The position numbers were made by a program, and so were the translations under genes. Of a stretch of 64,000 bases of DNA, positions 1-64,000 are shown piece by piece. Location: positions 864,001-928,000 of the forward strand of contig CAWEYG010000003.1 of assembly GCA_963813155.1 (NCBI GenBank), read 5' to 3'. The first letter of the stretch is position 1. Each line of letters opens with the position of its first letter. Origin of the DNA: an uncultured Acidobacteriota bacterium. GTDB taxonomy: Bacteria; Acidobacteriota; Thermoanaerobaculia; UBA5066; DATFVB01. The notes beneath the pieces were generated by a model. The model ran no database searches. It saw only the letters and a list, made by a program, of their open reading frames with translations, and had not been told where the DNA came from.

Positions 1-150
1 GCGGCTGTGTTCGCGGCGTGCGACGGTTATCGGTTCGCCCGGCGCGAAACCCGGCGGGAACAGGCGGCCGAATCGCTGGCGGCCGCGCGCCGCGCCGCGG
101 CCGGGATCCGCCGATCGACCGAGCCGCCCCCGCAGGAATTGTCCGCATGA
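1..150 (+). CDS. 3' end of a gene upstream of batA (partial, bat-operon accessory protein)
   Basis: Open frame 1 (AAVFAACDGYRFARRE...QELSA*) ends in a TGA that overlaps the batA ATG (ATGA at 147-150). Confidence 0.55.
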   Translation, partial: AAVFAACDGYRFARRETRREQAAESLAAARRAAAGIRRSTEPPPQELSA

Positions 151-1154
151 TCTCCTTTGCGCGGCCCTGGGCCTTCGCGATTCTCGTCGTCCCCGCCGCC
201 GCGGTCTGGTGGCGGCACTGGCGGCGGCGATCCGGCCTCGAAGTCCTCGAGGTGCCCGATCTTCCACGCGTGCGCCGCTCTCTCGCCGGCTTCCTGTGGC
301 CGGTTCCCTCCGTGCTCTCTTTTCTGGCCGTTGCCGCCGCGGCGGTCGCGCTCGCGGGGCCGCGCCGCTTCGAGCGTCGGCCGATCGATCCCGGCTGGGG
401 GGCGAACATCGCGATCGCGCTGGACGTCTCGGGCTCGATGTCCGCCGAGGACTTTCAGCCGCGAAACCGCCTCGAGGTCGCGCGTTCGGTCGTCGCCGAT
501 TTCATCCGCGGCCGAACGGCCGATTCGATCGCGCTTCTCGCGTTCGCGGGGGCGGCCCGGACGGTCTGCCCGTCGACGGACGACCGCGACACGCTGCTCG
601 CTCTCCTCGCGCAAACGGACGGTTCGAAGCTCCCGGACGGCACGGCGATCGGAAACGCGATCGCGACGGCCGTGTCGAGGCTCAAGGACCTCCCCGGCAA
701 GAGCAAGGTTCTCGTTCTCGTGACCGACGGAGGCAACAACTCGGGCCAGATCGATCCCGAGACCGCCGCCGGAATCGCGCGGGCCTACGGGATTCGCATC
801 CACACGATCGCCGTCGGGCGGGGCGGCCGCGTCCCCATCACGCTGACGATGCGCGACCCGCTCACGGGAAAGTCGGTGAAGCGGCGAATCGAGGCGGACG
901 TCGAGGTCGACGAGGAGCTCCTTCGGAAGATCTCCGCCGCGACGGGGGGAAGATCCTTCCGCGCAACCGACTCCGCGACACTCGCGTCGATCTTCCGGGA
1001 GATCGACGGCCTCGAGAAAACGCCCGTGCCGGCGAAATTCGAGATCGTCGCGCACGACCTGAGCGGCCTGCCCGCGAGAGCCGCGGGCGCGCTCCTGCTC
1101 GCGGCCCTGCTGCTGGCCGCAGGACCCCTCCGGGTCGAGACAGAGGCCGCGTGA
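147..1154 (+). CDS. batA: BatA-like VWA domain membrane protein
   Basis: N-terminal F..PW hydrophobic segment, MIDAS DVSGSM, DGTAIG and TDG motifs, C-terminal TM; ATG at 147 preferred over 18. Confidence 0.85.
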   Translation: MISFARPWAFAILVVPAAAVWWRHWRRRSGLEVLEVPDLPRVRRSLAGFLWPVPSVLSFLAVAAAAVALAGPRRFERRPIDPGWGANIAIALDVSGSMSAEDFQPRNRLEVARSVVADFIRGRTADSIALLAFAGAARTVCPSTDDRDTLLALLAQTDGSKLPDGTAIGNAIATAVSRLKDLPGKSKVLVLVTDGGNNSGQIDPETAAGIARAYGIRIHTIAVGRGGRVPITLTMRDPLTGKSVKRRIEADVEVDEELLRKISAATGGRSFRATDSATLASIFREIDGLEKTPVPAKFEIVAHDLSGLPARAAGALLLAALLLAAGPLRVETEAA

Positions 1155-1161
1155 GGCCCGC

Positions 1162-2106
1162 ATGAGGTGGGCCGAACCGGTCTGGCTCTGGGGCGTGCTC
1201 GGAGCCGCCGGCGTCGGAGTGCTGCTCCGCTCCGCGCAGCTTCGCGCGCTGCGGATGAGCCGGCGCATCGATCCGCGCTTCCGCGGCCGCGGGGCCTGGC
1301 GGGCCTGCGTGCTTCCGGCCGCGAGCCTCGCTCTCGTTTTCGCCGCGCTCGCCCGGCCGCAGTGGGGGTACCGGCGCGTCGCGTCGGCGACGGCGGAAAG
1401 CGATGCCGTGCTCGTCTTCGATACTTCCGGGTCGATGCTCACCCGTGACGTCGCGCCGGACCGGTTTTCGCGCGAAAAGCTCTTCGTCCGCGACCTCCTT
1501 CGCGACCTTCCCGACACGGTGCGCGTCGGCCTCGTCCGCGTCGAAGGGGAAGGTTCCGTCGTCTCCCCCCTCACGCTCGACCGCGATTCGCTGCGAAATT
1601 CGCTCGACGAGCTCGCTCCCCGCGGATCCGAGACCCCCGGCTCAGATCTCGGAAACGGCATCCGCAAGGCGACTGCTCTTCTTTCGGCGCGAGGGTCGCG
1701 CGCCCGCTCGATCGTTTTCCTCTCGGATGGAGAGGACCTCGACGACGGTCTCGATGCCGCGATTCGCGAGGCGCAGCGCCGGGGAATCGTCGTCGACACG
1801 GTCTGCTCCGGCACCCCCGGCGGGGGGCCCGTGCCCGCGCGGGGCGGAGGTTTTCTCTCGGAAGGAGGCGGCCCGGTCGTGTCGCACGCGCATCCGGAAA
1901 AGATGAGGGCGATCGCCGCGAGCTCGGGAGGCGCGTTCGTCACTCCCGACGACTCTCCGAAGATCTTCGCGGCGAAACTGCGAACCCCCGGACGCTCGGG
2001 GCGGGGATGGACGAACCGCGAGCCGGCGGAGCGCTCCCCGTGGGCGCTGGGTTTGGCGATCGTCGCGTGGGCGGCGTGCCAGCTGCCGGTCCGGGAGCGG
2101 TCGTGA
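1162..2106 (+). CDS. batB: BatB-like VWA domain protein
   Basis: ALARPQWG, DTSGSM, SDGED motifs; follows batA. Confidence 0.8.
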   Translation: MRWAEPVWLWGVLGAAGVGVLLRSAQLRALRMSRRIDPRFRGRGAWRACVLPAASLALVFAALARPQWGYRRVASATAESDAVLVFDTSGSMLTRDVAPDRFSREKLFVRDLLRDLPDTVRVGLVRVEGEGSVVSPLTLDRDSLRNSLDELAPRGSETPGSDLGNGIRKATALLSARGSRARSIVFLSDGEDLDDGLDAAIREAQRRGIVVDTVCSGTPGGGPVPARGGGFLSEGGGPVVSHAHPEKMRAIAASSGGAFVTPDDSPKIFAAKLRTPGRSGRGWTNREPAERSPWALGLAIVAWAACQLPVRERS

Positions 2107-2720
2107 AAAAGGCGGCCGCGGCGCTCCTCGCCCTCGGGTCGATCTTCTCTCCCGCTCGCCGGGCCGCGAAGAAAGGCGTGGAGGATTTCCGCGCGAAACG
2201 CGTCGCGGAGGCCCAACGCGATTTTCGCGAGGCGGAGAGGCGCGAGCCGAACGAGCCGGCCTGGAACTTCAATCTCGGCACCGCGAACGCGGCCGCCGGG
2301 GATCACGCAGCGGCTCGGGCGGAGCTCGCGAAGGCGGCGCAGTCGAGCGATCCGGCCGTCGCCGCCAGAGCCCTCTACCAGATCGGCACACTCGACCTGC
2401 AGGAGGGCAACTACCCGGACGCGGCCAACGAGCTCCGCCGGAGCCTCGAGATCGTCCCCGGCGACGCCGACGCGAAGCGAAATTTCGAGATCGCCGCTCG
2501 CAATCGCGACCAGAAACCTCCCCCGCCGCCGAAAGGAGGCGGGGGAGGCAAAGAACCGCCGAAGGGCGAGAAGAAACCCGAGCATCGCCCGGACGACTCC
2601 GACTTCCGCCGAAAGGCCGGCATGACGCGGGCGGAAGCCGAAGCGATGCTGCGGAGCCTCGAAAACGAACAGAAACAGAAGGAACGGGTCTCGGCCCGGG
2701 AAGAGGGAAAAGACTGGTGA
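2103..2720 (+). CDS. batC: BatC-like TPR protein
   Basis: TPR motifs (FNLGTA, YQIGT, DADAKRNFE), C-terminal KDW; GTG overlaps the batB stop. Confidence 0.75.
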   Translation: MKKAAAALLALGSIFSPARRAAKKGVEDFRAKRVAEAQRDFREAERREPNEPAWNFNLGTANAAAGDHAAARAELAKAAQSSDPAVAARALYQIGTLDLQEGNYPDAANELRRSLEIVPGDADAKRNFEIAARNRDQKPPPPPKGGGGGKEPPKGEKKPEHRPDDSDFRRKAGMTRAEAEAMLRSLENEQKQKERVSAREEGKDW

Positions 2721-4288
2721 GGTGGGCGCGGGTTTCGGTTCTTGTCGCCGCCCTTCTGTGCTCGCGCGGCTCGATCGCGGCCGAGACGCCCTCCCTCTCG
2801 GCACGGCTCGAGCCGGACCGCCTTGCGGCCGGGGAAATGACGACCCTTCAGATCACGATCTCCGGCTCCGTCCGGCTCAAGAGCGCCCCCGATCTCGCGC
2901 TCCAGAATTTCCAGCTCATTGCCGGACCTTCGATCGAGAACCGGTTCGAGTGGATCAACGGAAGGAGCTCGAACCAGACGATCCTGATCTACCGCCTGCG
3001 CGCGTTGAAGCCGGGGTCTGCATCGGTCGGCCCGGTTCGCGTTTCCGGCGCGGCCGGCGAGACCCTCGAGGCGCCGCAGGCGACGGCTACCGTCGAGAAG
3101 CCCGGCGAACCGGCGGCCGAGGCGCGCCCCGGGCCGGTCTCCTCCGACCCCGCTCTCGTCGCGCGCCTCGATCCTTCCCGGCCGTACGCCGGGCAGCAGG
3201 CCGTCTGGACGCTTTATCTCGTCACGCGGGGCCGGGCCACGCAGGGAGAGATCAAGTCCCTTCCCGACTTCAAGGGATTCTGGGCGGAGGATCTCGACCG
3301 GGACCCGAATGTCATGCCCCAGGTCTGGAACATCGCGGGCGTGAGCTGGCACGCGTATCCGATGATCCGCAAGGCCCTCTTCGCGAACCGGCCGGGCGCG
3401 ATTTCCATCGGCGCCGCCCGCGCGCTGATCGCGGTCCGTTCCGATTTCTTCGATCTGTTCGGCGATTCGCCGTTTTCGGAATCCCGGCCGGTCGAGAAGG
3501 AAGCGGCGCCGGTCGCGACGGCCTTCCGTCCGCTGCCCGAGAGCGGCGATCGCCTGCCGGTCGGAAGCTTCACCCTGAAGAGCTCGTTGGACCGGAGGGA
3601 TGTCGCGCCGGGAGGATCCTTTTCCGTGACCGCCTCGCTGTCAGGCGACGGGCGCCTGGCGGACGTGGCGGCGCCCGGCCTCTCGATCGCGGGCGCGAAG
3701 ATCTCCGAACCGGAGTCGCGGCTCTCCATTCGCAGGAGCTCGCAGCGGCTGTCGTCGACGCGAAGCTGGCAGTGGGTCGTCACGCCGGAGAAACCGGGCA
3801 TCCTGACCGTGCCGGCCTTTCGAATCTCGACCTTCAACCCCGTCACGGGAAGCGTGGCGGAGGTCGCTTCCCCGTCGATGGACGTTCGCGCCGCCGGACC
3901 GCTCGCGCCCGAGACGCCCGCCGCTCCGATCCTCCCTTCGCCGCCCGCCCACAGCGCGTTTCCGGCGCCCGCCGTCCTCGTCCCGGGTCTCGCGGCCGCC
4001 GCCCTGCTGCTCGTCGCGGCGGGTTATCGGCTCGGCCGGGCGCGAAATTCCGGCCCCGGACCGGAACGGCCGGAGGGGACTCCGGAGGAGAGAATCGCGT
4101 CGCTGCTCGCGGCCCTCGCGGCGAAGGCGAGCCGGCGGGGGGGAACGGCCCCGGGCGAAATCGCGCGCCTGCGCGACGAGCTCGCGCGGATCGCCTACTC
4201 GCCGCAGCTGTCCTCGCGGGAGGAAGCTCTCGAGGAACTCGAGACGGAGACTCTCCAGCTGGCAAGACGCTGGAAGGTCCGAATATAG
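2717..4288 (+). CDS. batD: BatD family protein
   Basis: Signal peptide, beta-rich repeats (ING..S, YAGQQ, VGSFTL), C-terminal TM; operon position. Confidence 0.8.
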   Translation: MRWARVSVLVAALLCSRGSIAAETPSLSARLEPDRLAAGEMTTLQITISGSVRLKSAPDLALQNFQLIAGPSIENRFEWINGRSSNQTILIYRLRALKPGSASVGPVRVSGAAGETLEAPQATATVEKPGEPAAEARPGPVSSDPALVARLDPSRPYAGQQAVWTLYLVTRGRATQGEIKSLPDFKGFWAEDLDRDPNVMPQVWNIAGVSWHAYPMIRKALFANRPGAISIGAARALIAVRSDFFDLFGDSPFSESRPVEKEAAPVATAFRPLPESGDRLPVGSFTLKSSLDRRDVAPGGSFSVTASLSGDGRLADVAAPGLSIAGAKISEPESRLSIRRSSQRLSSTRSWQWVVTPEKPGILTVPAFRISTFNPVTGSVAEVASPSMDVRAAGPLAPETPAAPILPSPPAHSAFPAPAVLVPGLAAAALLLVAAGYRLGRARNSGPGPERPEGTPEERIASLLAALAAKASRRGGTAPGEIARLRDELARIAYSPQLSSREEALEELETETLQLARRWKVRI

Positions 4289-4309
4289 GCTGTGTTAAAC
4301 TTTTTTGAC

Positions 4310-5449
4310 ATGTCCTCGGTCTGCACGCTCGAGAACCGCCGCCTGGAGGGCTTTCTCGAAAGGCACAAGGCGTATTACCCCTACTCGGGGGAGATCGAGA
4401 TCGACCGTTTCTTGAGGGAGATTCTCCAGAAGGCCAACGAATTCGTCCCGTCGGAAGCCGGATCGATCCTCCTCGACGACCCCGCGACCAAGAACAACGA
4501 CGACCGGTCGGAGAGCGATCTCGTCTTCATCGCCACGTTCGGCGCTCACGCGACGAAGATCCTCGGCCAGAGGATGAGCGCCCGCATCGGGATCGTCGGG
4601 CACGTCTACGTCAGCGGTGTGGGCTACATGACGCCGGACGTTGTCGACGATCCGTATTTCTATCCCTCGATCGACATGACGACCCAGGAACAGACGCGAT
4701 CCGTCCTGTGCGTGCCGATCAAGATCGAGTCTGCCGTGTGCGGCGTCCTGGAGCTGATCAATCGCGAGGGGTCTCAGGGGTTCGTGGGAAAGGACCGGCG
4801 CCTTCTGGAGATTTTCGCCGACCACGCGTCGATCTCGATCCAGAACCTCCTCGACGCTCGGCGGGCGCACGAGGTCGCCAAGCGGGACGGCCTGACGGGT
4901 CTTTACAACGACCGGTACCTCCACCTGAAACTCTCGCAGGACCTCTCGCGGCTCGCGAGAGACGGAGGAGATCTCTCGCTCATCTTTCTCGATCTCGACA
5001 ATCTGAAATCGGTCAATGACCGGTTCGGCCACCTGGCCGGAAGCCAGGTCCTCCGGGAAATCGGATACATCCTGAGCAAGACGATCACCGACGATCGGGC
5101 GACCCTGACTCGCTACGGCGGGGACGAGTTCGTTCTGGTTCTGCCGGGCCTCGAGCTCGAAGAGGCGTTCCGTCTCGCGGAAGAGGTCCGCGAAGCGATC
5201 GCCGCGGCCGTGTACCTATCCCGGCCGTACGGATTCAACGAGCCCGCGCTGTCGCTCCGCAAGTTATCGGCGTCGTTGGGCGTCGCCTCGGTTCGGAGTC
5301 AGACGACGCTCGGGGCGCCGGTGGAGCAGCAGAAGAACGAGCTGCTCCGGGCCGCGGACGCCGCGATGTACCGCGCCAAAGAAACCGGAAAGAACCAGTC
5401 CCAGATGGCCCCGCCGGGAGTCCGGCGGGCCGCCGTCAGCGCCGTCTGA
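4310..5449 (+). CDS. GAF-sensor diguanylate cyclase
   Basis: GAF domain (TRSVLCVP, GVLELIN) plus DGLTGLYN, DLDNLKSVND and GGDEF motifs. Confidence 0.9.
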   Translation: MSSVCTLENRRLEGFLERHKAYYPYSGEIEIDRFLREILQKANEFVPSEAGSILLDDPATKNNDDRSESDLVFIATFGAHATKILGQRMSARIGIVGHVYVSGVGYMTPDVVDDPYFYPSIDMTTQEQTRSVLCVPIKIESAVCGVLELINREGSQGFVGKDRRLLEIFADHASISIQNLLDARRAHEVAKRDGLTGLYNDRYLHLKLSQDLSRLARDGGDLSLIFLDLDNLKSVNDRFGHLAGSQVLREIGYILSKTITDDRATLTRYGGDEFVLVLPGLELEEAFRLAEEVREAIAAAVYLSRPYGFNEPALSLRKLSASLGVASVRSQTTLGAPVEQQKNELLRAADAAMYRAKETGKNQSQMAPPGVRRAAVSAV

Positions 5450-5529
5450 AGGTTCGCTCGCCGCGCTCTCGAGATTTGAAACCGCCGCGGTGCCCGTGGT
5501 ATTTTCAAGTGTTTTCGTGAGGTGAATTC

Positions 5530-6885
5530 ATGACGTCTCTGGCCAATCGCCGCGAAGTGGAAGCCCGGGAGGTGCTCGACAGCCTGTCCCGGCACATCCT
5601 GGTCGACGGGTACCACGTCGTCATGGACCTCGCGAAGAGCCGCGGTTCCTATCTCTACGACGCCCGAAGCGAGCGCTACATCCTCGACTTTTTCACGAGC
5701 TTCGCGACGTGCCCGATCGGGTACAACCACCCGAAGCTCCGAACGATCGAATTTCGCGAACGCCTCGCCGACGTCGCAACGAACAAGCCGGCCAACAGCG
5801 ACATCTATACCCGGACGTACGCGAACTTCGTCGAGACGTTCGCTCGAATCGCGATTCCCGAGAGCCACTCCAAACATCTCTTCTTCGTCGAAGGGGGCTC
5901 CGTCGCGGTCGAGAACGCGCTGAAAACGGCGTTCGACTGGAAGGTGCGCAAGAACTTCGCCAAGGGCATCCGGGAGGAAAAGGGGCACCAGATCCTCCAT
6001 TTCCAGCATGCGTTCCACGGCCGCACCGGCTACACGCTCTCGCTCACGAACACGGCCGATCCGCGAAAAACGCAGTACTTCCCGAAGTTCGACTGGCCGC
6101 GGATCAGCTGTCCGAAGCTTTCGTTCCCCGTCACCGACGCGGTCCTCCAGCGGGTCGCCGCGGCCGAGAACCAGGCCGTCGCCGAGATCGAGTCCGCGCT
6201 GCGGGAGCGCAAGGACGACATCGCCGGGCTCATCATCGAGCCGATTCAGGGCGAGGGGGGCGACAACCATTTCCGCCCCGAGTTCTTCCGAAAGCTCCGG
6301 GAGCTCGCCGACGAGCACGAGTTCCTTCTGATCTGCGACGAGGTGCAGACGGGCGTGGGAATGACGGGCACGATGTGGGGATGGCAGAACATGGGGATCG
6401 TCCCCGACATTTTCGCTTTCGGCAAGAAGACGCAGGTCTGCGGAATCGCCGTCAATTCCCGGGTCGACGACGTCGACTCGGTCTTCAAGGTTTCGTCGCG
6501 GATCAATTCGACGTGGGGAGGAAACCTCGTCGACATGCTCCGGGCGACGCGATATTTCGAGATCATCGCCGCGGAGAACCTGGTCGAGAACGCGCGGACG
6601 GTCGGCGAGCACCTCCTCCTGAAACTCCGGGCGCTCGCGGAAGAGATGCCGAAAACCGTTTCGAACGTCCGGGGCCGCGGTCTGTTCATCGCCCTCGACC
6701 TGCCCGATGGCGAATCGCGGGGCAAGGCGCTGTCCGCGTGCATGGACAACGACCTCATGGCGCTCGCCTCGGGATCCGCCGCGATCCGGATGCGCCCGCC
6801 GCTCACGCTGTCGATCGCGGAAGCCGACGAAGCCGTTGAAAAGCTCGCCCGGTCGCTGAAGAGTCTCGGGACAATAACTGCCTAG
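5530..6885 (+). CDS. lat: L-lysine 6-transaminase (class III aminotransferase)
   Basis: EPIQGEGGDNH, DEVQTG, FGKKTQVCG, SRINSTWGG motifs typical of Lat; GAGGTG SD. Confidence 0.88.
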   Translation: MTSLANRREVEAREVLDSLSRHILVDGYHVVMDLAKSRGSYLYDARSERYILDFFTSFATCPIGYNHPKLRTIEFRERLADVATNKPANSDIYTRTYANFVETFARIAIPESHSKHLFFVEGGSVAVENALKTAFDWKVRKNFAKGIREEKGHQILHFQHAFHGRTGYTLSLTNTADPRKTQYFPKFDWPRISCPKLSFPVTDAVLQRVAAAENQAVAEIESALRERKDDIAGLIIEPIQGEGGDNHFRPEFFRKLRELADEHEFLLICDEVQTGVGMTGTMWGWQNMGIVPDIFAFGKKTQVCGIAVNSRVDDVDSVFKVSSRINSTWGGNLVDMLRATRYFEIIAAENLVENARTVGEHLLLKLRALAEEMPKTVSNVRGRGLFIALDLPDGESRGKALSACMDNDLMALASGSAAIRMRPPLTLSIAEADEAVEKLARSLKSLGTITA

Positions 6886-6901
6886 CAAGCTCCCTCCCCT
6901 G

Positions 6902-7516
6902 GTGCTCGCATCCGCCTCGCCGCGCCGGGCGGAGATCCTTTCTTCGCTCGGAATCGCGTTTCGTGTCCTCGTGTCCCGACGCAGCGAAACCCTTCGCCGG
7001 GGCGAGGACGCTCCGTCGGCCGTCCGACGCCTCGCGCGGGAGAAAGGACAGCAGGTGTTCGCGAACGCGGGCGGGCGCGCCGTCCTCGCCGCCGACACGC
7101 TCGTCTACCGCGGCACGAACATCTTCGGGAAGCCGGCCGGCCGCGCGAGAGCGGCCGCCATGCTCGAAGAGCTCTCGGGGAAGACCCACTACGTCGCGAC
7201 CGGCGTCTGCCTCATCACCCCCGACCGGCTCATGGAACGCACGGCCGTTTCCCAGGTCCGCTTCGCCCCGCTGTCGCCGGCCGAAATCGCCTGGTACGTC
7301 TCGACCGAGGAGCCGCTCGACAAGGCCGGAGGGTACGCGGTCCAGGGCCTCGGCGCGAGGTTCATCCAGGAGATCCGGGGCTCCTACAGCAACGTCGTCG
7401 GCCTTCCGGCCCGCGAGGTCTACGAGATGCTTCTCGAAGCGGGACTCGGGCCGCTCGCGATGCCGGCGCGTCTCCCCGACCCCGCGCCGAAGGGCGCGCG
7501 CCGGCCGAAGCGGTGA
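6902..7516 (+). CDS. maf: Maf family nucleoside triphosphate pyrophosphatase
   Basis: LASASPRR, ADT, GKP, DKAGGY, NVVGLP motifs. Confidence 0.9.
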   Translation: MLASASPRRAEILSSLGIAFRVLVSRRSETLRRGEDAPSAVRRLAREKGQQVFANAGGRAVLAADTLVYRGTNIFGKPAGRARAAAMLEELSGKTHYVATGVCLITPDRLMERTAVSQVRFAPLSPAEIAWYVSTEEPLDKAGGYAVQGLGARFIQEIRGSYSNVVGLPAREVYEMLLEAGLGPLAMPARLPDPAPKGARRPKR

Positions 7517-8019
7517 TTCCGATCGTCTTCGCCCCGACGATCTCCGCGGCAAAGCGGGCCGGGCGCGGCCGGAGAGAATTTCTCCCCGCCTCGCCGAAGA
7601 GCGACGGCGCGCTCGACCGGGCCCTCTCGGAAGGCCTGCCCGTTCGGTTCTGCGCCCCGAAGTCGGCTTCGAAATTCTGGAAGCTCGTCCGCCGACGCTA
7701 CCGGCTTCCCGCGCCCCCGCCGGTCCTGCGGGATGCCATCGGCGGCATCGCCCGCCACAGCGCCGCGGACGGAACGTCCCGGAATCTGCCCGGCAGGCCG
7801 CCCGGCGGTCGGTTGCAGGCTCTCTGGATCGAGGGGTCGCTCTCCGATTCCCGGGCGCGGGCGCTGCTTCGGGAGACGGGCGAGATCCGGCTCTGGGTGA
7901 TCGAAGACTTTCGCCAATTGCGCGTTTCCGACGCTCTCCTTTCCCGGGCGGAGCGAGCCGGAATCCGCATCGCCGCGATCCGACCGCTTCGCGCTTCGGT
8001 GTTAAGATTCCGGGCATGA
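7513..8019 (+). CDS. hypothetical protein
   Basis: 168-aa ORF with 4-nt overlaps to maf and to the next gene; no recognisable motif. Confidence 0.5.
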   Translation: MIPIVFAPTISAAKRAGRGRREFLPASPKSDGALDRALSEGLPVRFCAPKSASKFWKLVRRRYRLPAPPPVLRDAIGGIARHSAADGTSRNLPGRPPGGRLQALWIEGSLSDSRARALLRETGEIRLWVIEDFRQLRVSDALLSRAERAGIRIAAIRPLRASVLRFRA

Positions 8020-9353
8020 AACGCATTCTTTCCGCGGTCGTCCTCGCCGCTTGCTCGGTTTCCTCGCTCCGAGCGGCCGCGCCGAAGACGGAACCGCTCC
8101 CCTTCCTCCAGGACGACTACCCGCAGGCGCTGTCCCGCGCGCGGGCCAAGAAGCTTCCGATCTTCGCGGAGGCCTGGGCCCCCTGGTGACACACCTGCCG
8201 CTCGATGAGGGCTTTCGTCTTCACCGATGAATCCCTCTCGAAGCGCGCCGGACAGTTCGTCTGGCTTTCGGTCAACACGGAGCTCGCGAAAAACACCGGG
8301 TTCCTCAAGAAGTACACGGTTCAGGCCTACCCTTCCTTTTTCGTGATCAGCCCGGAGACGGAGACGGTCGCGTATCGCTGGATGGGCGGAGCGACCGTCG
8401 CGCAGCTGCAGAAAATCCTCGACGACGGCCGGCGGGCGGTTCGTCCCGGCCGCGGGGATTTCGAGACGGCGCTCGCCCGCGCGGACCGGCTCTACGGCGC
8501 CGGGAAGAACGCCGAGGCCGCGGACTCGTACCGCCGCGCTCTCTCGCTCGCCCCGAAGGGGTGGGATCGCTACGGGCGGACCGTGGAATCGCTTTTGTTC
8601 GCGCTGGACAGCACGCACGACGCCGAGGGGTGCGCTCGCGCCGCGTTCGAGGCCTATCCGAAACTCTCCCGCTCGGCGTCGCTCGCGAACGTCGCGGCCG
8701 CGGGGCTCGGATGCGCTCTCGAGCTCCCGGCCGAAAAGCCCGGGCGCGCGCAGCTCGTGGCCTCGCTCGAGAAGGCGACGCTCGAGTCGATGGCGAACCC
8801 GCGTCTCGTCATGTCCGCCGACGACCGGTCGAGCCTCTACCAGGTCCTCATCGACGCCCGCGAAGACGCGAAAGACGAGGCCGGCCAGCGCAAGACGACG
8901 GAAGAGTGGTCCGCGTTCCTCGACGCCGAGGCGGCTCGCGCGAAGACCGTGGAGCAGAGATCCTCGCTCGATCCCCACCGGCTCCTCGCCTATCTCGCGC
9001 TGAAGACTCCGGAGAAGGCCGTGCCGATGCTCGAAGCGTCGGAGCGCGACCTGCCCCAGGACTACAACCCGCCGGCCCGGCTCGCGCTCGCATACAAGAA
9101 CATGGGGAAATTCGACGATGCGCTCGCCGCCTCCGACCGGGCGTTGTCGAAGGCCTACGGGCCCCGAAAGGTCGGCATCCTGAGGACCCGCGCGGACATT
9201 TACCAGGCCATGGGCAAGCCCGAGATGGCGGCATCGACCCTCGAAGACGCGATCGGATACTCGGAAAAGCTGCCGGACGAGCAGAAGTCCGACGCGCAGA
9301 TCGCGTCCCTCCGAAAAAAGCTCGCCGAAGTGCGCAACCCGGCCAAACCGTGA
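8016..9353 (+). CDS. Exported thioredoxin-fold/TPR protein, predicted selenoprotein (in-frame TGA 8187-8189, WAPW-U-HTC)
   Basis: Signal peptide MKRILSAVVLAAC..., then ARAKKLPIFAEAWAPW-TGA-HTCRSM continues in frame into ORF 8205-9353 (Trx-like YPSFFVI plus TPR helices). Confidence 0.85.
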
Positions 9354-9368
9354 GAGAGTTGCCGCTGG

Positions 9369-10175
9369 ATGTACAACGACTACTACGGGTTCCGCGAATC
9401 TCCGTTTAACATCACTCCCGACCCCCGCTTCCTCTTCTTCAGCGAACAGCACCGGGAAGCTTTCAACCACATCCTCTTCGGCATTCGCGAGAGGAAGGGG
9501 TTCATCCAGATCACGGGCGAGGTCGGAGCCGGGAAGACGACCGTGTGCCGCTCGATCCTGGAGCAGCTCGGAGAGAACTACAAGACCGCGTTGATCCTGA
9601 ATCCGCGGCTGACGAGCGCCCAGCTGCTTCGCGGAATCCTGGCCGAGCTCGGGCTGCCGCCGCGCCGCGCCGACCGCGCCGCCGGGCTCGAGGCGCTCAA
9701 CCGGTTTCTCCTGGAACAGGCCGAGGCCGGCCGCGACGTGGTCCTCATCATCGACGAGGCGCAGGACCTCGGAGACGACCTGCTCGAAGACGTGCGGCTC
9801 CTGTCCAATCTCGAAACCGACCGGCGAAAGCTTCTCCAGATCGTCCTGATCGGCCAGCCGGAGCTCCGAGAGAAGCTGAACGCCCAGGAGCTTCGCCAGC
9901 TCCGCCAGCGGATCACCGTCCGCTACCACCTCGACCCGCTGTCGCGCGCGGACACGGAGCGCTACATCCAGCACCGCCTTCAGATCGCGGGCGGCAACGG
10001 ACGGCCCGACTTCAGCGGCTGGGCGATTCGAAGCATTCACCGTTATTCGAAGGGCGTGCCCCGCCTCATCAACGCCGTCTGCGACAAGACGCTGCTCTGC
10101 GGGTTCGTCACGGGCGACGACCATCTGACATCGAGCCACGTTCGCCGGGCCGTGCGGGAACTGGAAGGAAGATGA
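9369..10175 (+). CDS. ExeA/GspA-like AAA ATPase
   Basis: PFNITPDPRF, Walker A GEVGAGKT, IIDEAQ, LIGQPEL, GVPRLIN. Confidence 0.88.
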   Translation: MYNDYYGFRESPFNITPDPRFLFFSEQHREAFNHILFGIRERKGFIQITGEVGAGKTTVCRSILEQLGENYKTALILNPRLTSAQLLRGILAELGLPPRRADRAAGLEALNRFLLEQAEAGRDVVLIIDEAQDLGDDLLEDVRLLSNLETDRRKLLQIVLIGQPELREKLNAQELRQLRQRITVRYHLDPLSRADTERYIQHRLQIAGGNGRPDFSGWAIRSIHRYSKGVPRLINAVCDKTLLCGFVTGDDHLTSSHVRRAVRELEGR

Positions 10176-10810
10176 GCCTCATCGACGACGCCCTGAGACG
10201 GGCCCGAGAAGAAGCCGCCCTGCAGGAAGCCGAGAAACGTCCCGGATCGTCGCGCTGGGCTCCGTCCCACATTCCGCGGCGTCGCCGCCCGGCGTGGAAG
10301 GCCGCGGGCGCTCTCGCGGCCGTTTTCCTCGCCGGCTCGGCGGCCGCGTGGCTCTTCCTCTCGAGAGCTCCCGAGCGCTCCGTTCCGGATCCCTCGGCGC
10401 GCCCTTCCCCTTCCGCGGCTCCACCTCCGGCCGCCGTCGCCGCCCCGGCGCCGGCGCCGGCGCGGAGAGTCGAACCCCCGGCTCGGACCCGGGTCCGCCG
10501 CGCTCCCGAAGAAAACTCTCCGGCGCCCGGCGCCGCCGCGCCGGAAGCGTCTCCCAATCCCGCATCGGCCTCCGCGGCGCCACCCCCGGCGGCCGGTCAG
10601 AGAACGTTCGTGCACACCGCGACGCTCGCCGGCGGACAGACGATCGAGCTCGGAGGCATCGTTTACAACGAGGAAAATCCCATCGCCCTCATCAACGGGA
10701 AAGTCGTCGCGCCCGGCGGCCTCGTCGGCGACTTCACGGTCGTTCAGATCCGCCCGGAACGGGTCGATTTCTCCGGGAACGGAACGACGTTTTCGATTCT
10801 CCTGCGCTGA
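10172..10810 (+). CDS. GspB/ExeB-like membrane-anchored protein
   Basis: MSLIDDALRRA start, TM, Pro/Ala linker, C-terminal LGGIVY...ALING domain; coupled to exeA. Confidence 0.7.
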   Translation: MSLIDDALRRAREEAALQEAEKRPGSSRWAPSHIPRRRRPAWKAAGALAAVFLAGSAAAWLFLSRAPERSVPDPSARPSPSAAPPPAAVAAPAPAPARRVEPPARTRVRRAPEENSPAPGAAAPEASPNPASASAAPPPAAGQRTFVHTATLAGGQTIELGGIVYNEENPIALINGKVVAPGGLVGDFTVVQIRPERVDFSGNGTTFSILLR

Positions 10811-10812
10811 GC

Positions 10813-12648
10813 GTGTTTTCCCTCGACGGCGTTCTCTTCTTTGCCCGGCACGCGGCGGTGTTCGGCGTCCTCGGCGCGACGTGCTTCGTTTTCGGGCGGC
10901 GCCTCCTTCGCGGGTTCGACTTCGCGAGCGCCGGCGAAGAGATCGCTCTCAGCACCGGTCTCGGACTCGGAACCGCGGCGACCGCGCTGTTCGGAATCGG
11001 GCTGGCCGGGGACCTCACGGTTCCCGCCGTCGTCGGAGGAATTCTGCTGATCCACGTGGCATGCCTGGGAACCTGGCGCGACACGGTCCGGCGCGCCCGA
11101 TCCCGCGCGCGCGCGCTGGAGGGTCGCGATCTCTGGCCCTGGGTTCCCGTCGCTTTCGCGTGCGCCCTCGTCGCCGTTCTCTCCTGCTACCCTCCGACCG
11201 GCTTCGACGCGACCCTCTACCATCTTCCCTACGCGCGGGCTTTCGCGCGGACCCACCGGATCGCGAGCCTTCCCGAGCGGAGATTTCCCGTGTTTCCCCA
11301 GCTCGGCGAGTCGGCGTTCTCCGCCGTTCTCCTGCTCTCCGACGACACGAATGTCCCCGGCGTGGAGGTCCTCGCCCTTCTCGCGGGTCTTGCGGCGCTC
11401 GGGGGCTGGGCGCGGAGAAAGGGCGGTCCGGCCGCGGGCGCGTGGGCCCCTTCCGCTTGGGCCGGCTGCCCCGTGGTCGCAATCTTCGCCGCCTCCGCTT
11501 ACGTGGACCTCGGCTTCGCGTTGTTCGCGCTGCTTTCGTTTCTCGCCTGGGAGCGCTGGAGGGAGGGCGGCGGCCGGAGTTGGGTGGGCGTCTCCGCGGT
11601 CTTCGCCGGGTTCTCCGCCGGAACGAAATACCACGGCCTTTTCCTCGTCGCGCTTCTCGGCGCGATGACGATCTGGGAATGCGCCCGCCGGCGAAGAGGA
11701 GCGCGTCCGGCCGTCCATTTCGCGGCGATCGCGGGGATCGTCTCCGCGCCGGCTTACGTCCGAAACTTCCTCGTCACGGGCAACCCGGTGTTTCCTTTTT
11801 TCTCCCGCGTCTTCGGGCCCTCGCCGTACTCCCTCGCTCTCGATGCGGTGACGCCCGGCGGCACCGCCGGCTCAGACGCGAGAATCACCTTCCTTCGCGC
11901 CGCCGGGGAATGGCTGGGCGCGCCTCTGCGGGTCGCGCGCTCGCTGACCGGAATGCCCGGAGTTTCCGGCCAGGCGCCGCTCTCCCCGTTTCTCCTGCTC
12001 CTGGCGGCAGCCGCCGCGCTCGTTGCGTTTCGAAGCTCGACCGTCCGTCGCGCGCTGCTGTTCGCCGTCGCCTACGCCGTCGCGTGCGGCGGCGCGGAGA
12101 CGCGATTCCTGATTCCCGCCGCCGCACTGATCGGCTTTGCCGGCTCCGTCGCGCTCGGGCGACTCGCCGGGGATCGAGTGGTTCGGTCGGTCGCGATGCG
12201 AACTGCGGTGGCGGCGGCCCTCGTTCTTCCGGGCGCCGCGTGGACCGGCTACCGCCTCGCCCGGCTCGGCCCGATTCCCGTCCGGGTCGCCGACCGGGAC
12301 GCCTACCTTCGCCGCGCGTTTCCTTCATACGCCGCGATCGAATACCTGAACCGCTCCGTCGGTCCGGCCTACACGGTCTACGCGGTCGGCGCCGAAAACC
12401 TCGCGTACTTCGCGGACGGAAACTATCTCGGCGACTGGTTCGGCCCTTACAGCTACAGCCGGATCTACGGCCCTCCCGCGCGCGACGCCGCAACGCTCGA
12501 CCGCAACCTTCGCGGCATCGGAGCCCGCTTCCTCCTTCTCAACCTCGCACGCCTGCCCGCTCCCCCACCGAACGACGCCTCGTTCCCGCGGCTGTTCCGG
12601 GAGCGGCTCCGGGGCCCCGGATTCCGCCTCTACGAAAGAACTCCCTGA
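10813..12648 (+). CDS. GT-C fold (ArnT/PMT-like) multi-pass membrane glycosyltransferase
   Basis: Many TMs; DATLYHLP, AYVD, GTKY, RN...TGNPVFP motifs; GTG 2 nt after the previous stop. Confidence 0.7.
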   Translation: MFSLDGVLFFARHAAVFGVLGATCFVFGRRLLRGFDFASAGEEIALSTGLGLGTAATALFGIGLAGDLTVPAVVGGILLIHVACLGTWRDTVRRARSRARALEGRDLWPWVPVAFACALVAVLSCYPPTGFDATLYHLPYARAFARTHRIASLPERRFPVFPQLGESAFSAVLLLSDDTNVPGVEVLALLAGLAALGGWARRKGGPAAGAWAPSAWAGCPVVAIFAASAYVDLGFALFALLSFLAWERWREGGGRSWVGVSAVFAGFSAGTKYHGLFLVALLGAMTIWECARRRRGARPAVHFAAIAGIVSAPAYVRNFLVTGNPVFPFFSRVFGPSPYSLALDAVTPGGTAGSDARITFLRAAGEWLGAPLRVARSLTGMPGVSGQAPLSPFLLLLAAAAALVAFRSSTVRRALLFAVAYAVACGGAETRFLIPAAALIGFAGSVALGRLAGDRVVRSVAMRTAVAAALVLPGAAWTGYRLARLGPIPVRVADRDAYLRRAFPSYAAIEYLNRSVGPAYTVYAVGAENLAYFADGNYLGDWFGPYSYSRIYGPPARDAATLDRNLRGIGARFLLLNLARLPAPPPNDASFPRLFRERLRGPGFRLYERTP

Positions 12649-12688
12649 CCGATCTCGATAGAATCCCGTTCGATACGAAGGAGGCAGA

Positions 12689-13969
12689 ATGCCGAAGGCC
12701 CAGACGTCTCCGGTGGCGCACGCTCCGAGCAACCCTTTCGACGTCGCTCTCGAACAATTCGACCGGGCGGCCGACATCCTCGGACTGGATGCCGGGCTTC
12801 GCGAAACGCTGCGGCGGCCGAAGCGCCAGCTGATCGTTTCGATCCCCGTCCGCATGGACGACGGATCGATTCGCGTCTACGAGGGCTATCGAGTTCAGCA
12901 CAACATCGCCCGGGGTCCGGCCAAGGGCGGCATCCGCTACCACCCGCAGGTTTCGCTCGACGAGGTCAAGGCTCTCGCTTCCTGGATGACGTGGAAGTGC
13001 GCGGTCGTCAACATTCCCTTCGGAGGCGGAAAGGGCGGCGTCATCTGCGACCCGAAATCCATGTCGCAGGGCGAGATCGAGCGAATGACGCGGCGCTTCA
13101 CGTCCGAGATCTCGATCATCATCGGCCACGACCGGGACATTCCCGCGCCCGACGTCTACACGAATCCCCAGATCATGGCCTGGATGATGGACACGATCTC
13201 CATGACGAAGGGCTACTCGACGCTCGGCGTCGTGACGGGCAAACCAATCGCCGTCGGCGGATCGGAGGGGCGCAACGAGGCGACCGCCCGGGGCTGCGTC
13301 GTCGCGATCGGCGAAGCCGCCGAGCACCTCTCGATGAAGGTCAAGGGCGCGAAAGTCGCCGTGCAGGGATTCGGAAACGCCGGCGCGATCACGGCCCGCC
13401 TGCTCTGGGAGATGGGAGCGAAAGTCGTCGCGGTCTCCGATTCGACCGGCGGGATCTACAACGCGAAGGGCCTGCCGATCGACAAGGTTCTCGCCGCGAA
13501 GGAAAAGTCGGGAACCGTTCGCCGCTACCCGGGGCCCTGCGAGAAGATCTCCAACGAGGCTCTCGTGGAGCTGCCGGTCGACGTCCTCGTGCCCGCCGCC
13601 CTCGAGGGCGTGATCACGCAGGACAACGCGCGGAGCGTGAAGGCGAAAATCATCGCCGAGGCGGCGAACGGGCCCACGACGCCGGAGGCCGACGACATTC
13701 TCCTGAAGCGCGGCGCCCTCGTGATCCCCGACATCCTCGCCAACGCCGGCGGGGTGACGGTGTCGTACTTCGAATGGGTCCAGGACCTGTATTCATTCTT
13801 CTGGGAAACGGACTTCGTGTACGCGCACCTCACAAAGACGATCCGGCACTCGTTCAAACAGGTGTACGACACCGCGAAGAAGAACAAAACCGACATGCGC
13901 ACGGGAGCCATGGTCCTCGCCGTCGGACGCGTCGCCGAGGCGACGAGGATCCGCGGGCTGTTTCCGTGA
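12689..13969 (+). CDS. gdhA: Glu/Leu/Phe/Val dehydrogenase (glutamate dehydrogenase)
   Basis: GPAKGGIR, GGGKGG, DIPAPD, QGFGNAG, NAGGVTVSYFEW; AAGGAGG SD. Confidence 0.92.
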   Translation: MPKAQTSPVAHAPSNPFDVALEQFDRAADILGLDAGLRETLRRPKRQLIVSIPVRMDDGSIRVYEGYRVQHNIARGPAKGGIRYHPQVSLDEVKALASWMTWKCAVVNIPFGGGKGGVICDPKSMSQGEIERMTRRFTSEISIIIGHDRDIPAPDVYTNPQIMAWMMDTISMTKGYSTLGVVTGKPIAVGGSEGRNEATARGCVVAIGEAAEHLSMKVKGAKVAVQGFGNAGAITARLLWEMGAKVVAVSDSTGGIYNAKGLPIDKVLAAKEKSGTVRRYPGPCEKISNEALVELPVDVLVPAALEGVITQDNARSVKAKIIAEAANGPTTPEADDILLKRGALVIPDILANAGGVTVSYFEWVQDLYSFFWETDFVYAHLTKTIRHSFKQVYDTAKKNKTDMRTGAMVLAVGRVAEATRIRGLFP

Positions 13970-14424
13970 AGAGCCTCCAAGACACGTACGCGCCGAACAA
14001 CCGGTGCTTCGGCTGCGGCCCGGCGAACGAGAAGGGCCTCCGCATCAAGAGCTTCGCGGACGGCGACGAGCTCGTCTGCGACTGGACGCCGGAGCCGTAT
14101 CACCAGGCTTTTCCCAACGCGCTGAACGGCGGGATCTGCGGCGCGCTGCTCGACTGCCACAGCAACTGGGCGGCGGCGCACCATTTCCTGAAGAAATCGG
14201 GAGGCGACGACCTGCCGAGCACGGTGACCGCAGACTTCCACGTCCGCCTGCGAAAACCCACGCCGATGGACGCCCCCCTGCGCCTGCGCGCGCGCGTCGT
14301 CGAATCCGAAGGAGATCGCGCGATCGTGGAGGCGAGTCTCGAGTCGCGCGGCACGGTGACGGCGACCTGCCGCGGCACGTTCGTCGTCGTCCGCGAGGGG
14401 CACCCCGCTTTCCACCGCTGGTGA
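13966..14424 (+). CDS. PaaI/hotdog-fold thioesterase
   Basis: CFGCGPANEKGL, NGGICGALLDCH, hotdog beta pattern; GTGA overlap with gdh. Confidence 0.82.
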   Translation: MKSLQDTYAPNNRCFGCGPANEKGLRIKSFADGDELVCDWTPEPYHQAFPNALNGGICGALLDCHSNWAAAHHFLKKSGGDDLPSTVTADFHVRLRKPTPMDAPLRLRARVVESEGDRAIVEASLESRGTVTATCRGTFVVVREGHPAFHRW

Positions 14425-14451
14425 CGAAGCCGATCGGCTAAGATTCGACAA

Positions 14452-15486
14452 ATGCCTCTCGAGACGGGATCCCGCGACGAGCCCTTCGTGGACGTCGTCG
14501 TCCCGGTCCACGACGAAGAGGCCTATATCGCGGAAAAGATCGAGAACCTCCTGGCCCTCGACTACCCCTCCGACAAAATCCGGTTCTGGATCGTCGACGG
14601 TGCTTCCCGCGACGCCACCCGCCGGGCTGCCACGGCCGTGATCCGGGGCGATACCCGATTCACGCTGCTCCGGTCGGACGTCGCCGACAAAGCGCGCCAG
14701 CTGAATCTCGCACTCCCGGAGTGCCGCGGCGAGTGGATCCTCGTGACCGACGCGGACTCTCGCCTGGCGGCCGACACACTCCGCAGTCTCGTGAAAGAGG
14801 GAGTGTCGGCGCCTCACACCGGGGCGGTCGGCGTCGCGGTGACCCCGGCGCGGCCCCACCCCTGGGAAGAGCTCCACTGGAGAGAGACCGACGGCATCCG
14901 GCTGCGGGAAGCCGCTCACGGCAGCGCGTCGATCGTGACGGGACCCTGTTATCTCGTCCGGCGGGGAGTCGTTGACCGGTTTCCCGCGGGCGTCGTCGCC
15001 GACGACGTCCACGTCGCGTTTCGGAGCGCGGCGGCAGGGCTGCGCACCGGCTTCATACCCGGAGACGTGACGGAGCTGAGAACTCCGGCGTCGATCCGGG
15101 AGCTGATCCCGCACAAGTTCCGGAAAGCTCGAGCGTACGTTCGAGAGATCTTCCGCTTTCTCCCGCGGATCGCTGCTATGCGCGAGGACTCCCGAAGCAC
15201 CTTCCTCCGCCACGCGGCCAAGATGGTGCTGTTTCCGCTGGTCGTCTTTCCTGCCGCCGCGCTCGCCGTCCGGGCCGCCGGGGCCTCGGTTTCGCTCTCG
15301 GCCGCCCTCGCCGCGGCGGGCGCCGTCGCGGCGAAGCCCGAATGGCGCCGGCGGGCCGCGCTGGCCGCGCTCCTCACCGCCGTTCTCCTCGTCGCGACGG
15401 TCTCGCTTCTTTTCGTCGGCGTTCGCCTTTCCTACCGGAAGGTCGACGCGCGGAGATTGCCGCTCGCGGAGATCGACGCGGCATGA
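14452..15486 (+). CDS. GT2 family glycosyltransferase
   Basis: VVVPVHDEE, VDGASRD, TDAD (DxD), ADD motifs, C-terminal TMs. Confidence 0.85.
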   Translation: MPLETGSRDEPFVDVVVPVHDEEAYIAEKIENLLALDYPSDKIRFWIVDGASRDATRRAATAVIRGDTRFTLLRSDVADKARQLNLALPECRGEWILVTDADSRLAADTLRSLVKEGVSAPHTGAVGVAVTPARPHPWEELHWRETDGIRLREAAHGSASIVTGPCYLVRRGVVDRFPAGVVADDVHVAFRSAAAGLRTGFIPGDVTELRTPASIRELIPHKFRKARAYVREIFRFLPRIAAMREDSRSTFLRHAAKMVLFPLVVFPAAALAVRAAGASVSLSAALAAAGAVAAKPEWRRRAALAALLTAVLLVATVSLLFVGVRLSYRKVDARRLPLAEIDAA

Positions 15487-16538
15487 GAAACCGGACGAAA
15501 ATCGCGATCGGCGCCCGAATCCTCGCCGCCCGTCTGACGAACCGCCCGCGCCCCTTCTTCGTCCAGTACTCGCTGCTGAACGGCTGCAACGCCCGCTGCG
15601 TCTACTGCAATTCGCCCGACCGCGAAGACCGGCCTCTTTCCTTCGACCAGCACGTCGCGATCCTTCGCGATTTCGCGCGCCTCGGAGCCGCCCGGATCAA
15701 GTTCCTCGGCGGCGAGCCGCTGCTCGTCCGCGAGATTGGCGCGCTGGCGGACGAAGTCCACCGGCTCGGGATGCGAACCGCGATGGTCACGAACGGATTC
15801 CTGATCCCGGAAAAGTTCGACACCGTCCGGAAGATGGACGAGGTCGTCATTTCCATCGATGGCGCCGAGGAATCGCACGACCGCCAGCGCGGCCCGGGCG
15901 CCTGGAAGAAAGTCATGCGGGGAATCGATCTCTGCGCGAAGGAGGGGCTCGATTTCTTCCTGTCGGCCGTCGTCACTCGGCGCAGCGCCGACCAGATTCC
16001 GTGGCTGCTGGAAACTGCTTCGCGCCTCGGAATTATGGTCAACTTCCAGATTCCGCAGTTCAACGAGGAGATGTACGGCACCGAGGCGCGAGCGTGGATG
16101 CCCGATCCGGACGACATCCGCCGTATCGTGACGGAAATCATCGCCGCGAAGGAAGACGGGGCCCCCGTGCTCTTCACAACTCGCTCGTACCGCCGCACGC
16201 TCGCCTGGCCCGATTTCGGACTCGAGCGAGTCGAACGCCCGGGGAAACGTTCTCCCTGCACGGCGGGCCGCTATTTTTTGCAGATGGAGCCCAACGGCGA
16301 CGTTTACCCCTGCGTCCTGCACATCGGCACGTTTCGCCCGCTGAACGCGGCGCGCGACGGAGTCGAGAGAGCCTGGCGCCACGCCGGGGAACACTCCTGC
16401 TTCCGTTGCTACAACACCTGGCTCAACGAAAACCGCGCGATTTTCGACCTGAGCCCGGCGGTGCTCGGAAACTTCTGGAGCAACTACCTGAACGGCCGCG
16501 CGAATCCGCTCCGCCTGGATTCCGACCCGCGCTCGTGA
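15483..16538 (+). CDS. Radical SAM protein with SPASM/twitch-like C-terminus
   Basis: CNARCVYC, GGEP, TNG, SIDG; C-terminal CTAG...GDVYPC...CFRC. Confidence 0.9.
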   Translation: MRNRTKIAIGARILAARLTNRPRPFFVQYSLLNGCNARCVYCNSPDREDRPLSFDQHVAILRDFARLGAARIKFLGGEPLLVREIGALADEVHRLGMRTAMVTNGFLIPEKFDTVRKMDEVVISIDGAEESHDRQRGPGAWKKVMRGIDLCAKEGLDFFLSAVVTRRSADQIPWLLETASRLGIMVNFQIPQFNEEMYGTEARAWMPDPDDIRRIVTEIIAAKEDGAPVLFTTRSYRRTLAWPDFGLERVERPGKRSPCTAGRYFLQMEPNGDVYPCVLHIGTFRPLNAARDGVERAWRHAGEHSCFRCYNTWLNENRAIFDLSPAVLGNFWSNYLNGRANPLRLDSDPRS

Positions 16539-17272
16539 ACCGGCTTCGATACCTCGGGGGCTTCGCCGCGGGAGCGATCTGGCTGATCGTCTGCTGCGCG
16601 GTCGGCTTCCTCTTTCTGCCGTTCGGCCGCCGCGAACGGCTCGCGGTCCGGGTCTTCGCGAAGGTTTTCTGCGGCGGAATCGTCACGGCGGTCGGCTGGC
16701 GGGTCCGGGTCGAAAATCCCGGGGGATTCACGGCGAGTCGGCCATGCGTCTTCGTCGCGAACCACCAGAGCTTCCTCGACGTTCTCCTCTTCGGCGCCGT
16801 CGTGCCGAAGGGAACCGTCGCGGCCGGGAAGAAGGAGATCGCCTACATCCCCTTTTTCGGTTGGTTCTTCCGCGCGTCGGGGAACGTTCTGCTCGACCGA
16901 GGAAATCGGCCGCAGACGGCCGCGGCCCTTCACCGGGCGGCGGAGATCCTGCGGCAGGACGGAATTTCGGTGTGGATGATGCCCGAAGGCCATCGCAACG
17001 ACGGACGAACGCTCCTCCCGTTCCGGAGCGGGGCATTTCGACTCGCGGCGGAAGCCGGCGTTCCAATCGTGCCCGTCGTCGCCGAACCGATCGCCGCCGT
17101 AGCCGACACGACGCGAAAGCGGGCGCGACGGGGCGAGTTTCGAATCCGCGTCCTCGAGCCGATCGCGACCGGCGGCGCCGAGACTCCCCTGAAAATGGCC
17201 CAGCTCGTCGAGCGCACCCGGAACCGGATGCAGAAAGCGTTTGACGAACTGGCCGCGACGAGCACCCGCTAA
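16535..17272 (+). CDS. 1-acyl-sn-glycerol-3-phosphate acyltransferase-like (LPLAT/PlsC)
   Basis: NHQSFLD and PEGHR motifs, LLPFRSGAF; GTGA overlap. Confidence 0.85.
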   Translation: MNRLRYLGGFAAGAIWLIVCCAVGFLFLPFGRRERLAVRVFAKVFCGGIVTAVGWRVRVENPGGFTASRPCVFVANHQSFLDVLLFGAVVPKGTVAAGKKEIAYIPFFGWFFRASGNVLLDRGNRPQTAAALHRAAEILRQDGISVWMMPEGHRNDGRTLLPFRSGAFRLAAEAGVPIVPVVAEPIAAVADTTRKRARRGEFRIRVLEPIATGGAETPLKMAQLVERTRNRMQKAFDELAATSTR

Positions 17273-17287
17273 AAACGACCGCCCGGT

Positions 17288-19431
17288 TTACTGCAGGTCG
17301 TACTCCGTGACGTTCTTGCCCTGCAGGTACTTGTCGAACCAGTTGAGGATGTGCCGCAGCCTCTCGACGCGGTGAGACGGCTTCCCCGAGCGGGACAACT
17401 CGTGCGTCTCCCCCGGGAAAACGACCATCGCGGTCGTTTTGTGCAGGGCCTTGAGCGCGCGAAACATCGTTCCACCGCCGGAGTCGGTCGGCGTTCGCAG
17501 GTCGCTCTGGCCTTCGATCAGCAGGAGGGGCGTCGTGATCTTCTCCGCGTACGTGACCGGCGACCGCGCGCGATATTCCTCCGGGTCTTGAAACGGGTAC
17601 TTGCGGAACCAGAACGGCGTGAACAGGGTGAAATCCGTCGAATACCAGAAAGCCGCCCAGTCTCCGATCGATCTCTGCGAGACCGCCGCCGCGAAACGGC
17701 TCGTCTGCGTGACCGTCCAGTTCGTCAGCAGCCCTCCGCCGCTTCCTCCCGTGACCCCGAGCTTCTTCTCGTCGATGTAACCGCGGCGGATCAGCTCGTC
17801 GACGCCCGCCATCAGGTCTTTGTAATCGTCCCCCGGGTAGCGATATTGGATGACGTTGCCGAAATCCTGACCGTAGGACGTGCTGCCGCGCGGATTCGGC
17901 GCGAGAACGACGTAGCCTTTCGCGGCCATCCACTGGAACTCGTGGAAGAACGTGTCGCCGTAGGCCGTGTGCGGACCGCCGTGGATATCGAGGATCAGAG
18001 GGTATTTCTTCGAAGGAGAGAAATCGGGCGGTTTCACGACCCATGCTTCGATCTTCGTCCCGTCGAAGCTCGTGTACCAGATCCGCTCGGACGCGGAGAT
18101 GCGAAGCTCGGAAAACAGCTCGTCGTTCGCGTGCGTGAGGCGCGTCAGCCGGCGCGTCGAAGCGTCGAGAACGTAAAGGTCGGCAAGGTGCGTGTCGTCG
18201 CCGATCGTCACCGCAAAGTGGCGCGCGTCGGAGGCCGCCGTGTACGAGACGACCTCGTGATCTCCGGTCGTCAACGATTCGACGCGGTGCGAGGCGACAT
18301 CGATCCGCATCAGGTTCGAGTGTCCGTGCTCGGTCGTCGAGACGATCACACTGGAGCCGTCGGCCGACCAGACCGGCGTTCCCTCGCCGCCTCCGCGAGG
18401 CGGATGCTGGTCTCCGAGGACGTCGTTGCCGATGTCGAAATCGTAATCCGCGGTCAGATTCTCCGCCTTGCCTCCCCGGTACTGGAAGACGTCGACCTCG
18501 GTGTACGAGCGCTCCTTCGCGGGATTGATCCATCCCTCGAAAGCGAAAGCCCGGCCATCTCCCGATAGAGCGACGCCACCGGGGAAGACCGGGCCGTCGA
18601 TATCGATCACCGTCTCGGTCGCTCCGCCGGATGCCGAGACCGAGTAGAGATTGCTGTCGGCGGGCTTGTAGTACGGCTCCTCCTGCCGGTCGGAGACAAA
18701 ATAGATCCGCGATCCGTCCCGGCTCCAGAACTCCCCGCCTTCGTCGTACCTGCCGGAGGTGAGCTGTCTCGCGGACCGGAGGCTTCTCCCCCGGAGGGTC
18801 CGAAGCGATCGTCCAGACGTGCTCGTGCCGGCCCAGGTCGAGCAGACCCTCGTCGTTGTCCCGATACAGCGCCCGCGTGATGACGCGAACGTCGCTCTTC
18901 TTTTTCTCATCCGGGTCCTTCCCGCCCGCCTCTCGAGCTCGCTTCTGCTCCGCCAGGTCTTCGGAGCTCGTCGAGCTCGTGAACGCGATCGTCCGGCCGT
19001 CCGGCGACCAGACCGCCGACGAAGCCCCTTTCGGAAGGTCGGTGAGCTTCTGTCCCTCGCCGCCGCCCATCGAGAGGAGATAGATCTGGGGAGGGTCCTT
19101 CTCCCCGGCTCGGAGGAACGCGAGCGTCTTCGAATCCGGCGACCAGCGGGGAGACGAGTCCCTCGGGCCCGGCGTGAGCAGCCTCGGCTCCTCCCGTCCC
19201 GACGTCGAGACGATCCAGAGCGCCGTGTCGTAGCGGTCCTCCTTCTCGTTTGCCGTCACGAGAACGTAGGCAACCTGCTGCCCATCAGGCGAGATTTCCG
19301 GATCCGCGACCCAACGAAACTTCAGGAGGTCGCTCTCCGTGACGGGCCGCGGCGGCGCCGCGGCGCGAGAGCCCCGAGATCCCCAGGAGCAGCGCCGCCG
19401 CCAGAAGGCCTTCTCTCATTCGAATATTCAT
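17288..19431 (-). CDS. S9 family peptidase (beta-propeller + alpha/beta hydrolase), two frameshifts (~19367, ~18772)
   Basis: Signal peptide [17 protein letters not shown], then [12 protein letters not shown]...SPDG propeller repeats, IHGGPH, GGSGGG, DLRTP, ETHELS across three frames. Confidence 0.85.
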
Positions 19432-19471
19432 GCGGCGCAGGATAGTCCGGGGCTACCGGCCATTCCAAGAG

Positions 19472-20879
19472 CTATTCGCGGAAGTGCCGGATGCTATTGG
19501 CGTAGTAGTTCAGGACCGGGAGCTCGGACGTGCGCGCCCGAAACAGGCCTTCGCGCTCGTCCACCAGGTGCCGAAGGGTCAGCGCGCGAAGCCCGACGGC
19601 GATCGCGTAGTCCTGATCCTTTCGCGGAACGTAGACGTGGGCGCCGCGCGACTCCAGCTCCTTCGCGAGCTCGTAGACGCGGCCCTTGATCTCGAGCTCG
19701 CCGAACTCGCGATCCGGCCACTCGGCGAAAACAGTCGCGACGAGCGAGACCGGCAGCACGGGAATGACGCGGCCGAGCGCCTTCATCAAAGCGTCCGCGA
19801 ACTCGCCGACGCGGCGAAACCTCTCCTCCCGCGGCAATCGGCCGAAATCGAGGTTCTCCCGCGCCGCGTAACCCTTCAGCGAGATCGGCGCTCCGAAGTT
19901 GACGCAGGCATACCCGAATCGGTGCCAGCGATTTCGGGCGAGGAGCGCGAGGTTTCGAACGACGAAGAACGCGGCCGTGCGAAGAGCCGCCGCCCGGCCC
20001 CTCCGGGGCTCATCGGAGAGCTCGCGCAGGAGGGTGCGGTCCTCCAGCGTCCGGTCGTAGTTGATGCCGACCGGGATGAAGACGAGATCCCGCGGCGTTT
20101 CCGGGTCGAAGCGACTTCAGCATGTAGTCGAGAAGGCCGAGCTTCGGGCGCTGCAGGCGCCCGTCGCGGGACAGGCCTCCCTCCGGAAACAGGGCCTGCG
20201 TCACGCCGGCGGCCGTCGCCATCGCGACGTACCGCTCGAGCACCCGGCGGTAGAGCGGATTCTTCGAGTTTCGCCGCACGAAATACGCCCCCATCGCGCG
20301 GACGAGCGTCTGCAGCGGCCAGATCCTCGCCCATTCGCCGACCGCGTACGACAGCGCGGCCTTCTCCGCCGCCAGGTAGGCGACGAGCACGTAGTCCATG
20401 TTGCTCCGGTGGTTGATCACGAAAACGACGGTCGCGTCGGGGGGAATGGCGGAAAGCGCCTCGTCGTCCGAAGTGCCGAGCCTCACACGGTAGAGAGCGC
20501 GCGCAAAGCGCCGCGCCAGCGAATAGCCGACTCGAAAATAGATGTAGGCGTTGAATGCCGGGACGATCTCCCGCGAGTAGCGTCGGACGCGGTCCATCGC
20601 GACGGCGCGCGGCATCTGCTCGTCCCGCGCGAAGTCATCGGCCGCCTCCAGGACTTTCGGGTCGTACTGGAGACGGTCGATGAGGACCTGCCGTTTCGTC
20701 AGCTTGAACGGCTGGATCCGGATGTGGAGACGGGTGTTGAGCTCTTCGAGCACGCGGTTGACGCGGCGACGAAGGAACCACCGGACGCTCGGGAAGAAGA
20801 TCCGGTCGAGCGCGGCCCACAGCGCGAGCGCGAGCACGACGAGCGCGGCCCACAGCGGAAGCGTCACCGATCGAGGCAT
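19472..20879 (-). CDS. Glycerol-3-phosphate acyltransferase-like protein, one frameshift (~20111)
   Basis: NHRSNMD, FPEGGLSRDG; continues after the shift as FDPETPRDLVFIPVGINYD...FGYACVNFG...YYANSI. Confidence 0.82.
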
Positions 20880-20909
20880 GGAGTTTCCCGCCAAGCATAC
20901 GCCGTCAAA

Positions 20910-21119
20910 CGCGATGACCTGCGGCGAGGGAGGTGGTCGCGAGAGAGGGAATCGGCTGTTTGAGGCGCCGTCTCGTGCGCCGACCCAAGGTGGAGGCTCG
21001 ATGACTTCCAATCACGAAGCCAGGTCAGCCTCCCCTGTTCACACTGCAGCGGTCGGCGCAAGGCGACGAGTTCCGATTCCCGAACGAGCGAGCCACCTCC
21101 CGAGATGCAGAGCGAAGCG
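20910..21119. other. Long structured intergenic element (rod-like hairpin), copy A
   Basis: Nested complementary segments 20928-20936/21093-21101, 20947-20955/21073-21081, 20976-20985/21051-21060, 20992-20998/21027-21033. Confidence 0.65.
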
Positions 21120-21692
21120 CTATTTCTTTGCGGCGGCCTTCTTCGTCGCCTTCTCGCGCTTTTCGGTCGCCTTGAACAGCTCCGACCACGTCTGGCCGTC
21201 CGGCGAGATGGACCACGACATCGTGTTCTCGTCCGGCGAGACCTGGGTCACGATGAACCGGCCCTTCATCGTCTTGTCACCCATCTTCTGCTCGTTGCTC
21301 CAGGTCCATTTGTTTCCGTCCACGGTCCCGGTCGCCGTTTCGTGCGTACCCATGCTGTCGAACGAGGTGTATGTGTAGACCTTGTCGTCCGCGTTGTAGC
21401 CGAACATCTCGAGCCCCGTGCTCTTGCCCATCGGCCCGGTGCCCTCCACATGGCACGTCAGGAAATAATTTCCCGCGAACCAGGAGCAATGCTCGGTGGC
21501 TGTCATTTTCCCGCCGGGGCCCATCGGGCTCTTCATCATTTCGCCCGTGAGATGCCACGTCCCCGCGAACGAGGCCAGCTTCTGGACCTCGGGCGCGGGT
21601 TTCGGCATTTCTGCCTTCTTCGTTTCCGCGGCGAAAGCAAGCGCGGAGATGGCGAGGATCAGGGTGGGCAGTACGAACGAGGTCTTTTTCAT
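21120..21692 (-). CDS. Secreted DUF1579-like protein
   Basis: Signal peptide, PKPAPE...GTW, GY, DSMG motifs; AGGAGG SD-like. Confidence 0.7.
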   Translation of the reverse strand: MKKTSFVLPTLILAISALAFAAETKKAEMPKPAPEVQKLASFAGTWHLTGEMMKSPMGPGGKMTATEHCSWFAGNYFLTCHVEGTGPMGKSTGLEMFGYNADDKVYTYTSFDSMGTHETATGTVDGNKWTWSNEQKMGDKTMKGRFIVTQVSPDENTMSWSISPDGQTWSELFKATEKREKATKKAAAKK

Positions 21693-21730
21693 GAGTCCTC
21701 CCTTTCGGGGGGAATCTTACCTCCGTAAGA

Positions 21731-24016
21731 TCACCCCGATTCCTCCCGTTGCACGGGCGAGGCGGGCAAACGGCCGAGAACCGGCAGGCCCCCCGCACCG
21801 ACGCGCCCGAAGCTCAAAACGCCGGTCGGGCACATCTGAACGCACGCGGAGCAAGCCACGCACTCGGGGTCCTCCATCGGCGCACCCTTGTTCGCGAAGC
21901 TCATCACGTCGATCCCCTGGTGACAAACGGACGTGCAGACATTGCAGGAGATGCACTTCGACTTCTCCGGAAAGATCCGGAATTTCGAAAAGCGCGCGTA
22001 CACGTGCATCAGCGCCGCGAGCGGGCAGGCGAACCGGCACCAGACGCGGCCCGAGAACCAGAAGTAGAGACCCACCCCCAGGATCCCCGCGAGGAAGATG
22101 TCCACGGACCAGGAATAGTTCAAAAAAGGGATTCCCTCGAAGAGAGCGTGGAACACGCGCGCCGGCCGCGATCCGGGGCCCTCCGCCCACCCCGCGATCC
22201 GGAACCCCAGGACAAGGACGGCGAATCCGAGGACCGCCTGGCCCGCCATGTTGACGCGGTTCCACAGCGGGCCGTGCGGCATCTTCTGGCGGTGCGCGTC
22301 CCCGAGAGTCTCCGCCAGGGCTCCGCACGAGCAGATCCAGCCGCAGTACGCGCCTTTTCCCCAGCGGCGGATCAGCAGCGGGAGGATTACACAGGTCTGG
22401 ACGAAGCAGATCGCGAGCCACAGCCACATCGGGCGATCGGTGAACACGTTGTAGACGTTCAGGGGGAAGGCGAGGACGAATCCGTAGGACCGCCAGTAGG
22501 CGCGCTCGCGCCCGATCGCGTCGTAGCGCTCGAAGAGATGGTCGGCGAGCCACTGGGCCGCCCCGCCGTGCGAAAAGAAGCCGTTCCGGCCCATCCATGG
22601 GAGAAGGATCTCCGGAAGGAGGAACAGCGGCAGGCACTGAATCGCGATCAACGTCAGCGTCTGGAGCGTGACGTACGGCGTCTTCCGACGGCGGATTCGG
22701 CGGACGCCGAAAATGGCCACGAGCGCGCAGTAGACGAGCGTGTAATAGAACGCCGGATTGCCGAGCCCGCGCCGGACCGTGAAGAGCAGGTTCGTCTCGC
22801 GATTCGACCAGTCGGCGATCTTCCCGCCCGCCGCATCGATCGCAGCGGGAACTCCGTAAGGAAACGCGCTCCGCGCCTCGGCCCAGCTCTGGATGGGAAC
22901 CTCCGGATGGCGGCTCTTCCAGTTGAAGAGCACGGTGCACAGGATCAGGAACGCCGCGAGGCCGGCGTACGCCGCGACTCCAAGCTCTCCCCGGATGCGA
23001 ATGCCGGACCGGCGGAAGAAGTCCAGCGGCGCCTCGCGCCCGATCATCGAAAACACGATATCGTTTGGAAGCCGTTGCTCCTTGCCCCCGGCGCTCCTCA
23101 GGACGACCTCCGCGGGCTCGATCCGCAAAAGCTCGCTGCCCATCTCGACGCGGAGAGAGGCCGGCGACCCGTCCCGCTCGCGTTGCCGAATCCCGTGGAG
23201 GTTTTCCGCTTTGGGCCGCGAGAACGACGTTCGCCGGTACGACAGGATCACGCGCGCGCCGGCGTCCGCGAGCGCGATCGCGGTCTCGAGGGCCGCGTCG
23301 CCGCCCCCGACGACGAGCGCGTCCTGCCCGGCGAAATCCTTCGGGTCGTGGAGCCGGTCGTACACCTTGCCCGAGCTCTCGCCGGGAACGTTCAGCTTCC
23401 GATGGCCGCCGCTGCGGCCGATCGCGACGATGACCCGGCGCGCGGTCGATGTGCTCCCGCCGGCATGGTGCAGGACCAGGAGATCCCCCTTCCGTTCGAT
23501 CCGTTCGATCCGCGCCGGCGTCACCTCGATCCCCGCCGATCGGCGGAATCCCTCCAGACTCTCGAGAAGCTCCTCCTTGGGATGGACTTCCGATTCGAAC
23601 TGCAGGTCTCCCGCGGGCGTCATTCCGCGCGGATACGTGTAGATCGGCTTTCCCTTCGGAAAATTCTCGACGGTCGAGAAGGCGTCGGCGGCTTCGAACA
23701 CTCGAAAGCGCAGCCCCGCCTTCTTCGCTTCGATCGCCGCTGCGATGCCGGAGACCCCCGCGCCGATGATCGCGAGGTCGTCGCCCGTGGCTCCCTCCCC
23801 GGCGGACTGGAAACCCGGCTCGTCCAGAATCGCCTTCACCGCGCGCGCACCGCTGTCGGAAGCGAACTTCAGCAGAGGGATCCCCGTCAGGTCGCCGACG
23901 ATCCGAACGCCCGGGATTGCCGTCGTTCCGTCGGCGCGGACCTCGGGGAGCGGCTCGACCGTCCCCGCCGGCCACCGCGTGTGGAGCCAATCGGCATATT
24001 TCCGAAAAACGTTCAC
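21731..24016 (-). CDS. FAD/NAD(P)-dependent oxidoreductase (TrxB/YpdA-like) fused to a NapH/MauN-type membrane ferredoxin
   Basis: GAGVSG and GGGDAA Rossmann motifs; TMs with YCGWICSCG and WCRFACP; two 4Fe-4S motifs CISCNVCTSVC and CVACSACVQMC. Confidence 0.85.
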   Translation of the reverse strand: MNVFRKYADWLHTRWPAGTVEPLPEVRADGTTAIPGVRIVGDLTGIPLLKFASDSGARAVKAILDEPGFQSAGEGATGDDLAIIGAGVSGIAAAIEAKKAGLRFRVFEAADAFSTVENFPKGKPIYTYPRGMTPAGDLQFESEVHPKEELLESLEGFRRSAGIEVTPARIERIERKGDLLVLHHAGGSTSTARRVIVAIGRSGGHRKLNVPGESSGKVYDRLHDPKDFAGQDALVVGGGDAALETAIALADAGARVILSYRRTSFSRPKAENLHGIRQRERDGSPASLRVEMGSELLRIEPAEVVLRSAGGKEQRLPNDIVFSMIGREAPLDFFRRSGIRIRGELGVAAYAGLAAFLILCTVLFNWKSRHPEVPIQSWAEARSAFPYGVPAAIDAAGGKIADWSNRETNLLFTVRRGLGNPAFYYTLVYCALVAIFGVRRIRRRKTPYVTLQTLTLIAIQCLPLFLLPEILLPWMGRNGFFSHGGAAQWLADHLFERYDAIGRERAYWRSYGFVLAFPLNVYNVFTDRPMWLWLAICFVQTCVILPLLIRRWGKGAYCGWICSCGALAETLGDAHRQKMPHGPLWNRVNMAGQAVLGFAVLVLGFRIAGWAEGPGSRPARVFHALFEGIPFLNYSWSVDIFLAGILGVGLYFWFSGRVWCRFACPLAALMHVYARFSKFRIFPEKSKCISCNVCTSVCHQGIDVMSFANKGAPMEDPECVACSACVQMCPTGVLSFGRVGAGGLPVLGRLPASPVQREESG

Positions 24017-24067
24017 GACGGCTTCTCCCTCGCGATTTGCGCCTCGCTAGTTTACGCTCGCAGGCTC

Positions 24068-24676
24068 ATGAACGACTTCTCGATGACGCCCCGCGAGGCG
24101 AGGTTCCTGCGGAGCCTCGACCCGGCCTGGAAGATCCAGAAATATCTCGACGGCATCGATTACGACGTCCGAGGAGCCCACTGTCGCTCTCCCCGACGGG
24201 TGCTGCGGGAAAAAACGGCCCAGTGCATGGACGGGGCCCTGTTCGCGGCGGCCGCTCTTCGCCTGCAGGGCCGCCCGCCGCTCATCCTCGATCTCGAAGC
24301 CGAGCGGGACGACGACCATGTCCTGGCGGTGTTCCGGGAACGCGGATGCTGGGGGGCGATCGGCCGTTCGAACTACTCCGGGCTCCGTTTTCGCGAACCG
24401 ATCCATCGAACTCTCCGCGAGCTCGTCCTGTCCTACTTCGAGTCGTATTTCAATCTCCGGCGCGAAAAGACGCTGCGGCGATACGCTCGCCGCCCGGTCG
24501 ATCTTTCGCGGTTCGACGGTCGAAACTGGATGACCTCGGAAGAAGACCTGTGGTTCATTCCGCACTACCTCGAAGAGATCGCGCACGTGAGGCTCCTGAC
24601 GCCTTCGCAGGAGCGGCGGCTCGGGCGCGTCGACGCGAGGATGTTCGCCGCGGGAAAAGTCGGGCGGGAAGAGTAG
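24068..24676 (+). CDS. conserved hypothetical protein (possible transglutaminase-like Cys-His-Asp fold)
   Basis: AQCMDGALFAAA, DDDHVLA, WGAIGRSNY motifs; real start inside long ORF 21749-24676. Confidence 0.65.
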   Translation: MNDFSMTPREARFLRSLDPAWKIQKYLDGIDYDVRGAHCRSPRRVLREKTAQCMDGALFAAAALRLQGRPPLILDLEAERDDDHVLAVFRERGCWGAIGRSNYSGLRFREPIHRTLRELVLSYFESYFNLRREKTLRRYARRPVDLSRFDGRNWMTSEEDLWFIPHYLEEIAHVRLLTPSQERRLGRVDARMFAAGKVGREE

Positions 24677-24701
24677 GACATTGCTCAACCGGAGCCACTC
24701 G

Positions 24702-25712
24702 TCATCCCCGCGAACGCGGGGAGGTGGATTCACATTTGAAGTGCAACAGATGAGAGAAGACCTCGGCCGGGGTTTGGAAGTCAAGGCATTTCCTAGGTGT
24801 GTGATTGTAGAGTTGGGCAAGGCGGAGGATTTGGCTCGTGGGAAGGACTGCCAGGTCGGTTTTTCGGGGGAGGAAGCGACGAAGCCGGCCGATGGCATTT
24901 TCGACTCCGCCCTTCTGCCAAGGAGACCGTGGATCGCAAAAGAATGTTTCGACTCCGAGGGTTTTCCCCAGGCGGTGATGGAAAGCGAACTCGGTTCCGT
25001 TGTCGAAGGTCACGGTGCGGCGCAGGGACGGGGGAAGAGGTCGCAGAAGATTTTCGATGGTAGAGACAAGAGGTGCGGCGGCCTTGCTTTGTTGACGCAG
25101 GATAACCGTCAGTCGAGAAGTACGTTCGTGAAGGGCCAAGACGGCCTGCCCATAGGTGGCAAAGAGCATGAGATCGGCCTCCCAATGGCCAGGGTTGGTT
25201 CGGTCACTGGCTTCTGGGGGTCGCAGAGCAATGGGGACACGGTCTTGGATGTGCACGGTCGAGTTGCCGTGTTTTGGGGAGCGTCGGCCGCGCTTGCTCT
25301 TGCCGCGGGGGAGGTAGAGCCGCCAGGAGTAATCCTTGGTGCGAGCGATCTGAGCGGCGATGAAGCGATAAATGGTTTCATGACTGACAACCGGCCGGCC
25401 TTCTTCGCGCGCGAGCCTGCCGGCGACCTCCTGCGGCGACCATCCCTGACTGAGGCGGTCCAAGACCAGAGCCTGGAGGTCGGGCCGACGCAACAGTTTG
25501 CTGCCGGTCCAGCGCCGTGCCTTGGCCTGTTGACCGGCGTAAACGGGCTGATACCCGCCCGACGTCGTGCAGTTGCGCTTCAGCTCCCGAGCAACGCTCG
25601 ATGGCGCGCGATCCAGACCTGCCGCGATTTGCCGGATCGATTGCCCGGCGCAGCGACGCCGGGCAATCTCACACCGTTCCTGGATCCCAAGCTGCCCGTA
25701 TTGGCGCCCCAT
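24702..25712 (-). CDS. IS30 family transposase
   Basis: HTH SIRQIA...RELKRN, WSP, ETIY, GHWEADL, TFDNGTEF, PWQKGGVEN, PRKCL. Confidence 0.95.
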   Translation of the reverse strand: MGRQYGQLGIQERCEIARRRCAGQSIRQIAAGLDRAPSSVARELKRNCTTSGGYQPVYAGQQAKARRWTGSKLLRRPDLQALVLDRLSQGWSPQEVAGRLAREEGRPVVSHETIYRFIAAQIARTKDYSWRLYLPRGKSKRGRRSPKHGNSTVHIQDRVPIALRPPEASDRTNPGHWEADLMLFATYGQAVLALHERTSRLTVILRQQSKAAAPLVSTIENLLRPLPPSLRRTVTFDNGTEFAFHHRLGKTLGVETFFCDPRSPWQKGGVENAIGRLRRFLPRKTDLAVLPTSQILRLAQLYNHTPRKCLDFQTPAEVFSHLLHFKCESTSPRSRG

Positions 25713-25759
25713 CGCAGCACCCCCATCAGAAGGTGTTGCACTTCGTTTGTGAAATCAAA
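24723..25759 (-). mobile_element. IS30 family insertion sequence
   Basis: Imperfect IRs 24725-24748 and 25734-25757 (19/24 match), GGA direct repeat at 24720-24722 and 25760-25762, lower GC than the flanks. Confidence 0.88.
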
Positions 25760-25842
25760 GGATCGCTCCGTGGTGCCCGCCCCGAGCGATTCCCGCTTGC
25801 GCGGGAATGACCTATTCGTCCACGTGCTCACGCCTCACTTGC

Positions 25843-27786
25843 TCACGCCTTACTCCAGGAAGTCGTCGCCTCGTGGACCTTCGCCTCGATGAAGATCGAG
25901 AGAAGCTCGGCATCGAGCGCGCCCCGTTTCGCCTCGGACCGGAGAATGTCGAGCGCGCCCTCGGGCGCGACTGCGCGCTTGTACGGCCGGTCGGACGCGG
26001 AAAGGGCGTCGTAGATGTCGCAGATCGTCATCATGCGCGCCGGCGGAGGCAGATCGTCGGCGCGAAGGCCCCGGGGGTAGCCGGACCCGTTCAGTTTCTC
26101 GTGATGGAGGTAGGCGAGCTCGGGGACGCGCGACAGCTCGGGGGTCCACGGGATTCGAGAGAGAAACCGGTACGTCTGGGTCACGTGCGACTCGATCTCC
26201 TTTCTCTCCTCCGGATTCAGGCTTCCCTTCGGGATACCGAGGTAGGCTTCTTCCTCGGCCAGCACGAGGGGCTGGGGATCGCCGGCGGCGTCGAACCACT
26301 GGAGCTTGCGCAGCTCTTCGACGCGCGCCGCGGTCTCCTCCTCGAGAACCGTGGGACGGTCGGCGTCGAGGATCAGCTGCCACGCGATGTCGAGGTCGCG
26401 GATCCCCCGGGCGATCTCGTCTCGCGCCTCCCGAACGGGTATTCCCTTCCGGGCCGCCTTCTCCCAGACCCGGGCGGCGGTCGCGAAGCGGGCCTTCTCC
26501 AGCCGCTCGGCGAGCAGCGGAAGCCGTCCGGGGGGAAGCTTGTTCGCCTTCACGAGGACCCACTCGCGGACCCCCACCTTCCCGAAGTCGTGCAGCACGG
26601 CCGCGTACCGCAGCGCCGTCATCTCGGCCGGGGAGATTCGAAAATCGGCGTAGGGACCGCGCGCGATCTTCTGTGCGGCCTCCGCGAGCGTGCAGGTGAG
26701 AATCGCGACGCGTTCGGAATGCCCGGACGTCGTGGGGTCGCGCTGCTCGATCGCGGTAACCGCCGCGCCGACGAATCCTTCGAAAAGGCGCTTCAGGTGC
26801 TCGGTCAGCCGCGCATTCTCGAGCGCGACGGCGGCCTGGGACGCGAGCGAGCGCGCGATCTCTTCGTTCTGCTCGTCGAACGGCACGGTCTCCAGCCGGA
26901 TCATGGCCGTCGTGGCGAGATCGGGAACGACGTGCCGCTTGCGATTCATGAGCTGGAGCACTCCCAGAACGCGGCCCTGCGCGTTCTTCATGGGAACGAC
27001 GAGCATCGATTTCGTGCGATAGCGATTCGTTTCGTCCCAGCCCCGGTTGAAGTGGTAGGGCGCGCCCTCGGGAAGGCGGTAGACATCGTCGATGCGCAGG
27101 ACCGCGGCCGTCGACGCAACGTAGCCCGCGATCGAGGCCATGTCGACCGGCAGGGAATGATCCTCGAAATCGATCGCGACCGAGTCGTTCTGAGCGACCT
27201 GGAACCGAAGCGTCTCCGGGTCGTGCGGCTCGATCAGGTAAAGGCTTCCGGCGTTGGCCTGCGTGAGGTCCCGGGCCCGGGACAGAACCTCGCGGATCAG
27301 GTTCCGGGGATCCGTTTCGGCGGCGAGCGAGATTCCGATCTGATTCAGGTTCTCGATCGCGCGCGTGCGCTCCGCGAGAGCGCGGCGGGAGCGCGCGGAG
27401 ATCGTTCGCTCTTCGAGGAACCGGAAGACGGACCTCACGGCGCGAGCCAGATGGTGTTCGGGAGCGCTCTCGGGAATCGAGAAGTACACGCGCGGAGGCC
27501 AGAAAGGATCCGTGGCGCCCGCCCGATCTCCGACGACGATCACGCCGACCCGTTCCGCCCCTTCTCCGATCCCTTCCGGCGGGGGCGAGGCCAGTTCCGC
27601 GTGCAGCGCGCGATCGAGCAGGAGCACCGCGACATCGTCGGGCCCGAGCGCGAGGCCGCCGCGGTTGAACTCGCTCGCCTCGATTCCCTCCCCGGGAAGC
27701 GACGAGAGCAGAGAGTCGATCCTTTCGCCCCGGCGGTGCAGCAAGCACCGGCGAAAACTCTTGGTCGGAGGCCGGTCCTGCGACAT
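25843..27786 (-). CDS. GAF + HD-GYP cyclic di-GMP phosphodiesterase
   Basis: GAF (YRTKSMLVVP), GHSERV, HDFGK, HHEKLNGSGYP, DIYDAL...RPYK. Confidence 0.9.
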   Translation of the reverse strand: MSQDRPPTKSFRRCLLHRRGERIDSLLSSLPGEGIEASEFNRGGLALGPDDVAVLLLDRALHAELASPPPEGIGEGAERVGVIVVGDRAGATDPFWPPRVYFSIPESAPEHHLARAVRSVFRFLEERTISARSRRALAERTRAIENLNQIGISLAAETDPRNLIREVLSRARDLTQANAGSLYLIEPHDPETLRFQVAQNDSVAIDFEDHSLPVDMASIAGYVASTAAVLRIDDVYRLPEGAPYHFNRGWDETNRYRTKSMLVVPMKNAQGRVLGVLQLMNRKRHVVPDLATTAMIRLETVPFDEQNEEIARSLASQAAVALENARLTEHLKRLFEGFVGAAVTAIEQRDPTTSGHSERVAILTCTLAEAAQKIARGPYADFRISPAEMTALRYAAVLHDFGKVGVREWVLVKANKLPPGRLPLLAERLEKARFATAARVWEKAARKGIPVREARDEIARGIRDLDIAWQLILDADRPTVLEEETAARVEELRKLQWFDAAGDPQPLVLAEEEAYLGIPKGSLNPEERKEIESHVTQTYRFLSRIPWTPELSRVPELAYLHHEKLNGSGYPRGLRADDLPPPARMMTICDIYDALSASDRPYKRAVAPEGALDILRSEAKRGALDAELLSIFIEAKVHEATTSWSKA

Positions 27787-27795
27787 GGATGCCGC

Positions 27796-28380
27796 TCAGG
27801 CGCCCGTCAGGTCCTTGAGAAGCTCCGACACGGTTTCGGGAGACAACTCCGCCTCCCCGCGATTTTCGCCGTGGGAAAGCACGAGCCGGGCCCGGCCGGC
27901 GCCGGCGAGCGCCGAAGAGCCTTCGGGTCCCAGCGGAAAGCGGATGTAATGCACAGCCGAGATCTTATCTTCCCGCCCGTGACCTTCCTCGAAATTCGCG
28001 AAATACCTGCGGCCGCCGATCTCCATCCAGAGGCTCCTGCCTTCGTCCAGCCCGATGAACGAGTCGAGAATCGGCTTCACCCGGGCTTCCTCGGTCACCT
28101 CGACGAACAGCGTCGCGGCGACCTCGCCCGGTTCCGGCAGGAGCGAATTGTAGACGTCGATCTCCTCCTGAATCTTCGCGGGCTCGACGATCCGCTCGGC
28201 CCGAAGCATCTCCTGGATCTGGAAGAGGACCGTGTCGCGGTTCTCGAAAACGAGCGTCACGAGCGGGCCCACCGAAACCCGGCGGAGAGCCTTCTTCTCG
28301 ATCACCCGGCGGCGAAACTCGGGCCGGGCGAGCTCGTATTCGTGGAGATTTTGCAACGACGTGATCGAGATCTTCTGCAT
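27796..28380 (-). CDS. DUF3501 family protein
   Basis: FENRDTVLFQIQEMLRAE, YN.LLP, SAVHY; sits in the rubrerythrin cluster. Confidence 0.82.
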   Translation of the reverse strand: MQKISITSLQNLHEYELARPEFRRRVIEKKALRRVSVGPLVTLVFENRDTVLFQIQEMLRAERIVEPAKIQEEIDVYNSLLPEPGEVAATLFVEVTEEARVKPILDSFIGLDEGRSLWMEIGGRRYFANFEEGHGREDKISAVHYIRFPLGPEGSSALAGAGRARLVLSHGENRGEAELSPETVSELLKDLTGA

Positions 28381-28381
28381 C

Positions 28382-29659
28382 TCAGACTTCCAGGCCGTAA
28401 CAGTCGGCGAGGATCTGAATCGGATGCCGGGGAGACACGCCCGCGCCCTGCGAGATCTGGAGCCCCGCCAGAGGACAATCCGTCGCGACGGCGTCGGCAG
28501 AAGTCTCCCGGAGTTTTTCGAAAAGCGGCTTGCCGATTTCCATGGACATCGGAAAGTACTCCGTTTTCATCGACCACGTGCCGTCGTGTCCCGAGCATTT
28601 CTCGATCGTTTCGACGTGGTTGCCCGGAACGAGTGCCAGGAGATCGCGCGACTTGAACCCGATGTCCTGCACCTTCAAGTGGCATGCCACGTGGTACGCG
28701 ATGCGGCCCGCCGCCTTCGGGAAGTCGGTCTCGAGCTTGCCCGCCGCGTGCCGTTTCATCAGATACTCGCTGAGATCGAGCGTCGCCCGGGAGAGGGCGT
28801 CCGCATCCGCGTCCTTTCCGAGAAGCGGATATTCCTTCTTGAGAGTGAGCGAGCAGGTCGGGCCGGTCGTGACGACCGGAATCCCCCGGCGGACGAAGGG
28901 CATCAGCGAATTCAGGTTCTCGCGGCGGTTCCCGCGAGCGGAGTCGAGATCGCCGGAATCGAGAAACGGCATTCCGCAGCATTTCTGAAACGGGACGATC
29001 ACTTCGACTCCGTTTTTTTCGAGGACTGCGACGGCGGCCTTGCCGATGTCGGGATTGTTGAAATTCACCGAGCACGTCGTGAACAGGACGACGGCGTCGT
29101 CGGTTTGCAGGTCCGAAAGCGACATCTTGCCGCCCCGGCCCGCCCACCATTTCTCGAAGGTCTCGCCGTGAAAGACAGGAAGAAGCCGGTCCCGATGCAC
29201 GCCGAGCGTCTTTTCCATGGCCCAGCGCAGCGGGGCGGTCCGATTCGCGAAATTGACGACCGGAGCGGCGAGGGATGCGAGCGAGCCCAGCGCGTCCGCG
29301 GAACCGAGCACCCGGTCGCGAACGGGAGGCCTGCCCTCGTTTCGAACCCGGGCGGCGCGATCCCGCAGGACGAGCCGCGGAATATCCACGTCCCACCGGT
29401 GGGGCGGATAGTACGGGCAGTGGGGAATGCAAAGCTTGCACTCGAAGCAGAGGTCCGTGAAGGCGTTCAGGTCCGCCTTCGGAACACGATCGATCTCGCC
29501 GTCGACTTCCGGCCGGTCGAGCGCGCGAAAGATCGTGTCGAACGAAGGGCAGAGGTTGTAGCACCGCCGGCACGTGTGGCAGATGTCCATGATCCGCCGG
29601 TACTCCTTCTCGAGCGCGGGAGGATCGGCGAAATCGCGGGCGGAAGGGTCGAACGTCAT
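28382..29659 (-). CDS. Rubrerythrin-associated Fe-S oxidoreductase (4Fe-4S + CCG domains)
   Basis: CHTCRRCYNLC, CFECKLCIPHC, CCGMP, CSGHDG, DCP. Confidence 0.88.
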   Translation of the reverse strand: MTFDPSARDFADPPALEKEYRRIMDICHTCRRCYNLCPSFDTIFRALDRPEVDGEIDRVPKADLNAFTDLCFECKLCIPHCPYYPPHRWDVDIPRLVLRDRAARVRNEGRPPVRDRVLGSADALGSLASLAAPVVNFANRTAPLRWAMEKTLGVHRDRLLPVFHGETFEKWWAGRGGKMSLSDLQTDDAVVLFTTCSVNFNNPDIGKAAVAVLEKNGVEVIVPFQKCCGMPFLDSGDLDSARGNRRENLNSLMPFVRRGIPVVTTGPTCSLTLKKEYPLLGKDADADALSRATLDLSEYLMKRHAAGKLETDFPKAAGRIAYHVACHLKVQDIGFKSRDLLALVPGNHVETIEKCSGHDGTWSMKTEYFPMSMEIGKPLFEKLRETSADAVATDCPLAGLQISQGAGVSPRHPIQILADCYGLEV

Positions 29660-30336
29660 GGGTGATTCCTCGCCTCGCGAGGGCGGCTGTCGCGAGCGAG
29701 CGGTCCACTCGGAAGGGGCGCGGAATCGCCGGCTGCGGGCGGCAACTGCTCGCAACGAGGGAATCGGCCCTTGTCTGGCTCGCTGTTCTCCGACTCGAAA
29801 CGAGGTTCCAGGAGCTCCGGGAACGCGGCCGAGCGGGAGCACAGCGATGCCGCGAGTTGCGATTCCCGAGCTGAGCGACTAGCCGCACGACGCGCCGCCG
29901 GTTCACCGAGTTCACGATTCCCGAGCGTGTCGAGCCCCTTCTGGAATCGTCCCGCGTGGGATTTTTCGGCTCGCGCGAGCGTCTCGAACCACTCGGCGAC
30001 CTCGGTGAACCCCTCTTCGCGGGCGGTCTTCGCGAAGCCCGGGTACATCTGCGTGTACTCGTACGTCTCCCCTTCGACGGCCGATTTCAGGTTCAATTTC
30101 GTGTCCCCGATCGGAAAATTCGTCGCCGGGTCTCCGACCTCCTTCAGGAAGTCAAGATGGCCGAACGCGTGGCCGGTTTCCGCCTCCGACGTGTCGCGAA
30201 AGAGCCCTCCGACGTCGGGGAATCCTTCGATGTCCGCTCGCCGCGCGAAGTACAGATAGCGGCGGTTCGCCTGCGACTCTCCGGCAAAGGCGTGCTTCAG
30301 GTTTTCGTGGGTCTTGGTGTTGACGAGTTTCGGCAT
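29656..30336 (-). CDS. rbr: Rubrerythrin (erythrin type, no rubredoxin domain) with an ~87-aa atypical C-terminal extension
   Basis: [25 protein letters not shown]...MYPGF, AEKSH; SD AGAAGGAG. Confidence 0.88.
29677..29890. other. Long structured element, copy B (related to 20910-21119)
   Basis: Pairings 29683-29693/29875-29886, 29722-29729/29859-29866, 29780-29791/29835-29847; motifs shared with copy A. Confidence 0.6.
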
Positions 30337-30361
30337 TTTTCTTCTCCTTCTCGAAAAGCGG

Positions 30362-30775
30362 TCAGGCTTTTCGTTTGTTTCCGCATTTCGGACAGTATCC
30401 CCGGAATTCCAGCGTGTGTCCCGTGACGACGTAACCCCGCGACTCCACGAGCGGAGCGACCCTCGAATCGCCCCCTTCCGGCTTCGGGAGATCGGAGATG
30501 GAGCCGCATCCGAGACAGACGAAGTGGTAATGCTCCGATAAGTCCGCGTCGTAGCGCGTGGGCTTTCCCCAGGAATCGATCGCCCGAACTCGCCCCTCGC
30601 GTTCCAGCACCTGGAGGTTCCGGTAGACCGTCCCGAGGGAGACGTTCGAAAGCTGCTTCCTCGCTTCCGCGTAGATCCAGTCCGCCGTCGGGTGACGGCT
30701 CGTCGAAGCGACGATGCGAAAGACGATTTCGCGCTGCCGCGTTCGCCTCGTCGGTGCCGGGCCGGAATGTATCAT
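30362..30775 (-). CDS. perR: Fur/PerR family transcriptional regulator
   Basis: TRQR, HPTAD, SLGTVYRNL, HYHFVCLGC, CPKC; upstream of rubrerythrin. Confidence 0.8.
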   Translation of the reverse strand: MIHSGPAPTRRTRQREIVFRIVASTSRHPTADWIYAEARKQLSNVSLGTVYRNLQVLEREGRVRAIDSWGKPTRYDADLSEHYHFVCLGCGSISDLPKPEGGDSRVAPLVESRGYVVTGHTLEFRGYCPKCGNKRKA

Positions 30776-30815
30776 ATCAGTAACTATTACTATTAATAAT
30801 CCACCCGATTGTCAA
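30776..30815 (-). promoter_or_regulatory. sigma70 promoter overlapped by a Fur/Per-box-like AT-rich inverted repeat
   Basis: TTGACA (30810-30815), 17 nt, TAGTAA; imperfect 7-1-7 repeat TAGTAAT-A-GTTACTG; conspicuously AT-rich. Confidence 0.6.
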
Positions 30816-31240
30816 GCGATTTCTTCCGGGCCGTTTGAGCCCGGAATCCGAACGTCGACCCAGACTTCGCGCGAGCGGGGACCGTCGAGCTCGAGAAGGA
30901 AGACTCCCTGCCATCGTCCGAAACGCGGCCGTCCTTCCTCCACGACGAGGATGCGCGAGGTCCCGATCACTTCCGAGAGGAAGTGGGCCGCCGAGTTTCC
31001 CTCCGAATGGCGGAACGGCACGTCGGGAACCCAATTCGCGAGCGCGCGTTCGAGGTCGCCCCCGACGTCCGGGTCCCAGTTCTCGCCCACGGTCACCGCC
31101 GCGGTCGTGTGGGGAACCGAGACCAGCACCCAGCCGGAACGGACTCCGAGCGACGCGATCGCGTTCGACACCTCTTTCGTGACGTCGATCCGGTGGATCT
31201 TCCGATCGCTTCGAATCGAGAACGTTCGACGCATCTCCAC
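30812..31240 (-). CDS. yjbQ: YjbQ/UPF0047 family protein
   Basis: PHTTAA...EN.DPDV, H.EGNSAAH, GRWQG...ELDGPR. Confidence 0.88.
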   Translation of the reverse strand: MEMRRTFSIRSDRKIHRIDVTKEVSNAIASLGVRSGWVLVSVPHTTAAVTVGENWDPDVGGDLERALANWVPDVPFRHSEGNSAAHFLSEVIGTSRILVVEEGRPRFGRWQGVFLLELDGPRSREVWVDVRIPGSNGPEEIA

Positions 31241-31278
31241 TGCCGGAGTCTAACCGCGCTTTGATAAGCTTCGCTGCC

Positions 31279-33309
31279 GTGAAGCTCGCCCCGGCCCGCA
31301 TCCTCCTGGCTGCTTGCTGCCTCCTCCTCGGGTGCGGCCGAAACGTTACCCGCCCCAACGTGCTCCTCGTGACACTCGACACGACGCGCGCCGATCACAT
31401 GAGCTACGCGGGGGGCAGGCCGGGCCTTACCCCGAACCTCGACCGGCTCGCCCGACGCGGAACGTGGTTTTCGACGTGTGTCGCGACGGCGCCCCTCACC
31501 CTTCCCTCCCACGCGAGCATCCTCACTGGCCTCTATCCGTTCCACCACGGAGTCCGAAACAACGGCACCTACACGCTTTCGTCCTCGCACGCGACGCTCG
31601 CGCAGATTCTCCGGCAACACGGCTACGCGACGCACGCCGTGGTCTCCTCGTTCGTCCTCGACCACCAGTTCGGCTTGAACCAGGGCTTCGACGGATACGA
31701 CGACGACCTCGCCGGGGGACGAAAGGAAGAGGACTTCCTGTTCCAGGAAATCACAGCCGATCAAACCGCTTCCAAGGCGATCGCATGGCTTCCCACGCGC
31801 GATCGACGGCGACCATTTTTTCTCTGGCTTCATTTCTTCGATCCTCATGCTCCCTACCACCCCCCCGCCGACCTCTCCCCGGCCGTTGCCGGGGACCCGT
31901 ACTCGGGGGAAATCTTCTTCGCGGACCGCGAATTGGGACGCGTCCTGGAACGCCTTGCCGAGGACGGCGATCTTCGGCGCACGATCGTGATCGCCACCGC
32001 GGACCACGGCGAATCCCTCGGCGAGCACGGAGAAAAGACGCACGGCATTTTCGTGTACGACTCGACGACGCGCGTTCCGTTGCTGTTTGCGGGGCCCGGC
32101 GTGCCGCAAATGCGCGTCGATCGGCTCGTCAGCAACCTGGACATTCCCGCGACCGTATTGGATCTTCTGGGCTATCCCCCGCCTTCAAGCGGGGACGGGT
32201 TCAGCCTGCGCAGGATCTGGAACGGGGAAAGCCGAGCCCCCGTCTTTCTCGAGTCATTCGAGCCCCGGCTGTCCGACAGCTGGTCGGAGCTGCGGGCCGT
32301 GAGGGCGCAGGCCTACAAGGTCATCCGGGCGCCGAGATCGGAGGCCTACGACCTGGAACGGGATCCCGGGGAACGCGACAACGAGCTCAAGCCCGGCAGG
32401 CCGCTGCCCGGCAACGCGCGGTCGCTGTTTGTCGCCCTTGATGCGGCGATCAAGGAGGACCCCTTCTCGCGCGGCGACCAGCAGCCCGGCACCGTCTCGC
32501 AGGAGACCGGAAAGAAGCTCGCCGCCCTCGGGTACCTCGCGGCCGGCACCCACCCGCCTTCCGGTGCCCTTCCCGATCCCAAAGATCGCATCGAGCTCCG
32601 GGAATCAGAGCAGGAAGCACTTGCGCAGATCCGGCCCGGAAGATTCCGCGAGGGCGCCGATCGGCTCGAGGAGATCCTCCGTCGCGACCCGAGCAACGTG
32701 TACCTCCTCGGGACGCTGGCGTACGCCCGGCTTCGCACCGGCGAACTCGACCGGGCCGCGGTCCTGTTCCGGCGGGTGCTCGAGCTCGAGCCAAACGACC
32801 TCCGCGCCCATTTCGGCCTCGCGCGGATCCTCGCGGCGCGGGGCCGGTTCGCCGACGCGGAATCGTTCGTCCGCGAGACAATCGCCTCCCACCCGGAGAA
32901 TTCCGCGGGCTACGAGCAGCTCGGGGAGATCCTCGAAACTCGCCACAACTGCGCAGGAGCCGTGCCCTGGTTCCGGAAAGCCCTCCAGATCGAGCCGCAC
33001 TCCGAGGGAGCCGCATGCGAGCTCGCACACTGTCTGATCCAGCTCGGCGCGTCGCGTGAGGCTCTGTCGCTCCTGGAGGCGGAATTCGCGCACGCTCCCG
33101 GTTCGCACGCGATTGCGTTGAACCTCGGTCTGCTCCGCCTGCAGGCGGGCGACGCCGTCGGAGCGGTCGAGGCCCTGCGGACGGCGACGCGCACCGAGTC
33201 CACGGACCCGCAAGCCTGGTCGGCCCTCGGTCGGGCGCTCGAATCGCTCGGCGACGTCGCCGGCGCACGGGAGTCCCGGGATCGGGCGGCGCGACTCTCG
33301 CCGCCCTGA
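31279..33309 (+). CDS. Sulfatase-like hydrolase with C-terminal TPRs (probable lipoprotein)
   Basis: LLLGC lipobox-like, LDTTRADH, TLPSHASILTG, DPHAPY, ADHGE, LAALGY, TPRs. Confidence 0.85.
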   Translation: MKLAPARILLAACCLLLGCGRNVTRPNVLLVTLDTTRADHMSYAGGRPGLTPNLDRLARRGTWFSTCVATAPLTLPSHASILTGLYPFHHGVRNNGTYTLSSSHATLAQILRQHGYATHAVVSSFVLDHQFGLNQGFDGYDDDLAGGRKEEDFLFQEITADQTASKAIAWLPTRDRRRPFFLWLHFFDPHAPYHPPADLSPAVAGDPYSGEIFFADRELGRVLERLAEDGDLRRTIVIATADHGESLGEHGEKTHGIFVYDSTTRVPLLFAGPGVPQMRVDRLVSNLDIPATVLDLLGYPPPSSGDGFSLRRIWNGESRAPVFLESFEPRLSDSWSELRAVRAQAYKVIRAPRSEAYDLERDPGERDNELKPGRPLPGNARSLFVALDAAIKEDPFSRGDQQPGTVSQETGKKLAALGYLAAGTHPPSGALPDPKDRIELRESEQEALAQIRPGRFREGADRLEEILRRDPSNVYLLGTLAYARLRTGELDRAAVLFRRVLELEPNDLRAHFGLARILAARGRFADAESFVRETIASHPENSAGYEQLGEILETRHNCAGAVPWFRKALQIEPHSEGAACELAHCLIQLGASREALSLLEAEFAHAPGSHAIALNLGLLRLQAGDAVGAVEALRTATRTESTDPQAWSALGRALESLGDVAGARESRDRAARLSPP

Positions 33310-33365
33310 TGCCGGGACTCCGATTGCATCAGGCGGGAACCGGCGCCGCCCGATACAATCACGCG

Positions 33366-36300
33366 ATGAGCTTGAACCTGCGAATTCTCGGCTTCTCGTT
33401 TTCCGACCTCTACGACCCGCGGCGCCTCGCCGCGCTCGACGGCGAGTTCGTGAGCGAGCTCGAGAGCTCCGACCCGGCGCTCGCCGAGGTGCTGAAGGCT
33501 GGCCGGTCCGATCCGGACGCCCTTTCGCCGCTTCAGCTCTCCGACTTTCTCGTTCGTCTCGCCCCGCACGTTTCCCGCTTCCTGGAGAAGATCTTTCCCA
33601 TCTCCGGCGAGCTCGACGCTCTCCGAGAGCGCGCCGCCGACGAAGCGGTTCTCTCGCGATTCAAGCGCGACTTTCTCGTGCGTCGCGTCGCGAAGGCCGC
33701 CCTGCCGGATCTCGCGTCCGTCGATCCTGCAGCCGCCGGCGCCGAGCTCCGGCGCTTCGAGCGCACGCTTTTTCCCGAGCTTCCGTGGGAATCCGACGAA
33801 GAAATCGCGACCGCGCGCATGGGCATCGAGCTCCTCGAGCTCGAGAGCGCGTACGTCGAGGTGCTGAAACAGAAGAAGAAGCCCGAAGTCGCGCCGGAGC
33901 TTCGCGCGAGGTCGGCGGCCCTCGCCCGGCTCGACGGCGAACCCGCCGGGAACACGGCGGAAGCCGAGCTCGACTGGCTGGAGCGGCGCCTTCGATACCT
34001 CGAATCGGCCCTTCGCCTGAGGATGGCGCATCCGGCCTGGCGCAAAGACATCGCGAAATGGTCCTCGTTCCGGCTTCCCGAAAAGATCGTCTACGAATCG
34101 CTTGTCGAGACGGTTCGCCCCGATTCTCTGCTGAACGAACGCCGGGAAGGTCCACCCGCTCACCGCCGCCGCCGCGACGGGTTCAAGCTCACCGACAACC
34201 GGATGAATTCGAGGGAGGTCAGCGCGGAAACCCATTACTGCCTCCTCTGCCACGAGCGCGAAAAAGACTCCTGCTCGAAGGGCTTCGTCGACTCGAAGAC
34301 CGAGACTTTTCAGAAGAATCCCCTCGGGGTCTCGCTCTCCGGCTGTCCGCTCGACGAAAAGATCTCCGAAATGCACCAGCTGCGCCGGATCGGCGATTCG
34401 GTCGCGGCTCTCGCGATCATCTGCGTGGACAACCCGATGTGTCCCGGAACGGGCCACCGGATCTGCAACGACTGCATGAAGGGATGCATCTTCCAGAAGC
34501 AAACCCCCGTGAACATCCCCCAGGCCGAGACCGGCGTGCTGACGGACGTTCTCGATCTTCCGTTCGGGTTCGAGATCTACTCCCTGCTGACCCGCTGGAA
34601 CCCCCTGAACTTGCGCCGCCCGTACGCGCTCCCCTACAACGGCAAGAACGTGCTCGTCGTCGGCCTCGGGCCGGCCGGCTACACGCTCGCCCACTATCTT
34701 CTGAACGAGGGATTCGGCGTCGCGGGCGTCGATGGCCTCAAGATCGAGCCGCTGGATCCCGCCCTGCGGCCCATCGAGAGCTTCAGCGAGCTCAAAAGGG
34801 AGCTGGACGAAAGACCGCTGGGCGGATTCGGCGGAGTCTCCGAGTACGGCATCACGGTGCGCTGGGACAAGAACTTCCTGACGGTCATCCAGCTGACGCT
34901 CGTTCGCCGAAAGACGTTCCGCGCCTACGGCGGCGTCCGGTTCGGCGGAACGGTCACCGCGGAGCAGGCGTTTTCGATGGGCTTCGACCACGTCGCCATC
35001 GCCGCCGGAGCCGGACGGCCGACGATCGTCGGCATGAAGAACAACATGATTCGAGGCATCCGCCAGGCGTCCGACTTCCTCATGGCGCTGCAGCTGACGG
35101 GGGCGTTCAAGAAGAACGGCCTCGCGAACCTGCAGGCGGAGCTGCCGGCCGTCGTCATCGGCGGCGGCCTGACGGCGATCGACACGGCGACCGAGCTCCT
35201 CGCGTACTACCCGCTCGAAGCCGAGAAGACCCTCCGGCAGTACGAGGCGCTCGCGGCCGCCCGGGGAGACGAGCACCTGCGCCAGCACTTCGACGACGAA
35301 GAACGGGAGATCCTCGACCGCCTTCTCGCGCACGGCACGGCCGTGCGAAACGAGAGAGCCCGGGCCGCGGCGGCGGGAGAGACACCTGATCTCGCGAAAC
35401 TCTCCCGCGAATGGGGAGGGGTCACGATCGTCTATCGACGGACGCTCGAGGAGTCGCCCGCCTACCGGCTGAACCACGAGGAGATCATCAAGGCCCTGGA
35501 GGAGGGAATTTCTTTCGTCGAGACGCTCGATCCCCTGGAGGCGGTGCCCGACGAGTTCGGAAAGCTCCGGGCATTGCGCTTCCGGAAGCCCTCCGGCGAG
35601 GTGACGGAGTTTCCGGCGAGGAGCTGCTTCGTGGCGGCCGGGACGACGCCGAATATCACGTACGCGAAGGAACGCCCGGCCTCGATCCCGCTCGACGAAA
35701 AGAAGCGCTTCTTCGAGCCGCACCGCCTGCAGGTCCGTCCGGACGGCGGCCGCGAGCTCGTGGCCTGCCAGGCCAACGATCCGGGCGGGATCTTCACGGG
35801 ATTCCAGCGCGACGGAAAATTCACGACTTTCTTCGGCGACAACCATCCCCGCTACAACGGAAACGTCGTCAAGGCGATGGCTTCCGCGAGGGACGGGTAT
35901 CCCTGGATCGCCGGGCTGTTCGCGGGCGAACTCTCCGCGCTCGACCCCGCCGGACAGCCCGCCCGCGACGGCGCGTGGCGAGACTTTGCGAGCCTGCTCG
36001 ACGACGAATGGGTCGCCCGCGTCGTTCGAGTGGACCGGCTCACGCCGACGATCGTGGAAGTCATCGTTCGCGCGCCGGCGGCCGCCCGCGGATTCCGCCC
36101 GGGCCAGTTCTACCGGCTCCAGAACTTCGAGGCGTCTTCGCCGAAAATCGACGGCGCGCCGCTCCTCATGGAGCCGCTCGCCCTGACGGGGGCCTCGACC
36201 GACCCGAGCCGGGGGCTTCTCTCGATGATCGCGCTCGAGCTCGGCGTCTCGTCGCGGCTCTGCGCGGCCCTGAAGCCCGGCGAGCCCGTCATCGTGATGG

Positions 36301-36986
36301 GTCCGACCGGCTCGCCGACGGAGATCCCCGAAGGGTCCACCGTGATGCTCTGCGGCGGCGGCCTCGGAAATGCCGTTCTGTTCTCCATCGGAAAGGCCTG
36401 CCGGGAGCGCGGAAACCGCGTGATCTACTTCGCCGGCTACAAGAAAGCCGAAGATTTCTACAAGCGCGACGATATCGAAGCCGCGGCCGACGTCGTCGTC
36501 TACTCCGTCGACCGCGGCGAGGGGATCCCTCCCCGGCGCCCGCAGGACCGCTCCCTCGTCGGGAACATCCTCGAGGCGATCGTCGCCTACGCGAAGGGAA
36601 CGCTCGGTGAGCCGCCGATCGACCTCAAACGCGTGGAGAGGATCATCGCGATCGGCTCCGACAGGATGATGGCGGCCGTCACGAAGGCGCGGCACGAGGT
36701 CCTTGCGCCCTTCCTTTCGAAGGCCCACATCGGCATTGCGTCGATCAATTCTCCGATGCAGTGCATGATGAAAGAAGTCTGCGCGCAGTGCCTCCAGAAG
36801 CACCGGGACCCCGCGACGGGAGCCACGAAGGAGATCGTCTTTTCCTGCTACAACCAGGATCAGCTGATGGACGAGATGGACTGGGGACACCTCGCGGCCC
36901 GACTGCGCCAGAACACGGTCGCCGAGAAACTCTCCGGGGGATGGTTCGACCTGATGCTGCAGAAGCAGGACGTCCGGCTCGTCTAA
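33366..36986 (+). CDS. Large FAD/Fe-S oxidoreductase: GltD/NfnB-like region fused to an NfnA/PyrK-like FNR region
   Basis: CLLCH...CP, GHRICNDCMKGC, GLGPAG, GGGLTAID; C-terminal PGQFYRL, MGPTG, GGGLG, CMMKEVCAQC. Confidence 0.85.
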   Translation: MSLNLRILGFSFSDLYDPRRLAALDGEFVSELESSDPALAEVLKAGRSDPDALSPLQLSDFLVRLAPHVSRFLEKIFPISGELDALRERAADEAVLSRFKRDFLVRRVAKAALPDLASVDPAAAGAELRRFERTLFPELPWESDEEIATARMGIELLELESAYVEVLKQKKKPEVAPELRARSAALARLDGEPAGNTAEAELDWLERRLRYLESALRLRMAHPAWRKDIAKWSSFRLPEKIVYESLVETVRPDSLLNERREGPPAHRRRRDGFKLTDNRMNSREVSAETHYCLLCHEREKDSCSKGFVDSKTETFQKNPLGVSLSGCPLDEKISEMHQLRRIGDSVAALAIICVDNPMCPGTGHRICNDCMKGCIFQKQTPVNIPQAETGVLTDVLDLPFGFEIYSLLTRWNPLNLRRPYALPYNGKNVLVVGLGPAGYTLAHYLLNEGFGVAGVDGLKIEPLDPALRPIESFSELKRELDERPLGGFGGVSEYGITVRWDKNFLTVIQLTLVRRKTFRAYGGVRFGGTVTAEQAFSMGFDHVAIAAGAGRPTIVGMKNNMIRGIRQASDFLMALQLTGAFKKNGLANLQAELPAVVIGGGLTAIDTATELLAYYPLEAEKTLRQYEALAAARGDEHLRQHFDDEEREILDRLLAHGTAVRNERARAAAAGETPDLAKLSREWGGVTIVYRRTLEESPAYRLNHEEIIKALEEGISFVETLDPLEAVPDEFGKLRALRFRKPSGEVTEFPARSCFVAAGTTPNITYAKERPASIPLDEKKRFFEPHRLQVRPDGGRELVACQANDPGGIFTGFQRDGKFTTFFGDNHPRYNGNVVKAMASARDGYPWIAGLFAGELSALDPAGQPARDGAWRDFASLLDDEWVARVVRVDRLTPTIVEVIVRAPAAARGFRPGQFYRLQNFEASSPKIDGAPLLMEPLALTGASTDPSRGLLSMIALELGVSSRLCAALKPGEPVIVMGPTGSPTEIPEGSTVMLCGGGLGNAVLFSIGKACRERGNRVIYFAGYKKAEDFYKRDDIEAAADVVVYSVDRGEGIPPRRPQDRSLVGNILEAIVAYAKGTLGEPPIDLKRVERIIAIGSDRMMAAVTKARHEVLAPFLSKAHIGIASINSPMQCMMKEVCAQCLQKHRDPATGATKEIVFSCYNQDQLMDEMDWGHLAARLRQNTVAEKLSGGWFDLMLQKQDVRLV

Positions 36987-36989
36987 CGC

Positions 36990-37140
36990 GCGAGCGAAGG
37001 CTCTGAAGGGGTGACGGCGGCCAGGGACCCAGCGGAACCCGCAGGCCGCCCGACACACCAACTCACAAAGGAGCCGAAGTGACCCGTGCCGAGGATTTCC
37101 GCGGGGTGGCCGCCGGCAGGACCCCGGAAGAGTCGAGCGA
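36990..37140. other. Structured intergenic region between convergent genes
   Basis: GGCTC/GAGCC (36999/37071), GGTG/CACC, GGCGGCC/GGCCGCC (37016/37044), second hairpin CGGGGT/ACCCCG. Confidence 0.4.
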
Positions 37141-37142
37141 CC

Positions 37143-38087
37143 CTACGGCCCGAAGAGGAAGACCAGGTAGGGGTTCACGGCGAGGCCGCGGTGGAAGTCG
37201 GGGATGTCTTCGGGAAGGCGGGTCACCGAGAAGTGCAGGTGGGCTCCGTGGGCGTTGCCCGTCGCGCCGACGTAACCGAGCAGCTCGCCCTTGCGGACCT
37301 TCTCCCCCGCCGCGAGACCGCGAGCAAACCGGGTCAGGTGGCAGTAGTAGAACAGGTACCGGTTCGAGGCGTCCCGAAGGTAGATCGCGTTGCCGCCCCT
37401 CTTCTCCCGAGCGGCCCGGACCACTTCTCCGTCGGCCACCGCGAGCACGGGCGTGCCCTTCGGGGCTCCGATGTCGAGCGCCAGATGCTGGCGGGAATGC
37501 CGGCGGGTGCCGCGGGGGTCGAGGAACGAATCCCGCAGCTCGTCGCGCGTGACGCCCTCGACCGGGATCTGAAGGTTCATCGAGATCAGCTCCTCGAGGT
37601 ACCCGTCTTCCGGCAGGAGGCTCGTCTGCGTGGACTTGGGCCGGAACAGATCCCCGACGTTCTTCACGGCCGTCATCAGGTGATTCAGGGGCGTCGGTTT
37701 CTTCGAAAGGCTCTCCGCCGGAACTTCCTCCAGGTTCGCCCCGTCGTCCCCGTCTTCCTCGCAGGTTCCTGCGGCAATCTCCTGGGGCGTGCACTCCCGG
37801 TCCTCCTCGTGGACGTCCACGACGGCAATCTGCTCGATCACGTCATCCTTCGGGACGGCCTTCGGAACGGGCGCTTCCTTCAAACCGGCGGGGCGGCTGG
37901 GGCCGAACGGCTCGAAAGTGGAGATGCCATCCGGCCGCGGCTCGCCAAGAGCGGCCCTCGACCGCTTCAAATTCAGAGATTTGGATTTCTTGGACCGCGA
38001 AACACGGGATTTCGAAGCGGATGCCGCAACCGGGAGGGCGAGGAAAATAATGAGTATGGGGGCGAGAACGACTCGTCTCGTCTGCAC
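37143..38087 (-). CDS. M23 family metallopeptidase
   Basis: HLALD, GTPVLAVADG, YCHL, GATGNA...HLHF, VNPY; N-terminal signal/TM; GTG start. Confidence 0.85.
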   Translation of the reverse strand: MQTRRVVLAPILIIFLALPVAASASKSRVSRSKKSKSLNLKRSRAALGEPRPDGISTFEPFGPSRPAGLKEAPVPKAVPKDDVIEQIAVVDVHEEDRECTPQEIAAGTCEEDGDDGANLEEVPAESLSKKPTPLNHLMTAVKNVGDLFRPKSTQTSLLPEDGYLEELISMNLQIPVEGVTRDELRDSFLDPRGTRRHSRQHLALDIGAPKGTPVLAVADGEVVRAAREKRGGNAIYLRDASNRYLFYYCHLTRFARGLAAGEKVRKGELLGYVGATGNAHGAHLHFSVTRLPEDIPDFHRGLAVNPYLVFLFGP

Positions 38088-38169
38088 TCGGGGATTATGG
38101 CGAACCAACAGCCGCCGATCAACAAAAAACGACCCCCAAGTGGTGTTTTTTTGAATGCAAAAAGGATGC

Positions 38170-38730
38170 CTAGGCCCGTTCGAGGTAGGTGTCTTCCCGC
38201 GTATCGATCTTGACGACGGTCCCGGCCTCGACGAACTGGGGAACATTGACGACGAGCCCGGTCTCGAGCTTCGCCGGCTTGTACGAGGCGGAGGCGGTCG
38301 CGCCCTTCATTCCCGGCTGGGTCTCCACGACCCGGAGATTCACCGTGTTCGGCAGCTCGACGCCGACGGGATTTCCCTCGTAGAAGTCGACCGAGATCGC
38401 CGTGTTCGGAAGAAGGTATTTCATCGAGTCGCCGACGACGTCGTCCGGAAGAGTGATCTGGTCGTAGGACTCCTGGTTCATGAAGTGATGCCCCGACGGA
38501 TCGGAGTACAGGTACTCCATCTCGTGGGTGTCGAGCGAGGCCTTTTCGAGCCGGTCGCTCGAGGAAAAACGGTGGTCGATCATCGAGCCGTTTCGAAGGT
38601 TCCGCATCCGAACCTGCATGAAGGCCCGGAGGTTCCCGGGGGTCCGGTGGGAAGCCTCGTGCACTCGGTGAAGCTCGCCGTTGTAGATGACGATCATGCC
38701 GTTGCGAATCTGCGTTGCGGGTATATTCAT
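38170..38730 (-). CDS. efp: Elongation factor P
   Basis: HRTPGNLRAF loop, EYLY, KPAKLETG, VPQF, DTR. Confidence 0.95.
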   Translation of the reverse strand: MNIPATQIRNGMIVIYNGELHRVHEASHRTPGNLRAFMQVRMRNLRNGSMIDHRFSSSDRLEKASLDTHEMEYLYSDPSGHHFMNQESYDQITLPDDVVGDSMKYLLPNTAISVDFYEGNPVGVELPNTVNLRVVETQPGMKGATASASYKPAKLETGLVVNVPQFVEAGTVVKIDTREDTYLERA

Positions 38731-38760
38731 CTCAGCTCCAAAGGGGCGCCAATCTAACAC

Positions 38761-38785
38761 AAAAAAAGGCCCGCCGAAGCGGGCC
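38761..38785 (-). terminator. Rho-independent terminator after the SGNH hydrolase gene
   Basis: GGCCCGC-TTCG-GCGGGCC followed by T7 on the minus strand. Confidence 0.85.
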
Positions 38786-38811
38786 GCTTTGGATTCGGTG
38801 ACGAGAAACTC

Positions 38812-40380
38812 TCAGCGCTGCCGCTCCCGCGTCGGAGAGGTCCGATCCCCCGAGTCGAGCAGCTCCCGGACCGGCGCCACCCTCAGCTGCGGATCGACCG
38901 GAGGGAAAACGTTCATCAGGGACTGCCAGACATCGATCGGAAACAGGCTCGCACCGGCCGTCGGAGCCAGGCTCCGCCGGATCGTGTCGGCGCTCGACGG
39001 GACGTCGGGCTCGAACATGACCGCGGCGACGTCGATTCGCGGGATCTTCGTTCCGTACGTCGCATTGAGGAACTGCACGATCTCGTCGGCGACGATCGCG
39101 TAGCCGGTGTTGGTCGGGTGAACGCCGTCGTAGGAGAAGATGCCTCCCGTGAGGAATTTCGTCGTGAGCGTGATTCCGCCGTAGGTTCGTCCATGTGCGA
39201 CGATGTCTTTGAAGATCGCGTTCATGTCGACGACGGGCGCTCCGATCGACGCCGCGGCCGTCGCGATCGCGGAGTTGTAGGCGGCGTTCCTCGCCAGAAG
39301 CGCAGCGACTTCGTCGCCGTACAGAAGGACACCCGGGTGAAGTCCGTCGAGGCCGATGCTGCCGTCGGGCAAAGGATGGTCGCAAGCCGGGAGACTGGGG
39401 GCGACCGCGCAGGGAATTCCGAAACCCTGCGCTTCCAGGGAAAGAGCTCCGAGAGTGACAAGGGTGCTCGTCGGGTCGACCTGCGCGACGCTTCCGTCGT
39501 GCTTCTCCCCGATCAAAGGAATGACATGACCGGCGGGATCGAGCACCGGCTGCTGGGTGGCCGGATTGATGACGACCGGCGGGACCGTCGTCGTGAACGG
39601 GAGCGACGTCACGTCGGGAAGATTGATCACGACAATCGCCGCGTTCGGGAGGGCCGCGTGCAACGTCTGAAGGATCTGGGTGTACTTCGACGTGAACTTG
39701 TCGATCGTGGTCAGCGTGATCCCGTCACAAAGTCCGTTCTCCGCGGGATTCAACGCGAGGCACGAATCGCTGATCACGGTGCCCGAGCCTGCCGCGTCGA
39801 GGTCGTCGTTGTTCCCGGCCCACACGGTCACGAAGGAGGGCGACAGTGCGATCGCCTGCTCGACCGAGTTCGTCCCGTTCAGCGGCGACCCGGGAAAGTT
39901 CCGGAGGACCAGCGAAAGAATGTCGGTTCCGTTCGACGTGGTCTTGTCGATCTGATCGTAGCTGTGGGAGCCGGGAATCCCGAGGTTGTTGTAAGGCCTG
40001 GGAAGCAGCGAGTTCTCGGGCTGCCCGCCCGACTCTCCGGCGTGGACGTCGATCCCGAAGGATCCGTTCGAAAACGTGAGCGAATAGCAGGGCTGGGGGA
40101 GCCCCGGCTCGGTCACGAGCGGCTGCTGAAATTTTCCGGGCGAGGCATCGGAATCGCCCTCCCGGGCCACCGTCATTCCGAACTGGCCGGCGAGCTGCGC
40201 CGGATAGGACTTCAACTGATGTCGCGCAACGAGGCAACCCGATTCCCAGCCCGCGGTCAGTGAATCGCCGATCGCGACGTAGTTCGAGAAACTCGGCGCG
40301 GCCGCAAAGACGCTCGACGCGGCGAAAATCATGGCCGCGAGGGGAAACACGTGAATTCGTTTCATCTCGAAATCCTCCAT
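38812..40380 (-). CDS. Secreted SGNH/GDSL hydrolase
   Basis: Signal peptide, GDSLTAG, NNLG, GNND, DGVHP. Confidence 0.88.
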   Translation of the reverse strand: MEDFEMKRIHVFPLAAMIFAASSVFAAAPSFSNYVAIGDSLTAGWESGCLVARHQLKSYPAQLAGQFGMTVAREGDSDASPGKFQQPLVTEPGLPQPCYSLTFSNGSFGIDVHAGESGGQPENSLLPRPYNNLGIPGSHSYDQIDKTTSNGTDILSLVLRNFPGSPLNGTNSVEQAIALSPSFVTVWAGNNDDLDAAGSGTVISDSCLALNPAENGLCDGITLTTIDKFTSKYTQILQTLHAALPNAAIVVINLPDVTSLPFTTTVPPVVINPATQQPVLDPAGHVIPLIGEKHDGSVAQVDPTSTLVTLGALSLEAQGFGIPCAVAPSLPACDHPLPDGSIGLDGLHPGVLLYGDEVAALLARNAAYNSAIATAAASIGAPVVDMNAIFKDIVAHGRTYGGITLTTKFLTGGIFSYDGVHPTNTGYAIVADEIVQFLNATYGTKIPRIDVAAVMFEPDVPSSADTIRRSLAPTAGASLFPIDVWQSLMNVFPPVDPQLRVAPVRELLDSGDRTSPTRERQR

Positions 40381-40396
40381 TTCTTCTCAGCCGCGC

Positions 40397-41701
40397 TCAA
40401 AACGAGAGACGAATATTGAGACCGACGAGGTTCGCGGTCAGCTTGTACGAGCCGTTGAAATTGTCCGAGCTCTGTCCCTTCGTGCTCCGGTCCTGAAACG
40501 GCAGGTACATGTCGGCGAGATCCACGCCGAAGTGATCGCCGTTGTAGCCGAAACCGAGGCAATAGCCGCGCCGGATCGAATCGGGCAGGATCGGCCCGGC
40601 GTCGCTGTCGGGCTGCGGCGACTCGTCATAAACGAAGCCGGCGCGGACGGCGAACGAATGGAACTTCTGTTCGACGCCCACCCGATACGACCAGACGTTC
40701 TTCCACCCGTTGTCCCGGTGAACGTTCGGCGCCTCGCCGTTCGGAAAGACGATGTCCAGCGAAGAAAAGCGGGACCACTCTGTCCAGACAGCGTCCGCGG
40801 AAAGCGTGAACGTGTTGTTCGGACAATGGTACGCGACGCCGATGTCGCCGATGGCCGGCGTGTCGATCGACGTCGTCGCCCGAGCACTGGCCGGCAACTG
40901 GGCGGCGACGAGCGCGTCGAAGATCGGATCGCCCGACGACCGCTGCGTGAACTTCGCGTTGGCATCGAAGTCGGTCTTGAGGTGCGACCGATAGGAGCCG
41001 CCCAGAGAGAACATCGGCACGGGTTTCCAGAGAAAGCCAGCGTTCCAGCCCCATCCGTGCGCGTTGTCCGACTTGAGCTTCACATGGGCGATCTCGGCCT
41101 GCGACAGCGTGAACGGGTCCGTCATCGCCTCGTCGCGTTCCAGCGTCACGTTCGAGATCCGGTATTCAGCGCCCGCGGCGACCGAAAAAGTCGGCGTCGC
41201 GCGAAACGCGAGAACCGGCTCGAGGCTGACGGTCTTGATCGCGGCGTTCTGCGAGATGAACCGGCCGGACCAGGTCTCCGCGTCCTTCCAACGGGAGGAA
41301 AGGCCGAACGGCGAGAAAGATCCGAATCCGAACTTCAGGTTCGAGGTGATCGGCGCCACGATGTAGAGCGTGCTCGGAAAAAACCACGTCTTGTGGTACG
41401 TCCCGGTGGCTCCCGCGCCCGGGAAAGGGTTGTCTCCGGTGAACTCCGACTTCGTGAACGTCGTCACGGTCGTGCCGGCCATCACCGAGAAATGATCCTG
41501 GAAGCCGAGCCCCGAGGGGTTGTAGAAGATCGCCGACGGATCGTCCGCGACCGCGCTGAAAGCGCCGCCCATGGCCGTTGCTTTCGCGCCCTGTTCGAAA
41601 AAGCCGAAGCCGGCCGGAAGCGCCGGCGACGCCACGAAGAGAGCCGCGCAAGCGAGCCACAGGAAACGAACCGGGAGGGACCGGAGTCGCGGATTCGCCA
41701 C
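40397..41701 (-). CDS. OmpP1/FadL family outer-membrane transporter
   Basis: Signal peptide, AGF...A..MGGA...DDPSAIFYNP, WS.F, terminal F. Confidence 0.88.
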   Translation of the reverse strand: MANPRLRSLPVRFLWLACAALFVASPALPAGFGFFEQGAKATAMGGAFSAVADDPSAIFYNPSGLGFQDHFSVMAGTTVTTFTKSEFTGDNPFPGAGATGTYHKTWFFPSTLYIVAPITSNLKFGFGSFSPFGLSSRWKDAETWSGRFISQNAAIKTVSLEPVLAFRATPTFSVAAGAEYRISNVTLERDEAMTDPFTLSQAEIAHVKLKSDNAHGWGWNAGFLWKPVPMFSLGGSYRSHLKTDFDANAKFTQRSSGDPIFDALVAAQLPASARATTSIDTPAIGDIGVAYHCPNNTFTLSADAVWTEWSRFSSLDIVFPNGEAPNVHRDNGWKNVWSYRVGVEQKFHSFAVRAGFVYDESPQPDSDAGPILPDSIRRGYCLGFGYNGDHFGVDLADMYLPFQDRSTKGQSSDNFNGSYKLTANLVGLNIRLSF

Positions 41702-41737
41702 AAATCCTCCTATTGCAAAAGTTAGAGACGCTTCGAA

Positions 41738-41766
41738 AATCTACGCTCCGGCCGACCCCCTGTCAA
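41738..41766 (-). promoter_or_regulatory. sigma70 promoter of the fadL-SGNH operon
   Basis: TTGACA-17 nt-TAGATT; AGGAGG SD before the GTG. Confidence 0.7.
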
Positions 41767-41807
41767 CAGGGCGTTTGAATCATCTGCTGCTACACTGTCC
41801 GGGAGCA

Positions 41808-43901
41808 ATGCCTCGCGTGACTGACCGACCGACGGGGCCTCTCGACGAAGCCCCCGGCATTGGTGCCGTCGAAAAGACGCTTTCTCCGGGCGCGATGCTC
41901 GGCTCGCGGTACAGGATCCTCTCGGTGCTCGGGTTTGGAGGAATGGGCGTCGTCTATCGGGCGCTCGACCTGACTCTCGATCTCGAGATCGCGCTCAAAC
42001 GCCTGCGGCCGGACAAGATGTCCACGGAGAAGCGCGCCGTGCTGCGGCACGAGATCATCCTCTCGCGCAAGGTGACGCACGAGAACGTCTGCCGGATCTA
42101 CGACCTCCAGGAGATCGACGGCGTCGAATACGTCTCGATGGAATACCTCGCCGGAAAGTCGTTGAAGGACATCGAGGAACACGAGGGCGTCCTCCCGCTG
42201 GGACGCGGGCTGTCGATCGCGAAGGGGATCTGCCGCGGCCTCGCGGCCGCCCACAACATCGGAGTGCTTCACCGCGACCTGAAGCCCGAGAACGTCATTG
42301 TCGACGACGCCGGCCGTCCCCGGCTGATGGATTTCGGGATCGCGATCGAACAGAACCGGACCTCCACGGAGAAATCGGGGACGGTCCCCGGTACTCCCCA
42401 GTTCCTCGCGCCGGAGCTCCTGCGGGGCGCCGCGCCCGACGCCCGCACCGACATCTACGCGCTGGGAGTCCTCCTCTTCGAAATGTTCACGGGTCGCGTT
42501 CCGTTCGACGACGGCGACACGACGAAACTGGTCCGAAAGGTTCTTCACGAGACCGCGCCCGAAATCTCCTCACTTCGCCCCGATCTGCCTCCCGAGCTCG
42601 CCTCGATCCTCCAGCGCGCGATCGCGAAGGATCCCGCCGCCCGATTCGGGTCGGCCGAGGACGTCGCTTCCGCCATCGAGGGCTACGAGGGGTCATTCCT
42701 CGACAAGGCGCTTCGCGAAGTCTCGGTGGCCCGCGCAAAGTCGGTCCGGCTGCTCGTCATGCTCGAAGCGAACAAGGCGCTGGCCGCCACCTTCGATCCG
42801 ACGGAAATCCTGCGGATCATCCTCAAGACCGCGACCGCCGAGACCGACGCGGAGCGGGGAACGATCTTTCTCGTGGAGCCGGAAACCCGCGTCCTCGTCT
42901 CGCAGATCCTCGAGGGAGGTGCGGTCAGCCCGATCCGCGTTCCCTGGGGGCAGGGAATCGCGGGAGCCTGCGCGGCCGAAGGCAAGCCGATCCTCACGAC
43001 GAACGTCGAATCCGACCCCCGGCACGACCGGGGCCCGGACTCGACCTCGGGATTCAAGACCCTGTCTCTGCTCGCGGCGCCGATGAAGACGCCGTCGGGA
43101 GAAGTCGTCGGCGTCATCGAGGTGCTCAACAAGAGGAAAAACGCGTTCTCGCGGGAGGACGAGGAGTTCCTTGGCGCGGTGGCGGAACACGCCGCCCTTG
43201 CCGTCTCGAGCTCCCGCCAACATCAGAGCGCGGTCGACGAAGCGGCGGAGACCGCGCGCGCGGAGATGTTGAGCGCTCTGCGGCCGATGCTTTCGCCGAC
43301 GCAATGGCCGGAAACGCCGGGGTTCGAGTCGGAGCCGCTGCGCTGGCGCTCCCCGACGCCCCACCTCCTCGGCTACGAGGCGGCCTACCGCGACGAGTTC
43401 CTCACTCTCGCCCTCGCCGAAGATTCCCGGCCGCTGGCCGACGGCATCTTCGATCTTCTCTCCGCGATCTCGGATCTGCGCAACCGCGGCACCGGCCCCG
43501 CGCTCGGGCCCGTGGTGGCTTCGATCGGCCAGCGCGTCGAGCGCGTCGTCGCCGCCCGGCTCGGAAAGGACGCGATCGAGCTCTACGCGTCGGGGGCAAC
43601 ACTCCCTTTCCTGTTCCGGAACGGCCGGCCCTGCCCGTTCGAATCGGAACGCGACGGCGACCTGCGCCGGGCGAGAGTGCCGCTGGCGCCGGGCGATCTC
43701 GTGCTGATCCCTTCGGAGGGACTCGTGTCGGTTCTCGGCGACCGGACCGGAGAGCTCGAGAGCCATCTCCAGAGGGCCGCAAAGCTCGCCGCGACCGGGA
43801 CGATTGCCGGCACGTTCACCGACCTCGTCGCTCGATGGAAGGCCGAGGGAAAGAGCCCGGGGACGAAGGATCTCCTTCTTCTGGGCGCCCGAAAACTCTG
43901 A
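41808..43901 (+). CDS. Ser/Thr protein kinase + GAF + degenerate SpoIIE/PP2C-like domain
   Basis: GFGGMG, ALK, HRDLKPEN, DFG, APE; GAF; C-terminal LAPGDLVLIPSEG. Confidence 0.85.
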   Translation: MPRVTDRPTGPLDEAPGIGAVEKTLSPGAMLGSRYRILSVLGFGGMGVVYRALDLTLDLEIALKRLRPDKMSTEKRAVLRHEIILSRKVTHENVCRIYDLQEIDGVEYVSMEYLAGKSLKDIEEHEGVLPLGRGLSIAKGICRGLAAAHNIGVLHRDLKPENVIVDDAGRPRLMDFGIAIEQNRTSTEKSGTVPGTPQFLAPELLRGAAPDARTDIYALGVLLFEMFTGRVPFDDGDTTKLVRKVLHETAPEISSLRPDLPPELASILQRAIAKDPAARFGSAEDVASAIEGYEGSFLDKALREVSVARAKSVRLLVMLEANKALAATFDPTEILRIILKTATAETDAERGTIFLVEPETRVLVSQILEGGAVSPIRVPWGQGIAGACAAEGKPILTTNVESDPRHDRGPDSTSGFKTLSLLAAPMKTPSGEVVGVIEVLNKRKNAFSREDEEFLGAVAEHAALAVSSSRQHQSAVDEAAETARAEMLSALRPMLSPTQWPETPGFESEPLRWRSPTPHLLGYEAAYRDEFLTLALAEDSRPLADGIFDLLSAISDLRNRGTGPALGPVVASIGQRVERVVAARLGKDAIELYASGATLPFLFRNGRPCPFESERDGDLRRARVPLAPGDLVLIPSEGLVSVLGDRTGELESHLQRAAKLAATGTIAGTFTDLVARWKAEGKSPGTKDLLLLGARKL

Positions 43902-43907
43902 CCGGGC

Positions 43908-43940
43908 AAAGAAAAAGGGCGGAGACGAAAGTCTCCGCCC
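43908..43940 (-). terminator. Rho-independent terminator after the RRM gene
   Basis: Perfect 10-bp stem GGGCGGAGAC/GTCTCCGCCC with a 4-nt loop, then TTTTTCTTT on the minus strand. Confidence 0.85.
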
Positions 43941-43964
43941 GAGTGAACGCTCCGATCTCGCCGA

Positions 43965-44273
43965 TCAGTACCGGCTGCCTCCTCGAAACCCGCCGCGGCT
44001 GCGACCTTCGCCGCCGCCCCGCGGCCGGTCGGTCTGGGGCCGCGCTTCGTTGACGGTGAGATTTCGCCCCTTGAAGTCGGTGCCGTTCAAAGCGGACATT
44101 GCCTTGCGGGCGGAGTCGTCGTCGTTGAACTCCACGAAACCGAATCCTTTGGAGCGGCCGGTGTCGCGGTCCATGATGACCTTGGCGGACGCGACTTCGC
44201 CGTACTCGGAAAAAGCGTCTCTCAGGTCGTTTTCGGAGGTTTCGTAGGAGAGGTTACCCACATAGAGCTTCAT
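43965..44273 (-). CDS. RRM RNA-binding protein with Gly-rich tail
   Basis: RNP2 LYVGNL, RNP1 KGFGFVEF, VNEARP, RGG tail. Confidence 0.92.
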   Translation of the reverse strand: MKLYVGNLSYETSENDLRDAFSEYGEVASAKVIMDRDTGRSKGFGFVEFNDDDSARKAMSALNGTDFKGRNLTVNEARPQTDRPRGGGEGRSRGGFRGGSRY

Positions 44274-44373
44274 CGAATCAATCCTTTCAGAGGGGTGACG
44301 ACATGTCATCCCTGTCCCGCTTCAGGGGGACCAATTCGATAACTTTTCCGATTCAGGGGTTATTCCAGGAAGG

Positions 44374-44733
44374 TCAGCGGCCTGTTCCCCCGGCCAGGAT
44401 CTGGTTGACCCGCGTGATACTCATCTCAAGGGCCTCTCGGGTCGCCTCGTAGTCTTTCTCCTGGGCGTTGAAAACGACCTCGTCTCCCTGAAATTCGATC
44501 CTCGACGCCAGGACGGCCCGGGCCGGGGGAAGGCCGAACAGCGACGCGCGAAAGGCGCGAGTCCAGGAGGGAGAAACCGCTTCTTCGAGGCGGAAGCTGT
44601 AGCGGCGCCGGCCCGGCTCATTGCCTTCGGAGACGGTCGGCGGACCGGGGCGAAGCCGGACGTTCGGGCCCGCAACGGGATCGCCGGTCCGGCGGAATTT
44701 CTTTCGGTACACGACTCTGCGAGCGATAGACAC
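44374..44733 (-). CDS. hypothetical protein
   Basis: 119-aa ORF with GGAAGGGGAG SD and upstream TTTACA-17-CAAAAT. Confidence 0.5.
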   Translation of the reverse strand: MSIARRVVYRKKFRRTGDPVAGPNVRLRPGPPTVSEGNEPGRRRYSFRLEEAVSPSWTRAFRASLFGLPPARAVLASRIEFQGDEVVFNAQEKDYEATREALEMSITRVNQILAGGTGR

Positions 44734-44825
44734 CTCCCCTTCCGGGGCATTTTGACTCGAAGACGCGGAGTTGTAAAGTCAACCCGGACGGCCGGACGGT
44801 CGTCCAAACGGAGAGGAGGCAACCG

Positions 44826-45131
44826 ATGAAAGGCATTTTCCGATGGCTGGTCTCCGCGGGATTCGCGGCATTGCTCGTTCTAGCGTCGCCGGCGAGCGCC
44901 GCGCGCGTCGTCATCCGCGTCGATCCGCCGGCACTGCGCCATGAAGTGATCATCACGCGGCCCGGGCCGAACCACGTGTGGGTCCCCGGGTACTGGCGCT
45001 GGAGCGGGCGGGAGTACGTGTGGGTCGGAGGCGTCTGGCAGCTTCCCCCGCGGGTGCACGCGAGATGGGTGCCGGGCCACTACCGCCGCGTTCCGGGCGG
45101 ACACGTCTGGATCGAGGGGCACTGGCGCTGA
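44826..45131 (+). CDS. YXWGXW-repeat secreted protein
   Basis: Signal peptide; WVPGYW, WVGGVW, WVPGHY, WIEGHW repeats; GAGGAGG SD. Confidence 0.85.
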   Translation: MKGIFRWLVSAGFAALLVLASPASAARVVIRVDPPALRHEVIITRPGPNHVWVPGYWRWSGREYVWVGGVWQLPPRVHARWVPGHYRRVPGGHVWIEGHWR

Positions 45132-45156
45132 AGTTTCGCGGCAAGCAAAATCGCGG

Positions 45157-46947
45157 CTAAGGTAAGACCGCGACTCCGAGCGCTCCCGGGCCGCCGTGCG
45201 CTCCGAGCACGGGCGAGCATTCCAGGATGAGCACGTCGGACGAGGGGTAGCGCGATCGGATCTCGCGCGCGAGCCGCTCCGCGGCTTCGAGCGCGTCGGC
45301 ATGCACGACCCCAAACCGCTGCCCGCCGCCGTTTCCCGCGGCTTCGAAGAGCAGGGCCATCATCTTTTGCACGGCGGAGACGTGGCCGAACGCCTTGGCC
45401 GCCTCGTGCGCCTTCCCGTCGCGGCCGATCGTGAGAACGGGCAGGATGCGCAACCATCGCGCAATCCTTCCCTTTCCGGCGGACACGCGGCCTCCCCGCA
45501 CGAGGTGCTCGATCGTCGGGACAGCGACGAAGAGCCGGACCTTCTCGGCCGCCCGGCGGGCCTCGTCCGCCGCCTCTTCGGCCGTCGCGCCCCGCCGGAT
45601 CGCCTCCGCCGCCGCGCGAACGACGAGCCCCTCGGCAATCGAGGCCCCCTTCGAATCGACGGTGACAACCCGGGTCTCGGGAACCGCGCGGGACGCCGTC
45701 ATCGCCGCCTGAAGCGTGCCCGAGAGAGCGCCGGAGAGATGGATCGACACGATCGACCCGTGGTGAACGGCGAGCGACTCGTAGACCTGACGGAAGTCGG
45801 CCGGCGGGGGCTGCGAAGTCTTCGGATATTCGTCGCAGACCGCAAACCTCGCGTAGAACTCGGAAGCGCGGATCGTCACGCGGTCGAGATAGTTCTCGCG
45901 GCCGAAGTGAACGCGCATCGGAACCATCTGGATCTCGAGCTCTTCGAGAAGCGAATCGGGCAGGTCGCAGGCGGAGTCCGTGACGATGCCGACGCGCCCC
46001 TTCCGGCTCTCGTCGAAACGCTTCTCGTGCTGGTGCCGCATGTCCTCGACCTTCGTCTGCTCCACGGTCGCGAGCTCGGCGAGCTGCGAAAAGACGATCT
46101 CGGGCTCGTTCGTGTGGACGTGCACGCGCATCTTCGAGGCGCCGCCCGCGATGACGAGCGAATCCCCCAGGAGAGCCATCCTCTGCCTCAACGCGTCGCG
46201 GTCGAGCGAGATCCCCTCGAGCAGCGCCTCGGTGCAGAACCGAAACAGGATCGACTCGGGAGATCGGTCGAAGGTGGCGGCGGCGACGTCCGGCGGAGGC
46301 TCCGGGATCGCGCGGCGCGCGGCCTCGCGGATGTAGCGCACGATCCCCTCGAGCAGGTACACGAACCCCTGCGCCCCGGCGTCGACGACGCCGGATTTCT
46401 TCAAAAGGGCGAGCTTTTCCGGCGTCCGGGCGAGCGACGCCGACGCCGCCTGCAGCGAGCGGTCGAGGAGGGCGCCGAAGTCTTTCACGTTCGAGGCCTG
46501 CGCGACGACGTCCTGGGCCCAGTCGCGGAGAACCGTGAGGATCGTTCCCTCCTGGGGCCTCTGGATCGCCGCTCGGGCCGACTCGGCCCCCTTCAGGACC
46601 GCCTGTCCGAATTCGTTCGTGTCGATTCGCTGCTTCTCGGGAACGCCTTCCGAGAAACCCGTGAAGAACTGGGCCAGGATCGCGCCCGAATTTCCCCGCG
46701 CGCCGGACACCGCCTCGTCGGCGATCGCGAGCGCCGCCTGGCGCGCGCCGATCTCTTTTCCGAACGCCGCGCGGTGGGCGATGCGGGAGAGGGTCATCGC
46801 CATGTTGGTTCCCGTGTCCCCGTCGGGAACGGGATAGACGTTGATCCGGTTGAGCGGTTCCGCCCGATCGGTGACGAAACGCGCGCCCGCAATCAGGGCG
46901 CGGCGCAGCCTTCGCCCGTCGAGGTAGCGGATTCCGGATTTTTTCAT
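45157..46947 (-). CDS. DAK2 (FakA-like) - DegV (FakB-like) fusion protein
   Basis: NVYPVPDGDTGTNM, GARGNSG, VVDAG, HVHT; then TDSACD, TSQP, SGT, GGR, HGGP. Confidence 0.88.
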   Translation of the reverse strand: MKKSGIRYLDGRRLRRALIAGARFVTDRAEPLNRINVYPVPDGDTGTNMAMTLSRIAHRAAFGKEIGARQAALAIADEAVSGARGNSGAILAQFFTGFSEGVPEKQRIDTNEFGQAVLKGAESARAAIQRPQEGTILTVLRDWAQDVVAQASNVKDFGALLDRSLQAASASLARTPEKLALLKKSGVVDAGAQGFVYLLEGIVRYIREAARRAIPEPPPDVAAATFDRSPESILFRFCTEALLEGISLDRDALRQRMALLGDSLVIAGGASKMRVHVHTNEPEIVFSQLAELATVEQTKVEDMRHQHEKRFDESRKGRVGIVTDSACDLPDSLLEELEIQMVPMRVHFGRENYLDRVTIRASEFYARFAVCDEYPKTSQPPPADFRQVYESLAVHHGSIVSIHLSGALSGTLQAAMTASRAVPETRVVTVDSKGASIAEGLVVRAAAEAIRRGATAEEAADEARRAAEKVRLFVAVPTIEHLVRGGRVSAGKGRIARWLRILPVLTIGRDGKAHEAAKAFGHVSAVQKMMALLFEAAGNGGGQRFGVVHADALEAAERLAREIRSRYPSSDVLILECSPVLGAHGGPGALGVAVLP

Positions 46948-46987
46948 GTTCGCCGGGAAGGGACGATATCAGATGGCGCGGGGAGGA

Positions 46988-47272
46988 TTACGGTTTGAGC
47001 GGCTCCCGCGAGGCGGAATTCGAGACCGCGCCCGACAGCTCGCCGTGGCCCTGTTCGGTTCGCTTGTACTCGCCGGCGAGCACCTGGACCTTGTCGAGGT
47101 AGAGAAGAACGACGCCGCAGCTCATGCACGCCCACGGGTACGCGCGGTTGTGCGGCGCCGCCATCTTCAGGAATCCCGACCAGGGGGGCGTGTACACGAT
47201 GTGCCAGCTGGGCTTGGAGCGCAGCATGTCTCCGGAGCAGAACGGACACTTGCGGACGAAGAATTTTCCCAT
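46988..47272 (-). CDS. small putative zinc-ribbon protein
   Basis: CPFC and CMSCG motifs. Confidence 0.6.
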   Translation of the reverse strand: MGKFFVRKCPFCSGDMLRSKPSWHIVYTPPWSGFLKMAAPHNRAYPWACMSCGVVLLYLDKVQVLAGEYKRTEQGHGELSGAVSNSASREPLKP

Positions 47273-47312
47273 CGCGTTCAGGCGAAAGATACCAGACTCC
47301 CGGGGCGAGCCG

Positions 47313-48766
47313 TCAGGGACCGGGCTTCCACCGAAGGATCGGGTTCTTCGCCGCGCGGACTTCGTCGACCCGGCGAACCGGAGTCGTGTACGGCGCGTCG
47401 GCGAACATCTCGGGCTTCTCCTCCGCTTCCTTCGCGATCGCGCGCATCGCGTCCACGAACGCGTCGAGCTCGGGCTTGCCTTCGGTTTCCGTCGGCTCGA
47501 TCATGAGCGCTCCCGCGACGATCAGCGGAAAGGACACCGTCGGAGGCGGAAACCCGTAGTCCATCAGCCGCTTCGCGATGTCGCCGTTGTGCACTCCGTG
47601 CTCGGCCTGTCGCTTGTCGGAGAAGACGACCTCGTGCATCGTCGGAGCGTCGTATTTCAGGTGGTAGAGGTCCGCCAGGCGCGCGCGGATGTAGTTCGCG
47701 TTGAGAACGGCGTCCCTCGCGACCTCGCCGATCTCCCGCCCGTACGTCAGGATGTACGAGACCGCGCGCACGAGGACGCCGAACTGCGACGAAAACGACC
47801 TCAGGCGGCCGACCGATTCCGGACGGTCCGCGTCGAGCCGGAACGTGCCGTCCGGGTTGCGCTCGACCGTCGGGACCGGAAGGTGCGGGACGAGCGCTTC
47901 GCAGACCGCGACCGGGCCGGCGCCGGGGCCGCCCCCGCCGTGGGGGGTCGAAAACGTCTTGTGCAGGTTCATGTGCATCACGTCGATCCCCATCGCGCCG
48001 GGATTGGCGAGACCGACGAACGCGTTGAAATTCGCGCCGTCGCCGTACAGGAATCCGCCCTTTCCGTGGACGATCTCCGCGATCTCGGTGATCCGGCGCT
48101 CGAAGATGCCCGAGAGTGTTCGGGACGGTCATCATCAGGGCCGCGACCTCGCCGGTCATCGCCTCTTCGAGAACGTGGAGGTCGAGGCGGCCGTTCGCGT
48201 TGGACTTCAGCTCCTTCACCTCGTAGCCGGCGAAGCTCGCCGTGGCCGGATTCGTTCCGTGCGCGGAGTCGGGAATGAGCACGTACTTGCGCGGGTCTCC
48301 GCGTTTTTCGAGGGCCTTGCGCACCATCAGAATGCCGGCGAGCTCTCCCTGGGCTCCGGCGCACGGCGTGAGCGTCACGCGCGGCAGGCCCGTCAGTTCC
48401 GACAGGAAACGCTCGAGCATCCACATCAATTCGAGGTTCCCCTGGGCGAGCGCTTCCGGCGCGCAGGGATGCGTCGCCGCGAAGCCCGGGAGCCGCGCCA
48501 TCTCCTCGTTGATCCTCGGGTTGTGCTTCATCGTGCACGAACCGAGCGGATACAGGCCGTCCTCGATTCCGAGGTTCAGGCGCGAGAGCCGGGTGAAATG
48601 CCGCGCGACGTCGACCTCCGAGACCTCCGTTTCCCCTTCGATCTCGCCTCGGAGCAGCTCCGGAAGGAATCGCGAGCTTCTCTTCGACGTCCAGCGGCGG
48701 AAGGGAATAACCCCTCTTTCCCGGCCGGGACCGCTCGAAAATCAGGGGCTCTTCGCGAATTTTCAT
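47313..48766 (-). CDS. gcvPB: Glycine dehydrogenase subunit 2, two frameshifts (~48664, ~48110)
   Basis: LIFERS, YPLGSCTMKHNP, AGAQGE, PDSAHGTNPA, NLHKTFSTPHGGGGPG, IEPTETE across three frames. Confidence 0.9.
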
Positions 48767-50089
48767 GAGATCTTCGCGAGCTCCGCGGCGTAGAGATCCA
48801 TTTCTTCTTTCGTGTTCATTTCCGTCACGGCGACGAGCATTTCGCGGGTCCCGGCCCGGGAACCAGCGCGTCAGCGGGACCCCGGCGAGGATTCCGCGCG
48901 CGCCGAGAAGCGCGACGACTTCTTCCGCGGGCCGCGGGCAGCGCACGCAGAACTCGTTGAACACGGGCCCGCGGGTCTCGATCGAGAATCCGCGCGTCGC
49001 CGCGATCCGGGTCTTCAGGTAGTCGGCCTTCGAGGCGCACTGAACCGCCGTCTCCCGCAGCCCGGCCTTTCCGAGAAGGGAGAGGTACACGTTGGAGCAG
49101 AGCGCCATGAGGCCCTGGTTCGTGCAGATGTTCGACGTCGCCTTCTCGCGGCGGATGTGCTGCTCTCGGGTGGAAAGGGTGAGGCAGAACGCGCGTTTGC
49201 CTTCGGAATCGACCGATTGGCCGGCGAGCCGGCCGGGCATCTGGCGCTTGTGCGCGTCGCGGCAGGCGAGAAAACCGAGCGCGGGAGCGCCGAACGACAT
49301 CGGAACGCCGAGGGAACGCGCTTCCCCGCACGCGATGTCGAGACCGCATTCTCCCGGCGACTTCAGCAGCGCCAGGGAAGCCGCCTCGGCGACGACCGCG
49401 ACGGCGGCCGCGCCGCTCGATTGCGCCGCCGTTCGCGCGAGCTCCCAGCTCCGGACGGCGCCGAAGAAGTCCGGCGACTGCATGGCGACGGCGAAGGTCT
49501 GCGAATCGACGGCCGCGCCGAAGTCTTCGTCCTCGACTTCGACGAGGTCGAGCGACAGGTTGTGAAAATACGTCTTCGCCGTGTCGAGATAGTCCGGATG
49601 GATGTTCTTCGACACGACGGCGCGCCGCCGGCCCTTGACGAGGCGGCTCGCCATCAGCAGGGCTTCGACGAGCGCGGTCGCGCCCTCGTAAAGGGAGGCG
49701 TTCGCCACTTCCATCCCCGTCAGCAGGGCGAGGTGGGTCTGCCATTCGAAGATCGACTGGAGCGTGCCCTGCGAAATCTCGGGCTGGTAGGGGGTATAGG
49801 ACGAGAGCCATTCCTCGCGGTACAGCGTCTGGTCCGCGATCGCGGGCACGTAGTGGTGGTAACAGCCGGCTCCGAGAAAATGCGCATGGCTCTTCGCGTC
49901 GGCGTTTCGCGCGGCGAGCCGGCCGAGCTCGCGGCGGATTTCGATCTCGGACCTGGGAGCCGGCAGATCGGGCTTTCCTCGCAATCGGACCGCGGAAGGC
50001 ACGTCGCGAAACAGATCTTCGACGGAGTCGACACCGATCGCGGCGAGCATGTCGCGGCGCTCGTCGTCCGAAGAGGGGAGAAATTTCAT
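48763..50089 (-). CDS. gcvPA: Glycine dehydrogenase subunit 1, one frameshift near the 3' end (~48848)
   Basis: FLGAG.Y.H, YTPYQPEISQG, TREQHIRREKATSNICTNQ; shifted tail MLVAVTEMNTKEE ends in an ATGA overlap. Confidence 0.9.
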
Positions 50090-50090
50090 C

Positions 50091-50483
50091 TCAGTGTTCT
50101 TGCGATTCTTCCTTGACGAAAGCTTCGTATCCCTTCGCGTCCATCAAGTCGGTCACGTCGTCGGTCGAGAGCTTGAGTTTGATGAGCCACCCGTCTCCGT
50201 AAGAGTCCTCGTTCAGGGCGGCCGGATCTTCCACCGCCTGCTTGTTGATTTCGGTCACCTCGCCGGCAACGGGGGAAAAGAGCTCCGAGACCGCCTTGAC
50301 GGACTCGACCGTGCCGAATTCCTGCCCCGAATCGAAGACGTGCCCGACTTCGGGCAGTTCGACGTACACGATCTCGCCGAGCTCTTTCTGGGCGTACTCG
50401 GTGATGCCGACCGTCGCCGTGTCGCCGTCGACCCGAACCCACTCGTGGCTTCGCGAATAATGCAGATCGTCGGGAAATTTCAT
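50091..50483 (-). CDS. gcvH: Glycine cleavage system H protein
   Basis: HEWV, GITEYAQ, VESVKA lipoyl-Lys motif, YGDGW. Confidence 0.95.
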   Translation of the reverse strand: MKFPDDLHYSRSHEWVRVDGDTATVGITEYAQKELGEIVYVELPEVGHVFDSGQEFGTVESVKAVSELFSPVAGEVTEINKQAVEDPAALNEDSYGDGWLIKLKLSTDDVTDLMDAKGYEAFVKEESQEH

Positions 50484-50503
50484 TTCTCTCTTCCTCTCGC
50501 CCG

Positions 50504-51613
50504 TCACTTGGCTTTCTTGTAAAACGGCGTCTCGACGACCCGGGCCCGGGCCGGGCGGCCGCGAAGATCCACCTGAAATTCCGTTCCGACCGCCGCGTCG
50601 GCGATCGGGAGGTAGGCGAGGCCGATCGATTTGCCCAGGGTGGGCGAGGGAATTCCCGACGTCACGACACCCGGGCCCGAAGCCGATTGGGTCTCGTAGC
50701 CGTGCCGCGCGATTCCGCGGTCGAGCAGCTCGAAGCCGGAGAGCTTGCGGCGAAGGCCCTCCGACTTCTGGCGCGCGAGCGCCTCCCGCCCCTGGAACTC
50801 GCCTTTCTTCATCTTCACGATCCACCCGAGATCGGCCTCGAGCGGAGTCACGGTGTCGTCGATGTCGTTGCCGTACAGCGCCATCTTCGCCTCGAGCCTC
50901 AGCGTGTCGCGCGCGCCGAGCCCGCAGGGCAGCACGTCGAATCGACGCCCCGTTTCGAGGATCTCGCGGAAGAGCCGCGCGGCGTCTCCCGGATCGCAGT
51001 AGATCTCGAACCCGCTCTCGCCCGTGTACCCGGTTCGGGAGACGATCGCCCGGGCTCCGGAGACCTCGGCCTCCACGAAACCGTAGTACGGGATGCGGGA
51101 GAGATCGGCGGCGGTCATCGGCGACAGCACCTCTTCCGCGCGCGGGCCCTGGAGCGCGAGCAGGGCGAAGTCGTCGCTTCGGTCCTCGACCCGGACCCGA
51201 AACGCCTTCGAGACCGAGAGCGCGTGCGCGAAGTCCTTCGGCGTGTTGCCGGCGTTGACGACGAGGAGGTACTTCTCCGGGCCGAACCGGTAGACCAGGA
51301 GATCGTCGATGAAGGTTCCCGCCGGAGTCAGCATCGCGGAGTACTGGCATCGCCCGTCCTCGAGAGCGGAAACGTCGTTGCAGGTGAGCCGCTGCAGAAA
51401 GGCGAGGGCGTCCGGGCCCTCGACCGCGAATTCCCCCATGTGCGAAACGTCGAACAGGCCCGCGCGCTCCCGGACGGCCCGGTGCTCGTCGCGGATTCCC
51501 CCGTATTCGACGGGCATTTCCCATCCGCCGAAATCGACCATCTTCGCGCCGAGCTCTCTGTGCACGGAATACAGCGGCGTTCGCTTCAAACCGGGTGCCG
51601 TTTCCGTCGCCAT
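50504..51613 (-). CDS. gcvT: Glycine cleavage system aminomethyltransferase T
   Basis: RTPL, FGGWEMP, FDVSHMG, RTGYTGE, GLGARDTLRLEA. Confidence 0.95.
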   Translation of the reverse strand: MATETAPGLKRTPLYSVHRELGAKMVDFGGWEMPVEYGGIRDEHRAVRERAGLFDVSHMGEFAVEGPDALAFLQRLTCNDVSALEDGRCQYSAMLTPAGTFIDDLLVYRFGPEKYLLVVNAGNTPKDFAHALSVSKAFRVRVEDRSDDFALLALQGPRAEEVLSPMTAADLSRIPYYGFVEAEVSGARAIVSRTGYTGESGFEIYCDPGDAARLFREILETGRRFDVLPCGLGARDTLRLEAKMALYGNDIDDTVTPLEADLGWIVKMKKGEFQGREALARQKSEGLRRKLSGFELLDRGIARHGYETQSASGPGVVTSGIPSPTLGKSIGLAYLPIADAAVGTEFQVDLRGRPARARVVETPFYKKAK

Positions 51614-51681
51614 CGAAGGCGCAAAATTACATCGCGCCCCCCCGCGAGTCAAACCGCGTTGATAGAATCGCCGAAAGCGAC

Positions 51682-53263
51682 ATGCCCGGACCTCCCGACT
51701 TCTCCGAGCGCCTCCAGCGAGCCGCGCGCGCGGCCGAAAAGGCCCGGCTGACCGCCGAAGCCGACGATCTGTACCGGCTCGGGTTCGAGATCGACCATTA
51801 CATCCGGGCAAACGGCTTTCCCGGGCGCGATGGATCGCTCGCCCGAATCGCCCGGGCTTCGAAAAATCCGGGAACCGCCGCGGAGCTCGCCGCGCGGGCC
51901 GGAGATCACCTTCTCCTCGGCATTCTTCACCTCGAGGCCGGCCGGCTGGACGAGGCCCGCCGGGAGCTGGACCTCTGCCGGAGCGAGAACCCGTTCGACG
52001 CGGAGGCCGCCGCCTGGCGCGGAAAGCTGAATTTTCTGGAGCACCGGCTGCCCGAAGCCCTGAAAGACTTTCTCGACGCGGAATGGCTCTCCCGCGAGCC
52101 GGGCGCTCCGGCGCCGCAGCAGCTCCGCGCGATCGTCGCCCTGCTGAACCTGTCGCGGGCGCAGCTCGACGCCGCGACACACGAAGCGTGGGAGCGCCTT
52201 TCGCAGGAGGCGATCGGATCCGGCAGCGACTTTCCGGAGGGGAAACGCGGCCTGCGGATCGCCGAGGCGGTCCTGGGCGGCGCCGAGCCCGAGCCGCCCG
52301 GCGAGGTGATCGACCGCGCCGCGCGTTTGAGATCGCTCTCGAGCCTGGCCGATCTCGACGATCGAGCGCTCGTGGAGATCGCCGGAATTGCGGAGATGCG
52401 CCGGTTTCGCGGGGGCGAGCGCGTCTTTCGGGCGCAGGACCCGGCGGCCGAGTTCTTCCTCGTCGTCGAGGGAAGAGTGCAACTCGAGCGGGTCACGCCG
52501 GTCGGCCCTCAGTCCCTCGGCGAAGCGGCGACGGGGGAATTCTTCGGCGTCGCCGAAGCTCTTCTCTCCTCCCGGCGGCTCGCGGAAGCGGTCGCGGCCG
52601 TGGACGCGGTCCTGTTTTCGTTCCCCGCAGACGCGATTTTCGACCGGGCGGGTTCCGCGCCCCTCGCGCCGCGGCTCGTGCGCGATCTGGGCCGCACGCT
52701 CCGGGGCCTCAACGAGATGTTCAAGACCTTCTTCCCGTCCGCCGCCGCGCCCGACGCGATCGCCGCCCCCGCGGAGGCCGGCGAGGCGAAAATCTCGTCT
52801 CACGAGAAAGCGCGCGTGCTTTCGCGGGAGGGGCTCGCGGCCGAAGACCTCGTGCTGTTCGCCACGTTCAGCGCGGAACAGACCTTTGCCGAAGGCGCGG
52901 TGATCTTCCGCGAGGGAGACCCGGGGCCGTGCCTCTACGTCGTGGCGGAGGGAAAGGTCCGCATTTCGCGCCGCCTCCCCGGGCGCGGGAGAGGAGGCGC
53001 TCGCGATCCTCGAGCCCGGAGCGATCTTCGGCGAGACGTCGGTCTTCGACCCGGAACAGCCCCATCGCTCGGCCGACGCCATCGCCCATGAGTCCTGCAC
53101 GCTGCTCGCCCTCGGGCGCGACGTCCTCGAACGCCTTCGCCGCAGCGCCCCCGAGAGCGGCGCCGCTCTGGCCGCCGTGCTCTGCCGCGAGGCGGCCCGC
53201 CGCGTCGTGGACACTTCGGAACGGCTCGTCCACTGGCGAGTGATGGCCGGGCCGTTCGGATGA
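51682..53263 (+). CDS. TPR + tandem cyclic nucleotide-binding domain protein, one frameshift (~52984)
   Basis: Two cNMP domains (GEFFG; IFREGDPG...GEEALAILEPGAIFGE...RSADA); shifted frame ends in an ATGA overlap with the next gene. Confidence 0.8.
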
Positions 53264-55254
53264 GGCTTCGCCTTCCGATTCTCGTCCTGTTCGCCGCGCT
53301 CCCGCTGCGCGCCGAGACGATTCCCGAGGCGGTCGGGCGCTACGAGAACCTCAAGACCGGCGGCGCCGTCGAAGTCTTCGACGCGGAGGTCGGCCTCGGA
53401 CATCTGAAACTCTCCCTGAAACGCGGCGTCGCCGTCACCGTCCTCGCCGGCGACGAACCCGTCGGATTTTTCTTCCGCGGAGAGGGAAGGTTCACCTACG
53501 TCTCCGAAACGCCGGAGGAATTTCCCGTCCTGAAGAACAACCTCTCCGAAGTCTCGCGCTGGAAACCCGTCGAGGAGGCGGGACGCGTGTCCGTCTCGGA
53601 CGCCTTCGCGGAGCTGCTCTGGATCGCTCCCGGAACGCCGCCGCTTCCCGGGAAGCCGTCGACCGCCGGCCTCGATTCGGAATTTCGCCGCCACCGGGAA
53701 AGGTTCGGACGGCTGAAGTCCGACAGCCTCTCCCAGCGGCTCGCCTACCGGCGGGCCGAGAGCCCCGCCGCGAAGCTCGGCTGGGCCGAGATGACGGGCG
53801 GAAAGCACGACGTGCTGTGGCTGTTCGACGGCAGCGAGAGCAGCGACGAGCTGCTGACCGTCCTCAAGAAGCTCGAATTCGACAGCGCCAACTCCCCTTG
53901 GGAATGGGCTCCCCAGGTCGTGTCGGAACAGCCGGTCGGGCGGAAAATCCGGGACGGCGGCCCGAGGCCGCGAATCGCGCTTCTGCGCGTCGAACCGACG
54001 ATCGAGGCGGATGGAGAGGACGCGAAGTTCACCGTCGACGAGACGATCGAAACCCGCGACCGGCCGTCGAAGGTCCTCGGCTTCGATCTTCGCAGCCGCG
54101 TTTTCGCGGGGTCCGCCCTGGACATCCGGCCGCAGCGGCTTCTGCGGGTGCTGTCGGAGGCCGGCAAACCGCTTCCGTTCGACCACCGGCAGGAGCGCCT
54201 CCTCGTCGAGCTCCCGGAGCCGCTCGAGCCGGGCCGCTCCATCGTTCTCCGCTTCGAGATGGAGGGAAAAGTCCTTCATCCCCCGTCGGGGGACAGCTAC
54301 TGGATCCTCTCGTTCGACCCCTGGTTCCCGCGGCCGGCGGTCGGGCGCTCGGAGTTCACGTGGAAGTGCAGCGTGAGAGTCAAGAAGCCGTTCGTGCCGA
54401 TCGTCAGCGGGAAAACAACCGCCCGCCATGAAGAAGGCGCGTGGAACAGCGTGACCGCGGAATTCGACAAGCCGGTTTCCCTGCCGGTCGTCCTCGCGGG
54501 GCGATACAGCATCGAAGAGAAGAGCGTGGACGGCCGAACGATCCGAGTCGCGAGCTACGCTTACACGAACCACCGGGCATCGGAACACCTCGTCACTCTC
54601 GCCTCGCAGATCATCAAGTTCTACGAGCCCTTCCTCGGACCGTTTCCGTTCCCGGAGTTCACGATCGTCGAGATCAACTCTTACGGGTTCGGAGTCGCGC
54701 CCCCGGCGACGATGTTCATCACGCAGGAAGCGTTCTCTCCCCATCGCGACGACGTGACGAAATATTTCTCGAAGAGCCTGAACGCCCGCTTCGCCCACGA
54801 AATCGCGCATCAGTACTGGGGAAATCAGGTCTCGTGGGCGCGGGACGAAGACGAGTGGCTCTCCGAATCGTTCGCAGAGTACTGCTCGGCCGTTCAGGTC
54901 CGGAAAGAAAAGGGCGAATCCTGGTACCGCACGATCGTCGACGACTGGCGAGGCGCGATGAAAGAGGCGGACGGCCACGCGACGCTGCCCACGGCCGACC
55001 GGATCGAGGGAGAGCGGGCGTTTCGCGACCGGACCAACCTGCTGTACGGGCGAGGACCCTACCTTCTCTATGCGCTCCACAGGAAGCTCGGCGACGAGAC
55101 CTTCTTCACGTTTCTGAAGACGTATCAGCGGAACCTGAAATGGAAGGCCGGCTCCACCGCTCTCGTCGAAGATCTCCTTCATTTCCTGACGAAGGAGTCG
55201 TACGCCGGGTTCTTCGACCGCTATTTCTGGGGAACGGAGATGCCTACTCCTTGA
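53260..55254 (+). CDS. Secreted M1 family aminopeptidase
   Basis: HEIAH-x18-E zinc motif (WLSESFAEY), LYGRG; signal peptide. Confidence 0.85.
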   Translation: MRLRLPILVLFAALPLRAETIPEAVGRYENLKTGGAVEVFDAEVGLGHLKLSLKRGVAVTVLAGDEPVGFFFRGEGRFTYVSETPEEFPVLKNNLSEVSRWKPVEEAGRVSVSDAFAELLWIAPGTPPLPGKPSTAGLDSEFRRHRERFGRLKSDSLSQRLAYRRAESPAAKLGWAEMTGGKHDVLWLFDGSESSDELLTVLKKLEFDSANSPWEWAPQVVSEQPVGRKIRDGGPRPRIALLRVEPTIEADGEDAKFTVDETIETRDRPSKVLGFDLRSRVFAGSALDIRPQRLLRVLSEAGKPLPFDHRQERLLVELPEPLEPGRSIVLRFEMEGKVLHPPSGDSYWILSFDPWFPRPAVGRSEFTWKCSVRVKKPFVPIVSGKTTARHEEGAWNSVTAEFDKPVSLPVVLAGRYSIEEKSVDGRTIRVASYAYTNHRASEHLVTLASQIIKFYEPFLGPFPFPEFTIVEINSYGFGVAPPATMFITQEAFSPHRDDVTKYFSKSLNARFAHEIAHQYWGNQVSWARDEDEWLSESFAEYCSAVQVRKEKGESWYRTIVDDWRGAMKEADGHATLPTADRIEGERAFRDRTNLLYGRGPYLLYALHRKLGDETFFTFLKTYQRNLKWKAGSTALVEDLLHFLTKESYAGFFDRYFWGTEMPTP

Positions 55255-57153
55255 TCTCCACGATGTCCTTCCCGGCGGTCGACGCGCAGAGGACGCGGAC
55301 GATCCTGTCGGGTCGGGCCACGCGCCGGATCACGATCTCGTGCACCATCGGTCCCGAGAGCTTGAGGGGCGACGACGGCGTGTACTGCGCAGCGGTTCCC
55401 GCCGGTTTCTCGTCGAGGGTGATTTCCGCAGCCCCGAACTTCGGCGAGAAGTTCACCCCGGCGGTTGTCGCGTAGTCCACCTTCGCGACTTTCTGATACG
55501 CCTCTTTCGTGAGCCGCGTCATGTCGTCGCTGGAGGATTCGACTTCCTTCGGGGCCGACGGATCGGCGACGATCTGAAGGTTCAGGTCTTTGTATCCGGG
55601 CAGCTTCGCATGGACGGCGTGCGTGCCGGCGGAGAAAGGAAAGGCCTTCCCGCCCCCGTGATCGTCCCAATCGTCCGCGACGCCGACGTAGATGCCGTCG
55701 ATGAAGAGCCGCGCCTGGTCCGGGCTGATCTGGAATTTCATTGCGCTGCGCGTGCGATAGACGTGGTCGACCGCCGCGGAAGCATCCGGCGCGGGCCGGG
55801 GGACCGCCGCGGCGGGCGTCTCCGGCGGCGGTTTTCGCGGAACTGGAGGAACGCGCCGTGTCTCTCGAGACGGGAGGCTTCGCATTCGGACGCGGCTCTC
55901 CGATCGCCGGCGACGCGGACACCGGCGCCGTGGTCGGGGACGCGGGCGCCGCGGACGCCACAAGGGTTTCGGACGTCGTCGCCGCCGCCGGCGGAGCGGA
56001 TGCCGACTTCGCCGCGGAGGCCTCCGGCTTCCGGGCCTTCTGGGAGAACTCGCCCGCGAGATACCGCGTGCGCAGCGGCTGGAGAACGACGTACAGAAAC
56101 GCCGCAGCCGCGAGAACGAGCGCGGCCGTTCCAAACAGCAGCGCGCCTCCCCTCTTCTGGACGATCACCGTGGGAGCGGAAGCGCCCGGAGGCGCCGTCG
56201 CCGACCCGGACGCGGCGCGCACCCCGGAGGAACGGGAGAGCAGCCGGTCGCCGGAGCCCGACTCGAGCGCCGGGAAGGGAACGACCGCCGTCGGCAGCGC
56301 ATCGCCGGTGTCCGGGACGAGCCGATCCAGCTCGCGAACGAACTCCCGCGCGTCGAAATGCCGATCTTCGCGCTTCTTGGCGAGCGCCTTTCGCAGCAGG
56401 TCCGCCGCCGCCGGGGAAAGATCCGGTCGAAGCTGGAGCGGATCGCGCGGCTCCGTATGCAGGATCTGGTACATCAGGCTGCTGACGGTGTCCCCGGGAA
56501 ACGGTCGGGAACCGGTGAAGAGCTCGTAGGCGACGACGCCGAGGGAAAACAGGTCGCTTCGGCCGTCGAGAACCTCGCCGCGGATCTGTTCGGGCGACAT
56601 GTAGGAAGGGCTGCCCACGAGCTGGCCCGCCTGCGTGAGCTCGGAGGAGCCGGGCAGCAGACAGTTTTCCGATCCCGAAATCGGACACTTTCGCGACGCC
56701 GTCGGTGCGGATCAGGATGTTTCCCGGTTTCACGTCCCGGTGGATGACGCTGCGCTCGTGGGCGTGCGAAAGCGCCTCGGCCGTCTGGCGAAGGACGAGC
56801 AGCCGCTGCCCGTCGGACAGCGCGACTTCCGGCCGGAGGAACCGCGCGAGCGGGCGCCCCTCGACGTATTCCATCGCGATGAACAGGGTCTCCGCGTCCC
56901 TCCCCACGTCGTAGATCGTGACGATGTTCGGGTGCTGGAGACGCCCGGCGATTTTCGCTTCTTTGAGGAAGCGCGCCTCGACGGCCGCCTGCTGGTCGGG
57001 ATCGGCCGTCGCATCCCTCCGGATGATCTTGATCGCGACGTGCCGCTCGATTTCCGGGTCGATCGCGAGATAGACGGCGCCCATCGCTCCCTGGCCGAGC
57101 GGCCGCTCGAGGCGGAACCGGCCGACGGTCGCGCCGGAGGAAAAGTCCGCCAT
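55244..57153 (-). CDS. Membrane Ser/Thr protein kinase with PEGA-like C-terminus, two frameshifts (~56662, ~55800-55900)
   Basis: GQGAMG, HRDVKPGN, DFG, GSPSYMSPEQ, TM, Pro/Ala linker, PDQARLFIDG...GYKD across three frames. Confidence 0.85.
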
Positions 57154-57154
57154 C

Positions 57155-57469
57155 CTAGTCCCGCTCCGGCGGGTCCGCCGGCCCGGAATCGGTCAGGATC
57201 GAATCGTCGGCGCCTCCCTTTTTCAGCAGCGCGAACTCCCGCCGTCTCGTTTCCAGCAGCGCGCGGGCCCGCTCCGCGTCGGCGGGGCGCGTGAGAATCC
57301 GAACTCCCGTCATGTCGCCGAAATTCACCGGCTCCATGTGGAAGGTCCGGTTGTCGATCTCAACGTCGATTCCCTCCGACTCCAGGAACCCGCGGATCAG
57401 CCCCGCCTCGGCGTCCTGGGCGACGACCGCGACCTCGACCCACTCTTCTTCAGAACTTCCTTTCGACAT
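57155..57469 (-). CDS. DUF2007 (PII-like) family protein
   Basis: EAGLIRGFLESEGI...V....DAERARALL pattern. Confidence 0.75.
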   Translation of the reverse strand: MSKGSSEEEWVEVAVVAQDAEAGLIRGFLESEGIDVEIDNRTFHMEPVNFGDMTGVRILTRPADAERARALLETRRREFALLKKGGADDSILTDSGPADPPERD

Positions 57470-57505
57470 TGGAGCTCCTTATCTCACGTTCGGCGCCCTC
57501 GCGCA

Positions 57506-58591
57506 TCAGGATTCCACGGCAAGAGCGGCCGCCCCGCGCGGAACGACGCCGCCCACGACCGCCGCCTCCGGCGCCCCGTTCTCGCGGCAGCGGGCCGCGT
57601 ATTCTTCTCCCCGGCCTTCCGGAACGCACACGAGGAGGCCCCCCGAGGTCTGGGCGTCCGACAGCAGGAGAAATTCGTCGTCGCTCCAGGCCCCGCGCCA
57701 TTCGGTCTTCGCCCGGAAGTTCCGGAAGTTCTTTCTCGAGCCATCGGGCGCGACCCCCTTTCGCGCGATCTCGCGCGCCCCATCGAAGACCGGGATCTTC
57801 GACAGCCGGAACACCGCCGTCGTTCCGGAGGATTCCATGAGGTTCCAGGCATGGCCGAGCAGACCGAACCCGGTGACGTCGGTCGCCGCGCGGACCGAGA
57901 AGGAGGGCATCAGCCGCGACGGTCCGGCGTTCAGCTCCGCCATCTGGTCGGCGAGCTTCTCCAGGACCTCGTCGGTCAGCAGGCGCCGGTGAAACAGCCC
58001 CCCGAGCGAATCGGCCCGCCCCGCGGAGACCATCACGCCGACGCCGAGCGGCTTCGTCAGGACGATCTCGTCGCCGGGCTTCGCGGCTCCGTGCTTCGTC
58101 AACTCGTCCTCGCGCGCAAACCCGGTCGCCGCGAGGCCGTAAATCGGAACGTCGTGGTCGATCGTGTGGCCGCCCGTCACGACCGCTCCCGCCTCGGCCA
58201 CCTTGTCGGCTCCCCCGCGAAGGATCTTTTCCAGGACCGAGAGCGGCAGGACTTCGGAGGGAAACGCGGCGAGCGCCAGCGCGACGGCCGGCCGGGCCCC
58301 CGCGGCGTAGAGGTCCGAAAGGGCGTTCGCCGCGGCAATCTGGCCAAAGCGATAGGGGTCGTCGATGACGGGCGTGAAGTAGTCGACCGTCTGGACGAGC
58401 GCCCTCCCGTCTCCGAGCCGGTAGGCCGAAGCGTCTTCCGAGTGGCCGAACCCGGCGATCAGGTTCGGATCCGCGGAAGCGGGCATCGTTTTCAGCAGCG
58501 CGAGTAGGTCGAACTGACCCAGCTTACAGGCTCAACCCGCGCTGCCGGCAAACGTCGAGAGGGCGGGGATTCCGCCCGGCCGGTCGATCAC
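57506..58591 (-). CDS. selD: Selenide, water dikinase, selenocysteine-containing (TGA 58532-58534 = U20)
   Basis: GSAG-U-ACK in frame with EDA, TVDYFTP, AAANALSD, GGHT, TKPLG, TDVTGFGLLGH, DAQTSGGLL. Confidence 0.93.
58505..58521 (-). promoter_or_regulatory. Putative bacterial SECIS element of selD
   Basis: Stem TGGGTC/GACCTA with loop AGTTC; loop begins 17 nt after the UGA and has G-U at loop positions 2-3. Confidence 0.7.
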
Positions 58592-58614
58592 CGGAGCATT
58601 ATAGTTTTTGTGAT

Positions 58615-58794
58615 TTACGGATATTCCTCGCGGAACGTTTCGGAAAGCGCCCGAAGCGCTCGGCCGATGACGTACAGCGAGATCGCTCGCGCGAGAACGC
58701 GGCCCTGCCTTCGCGTCAGGTAGAACCCCAGACCGGCGGCCGCCGTCCAGAGAAACCACCGCCAGGATCGCGTGCCCCGGCGAGAGCGCGGCAT
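58615..58794 (-). CDS. small membrane protein (59 aa) downstream of the DUF883 gene
   Basis: MPRSRRGTRSWRWFLWTAAAGLGFYLTRRQGRVLARAISLYVIGRALRALSETFREEYP*; starts 10 nt after the DUF883 stop; below the ORF-track cutoff. Confidence 0.55.
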   Translation of the reverse strand: MPRSRRGTRSWRWFLWTAAAGLGFYLTRRQGRVLARAISLYVIGRALRALSETFREEYP

Positions 58795-58804
58795 CCCGGC
58801 GCGC

Positions 58805-59089
58805 TCAGTCGCGCCGCGAGAAGAGCAGCCCGACGAGAAACCCGACGCCGGCGGCGATCGCGAGCGAGGCGACCGGATTCTTCTTCACGTACTTCTTCAC
58901 TTCGCCGGAAACGTCTTCCCACTGGTCGGGCAGCTGGTCGCTCACGCCCTTCCACTGCTTTCTCGCGTCGCCGAGAAAGTCGTCCACGCGTTCCCGCGTC
59001 TTCTTGTAGGAATCTCCGAGATACTCCTTCGTCTGGCCGAGCTTCTCGTCGACGAAATCCTTGGTCTTTTCGAACGTGTCCTTCGCCAT
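58805..59089 (-). CDS. DUF883/ElaB-YqjD family membrane-anchored protein
   Basis: YVKKNPVASLAIAAGVGFLVGLL C-terminal anchor; GGAGG SD. Confidence 0.85.
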   Translation of the reverse strand: MAKDTFEKTKDFVDEKLGQTKEYLGDSYKKTRERVDDFLGDARKQWKGVSDQLPDQWEDVSGEVKKYVKKNPVASLAIAAGVGFLVGLLFSRRD

Positions 59090-59182
59090 GTCGAAACCTC
59101 CGTAAGAGATCAAGTTTATAGCAAGTCCCTGGCCAGAAAATTCGCTCGTCCATGCTATTTTCGCGTCTCGGAGAGTGCCCCA

Positions 59183-60562
59183 ATGCAAAAGCTGAGCTTC
59201 TTCGGAGCCTGCGGAACGGTGACGGGCTCCAAGTACCTGCTGGAATCGGACGGAAAGAAGATCCTCGTCGACTGCGGCCTCTTCCAGGGAGGGGCGGCAC
59301 TCCGTCAGCTCAACTGGGAACGGCCCCCGGTGGACGCCCGGACCGTCGACGCGATCGTTCTGACGCACGCCCACATCGACCACACCGGCTACCTTCCCCG
59401 TTTCGTCAAGGACGGCTTCAAAGGGCCGGTCTACTGCTCCGCGCCGACCCGGGCCCTCCTGAACTATCTCCTTCCCGACGCCGGGAGGCTCCAGGAGGAA
59501 GAAGCCTCGTACGCGAACCGGAAAGGCTATTCGCGCCACAAGCCGGCTCTTCCCCTGTTCGCGGAAGCCGACGCTCTGTCGGCCCTCAAGCTGCTGCGCG
59601 ACGTCCCGTTCGACCAATCCGCAACCCTCTCTCCCGGCATCGAGTTCTCCCTCCACCGGGTGGGCCACATCCTGGGAGCGGGCTTCGTCCGGATGCAGGC
59701 GGGAAACGTCTCGGTGCTCTTTTCGGGGGACGTCGGACGAAAAGACGTCCCGATCCTGAAAGACCCGGAGCCGATCCTGGCGGCCGACTACGTTCTGCTC
59801 GAATCGACCTACGGCGACCGCAGCCACGGCGACGAATCGCCCCTGACGGCTCTCGCGCGCGTCGCGGCCGACGTGATCGCGAGGCGGGGCATCCTCCTGA
59901 TTCCGGCGTTCGCCGTCGGCCGCACCCAGGAGATCCTGTACTACCTGCGCGAGCTCCAGCGCGCCGGAAAGATCCCCGCGGACCTTCCGATTTTCGTCGA
60001 TTCGCCGATGGCCGTTTCCGCGGTCGAGATCTATCGGGAGTTCACGGGCGAACACGACCTCGAGATGACGCAACTCGAAAACTCCCACGAGTCCCCGATC
60101 GGGGGGCCGACCGTCCGGCTCATGCGAAGCGTCGAGGAATCGAAGTCGCTCAATGGGTTGAAGGGCCCGGCGGTGATCATCTCCGCGTCGGGAATGCTGA
60201 GCGGCGGCCGGATCCTCCACCACCTCACCCAGCGTCTGCCGGACCCCGCCACCACGCTCCTCTTCGTCGGCTACCAGGCGGAGGAGACGCTCGGCCGGCT
60301 GATCGAAGACGGCGCGAAGACCGCGAGGATCCACGGAATGAGCGTCGAGATCCGCGCGCGAATCGAGCAGATTCCGGCGTTGTCGGCCCATGCCGACCAG
60401 GGCGAGCTCGTCGAATGGTTCTCGAAGATCCCCGTCAAGCCGCGCCGGACGTACCTCGTGCATGGAGAGGACGCCGCCCGCGAGGCGCTCGCCGGAAAGC
60501 TTCGCGCGCTTTCGATCGACGTCCGGCTGCCCCTGCGAAACCAATCCGAGGCGCTCGGTTGA
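59183..60562 (+). CDS. MBL-fold beta-CASP ribonuclease
   Basis: [47 protein letters not shown]. Confidence 0.9.
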
Positions 60563-61727
60563 CGATCGTCCGCAAGGCGCGCCGGGTCGCGATCCAGACG
60601 GCGAAGGGCTTTTTCGGGGACCGCGGGCCCGACCTGGCGGCTTCGCTCACGTTCTCCACTCTCCTCATGGCGGTCCCGCTCGCCGCGACGTTCGCAATCC
60701 TCCTCGCGACGTTCTTTCGGGAGAACGACCTCGCGATCCTCGACGCGGTCAACATGGCCCTTCCCTACCAGAGCGCGAGGATCACCGCGAACCTTCGCGA
60801 GTTCATCGACTCCGCCAAGACGGTTTCGGGCGTGGGGGTGGCGGTTCTCGTCGCGACCTCGCTCCGGCTGATCTTCATCATCGAGGACACGGTCAACCAC
60901 GTGTGGGGAGCGCCCAAACGCCGCCGCCTTCTCGCCCGAATGATCGTGTACACGGTCGGCCTCTTCGCCGGGGCGCTCCTGCTCGGGGTATTCGTTTCCG
61001 GCATCGGCCAGCTTCGCAAGCAGGCCGCGCTCGAGAACATCCTCGCTTCGGCTCTGTTCGGAAGGCTCTTCGCGGCCCTCGTCGTCGCGGCCGCGCTGAC
61101 GCTCCTCTACCGATTCCTGCCGAACGCGCGCGTCTCCTGGGGATCGGCCGCGCTCGCGGCGGTCATCGTCTCGCTCTCGCTTCGCATCATCAAGATCGGG
61201 TTCGCCCTGTACTTCACCCTCTTCCACACGATCAACATCATCTACGGCTCTCTTTCCCTCATCCTCCTTCTCCTGCTGTCGCTCTTTTTCTTCTGGGAGC
61301 TCGTGCTCGCCGGCGTGGAGCTCACGTTCGTGCTCGACGCCGGCGAAGACGCCTCGGCGGATCGTGCCGGGGAGGGACGAGCGGAATCCGCCCTCCGGCT
61401 CCTGATCGCGCTGGCCGGGCACGCCGATCCGGTCCGCATCGACGATCTCAAGCGCGAGCTCGGCCGTTCCGACCTCGAATCGATCGCGAGGCAACTCGCC
61501 GAGGACAAACTCCTCTCCGAGACCGACGGGCAGGGATGGGCCCTCGCGCGAAAACTCGAATCGATCCCCCTTTCCAGGGTCGTGACCGCCGTTTCTCCGG
61601 ATCTGCTCTCGGTGGCGCCCGACGGCCACGACCGGGTCGCGCGAATCCTTCGGCGGCTCTTCCGGAAACAATCCGCCGAGCAGCAGGTTCTGCTCACCCT
61701 CACGGTTGCGGAGCTTTCCTCGCGAAA

Positions 61728-61731
<4 letters not shown>
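60559..61731 (+). CDS. YihY/BrkB family membrane protein with a C-terminal wHTH-like extension
   Basis: [21 protein letters not shown]; TTG overlaps the previous stop; C-terminal GWALAR. Confidence 0.82.

Positions 61732-64000
<2,269 letters not shown>

Follow-up and report, generated by a model that had tools for sequence, protein, structure and literature searches.

In a window of 64,000 nucleotides of DNA from an uncultured Acidobacteriota bacterium, probably a member of Thermoanaerobaculia, we found that positions 8016–9353 of the plus strand very probably form a selenoprotein gene. The sequence supports one gene for a protein with a thioredoxin fold and tetratricopeptide-like repeats (TPR), having selenocysteine (Sec) at the first position of its CxxC motif. 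With good, slightly lower confidence, we read the product as an exported Sec-containing Thioredoxin_7–TPR thiol-disulfide oxidoreductase, where the UGA would be recoded via a distal hairpin at 8248–8264.

The frame starting from the ATG at 8016–8018 meets an in-frame TGA at 8187–8189 and stays open up to the stop TGA at 9351–9353, which gives 445 codons and a stop. The gene start overlaps the stop codon of an upstream 168-aa ORF (ATGA at 8016–8019). As claimed in the original prediction, the read-through translation is a single protein of 445 residues (...IFAEAWAPW-U-HTCRSMRAFVF...), in which U is residue 58 and the first position of U-H-T-C (8187–8198). It had also been claimed that gene callers split this gene, and this was confirmed: the ORF taken under translation table 11 spans 8205–9353 (382 aa), and the protein collection lists this same 382-aa form (P0002; 100% identity, 86% query coverage). 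A related locus, L001, was aligned over query residues 1–445. The frame check and the alignments show an intact, conserved gene.

The family comprised 584 genomic relatives, and 497 representatives at an E-value of 1e-30 or lower. For 80 of these 584 relatives, all from other species in a one-genome-per-species collection, we inspected the codon aligned to the TGA. It was TGA in 75 loci and TGC in five, and the peptide was conserved on both sides; immediately upstream of this column, the loci showed synonymous differences. In the protein databases the family was present as full-length Cys forms, carrying WAPWCHTC with Cys at the residue 58 column, and as truncated forms that start at the Met following the motif. 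Among the 120 relatives listed, 62 begin at this Met and 56 are full-length with W..WCxxC, while among 150 representatives at 50% identity, 84 have W..WCxxC and 45 start only at query residue 64. Homologues with either Cys or a conserved TGA at this column, which the original prediction had proposed to look for, were therefore both found. No codons other than those for Cys replace the UGA at this column, and the state changed between Sec and Cys at least 14 times on a tree of 113 rows.

Together, the TGA and TGC loci and the Cys and truncated database forms mark this as a real Sec/Cys family rather than an error or a pseudogene, and selenium would be inserted at residue 58. Public annotation takes the 382-aa ORF as the gene, under source names that include 'tetratricopeptide repeat protein', as would be expected if the TGA reflected a sequencing error or the lesion of a pseudogene, or genuinely ended a 57-aa peptide gene ahead of a 382-aa TPR gene. 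We consider this extremely improbable, since the same TGA in 75/80 species-level genomes refutes it as far as sequence can, neither half alone can form a thioredoxin fold, and the structured RNA downstream (see below) is specific to the TGA forms.

The thioredoxin-fold domain, of the Thioredoxin_7 type, covers residues 31–141 (8106–8438, plus strand), as judged from Pfam and from the beta-alpha pattern of an AF2 model with pLDDT above 90 in this region (overall pLDDT 92.5, pTM 0.87). Pfam Thioredoxin_7 (PF13899) matched residues 32–113 with 33.7 bits (cut-off 27, C standing in for U) and Thioredoxin (PF00085) matched residues 45–135 with 28.5 bits (cut-off 23.5); PF13098, at 25.2 bits, was below its 27-bit cut-off. 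As both matches span residue 58, the TGA cuts one domain in two. In the model, U58-H-T-C61 immediately precedes the helix 59–68, and the cis-Pro P106, invariant in a 24-sequence alignment, precedes the strand 107–112. The nearest solved sequences to this domain were 2kuc and DsbD C-terminal domains. The NCBIfam selenoprotein models all scored far below their cut-offs (TsoB NF045694, 24 against 805 bits; Trx7/PDZ NF041199, 12 against 300; WAxxUGC NF041054, 14.1 against 300).

Residues 148–440 (8457–9335, plus strand) were matched by several TPR models and form an all-alpha TPR-like superhelix of 17 helices, with pLDDT mostly above 90. Foldseek matched the model to TPR superhelices, ranking YbbN/CnoX 3qdn first and 3qou 14th. 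The Pfam matches across the TGA and the AF2 model bear out the original description of a thioredoxin–TPR protein, and this fold is confidently predicted. From the position of the motif, we infer that the protein acts as a thiol-disulfide oxidoreductase whose nucleophilic first residue is Sec; by analogy, the ~300-residue superhelix is presumed to bind substrates or partners and most likely holds a protein substrate. The N-terminus, about residues 1–22 (8016–8081, plus strand), resembles a signal peptide: MKR is followed by a hydrophobic run (mean KD hydropathy 2.76 over the 10 residues after K/R) and small residues, and residues 1–23 are disordered in the AF2 model with pLDDT below 50. By a crude hydropathy test, 110 of 141 full-length family members likewise have K/R and then a hydrophobic 10-residue window before the thioredoxin domain. 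To this extent the earlier description of the protein as exported stood, and export is suggested by these features.

The gap to the next gene (ATG at 9369) is indeed 15 nt, and this neighbour codes for an ExeA-like AAA ATPase; the model it comes nearest to is that of the PEP-CTERM ATPase, TIGR03015 (317 bits, cut-off 324.5). The gene after it, which had been called gspB, encodes a 784-aa membrane protein having weak PMT_2 and LIC_10190 matches only and no GspB match. The ExeA-like gene was adjacent in 3/80 loci, the closest three, so the proposed hint of an exeA-gspB pair at secretion or envelope folding fails. When neighbours were clustered over the 80 loci, none accompanied the gene consistently; an amidohydrolase formed the largest true cluster, with 18 loci.

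The Sec-type selD reported for the same window was confirmed. This selenophosphate synthetase gene occupies 57506–58591 on the minus strand, with its start probably at GTG 58591; it matched TIGR00476 with 337.9 bits (cut-off 125) and contains an in-frame UGA at 58534–58532 within the motif ...SAGUACKLG.... Its canonical SECIS core (58505–58521, minus strand; −6.3 kcal/mol) has a 6-bp stem, an AGUUC loop and a UGA-to-loop distance of 16 nt, and is the in-genome reference for what SelB probably recognises. An organism carrying a Sec-containing SelD must decode UGA as Sec. In the 64-kb window, which is part of a contig of at least 1 Mb, ARAGORN found no tRNA, tRNA-Sec included, none of the 49 ORFs scanned by Pfam contained SelA or SelB domains, and Rfam gave no match at gathering thresholds. 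That neither selA, selB nor selC was seen in the window would be compatible with the UGA being read through as an amino acid other than Sec, either as Cys by a tRNA-Cys(UCA) via SelB or as a near-cognate Trp. This is very unlikely in our view, because the UGA and canonical SECIS of selD, at its catalytic Sec/Cys position, argue for a working Sec system that uses selenophosphate, and because the recoded column here is the nucleophilic position and alternates only with Cys, which is the classic Sec/Cys pattern.

Taking the gene as a selenoprotein gene, we considered two locations for its SECIS element. We hold it an even call that a distal minihelix, H3, at 8248–8264 of the plus strand acts as the SECIS through loop-out. 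Less probable, though possible, is a SECIS at canonical spacing within a long coding-region hairpin that precedes H3, either a hairpin at 8206–8223 or the apical part with its loop at about 8220–8225; H3 would then be conserved because of protein constraint, mRNA stability or a role as an accessory enhancer.

H3 (CCGGAC-AGUUC-GUCUGG) has a 6-bp stem and a loop at 8254–8258, a free energy of −7.2 kcal/mol, and lies 64 nt after the UGA; we regard it as the candidate core for SelB binding. It shares its loop and its stem length with the canonical selD SECIS, a likeness within one genome that speaks against a SECIS at canonical spacing. H3 was present in 75/75 Sec forms and in 1/5 Cys forms (L027). 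Its loss from the other four Cys forms, among which L035 kept the H3 peptide and changed the codons, also argues against that alternative; only five Cys-form DNA sequences served as controls. Perfect 6-bp hairpins with an RGUUY loop occurred four times on both strands of the 64-kb window, and two of the four follow the two in-frame UGAs. On both strands of 1.25 Mb of loci there were 96 such hairpins: 75 belonging to the Sec forms, one to a Cys form and 20 of background. In each of the 75 Sec forms the distance from the T of the TGA to the hairpin is exactly 67 nt.

Structure and codon tests were performed on an aligned set of 71 Sec forms, in which the H3 stem was 100% paired. Given the protein, the probability that synonymous recoding keeps all six pairs is 0.156, and they were kept in 71/71. 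The Gly codon of H3 was GGA in 61 sequences, GGG in 10 and GGC in none, GGC being 46.5% of the Gly codons in the genes of the window. The H3-encoded peptide, [AT]G[QR]F[VA]W, was found in 104/108 truncated (presumed Sec) forms versus 23/128 Cys forms, and the Q/R-F encoded by the loop is also common among Cys forms. With control for phylogeny, the association of Sec state and H3 peptide was not significant (median p 0.125) in an under-powered comparison of only six independent Sec/Cys pairs, where the H3 motif changed the same way in 3.8 and the opposite way in 0.1, with no change in 2.2. The stem never varied on both sides and compensatory changes numbered zero, which leaves conservation and codon choice, and not covariation, as the support for H3. 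This lack of compensatory changes favours the idea that H3 is conserved for another reason.

We also scanned the Sec forms for consensus hairpins, counting gapless stems only, at limits of −3 and −5 kcal/mol; a limit of −7.5 kcal/mol on gapless stems was unsuitable as it rejects even the SECIS of selD itself. With −5 kcal/mol as the limit, column 68 had a G-loop hairpin in 70/71 Sec forms. At the canonical 16–37 nt, such hairpins were found in 7/71, at no common position and with at most four at any one, which weakens the case for a SECIS at canonical spacing. No conserved G-loop hairpin had the 16–37 nt spacing of the bSECIS consensus. The original prediction had asked for a check of the first 60 nt after the UGA; the sole G-loop hairpin conserved in all Sec forms, 8248–8264, is outside that stretch.

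A scan of the window and the loci for in-frame TGAs with coding signal on both sides returned 47 candidates, 34 of them the thioredoxin–TPR gene; its filter missed selD, and hence the list is not exhaustive. The other 13 included a PrdB/GrdB-like selenoprotein gene in L056 having a 5-bp hairpin with the loop GGUCG at 17 nt after its UGA, so canonical SECIS elements in this clade look like H3.

The stretch between the UGA and H3 is itself structured. A long coding-region hairpin at 8194–8247 of the plus strand (columns 8–61) is proposed as a spacer; the own minimum-energy fold of the sequence in the window spans columns 11–62 (8197–8248), and its segment folded with an MFE of −32.1 kcal/mol (z −3.36). 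An initial model of this hairpin (15–19/50–54, 23–33/40–49) was dropped because per-sequence folds gave a lower stem of 8–14/55–61. RNAalifold on the 71 Sec forms had given H3 alone, with no notable covariation term, and the long hairpin was tested as a named structure. It was in the minimum-energy fold of 71/71 Sec forms, with the outer pair 8–61 in 48, and its cells were 86.8% paired versus at most 49.5% when slid. Its synonymous-recoding z averaged −2.60 in the Sec forms versus −0.92 to +1.91 in the five Cys forms. The column pair 24–48 covaries at synonymous sites (GC 40, CG 13, GU 6, AU 3), and AGG is used as the Arg codon in 42/71 Sec forms, compared to 5.7% of the Arg codons across the window.

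Two shorter hairpins had originally been proposed as SECIS elements. Both exist; neither is the best candidate, and in neither loop is a G conserved at position 1 or 2. The one at 8197–8212 was 86.9% paired across the 71 Sec forms and showed no covariation. The one at 8206–8223 (columns 20–37) was 92.4% paired, versus at most 63.6% when slid, and showed some covariation (pair 24–33: GC 52, CG 5, GU 2). Its 23 nt spacing fits the 16–37 nt rule as given in the main text of PMC13188914, where some bSECIS elements are described as off consensus, so that a functional loop might do without the conserved G. However, column 24 follows column 48 (CG 13) better than column 33 (CG 5), and the minimum-energy fold takes the long hairpin in every Sec form, which goes against 8206–8223 as the SECIS.

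If H3 is the SECIS, SelB would bind the minihelix at 8248–8264, 64 nt from the UGA instead of 16–37 nt. The intervening ~54 nt would fold into the conserved hairpin and loop out the sequence between the UGA and H3, presumably bringing the SECIS close to the UGA. H3 may thereby sit beside the mRNA entrance of the ribosome when the UGA occupies the A site.

The family occurs widely across Thermoanaerobaculia and further Acidobacteriota, and the truncated 'TPR proteins' under which its Sec forms are stored lack the catalytic half. For this gene, predicted functions and counts of selenoproteins are consequently wrong in Acidobacteria of soils and sediments. With at least 14 Sec/Cys changes, the family is well suited for studying the gain and loss of Sec in parallel with those of the RNA signal. 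Were H3 the SECIS, its spacing would be roughly twice the accepted maximum; the spacing rule would not be absolute, and searches at 16–37 nt would systematically miss such genes. A natural split SECIS would mean that Sec recoding in bacteria tolerates structured insertions between the codon and the signal.

We compared the protein with the bacterial thioredoxin-fold UxxC selenoproteins (PF00085, the 'thiol:disulfide interchange protein' PF13098 and other thioredoxin-like families; Table 1 of PMC13188914). It shares with them Sec at the first CxxC position, at the start of helix 1; they likewise have abundant Cys homologues and Sec forms truncated by gene callers. It differs in combining a signal-peptide-like N-terminus, Thioredoxin_7 and a roughly 300-aa TPR-like superhelix. 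The terms TPR, tetratricopeptide and Acidobacteri do not occur in the review text of PMC13188914, to which this comparison was confined. No description of the family was found in the open literature searched, PMC13188914 and PMC12013277 included.

The CnoX/YbbN chaperedoxins (3qou, 3qdn) have the same order of an N-terminal thioredoxin fold and then a C-terminal TPR domain, and for Caulobacter CnoX the text of PMC6282202 describes reductase as well as holdase activity. We use CnoX as a working analogy, in which a redox domain would act on clients held by the TPR arm. CnoX is cytoplasmic, whereas the protein here has a signal-peptide-like N-terminus; its TPR arm is about twice as long as that of CnoX, its thioredoxin domain is of the Thioredoxin_7/DsbD-gamma type, and its active site has Sec. 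The superposition on CnoX/YbbN is poor (query-normalised TM-score 0.21, rmsd 21 Å), and PF14561 (TPR_20, the YbbN-type C-terminal domain) has no match in the protein. An exported Sec-thioredoxin with a TPR arm of this size would give the periplasm an equivalent of the cytoplasmic chaperedoxins, and poses the question of which partner reduces or oxidises a selenenylsulfide in the envelope.

The bSECISearch consensus, as stated in the text of PMC13188914, comprises a loop of 3–9 nt, an upper stem of 4–16 bp, a G in the first two loop positions and a distance of 16–37 nt from the UGA; according to the same text, some of the known selenoprotein genes do not fit this model either. H3 resembles a canonical SECIS in its 6-bp stem and its loop of 5 nt, where position 2 is invariably G and U comes next, and differs in its 64 nt spacing and in having the gap filled by the conserved ~54-nt hairpin. 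No natural long-distance bacterial SECIS was found in the open literature searched. Su, Li and Gladyshev (NAR 2005) reportedly engineered displaced SECIS elements in E. coli. The idea common to those constructs and to H3 is that a SECIS works if held near the mRNA entrance, not only when contiguous with the UGA. The text of PMC10945757 places the SECIS ~11 Å from helix h16 of 16S rRNA and describes SECIS-rRNA fusions, with the SECIS grafted onto h16, as functional. The engineered displaced elements are laboratory constructs, whereas H3, if it is the SECIS, would be a natural case, and the loop-out arrangement made by engineering in E. coli may already exist in nature.

The frame of the Trx-TPR gene opens at ATG 8016 on the forward strand, meets an in-frame TGA at 8187-8189 (residue 58) and remains open to the stop TGA at 9351-9353. 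Reading the first TGA as U gives 445 residues, ...IFAEAWAPW-U-HTCRSMRAFVF..., as claimed in the original prediction, and the gene is indeed split by gene callers: the table 11 ORF list contained only the 382-aa piece, 8205-9353, which is also the form stored in the public protein collection (P0002). Residue 58 is spanned by Pfam Thioredoxin_7 (residues 32-113, 33.7 bits, cut-off 27) and also by Pfam Thioredoxin (residues 45-135, 28.5 bits); neither half of the split Trx region is a domain alone. In NCBIfam no model, those for Trx-like selenoproteins included, matched the 445-aa protein at its cut-off. The start ATG overlaps the stop TGA of an upstream 168-aa ORF (7513-8019; overlap 8016-8019), which suggests translational coupling; this ORF has no Pfam or NCBIfam match and is conserved in three related loci, L001-L003, only.

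We searched 5.8 billion proteins, scored 8000 candidates and obtained 3074 matches, 120 of which were listed. The listed relatives fell into two length classes: in 62 the sequence begins with the Met immediately following the CxxC motif (MRAF...), and 56 are full-length with W..WCxxC, the remaining 2 having other forms (protein alignment A1). An exhaustive search of 50%-identity representatives gave 497 proteins at E <= 1e-30; 45 of the 150 that were listed start at query residue 64, and 84 have the Cys motif. A few family members (e.g. P0166 and P0252 in the family-wide set P0122-P0271) have lost both active-site cysteines.

As the original prediction had proposed, the column was then inspected for Cys or a conserved TGA in related genomes. 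The collection held one genome per species, and the best 80 of 584 relatives were kept, a selection that favours close relatives of the query. In these 80 loci, the codon aligned with residue 58 was TGA in 75 and TGC in five (L027, L032, L035, L071 and L072). The peptide was conserved on both sides of this column, with synonymous differences in the codons just before the TGA; therefore a sequencing error, a pseudogene and two separate genes were all excluded. Record names of the loci were those of Thermoanaerobaculia and Acidobacteriota MAGs, plus two 'Eisenbacteria'. The pattern of the aligned codons is the usual hallmark of a Sec/Cys family. We consider it very probable that the gene encodes a selenoprotein, and the protein belongs to the known kind of Trx-fold UxxC selenoproteins.

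The Sec-type selD predicted in the same window was borne out (57506-58591, minus strand). As called, ORF 57506-58486 (-) is AIR-synthase-like, table 11 seeing only the 326-aa piece after the UGA; read upstream through TGA 58534-58532, it gives ...SAGUACKLG... and matches TIGR00476 with 337.9 bits (cut-off 125). Its SECIS (58505-58521) is textbook-short, with a 6-bp stem and loop AGUUC 16 nt after the UGA (UGA, 10 nt, then UGGGUC-AGUUC-GACCUA). Since SelD itself needs Sec, this gene sequence would imply a working Sec system in the organism. No tRNA and no SelA or SelB domain was found in the 64-kb window.

Next, we aligned the 78 nt from TGA onward of 71 distinct Sec-form sequences (columns are counted from T of TGA). 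RNAalifold returned a single helix, columns 62-67 with 73-78 around loop 68-72, 100% paired and without a compensatory change in the 71 sequences. In the window this minihelix, H3, is CCGGAC-AGUUC-GUCUGG (8248-8264, plus strand), with a stem as long as that of the selD SECIS and the identical loop. A search for RGUUY loops closed by a perfect 6-bp stem found four such hairpins over both strands of the window, two of which follow the two in-frame UGAs. In 1.25 Mb of the loci there were 96: in 75/75 Sec forms one is placed exactly 67 nt downstream of the T of TGA, another falls in the Cys form L027, and the other 20 are at unrelated places. Synonymous recoding (preserving the protein and the codon usage of the window) keeps all six H3 pairs with a probability of 0.156, against 71/71 observed. 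The Gly codon within H3 was GGA in 61 sequences, GGG in 10 and GGC in none, GGC being 46.5% of the Gly codons in the window's genes; in the Cys form L035 the peptide AGRFVW is kept with codons unable to pair. This codon choice points to selection on the RNA. The peptide [AT]G[QR]F[VA]W was present in 104/108 truncated forms versus 23/128 Cys forms. As a phylogenetic control, we used a quick 113-row tree (excluding fragments, rows <300 residues and the first 40 alignment columns), on which the Sec/Cys state changed no fewer than 14 times, with only six independent pairs on supported branches. The H3 motif changed in the same direction as the Sec/Cys state in 3.8 of these pairs, in the opposite direction in 0.1 and not at all in 2.2; the trend was in the right direction but not significant (median p 0.125).

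According to the available text of PMC13188914, the canonical ALTERNATIVES consensus has a loop of 3-9 nt with G in its first two positions, an upper stem of 4-16 bp and a UGA-to-loop spacing of 16-37 nt. We scanned the Sec forms with this consensus (gapless stems, <= -5 kcal/mol). A hairpin at 16-37 nt was present in only 7/71 Sec forms, at most four at any one position, and a consensus-type hairpin at column 68, the H3 loop, in 70/71; selD's own SECIS passes at column 20. Two hairpins closer to the UGA had been proposed as SECIS candidates, and both are largely paired, with a loop G conserved in neither. The first (8197-8212, columns 11-26) is 86.9% paired without covariation, and its loop G, at a synonymous position, varies among the sequences. 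The second (8206-8223, columns 20-37) is a real rival to H3, being 92.4% paired with GC in 52 and CG in five sequences at pair 24-33; however, a conserved G is absent from its loop, and a longer hairpin described below competes with it. By chance, the flank of a related locus contained a PrdB/GrdB-like selenoprotein gene (L056:6018-6794, minus strand; ...VPVUPMCHQ... with in-frame TGA; PF07355 36.9 bits, cut-off 22; TIGR04483 136.7 bits, below the cut-off of 300). Its hairpin CAGAC-GGUCG-GUCUG, 17 nt after the UGA, provides a second canonical case of an H3-type hairpin in this clade. In the literature searched, we found no natural bacterial SECIS beyond 37 nt; some bSECIS elements are stated not to fit the model in the available text of PMC13188914.

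The stretch between the UGA and H3 is itself predicted to fold. The window's own 78 nt fold at -32.1 kcal/mol (z -3.36 versus dinucleotide shuffles) into a long hairpin (columns 11-62) followed by H3, and the minimum-energy fold comprised both elements in 71/71 Sec forms, the outermost pair of the long hairpin being 8-61 in 48, 10-59 in 15, 11-62 in four and others in four. The named structure was 86.8% paired, versus at most 49.5% with its 3' partners slid. Against synonymous recodings, columns 4-61 gave a mean z of -2.60 (92% of sequences below -1.64; the window's own -2.28); the five Cys forms gave -0.91, +1.91, +0.02, -0.92 and -0.62. Pair 24-48, joining two synonymous third positions, covaries (GC 40, CG 13, GU 6, AU 3, other 9), and the rare Arg codon AGG (5.7% of the window's Arg codons) occupies columns 22-24 in 42/71 Sec forms.

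Thus, in all Sec forms a conserved minihelix with a selD-like G loop lies 64 nt downstream of the UGA, abutted upstream by a conserved, thermodynamically favoured hairpin. When the UGA occupies the A site, the long hairpin would have its first few pairs inside the mRNA channel and its remainder at the mRNA entrance, tethering H3 a few nucleotides from the entrance, about where the selD SECIS would be (10-nt spacer plus 6-nt stem strand). For most relatives, the corresponding route would comprise 4 unpaired nt, the helix junction and a stem strand of 6 nt. Support for the idea that position near the entrance matters comes from a study of 2005 in E. coli, in which a 3'-UTR SECIS was reportedly brought close by base pairing. 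Functional SECIS-16S rRNA (h16) fusions, described in the available text of PMC10945757, support it too. We give such a looped-out SECIS an even chance.

The gene had also been placed 15 nt upstream of exeA-gspB. The gap was confirmed, and the 'exeA' neighbour is an AAA_22 ATPase (9369-10175, plus strand) closest to the XrtA/PEP-CTERM ATPase model TIGR03015 (317.2 bits, cut-off 324.5). The identity of the following 784-aa ORF as GspB was rejected, as this membrane protein instead matches PMT_2 and LIC_10190 weakly. Seven window neighbours tested were all limited to the closest relatives (six in L001-L003, the 784-aa ORF in L001 and L002 only), and clustering of neighbours over 80 loci gave no conserved partner gene, the largest real cluster being an amidohydrolase in 18/80; hence the suggested role in folding of secretion or envelope proteins is unsupported.

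Elsewhere in the window, another thioredoxin-like gene (DUF255/Thioredox_DsbH type, 256 bits; about 61800-64000, plus strand) runs off the end and contains a perfect GGUUC-loop hairpin (62578-62594) with no in-frame TGA ahead of it. ORF 24702-25712 (-) is probably the transposase of an IS element, as it has HTH_38 and weakly matches an integrase core (rve); it sits in a stretch unflagged as typical coding by the GC3 filter. Also present are a BatA-BatD-like operon (18-4288, plus strand; two VWA proteins, a TPR protein and a BatD-domain protein), an oxidative-stress/iron cluster (27796-31240, minus strand; DUF3501, CCG-domain Fe-S protein, rubrerythrin, Fur-family regulator and UPF0047) and glycine-cleavage genes (47313-51524, minus strand; P-protein pieces and an H-protein domain), whose called ORFs look overlong or split.

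No description of this protein family or architecture was found in the literature searched, and NCBIfam release 20 has no model for it. The terms TPR, tetratricopeptide and Acidobacteri are absent from the available text of a 2026 catalogue of 119 families (PMC13188914). The family could be subsumed in generic 'Trx' or 'thiol:disulfide interchange protein' entries, or in the catalogue supplements; source names of Sec forms read 'tetratricopeptide repeat protein'.

Finally, we modelled the protein with AF2 and alignment A1 (mean pLDDT 92.5, pTM 0.87). The model has a disordered N-terminus (residues 1-23), a thioredoxin fold (residues 31-141) with U58 directly before helix 59-68, and a TPR-like superhelix of 17 helices (residues 148-440); the cis-proline position P106 is invariant in A1. 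The predicted Trx and TPR-like parts are thus both modelled, and predicted export was addressed by a crude hydropathy test: K/R followed by a strongly hydrophobic 10-residue window precedes the Trx domain in 110/141 full-length members. In most of the 12 listed exceptions the hydrophobic run is there but the K/R is missing, which may reflect start codons annotated too far downstream. The solved chains closest in sequence are 2kuc (putative disulphide isomerase, E 2e-15) and C-terminal domains of DsbD. Fold comparison ranked TPR superhelices highest, together with the Trx-TPR proteins 3qdn and 3qou (YbbN/CnoX), although the overall superposition on the latter is poor (query-normalised TM-score 0.21). 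Our best reading is an exported oxidoreductase whose Sec would attack client disulfides or oxidised cysteines while the TPR arm holds the client, by analogy with the cytoplasmic chaperedoxin CnoX as described in the available text of PMC6282202.
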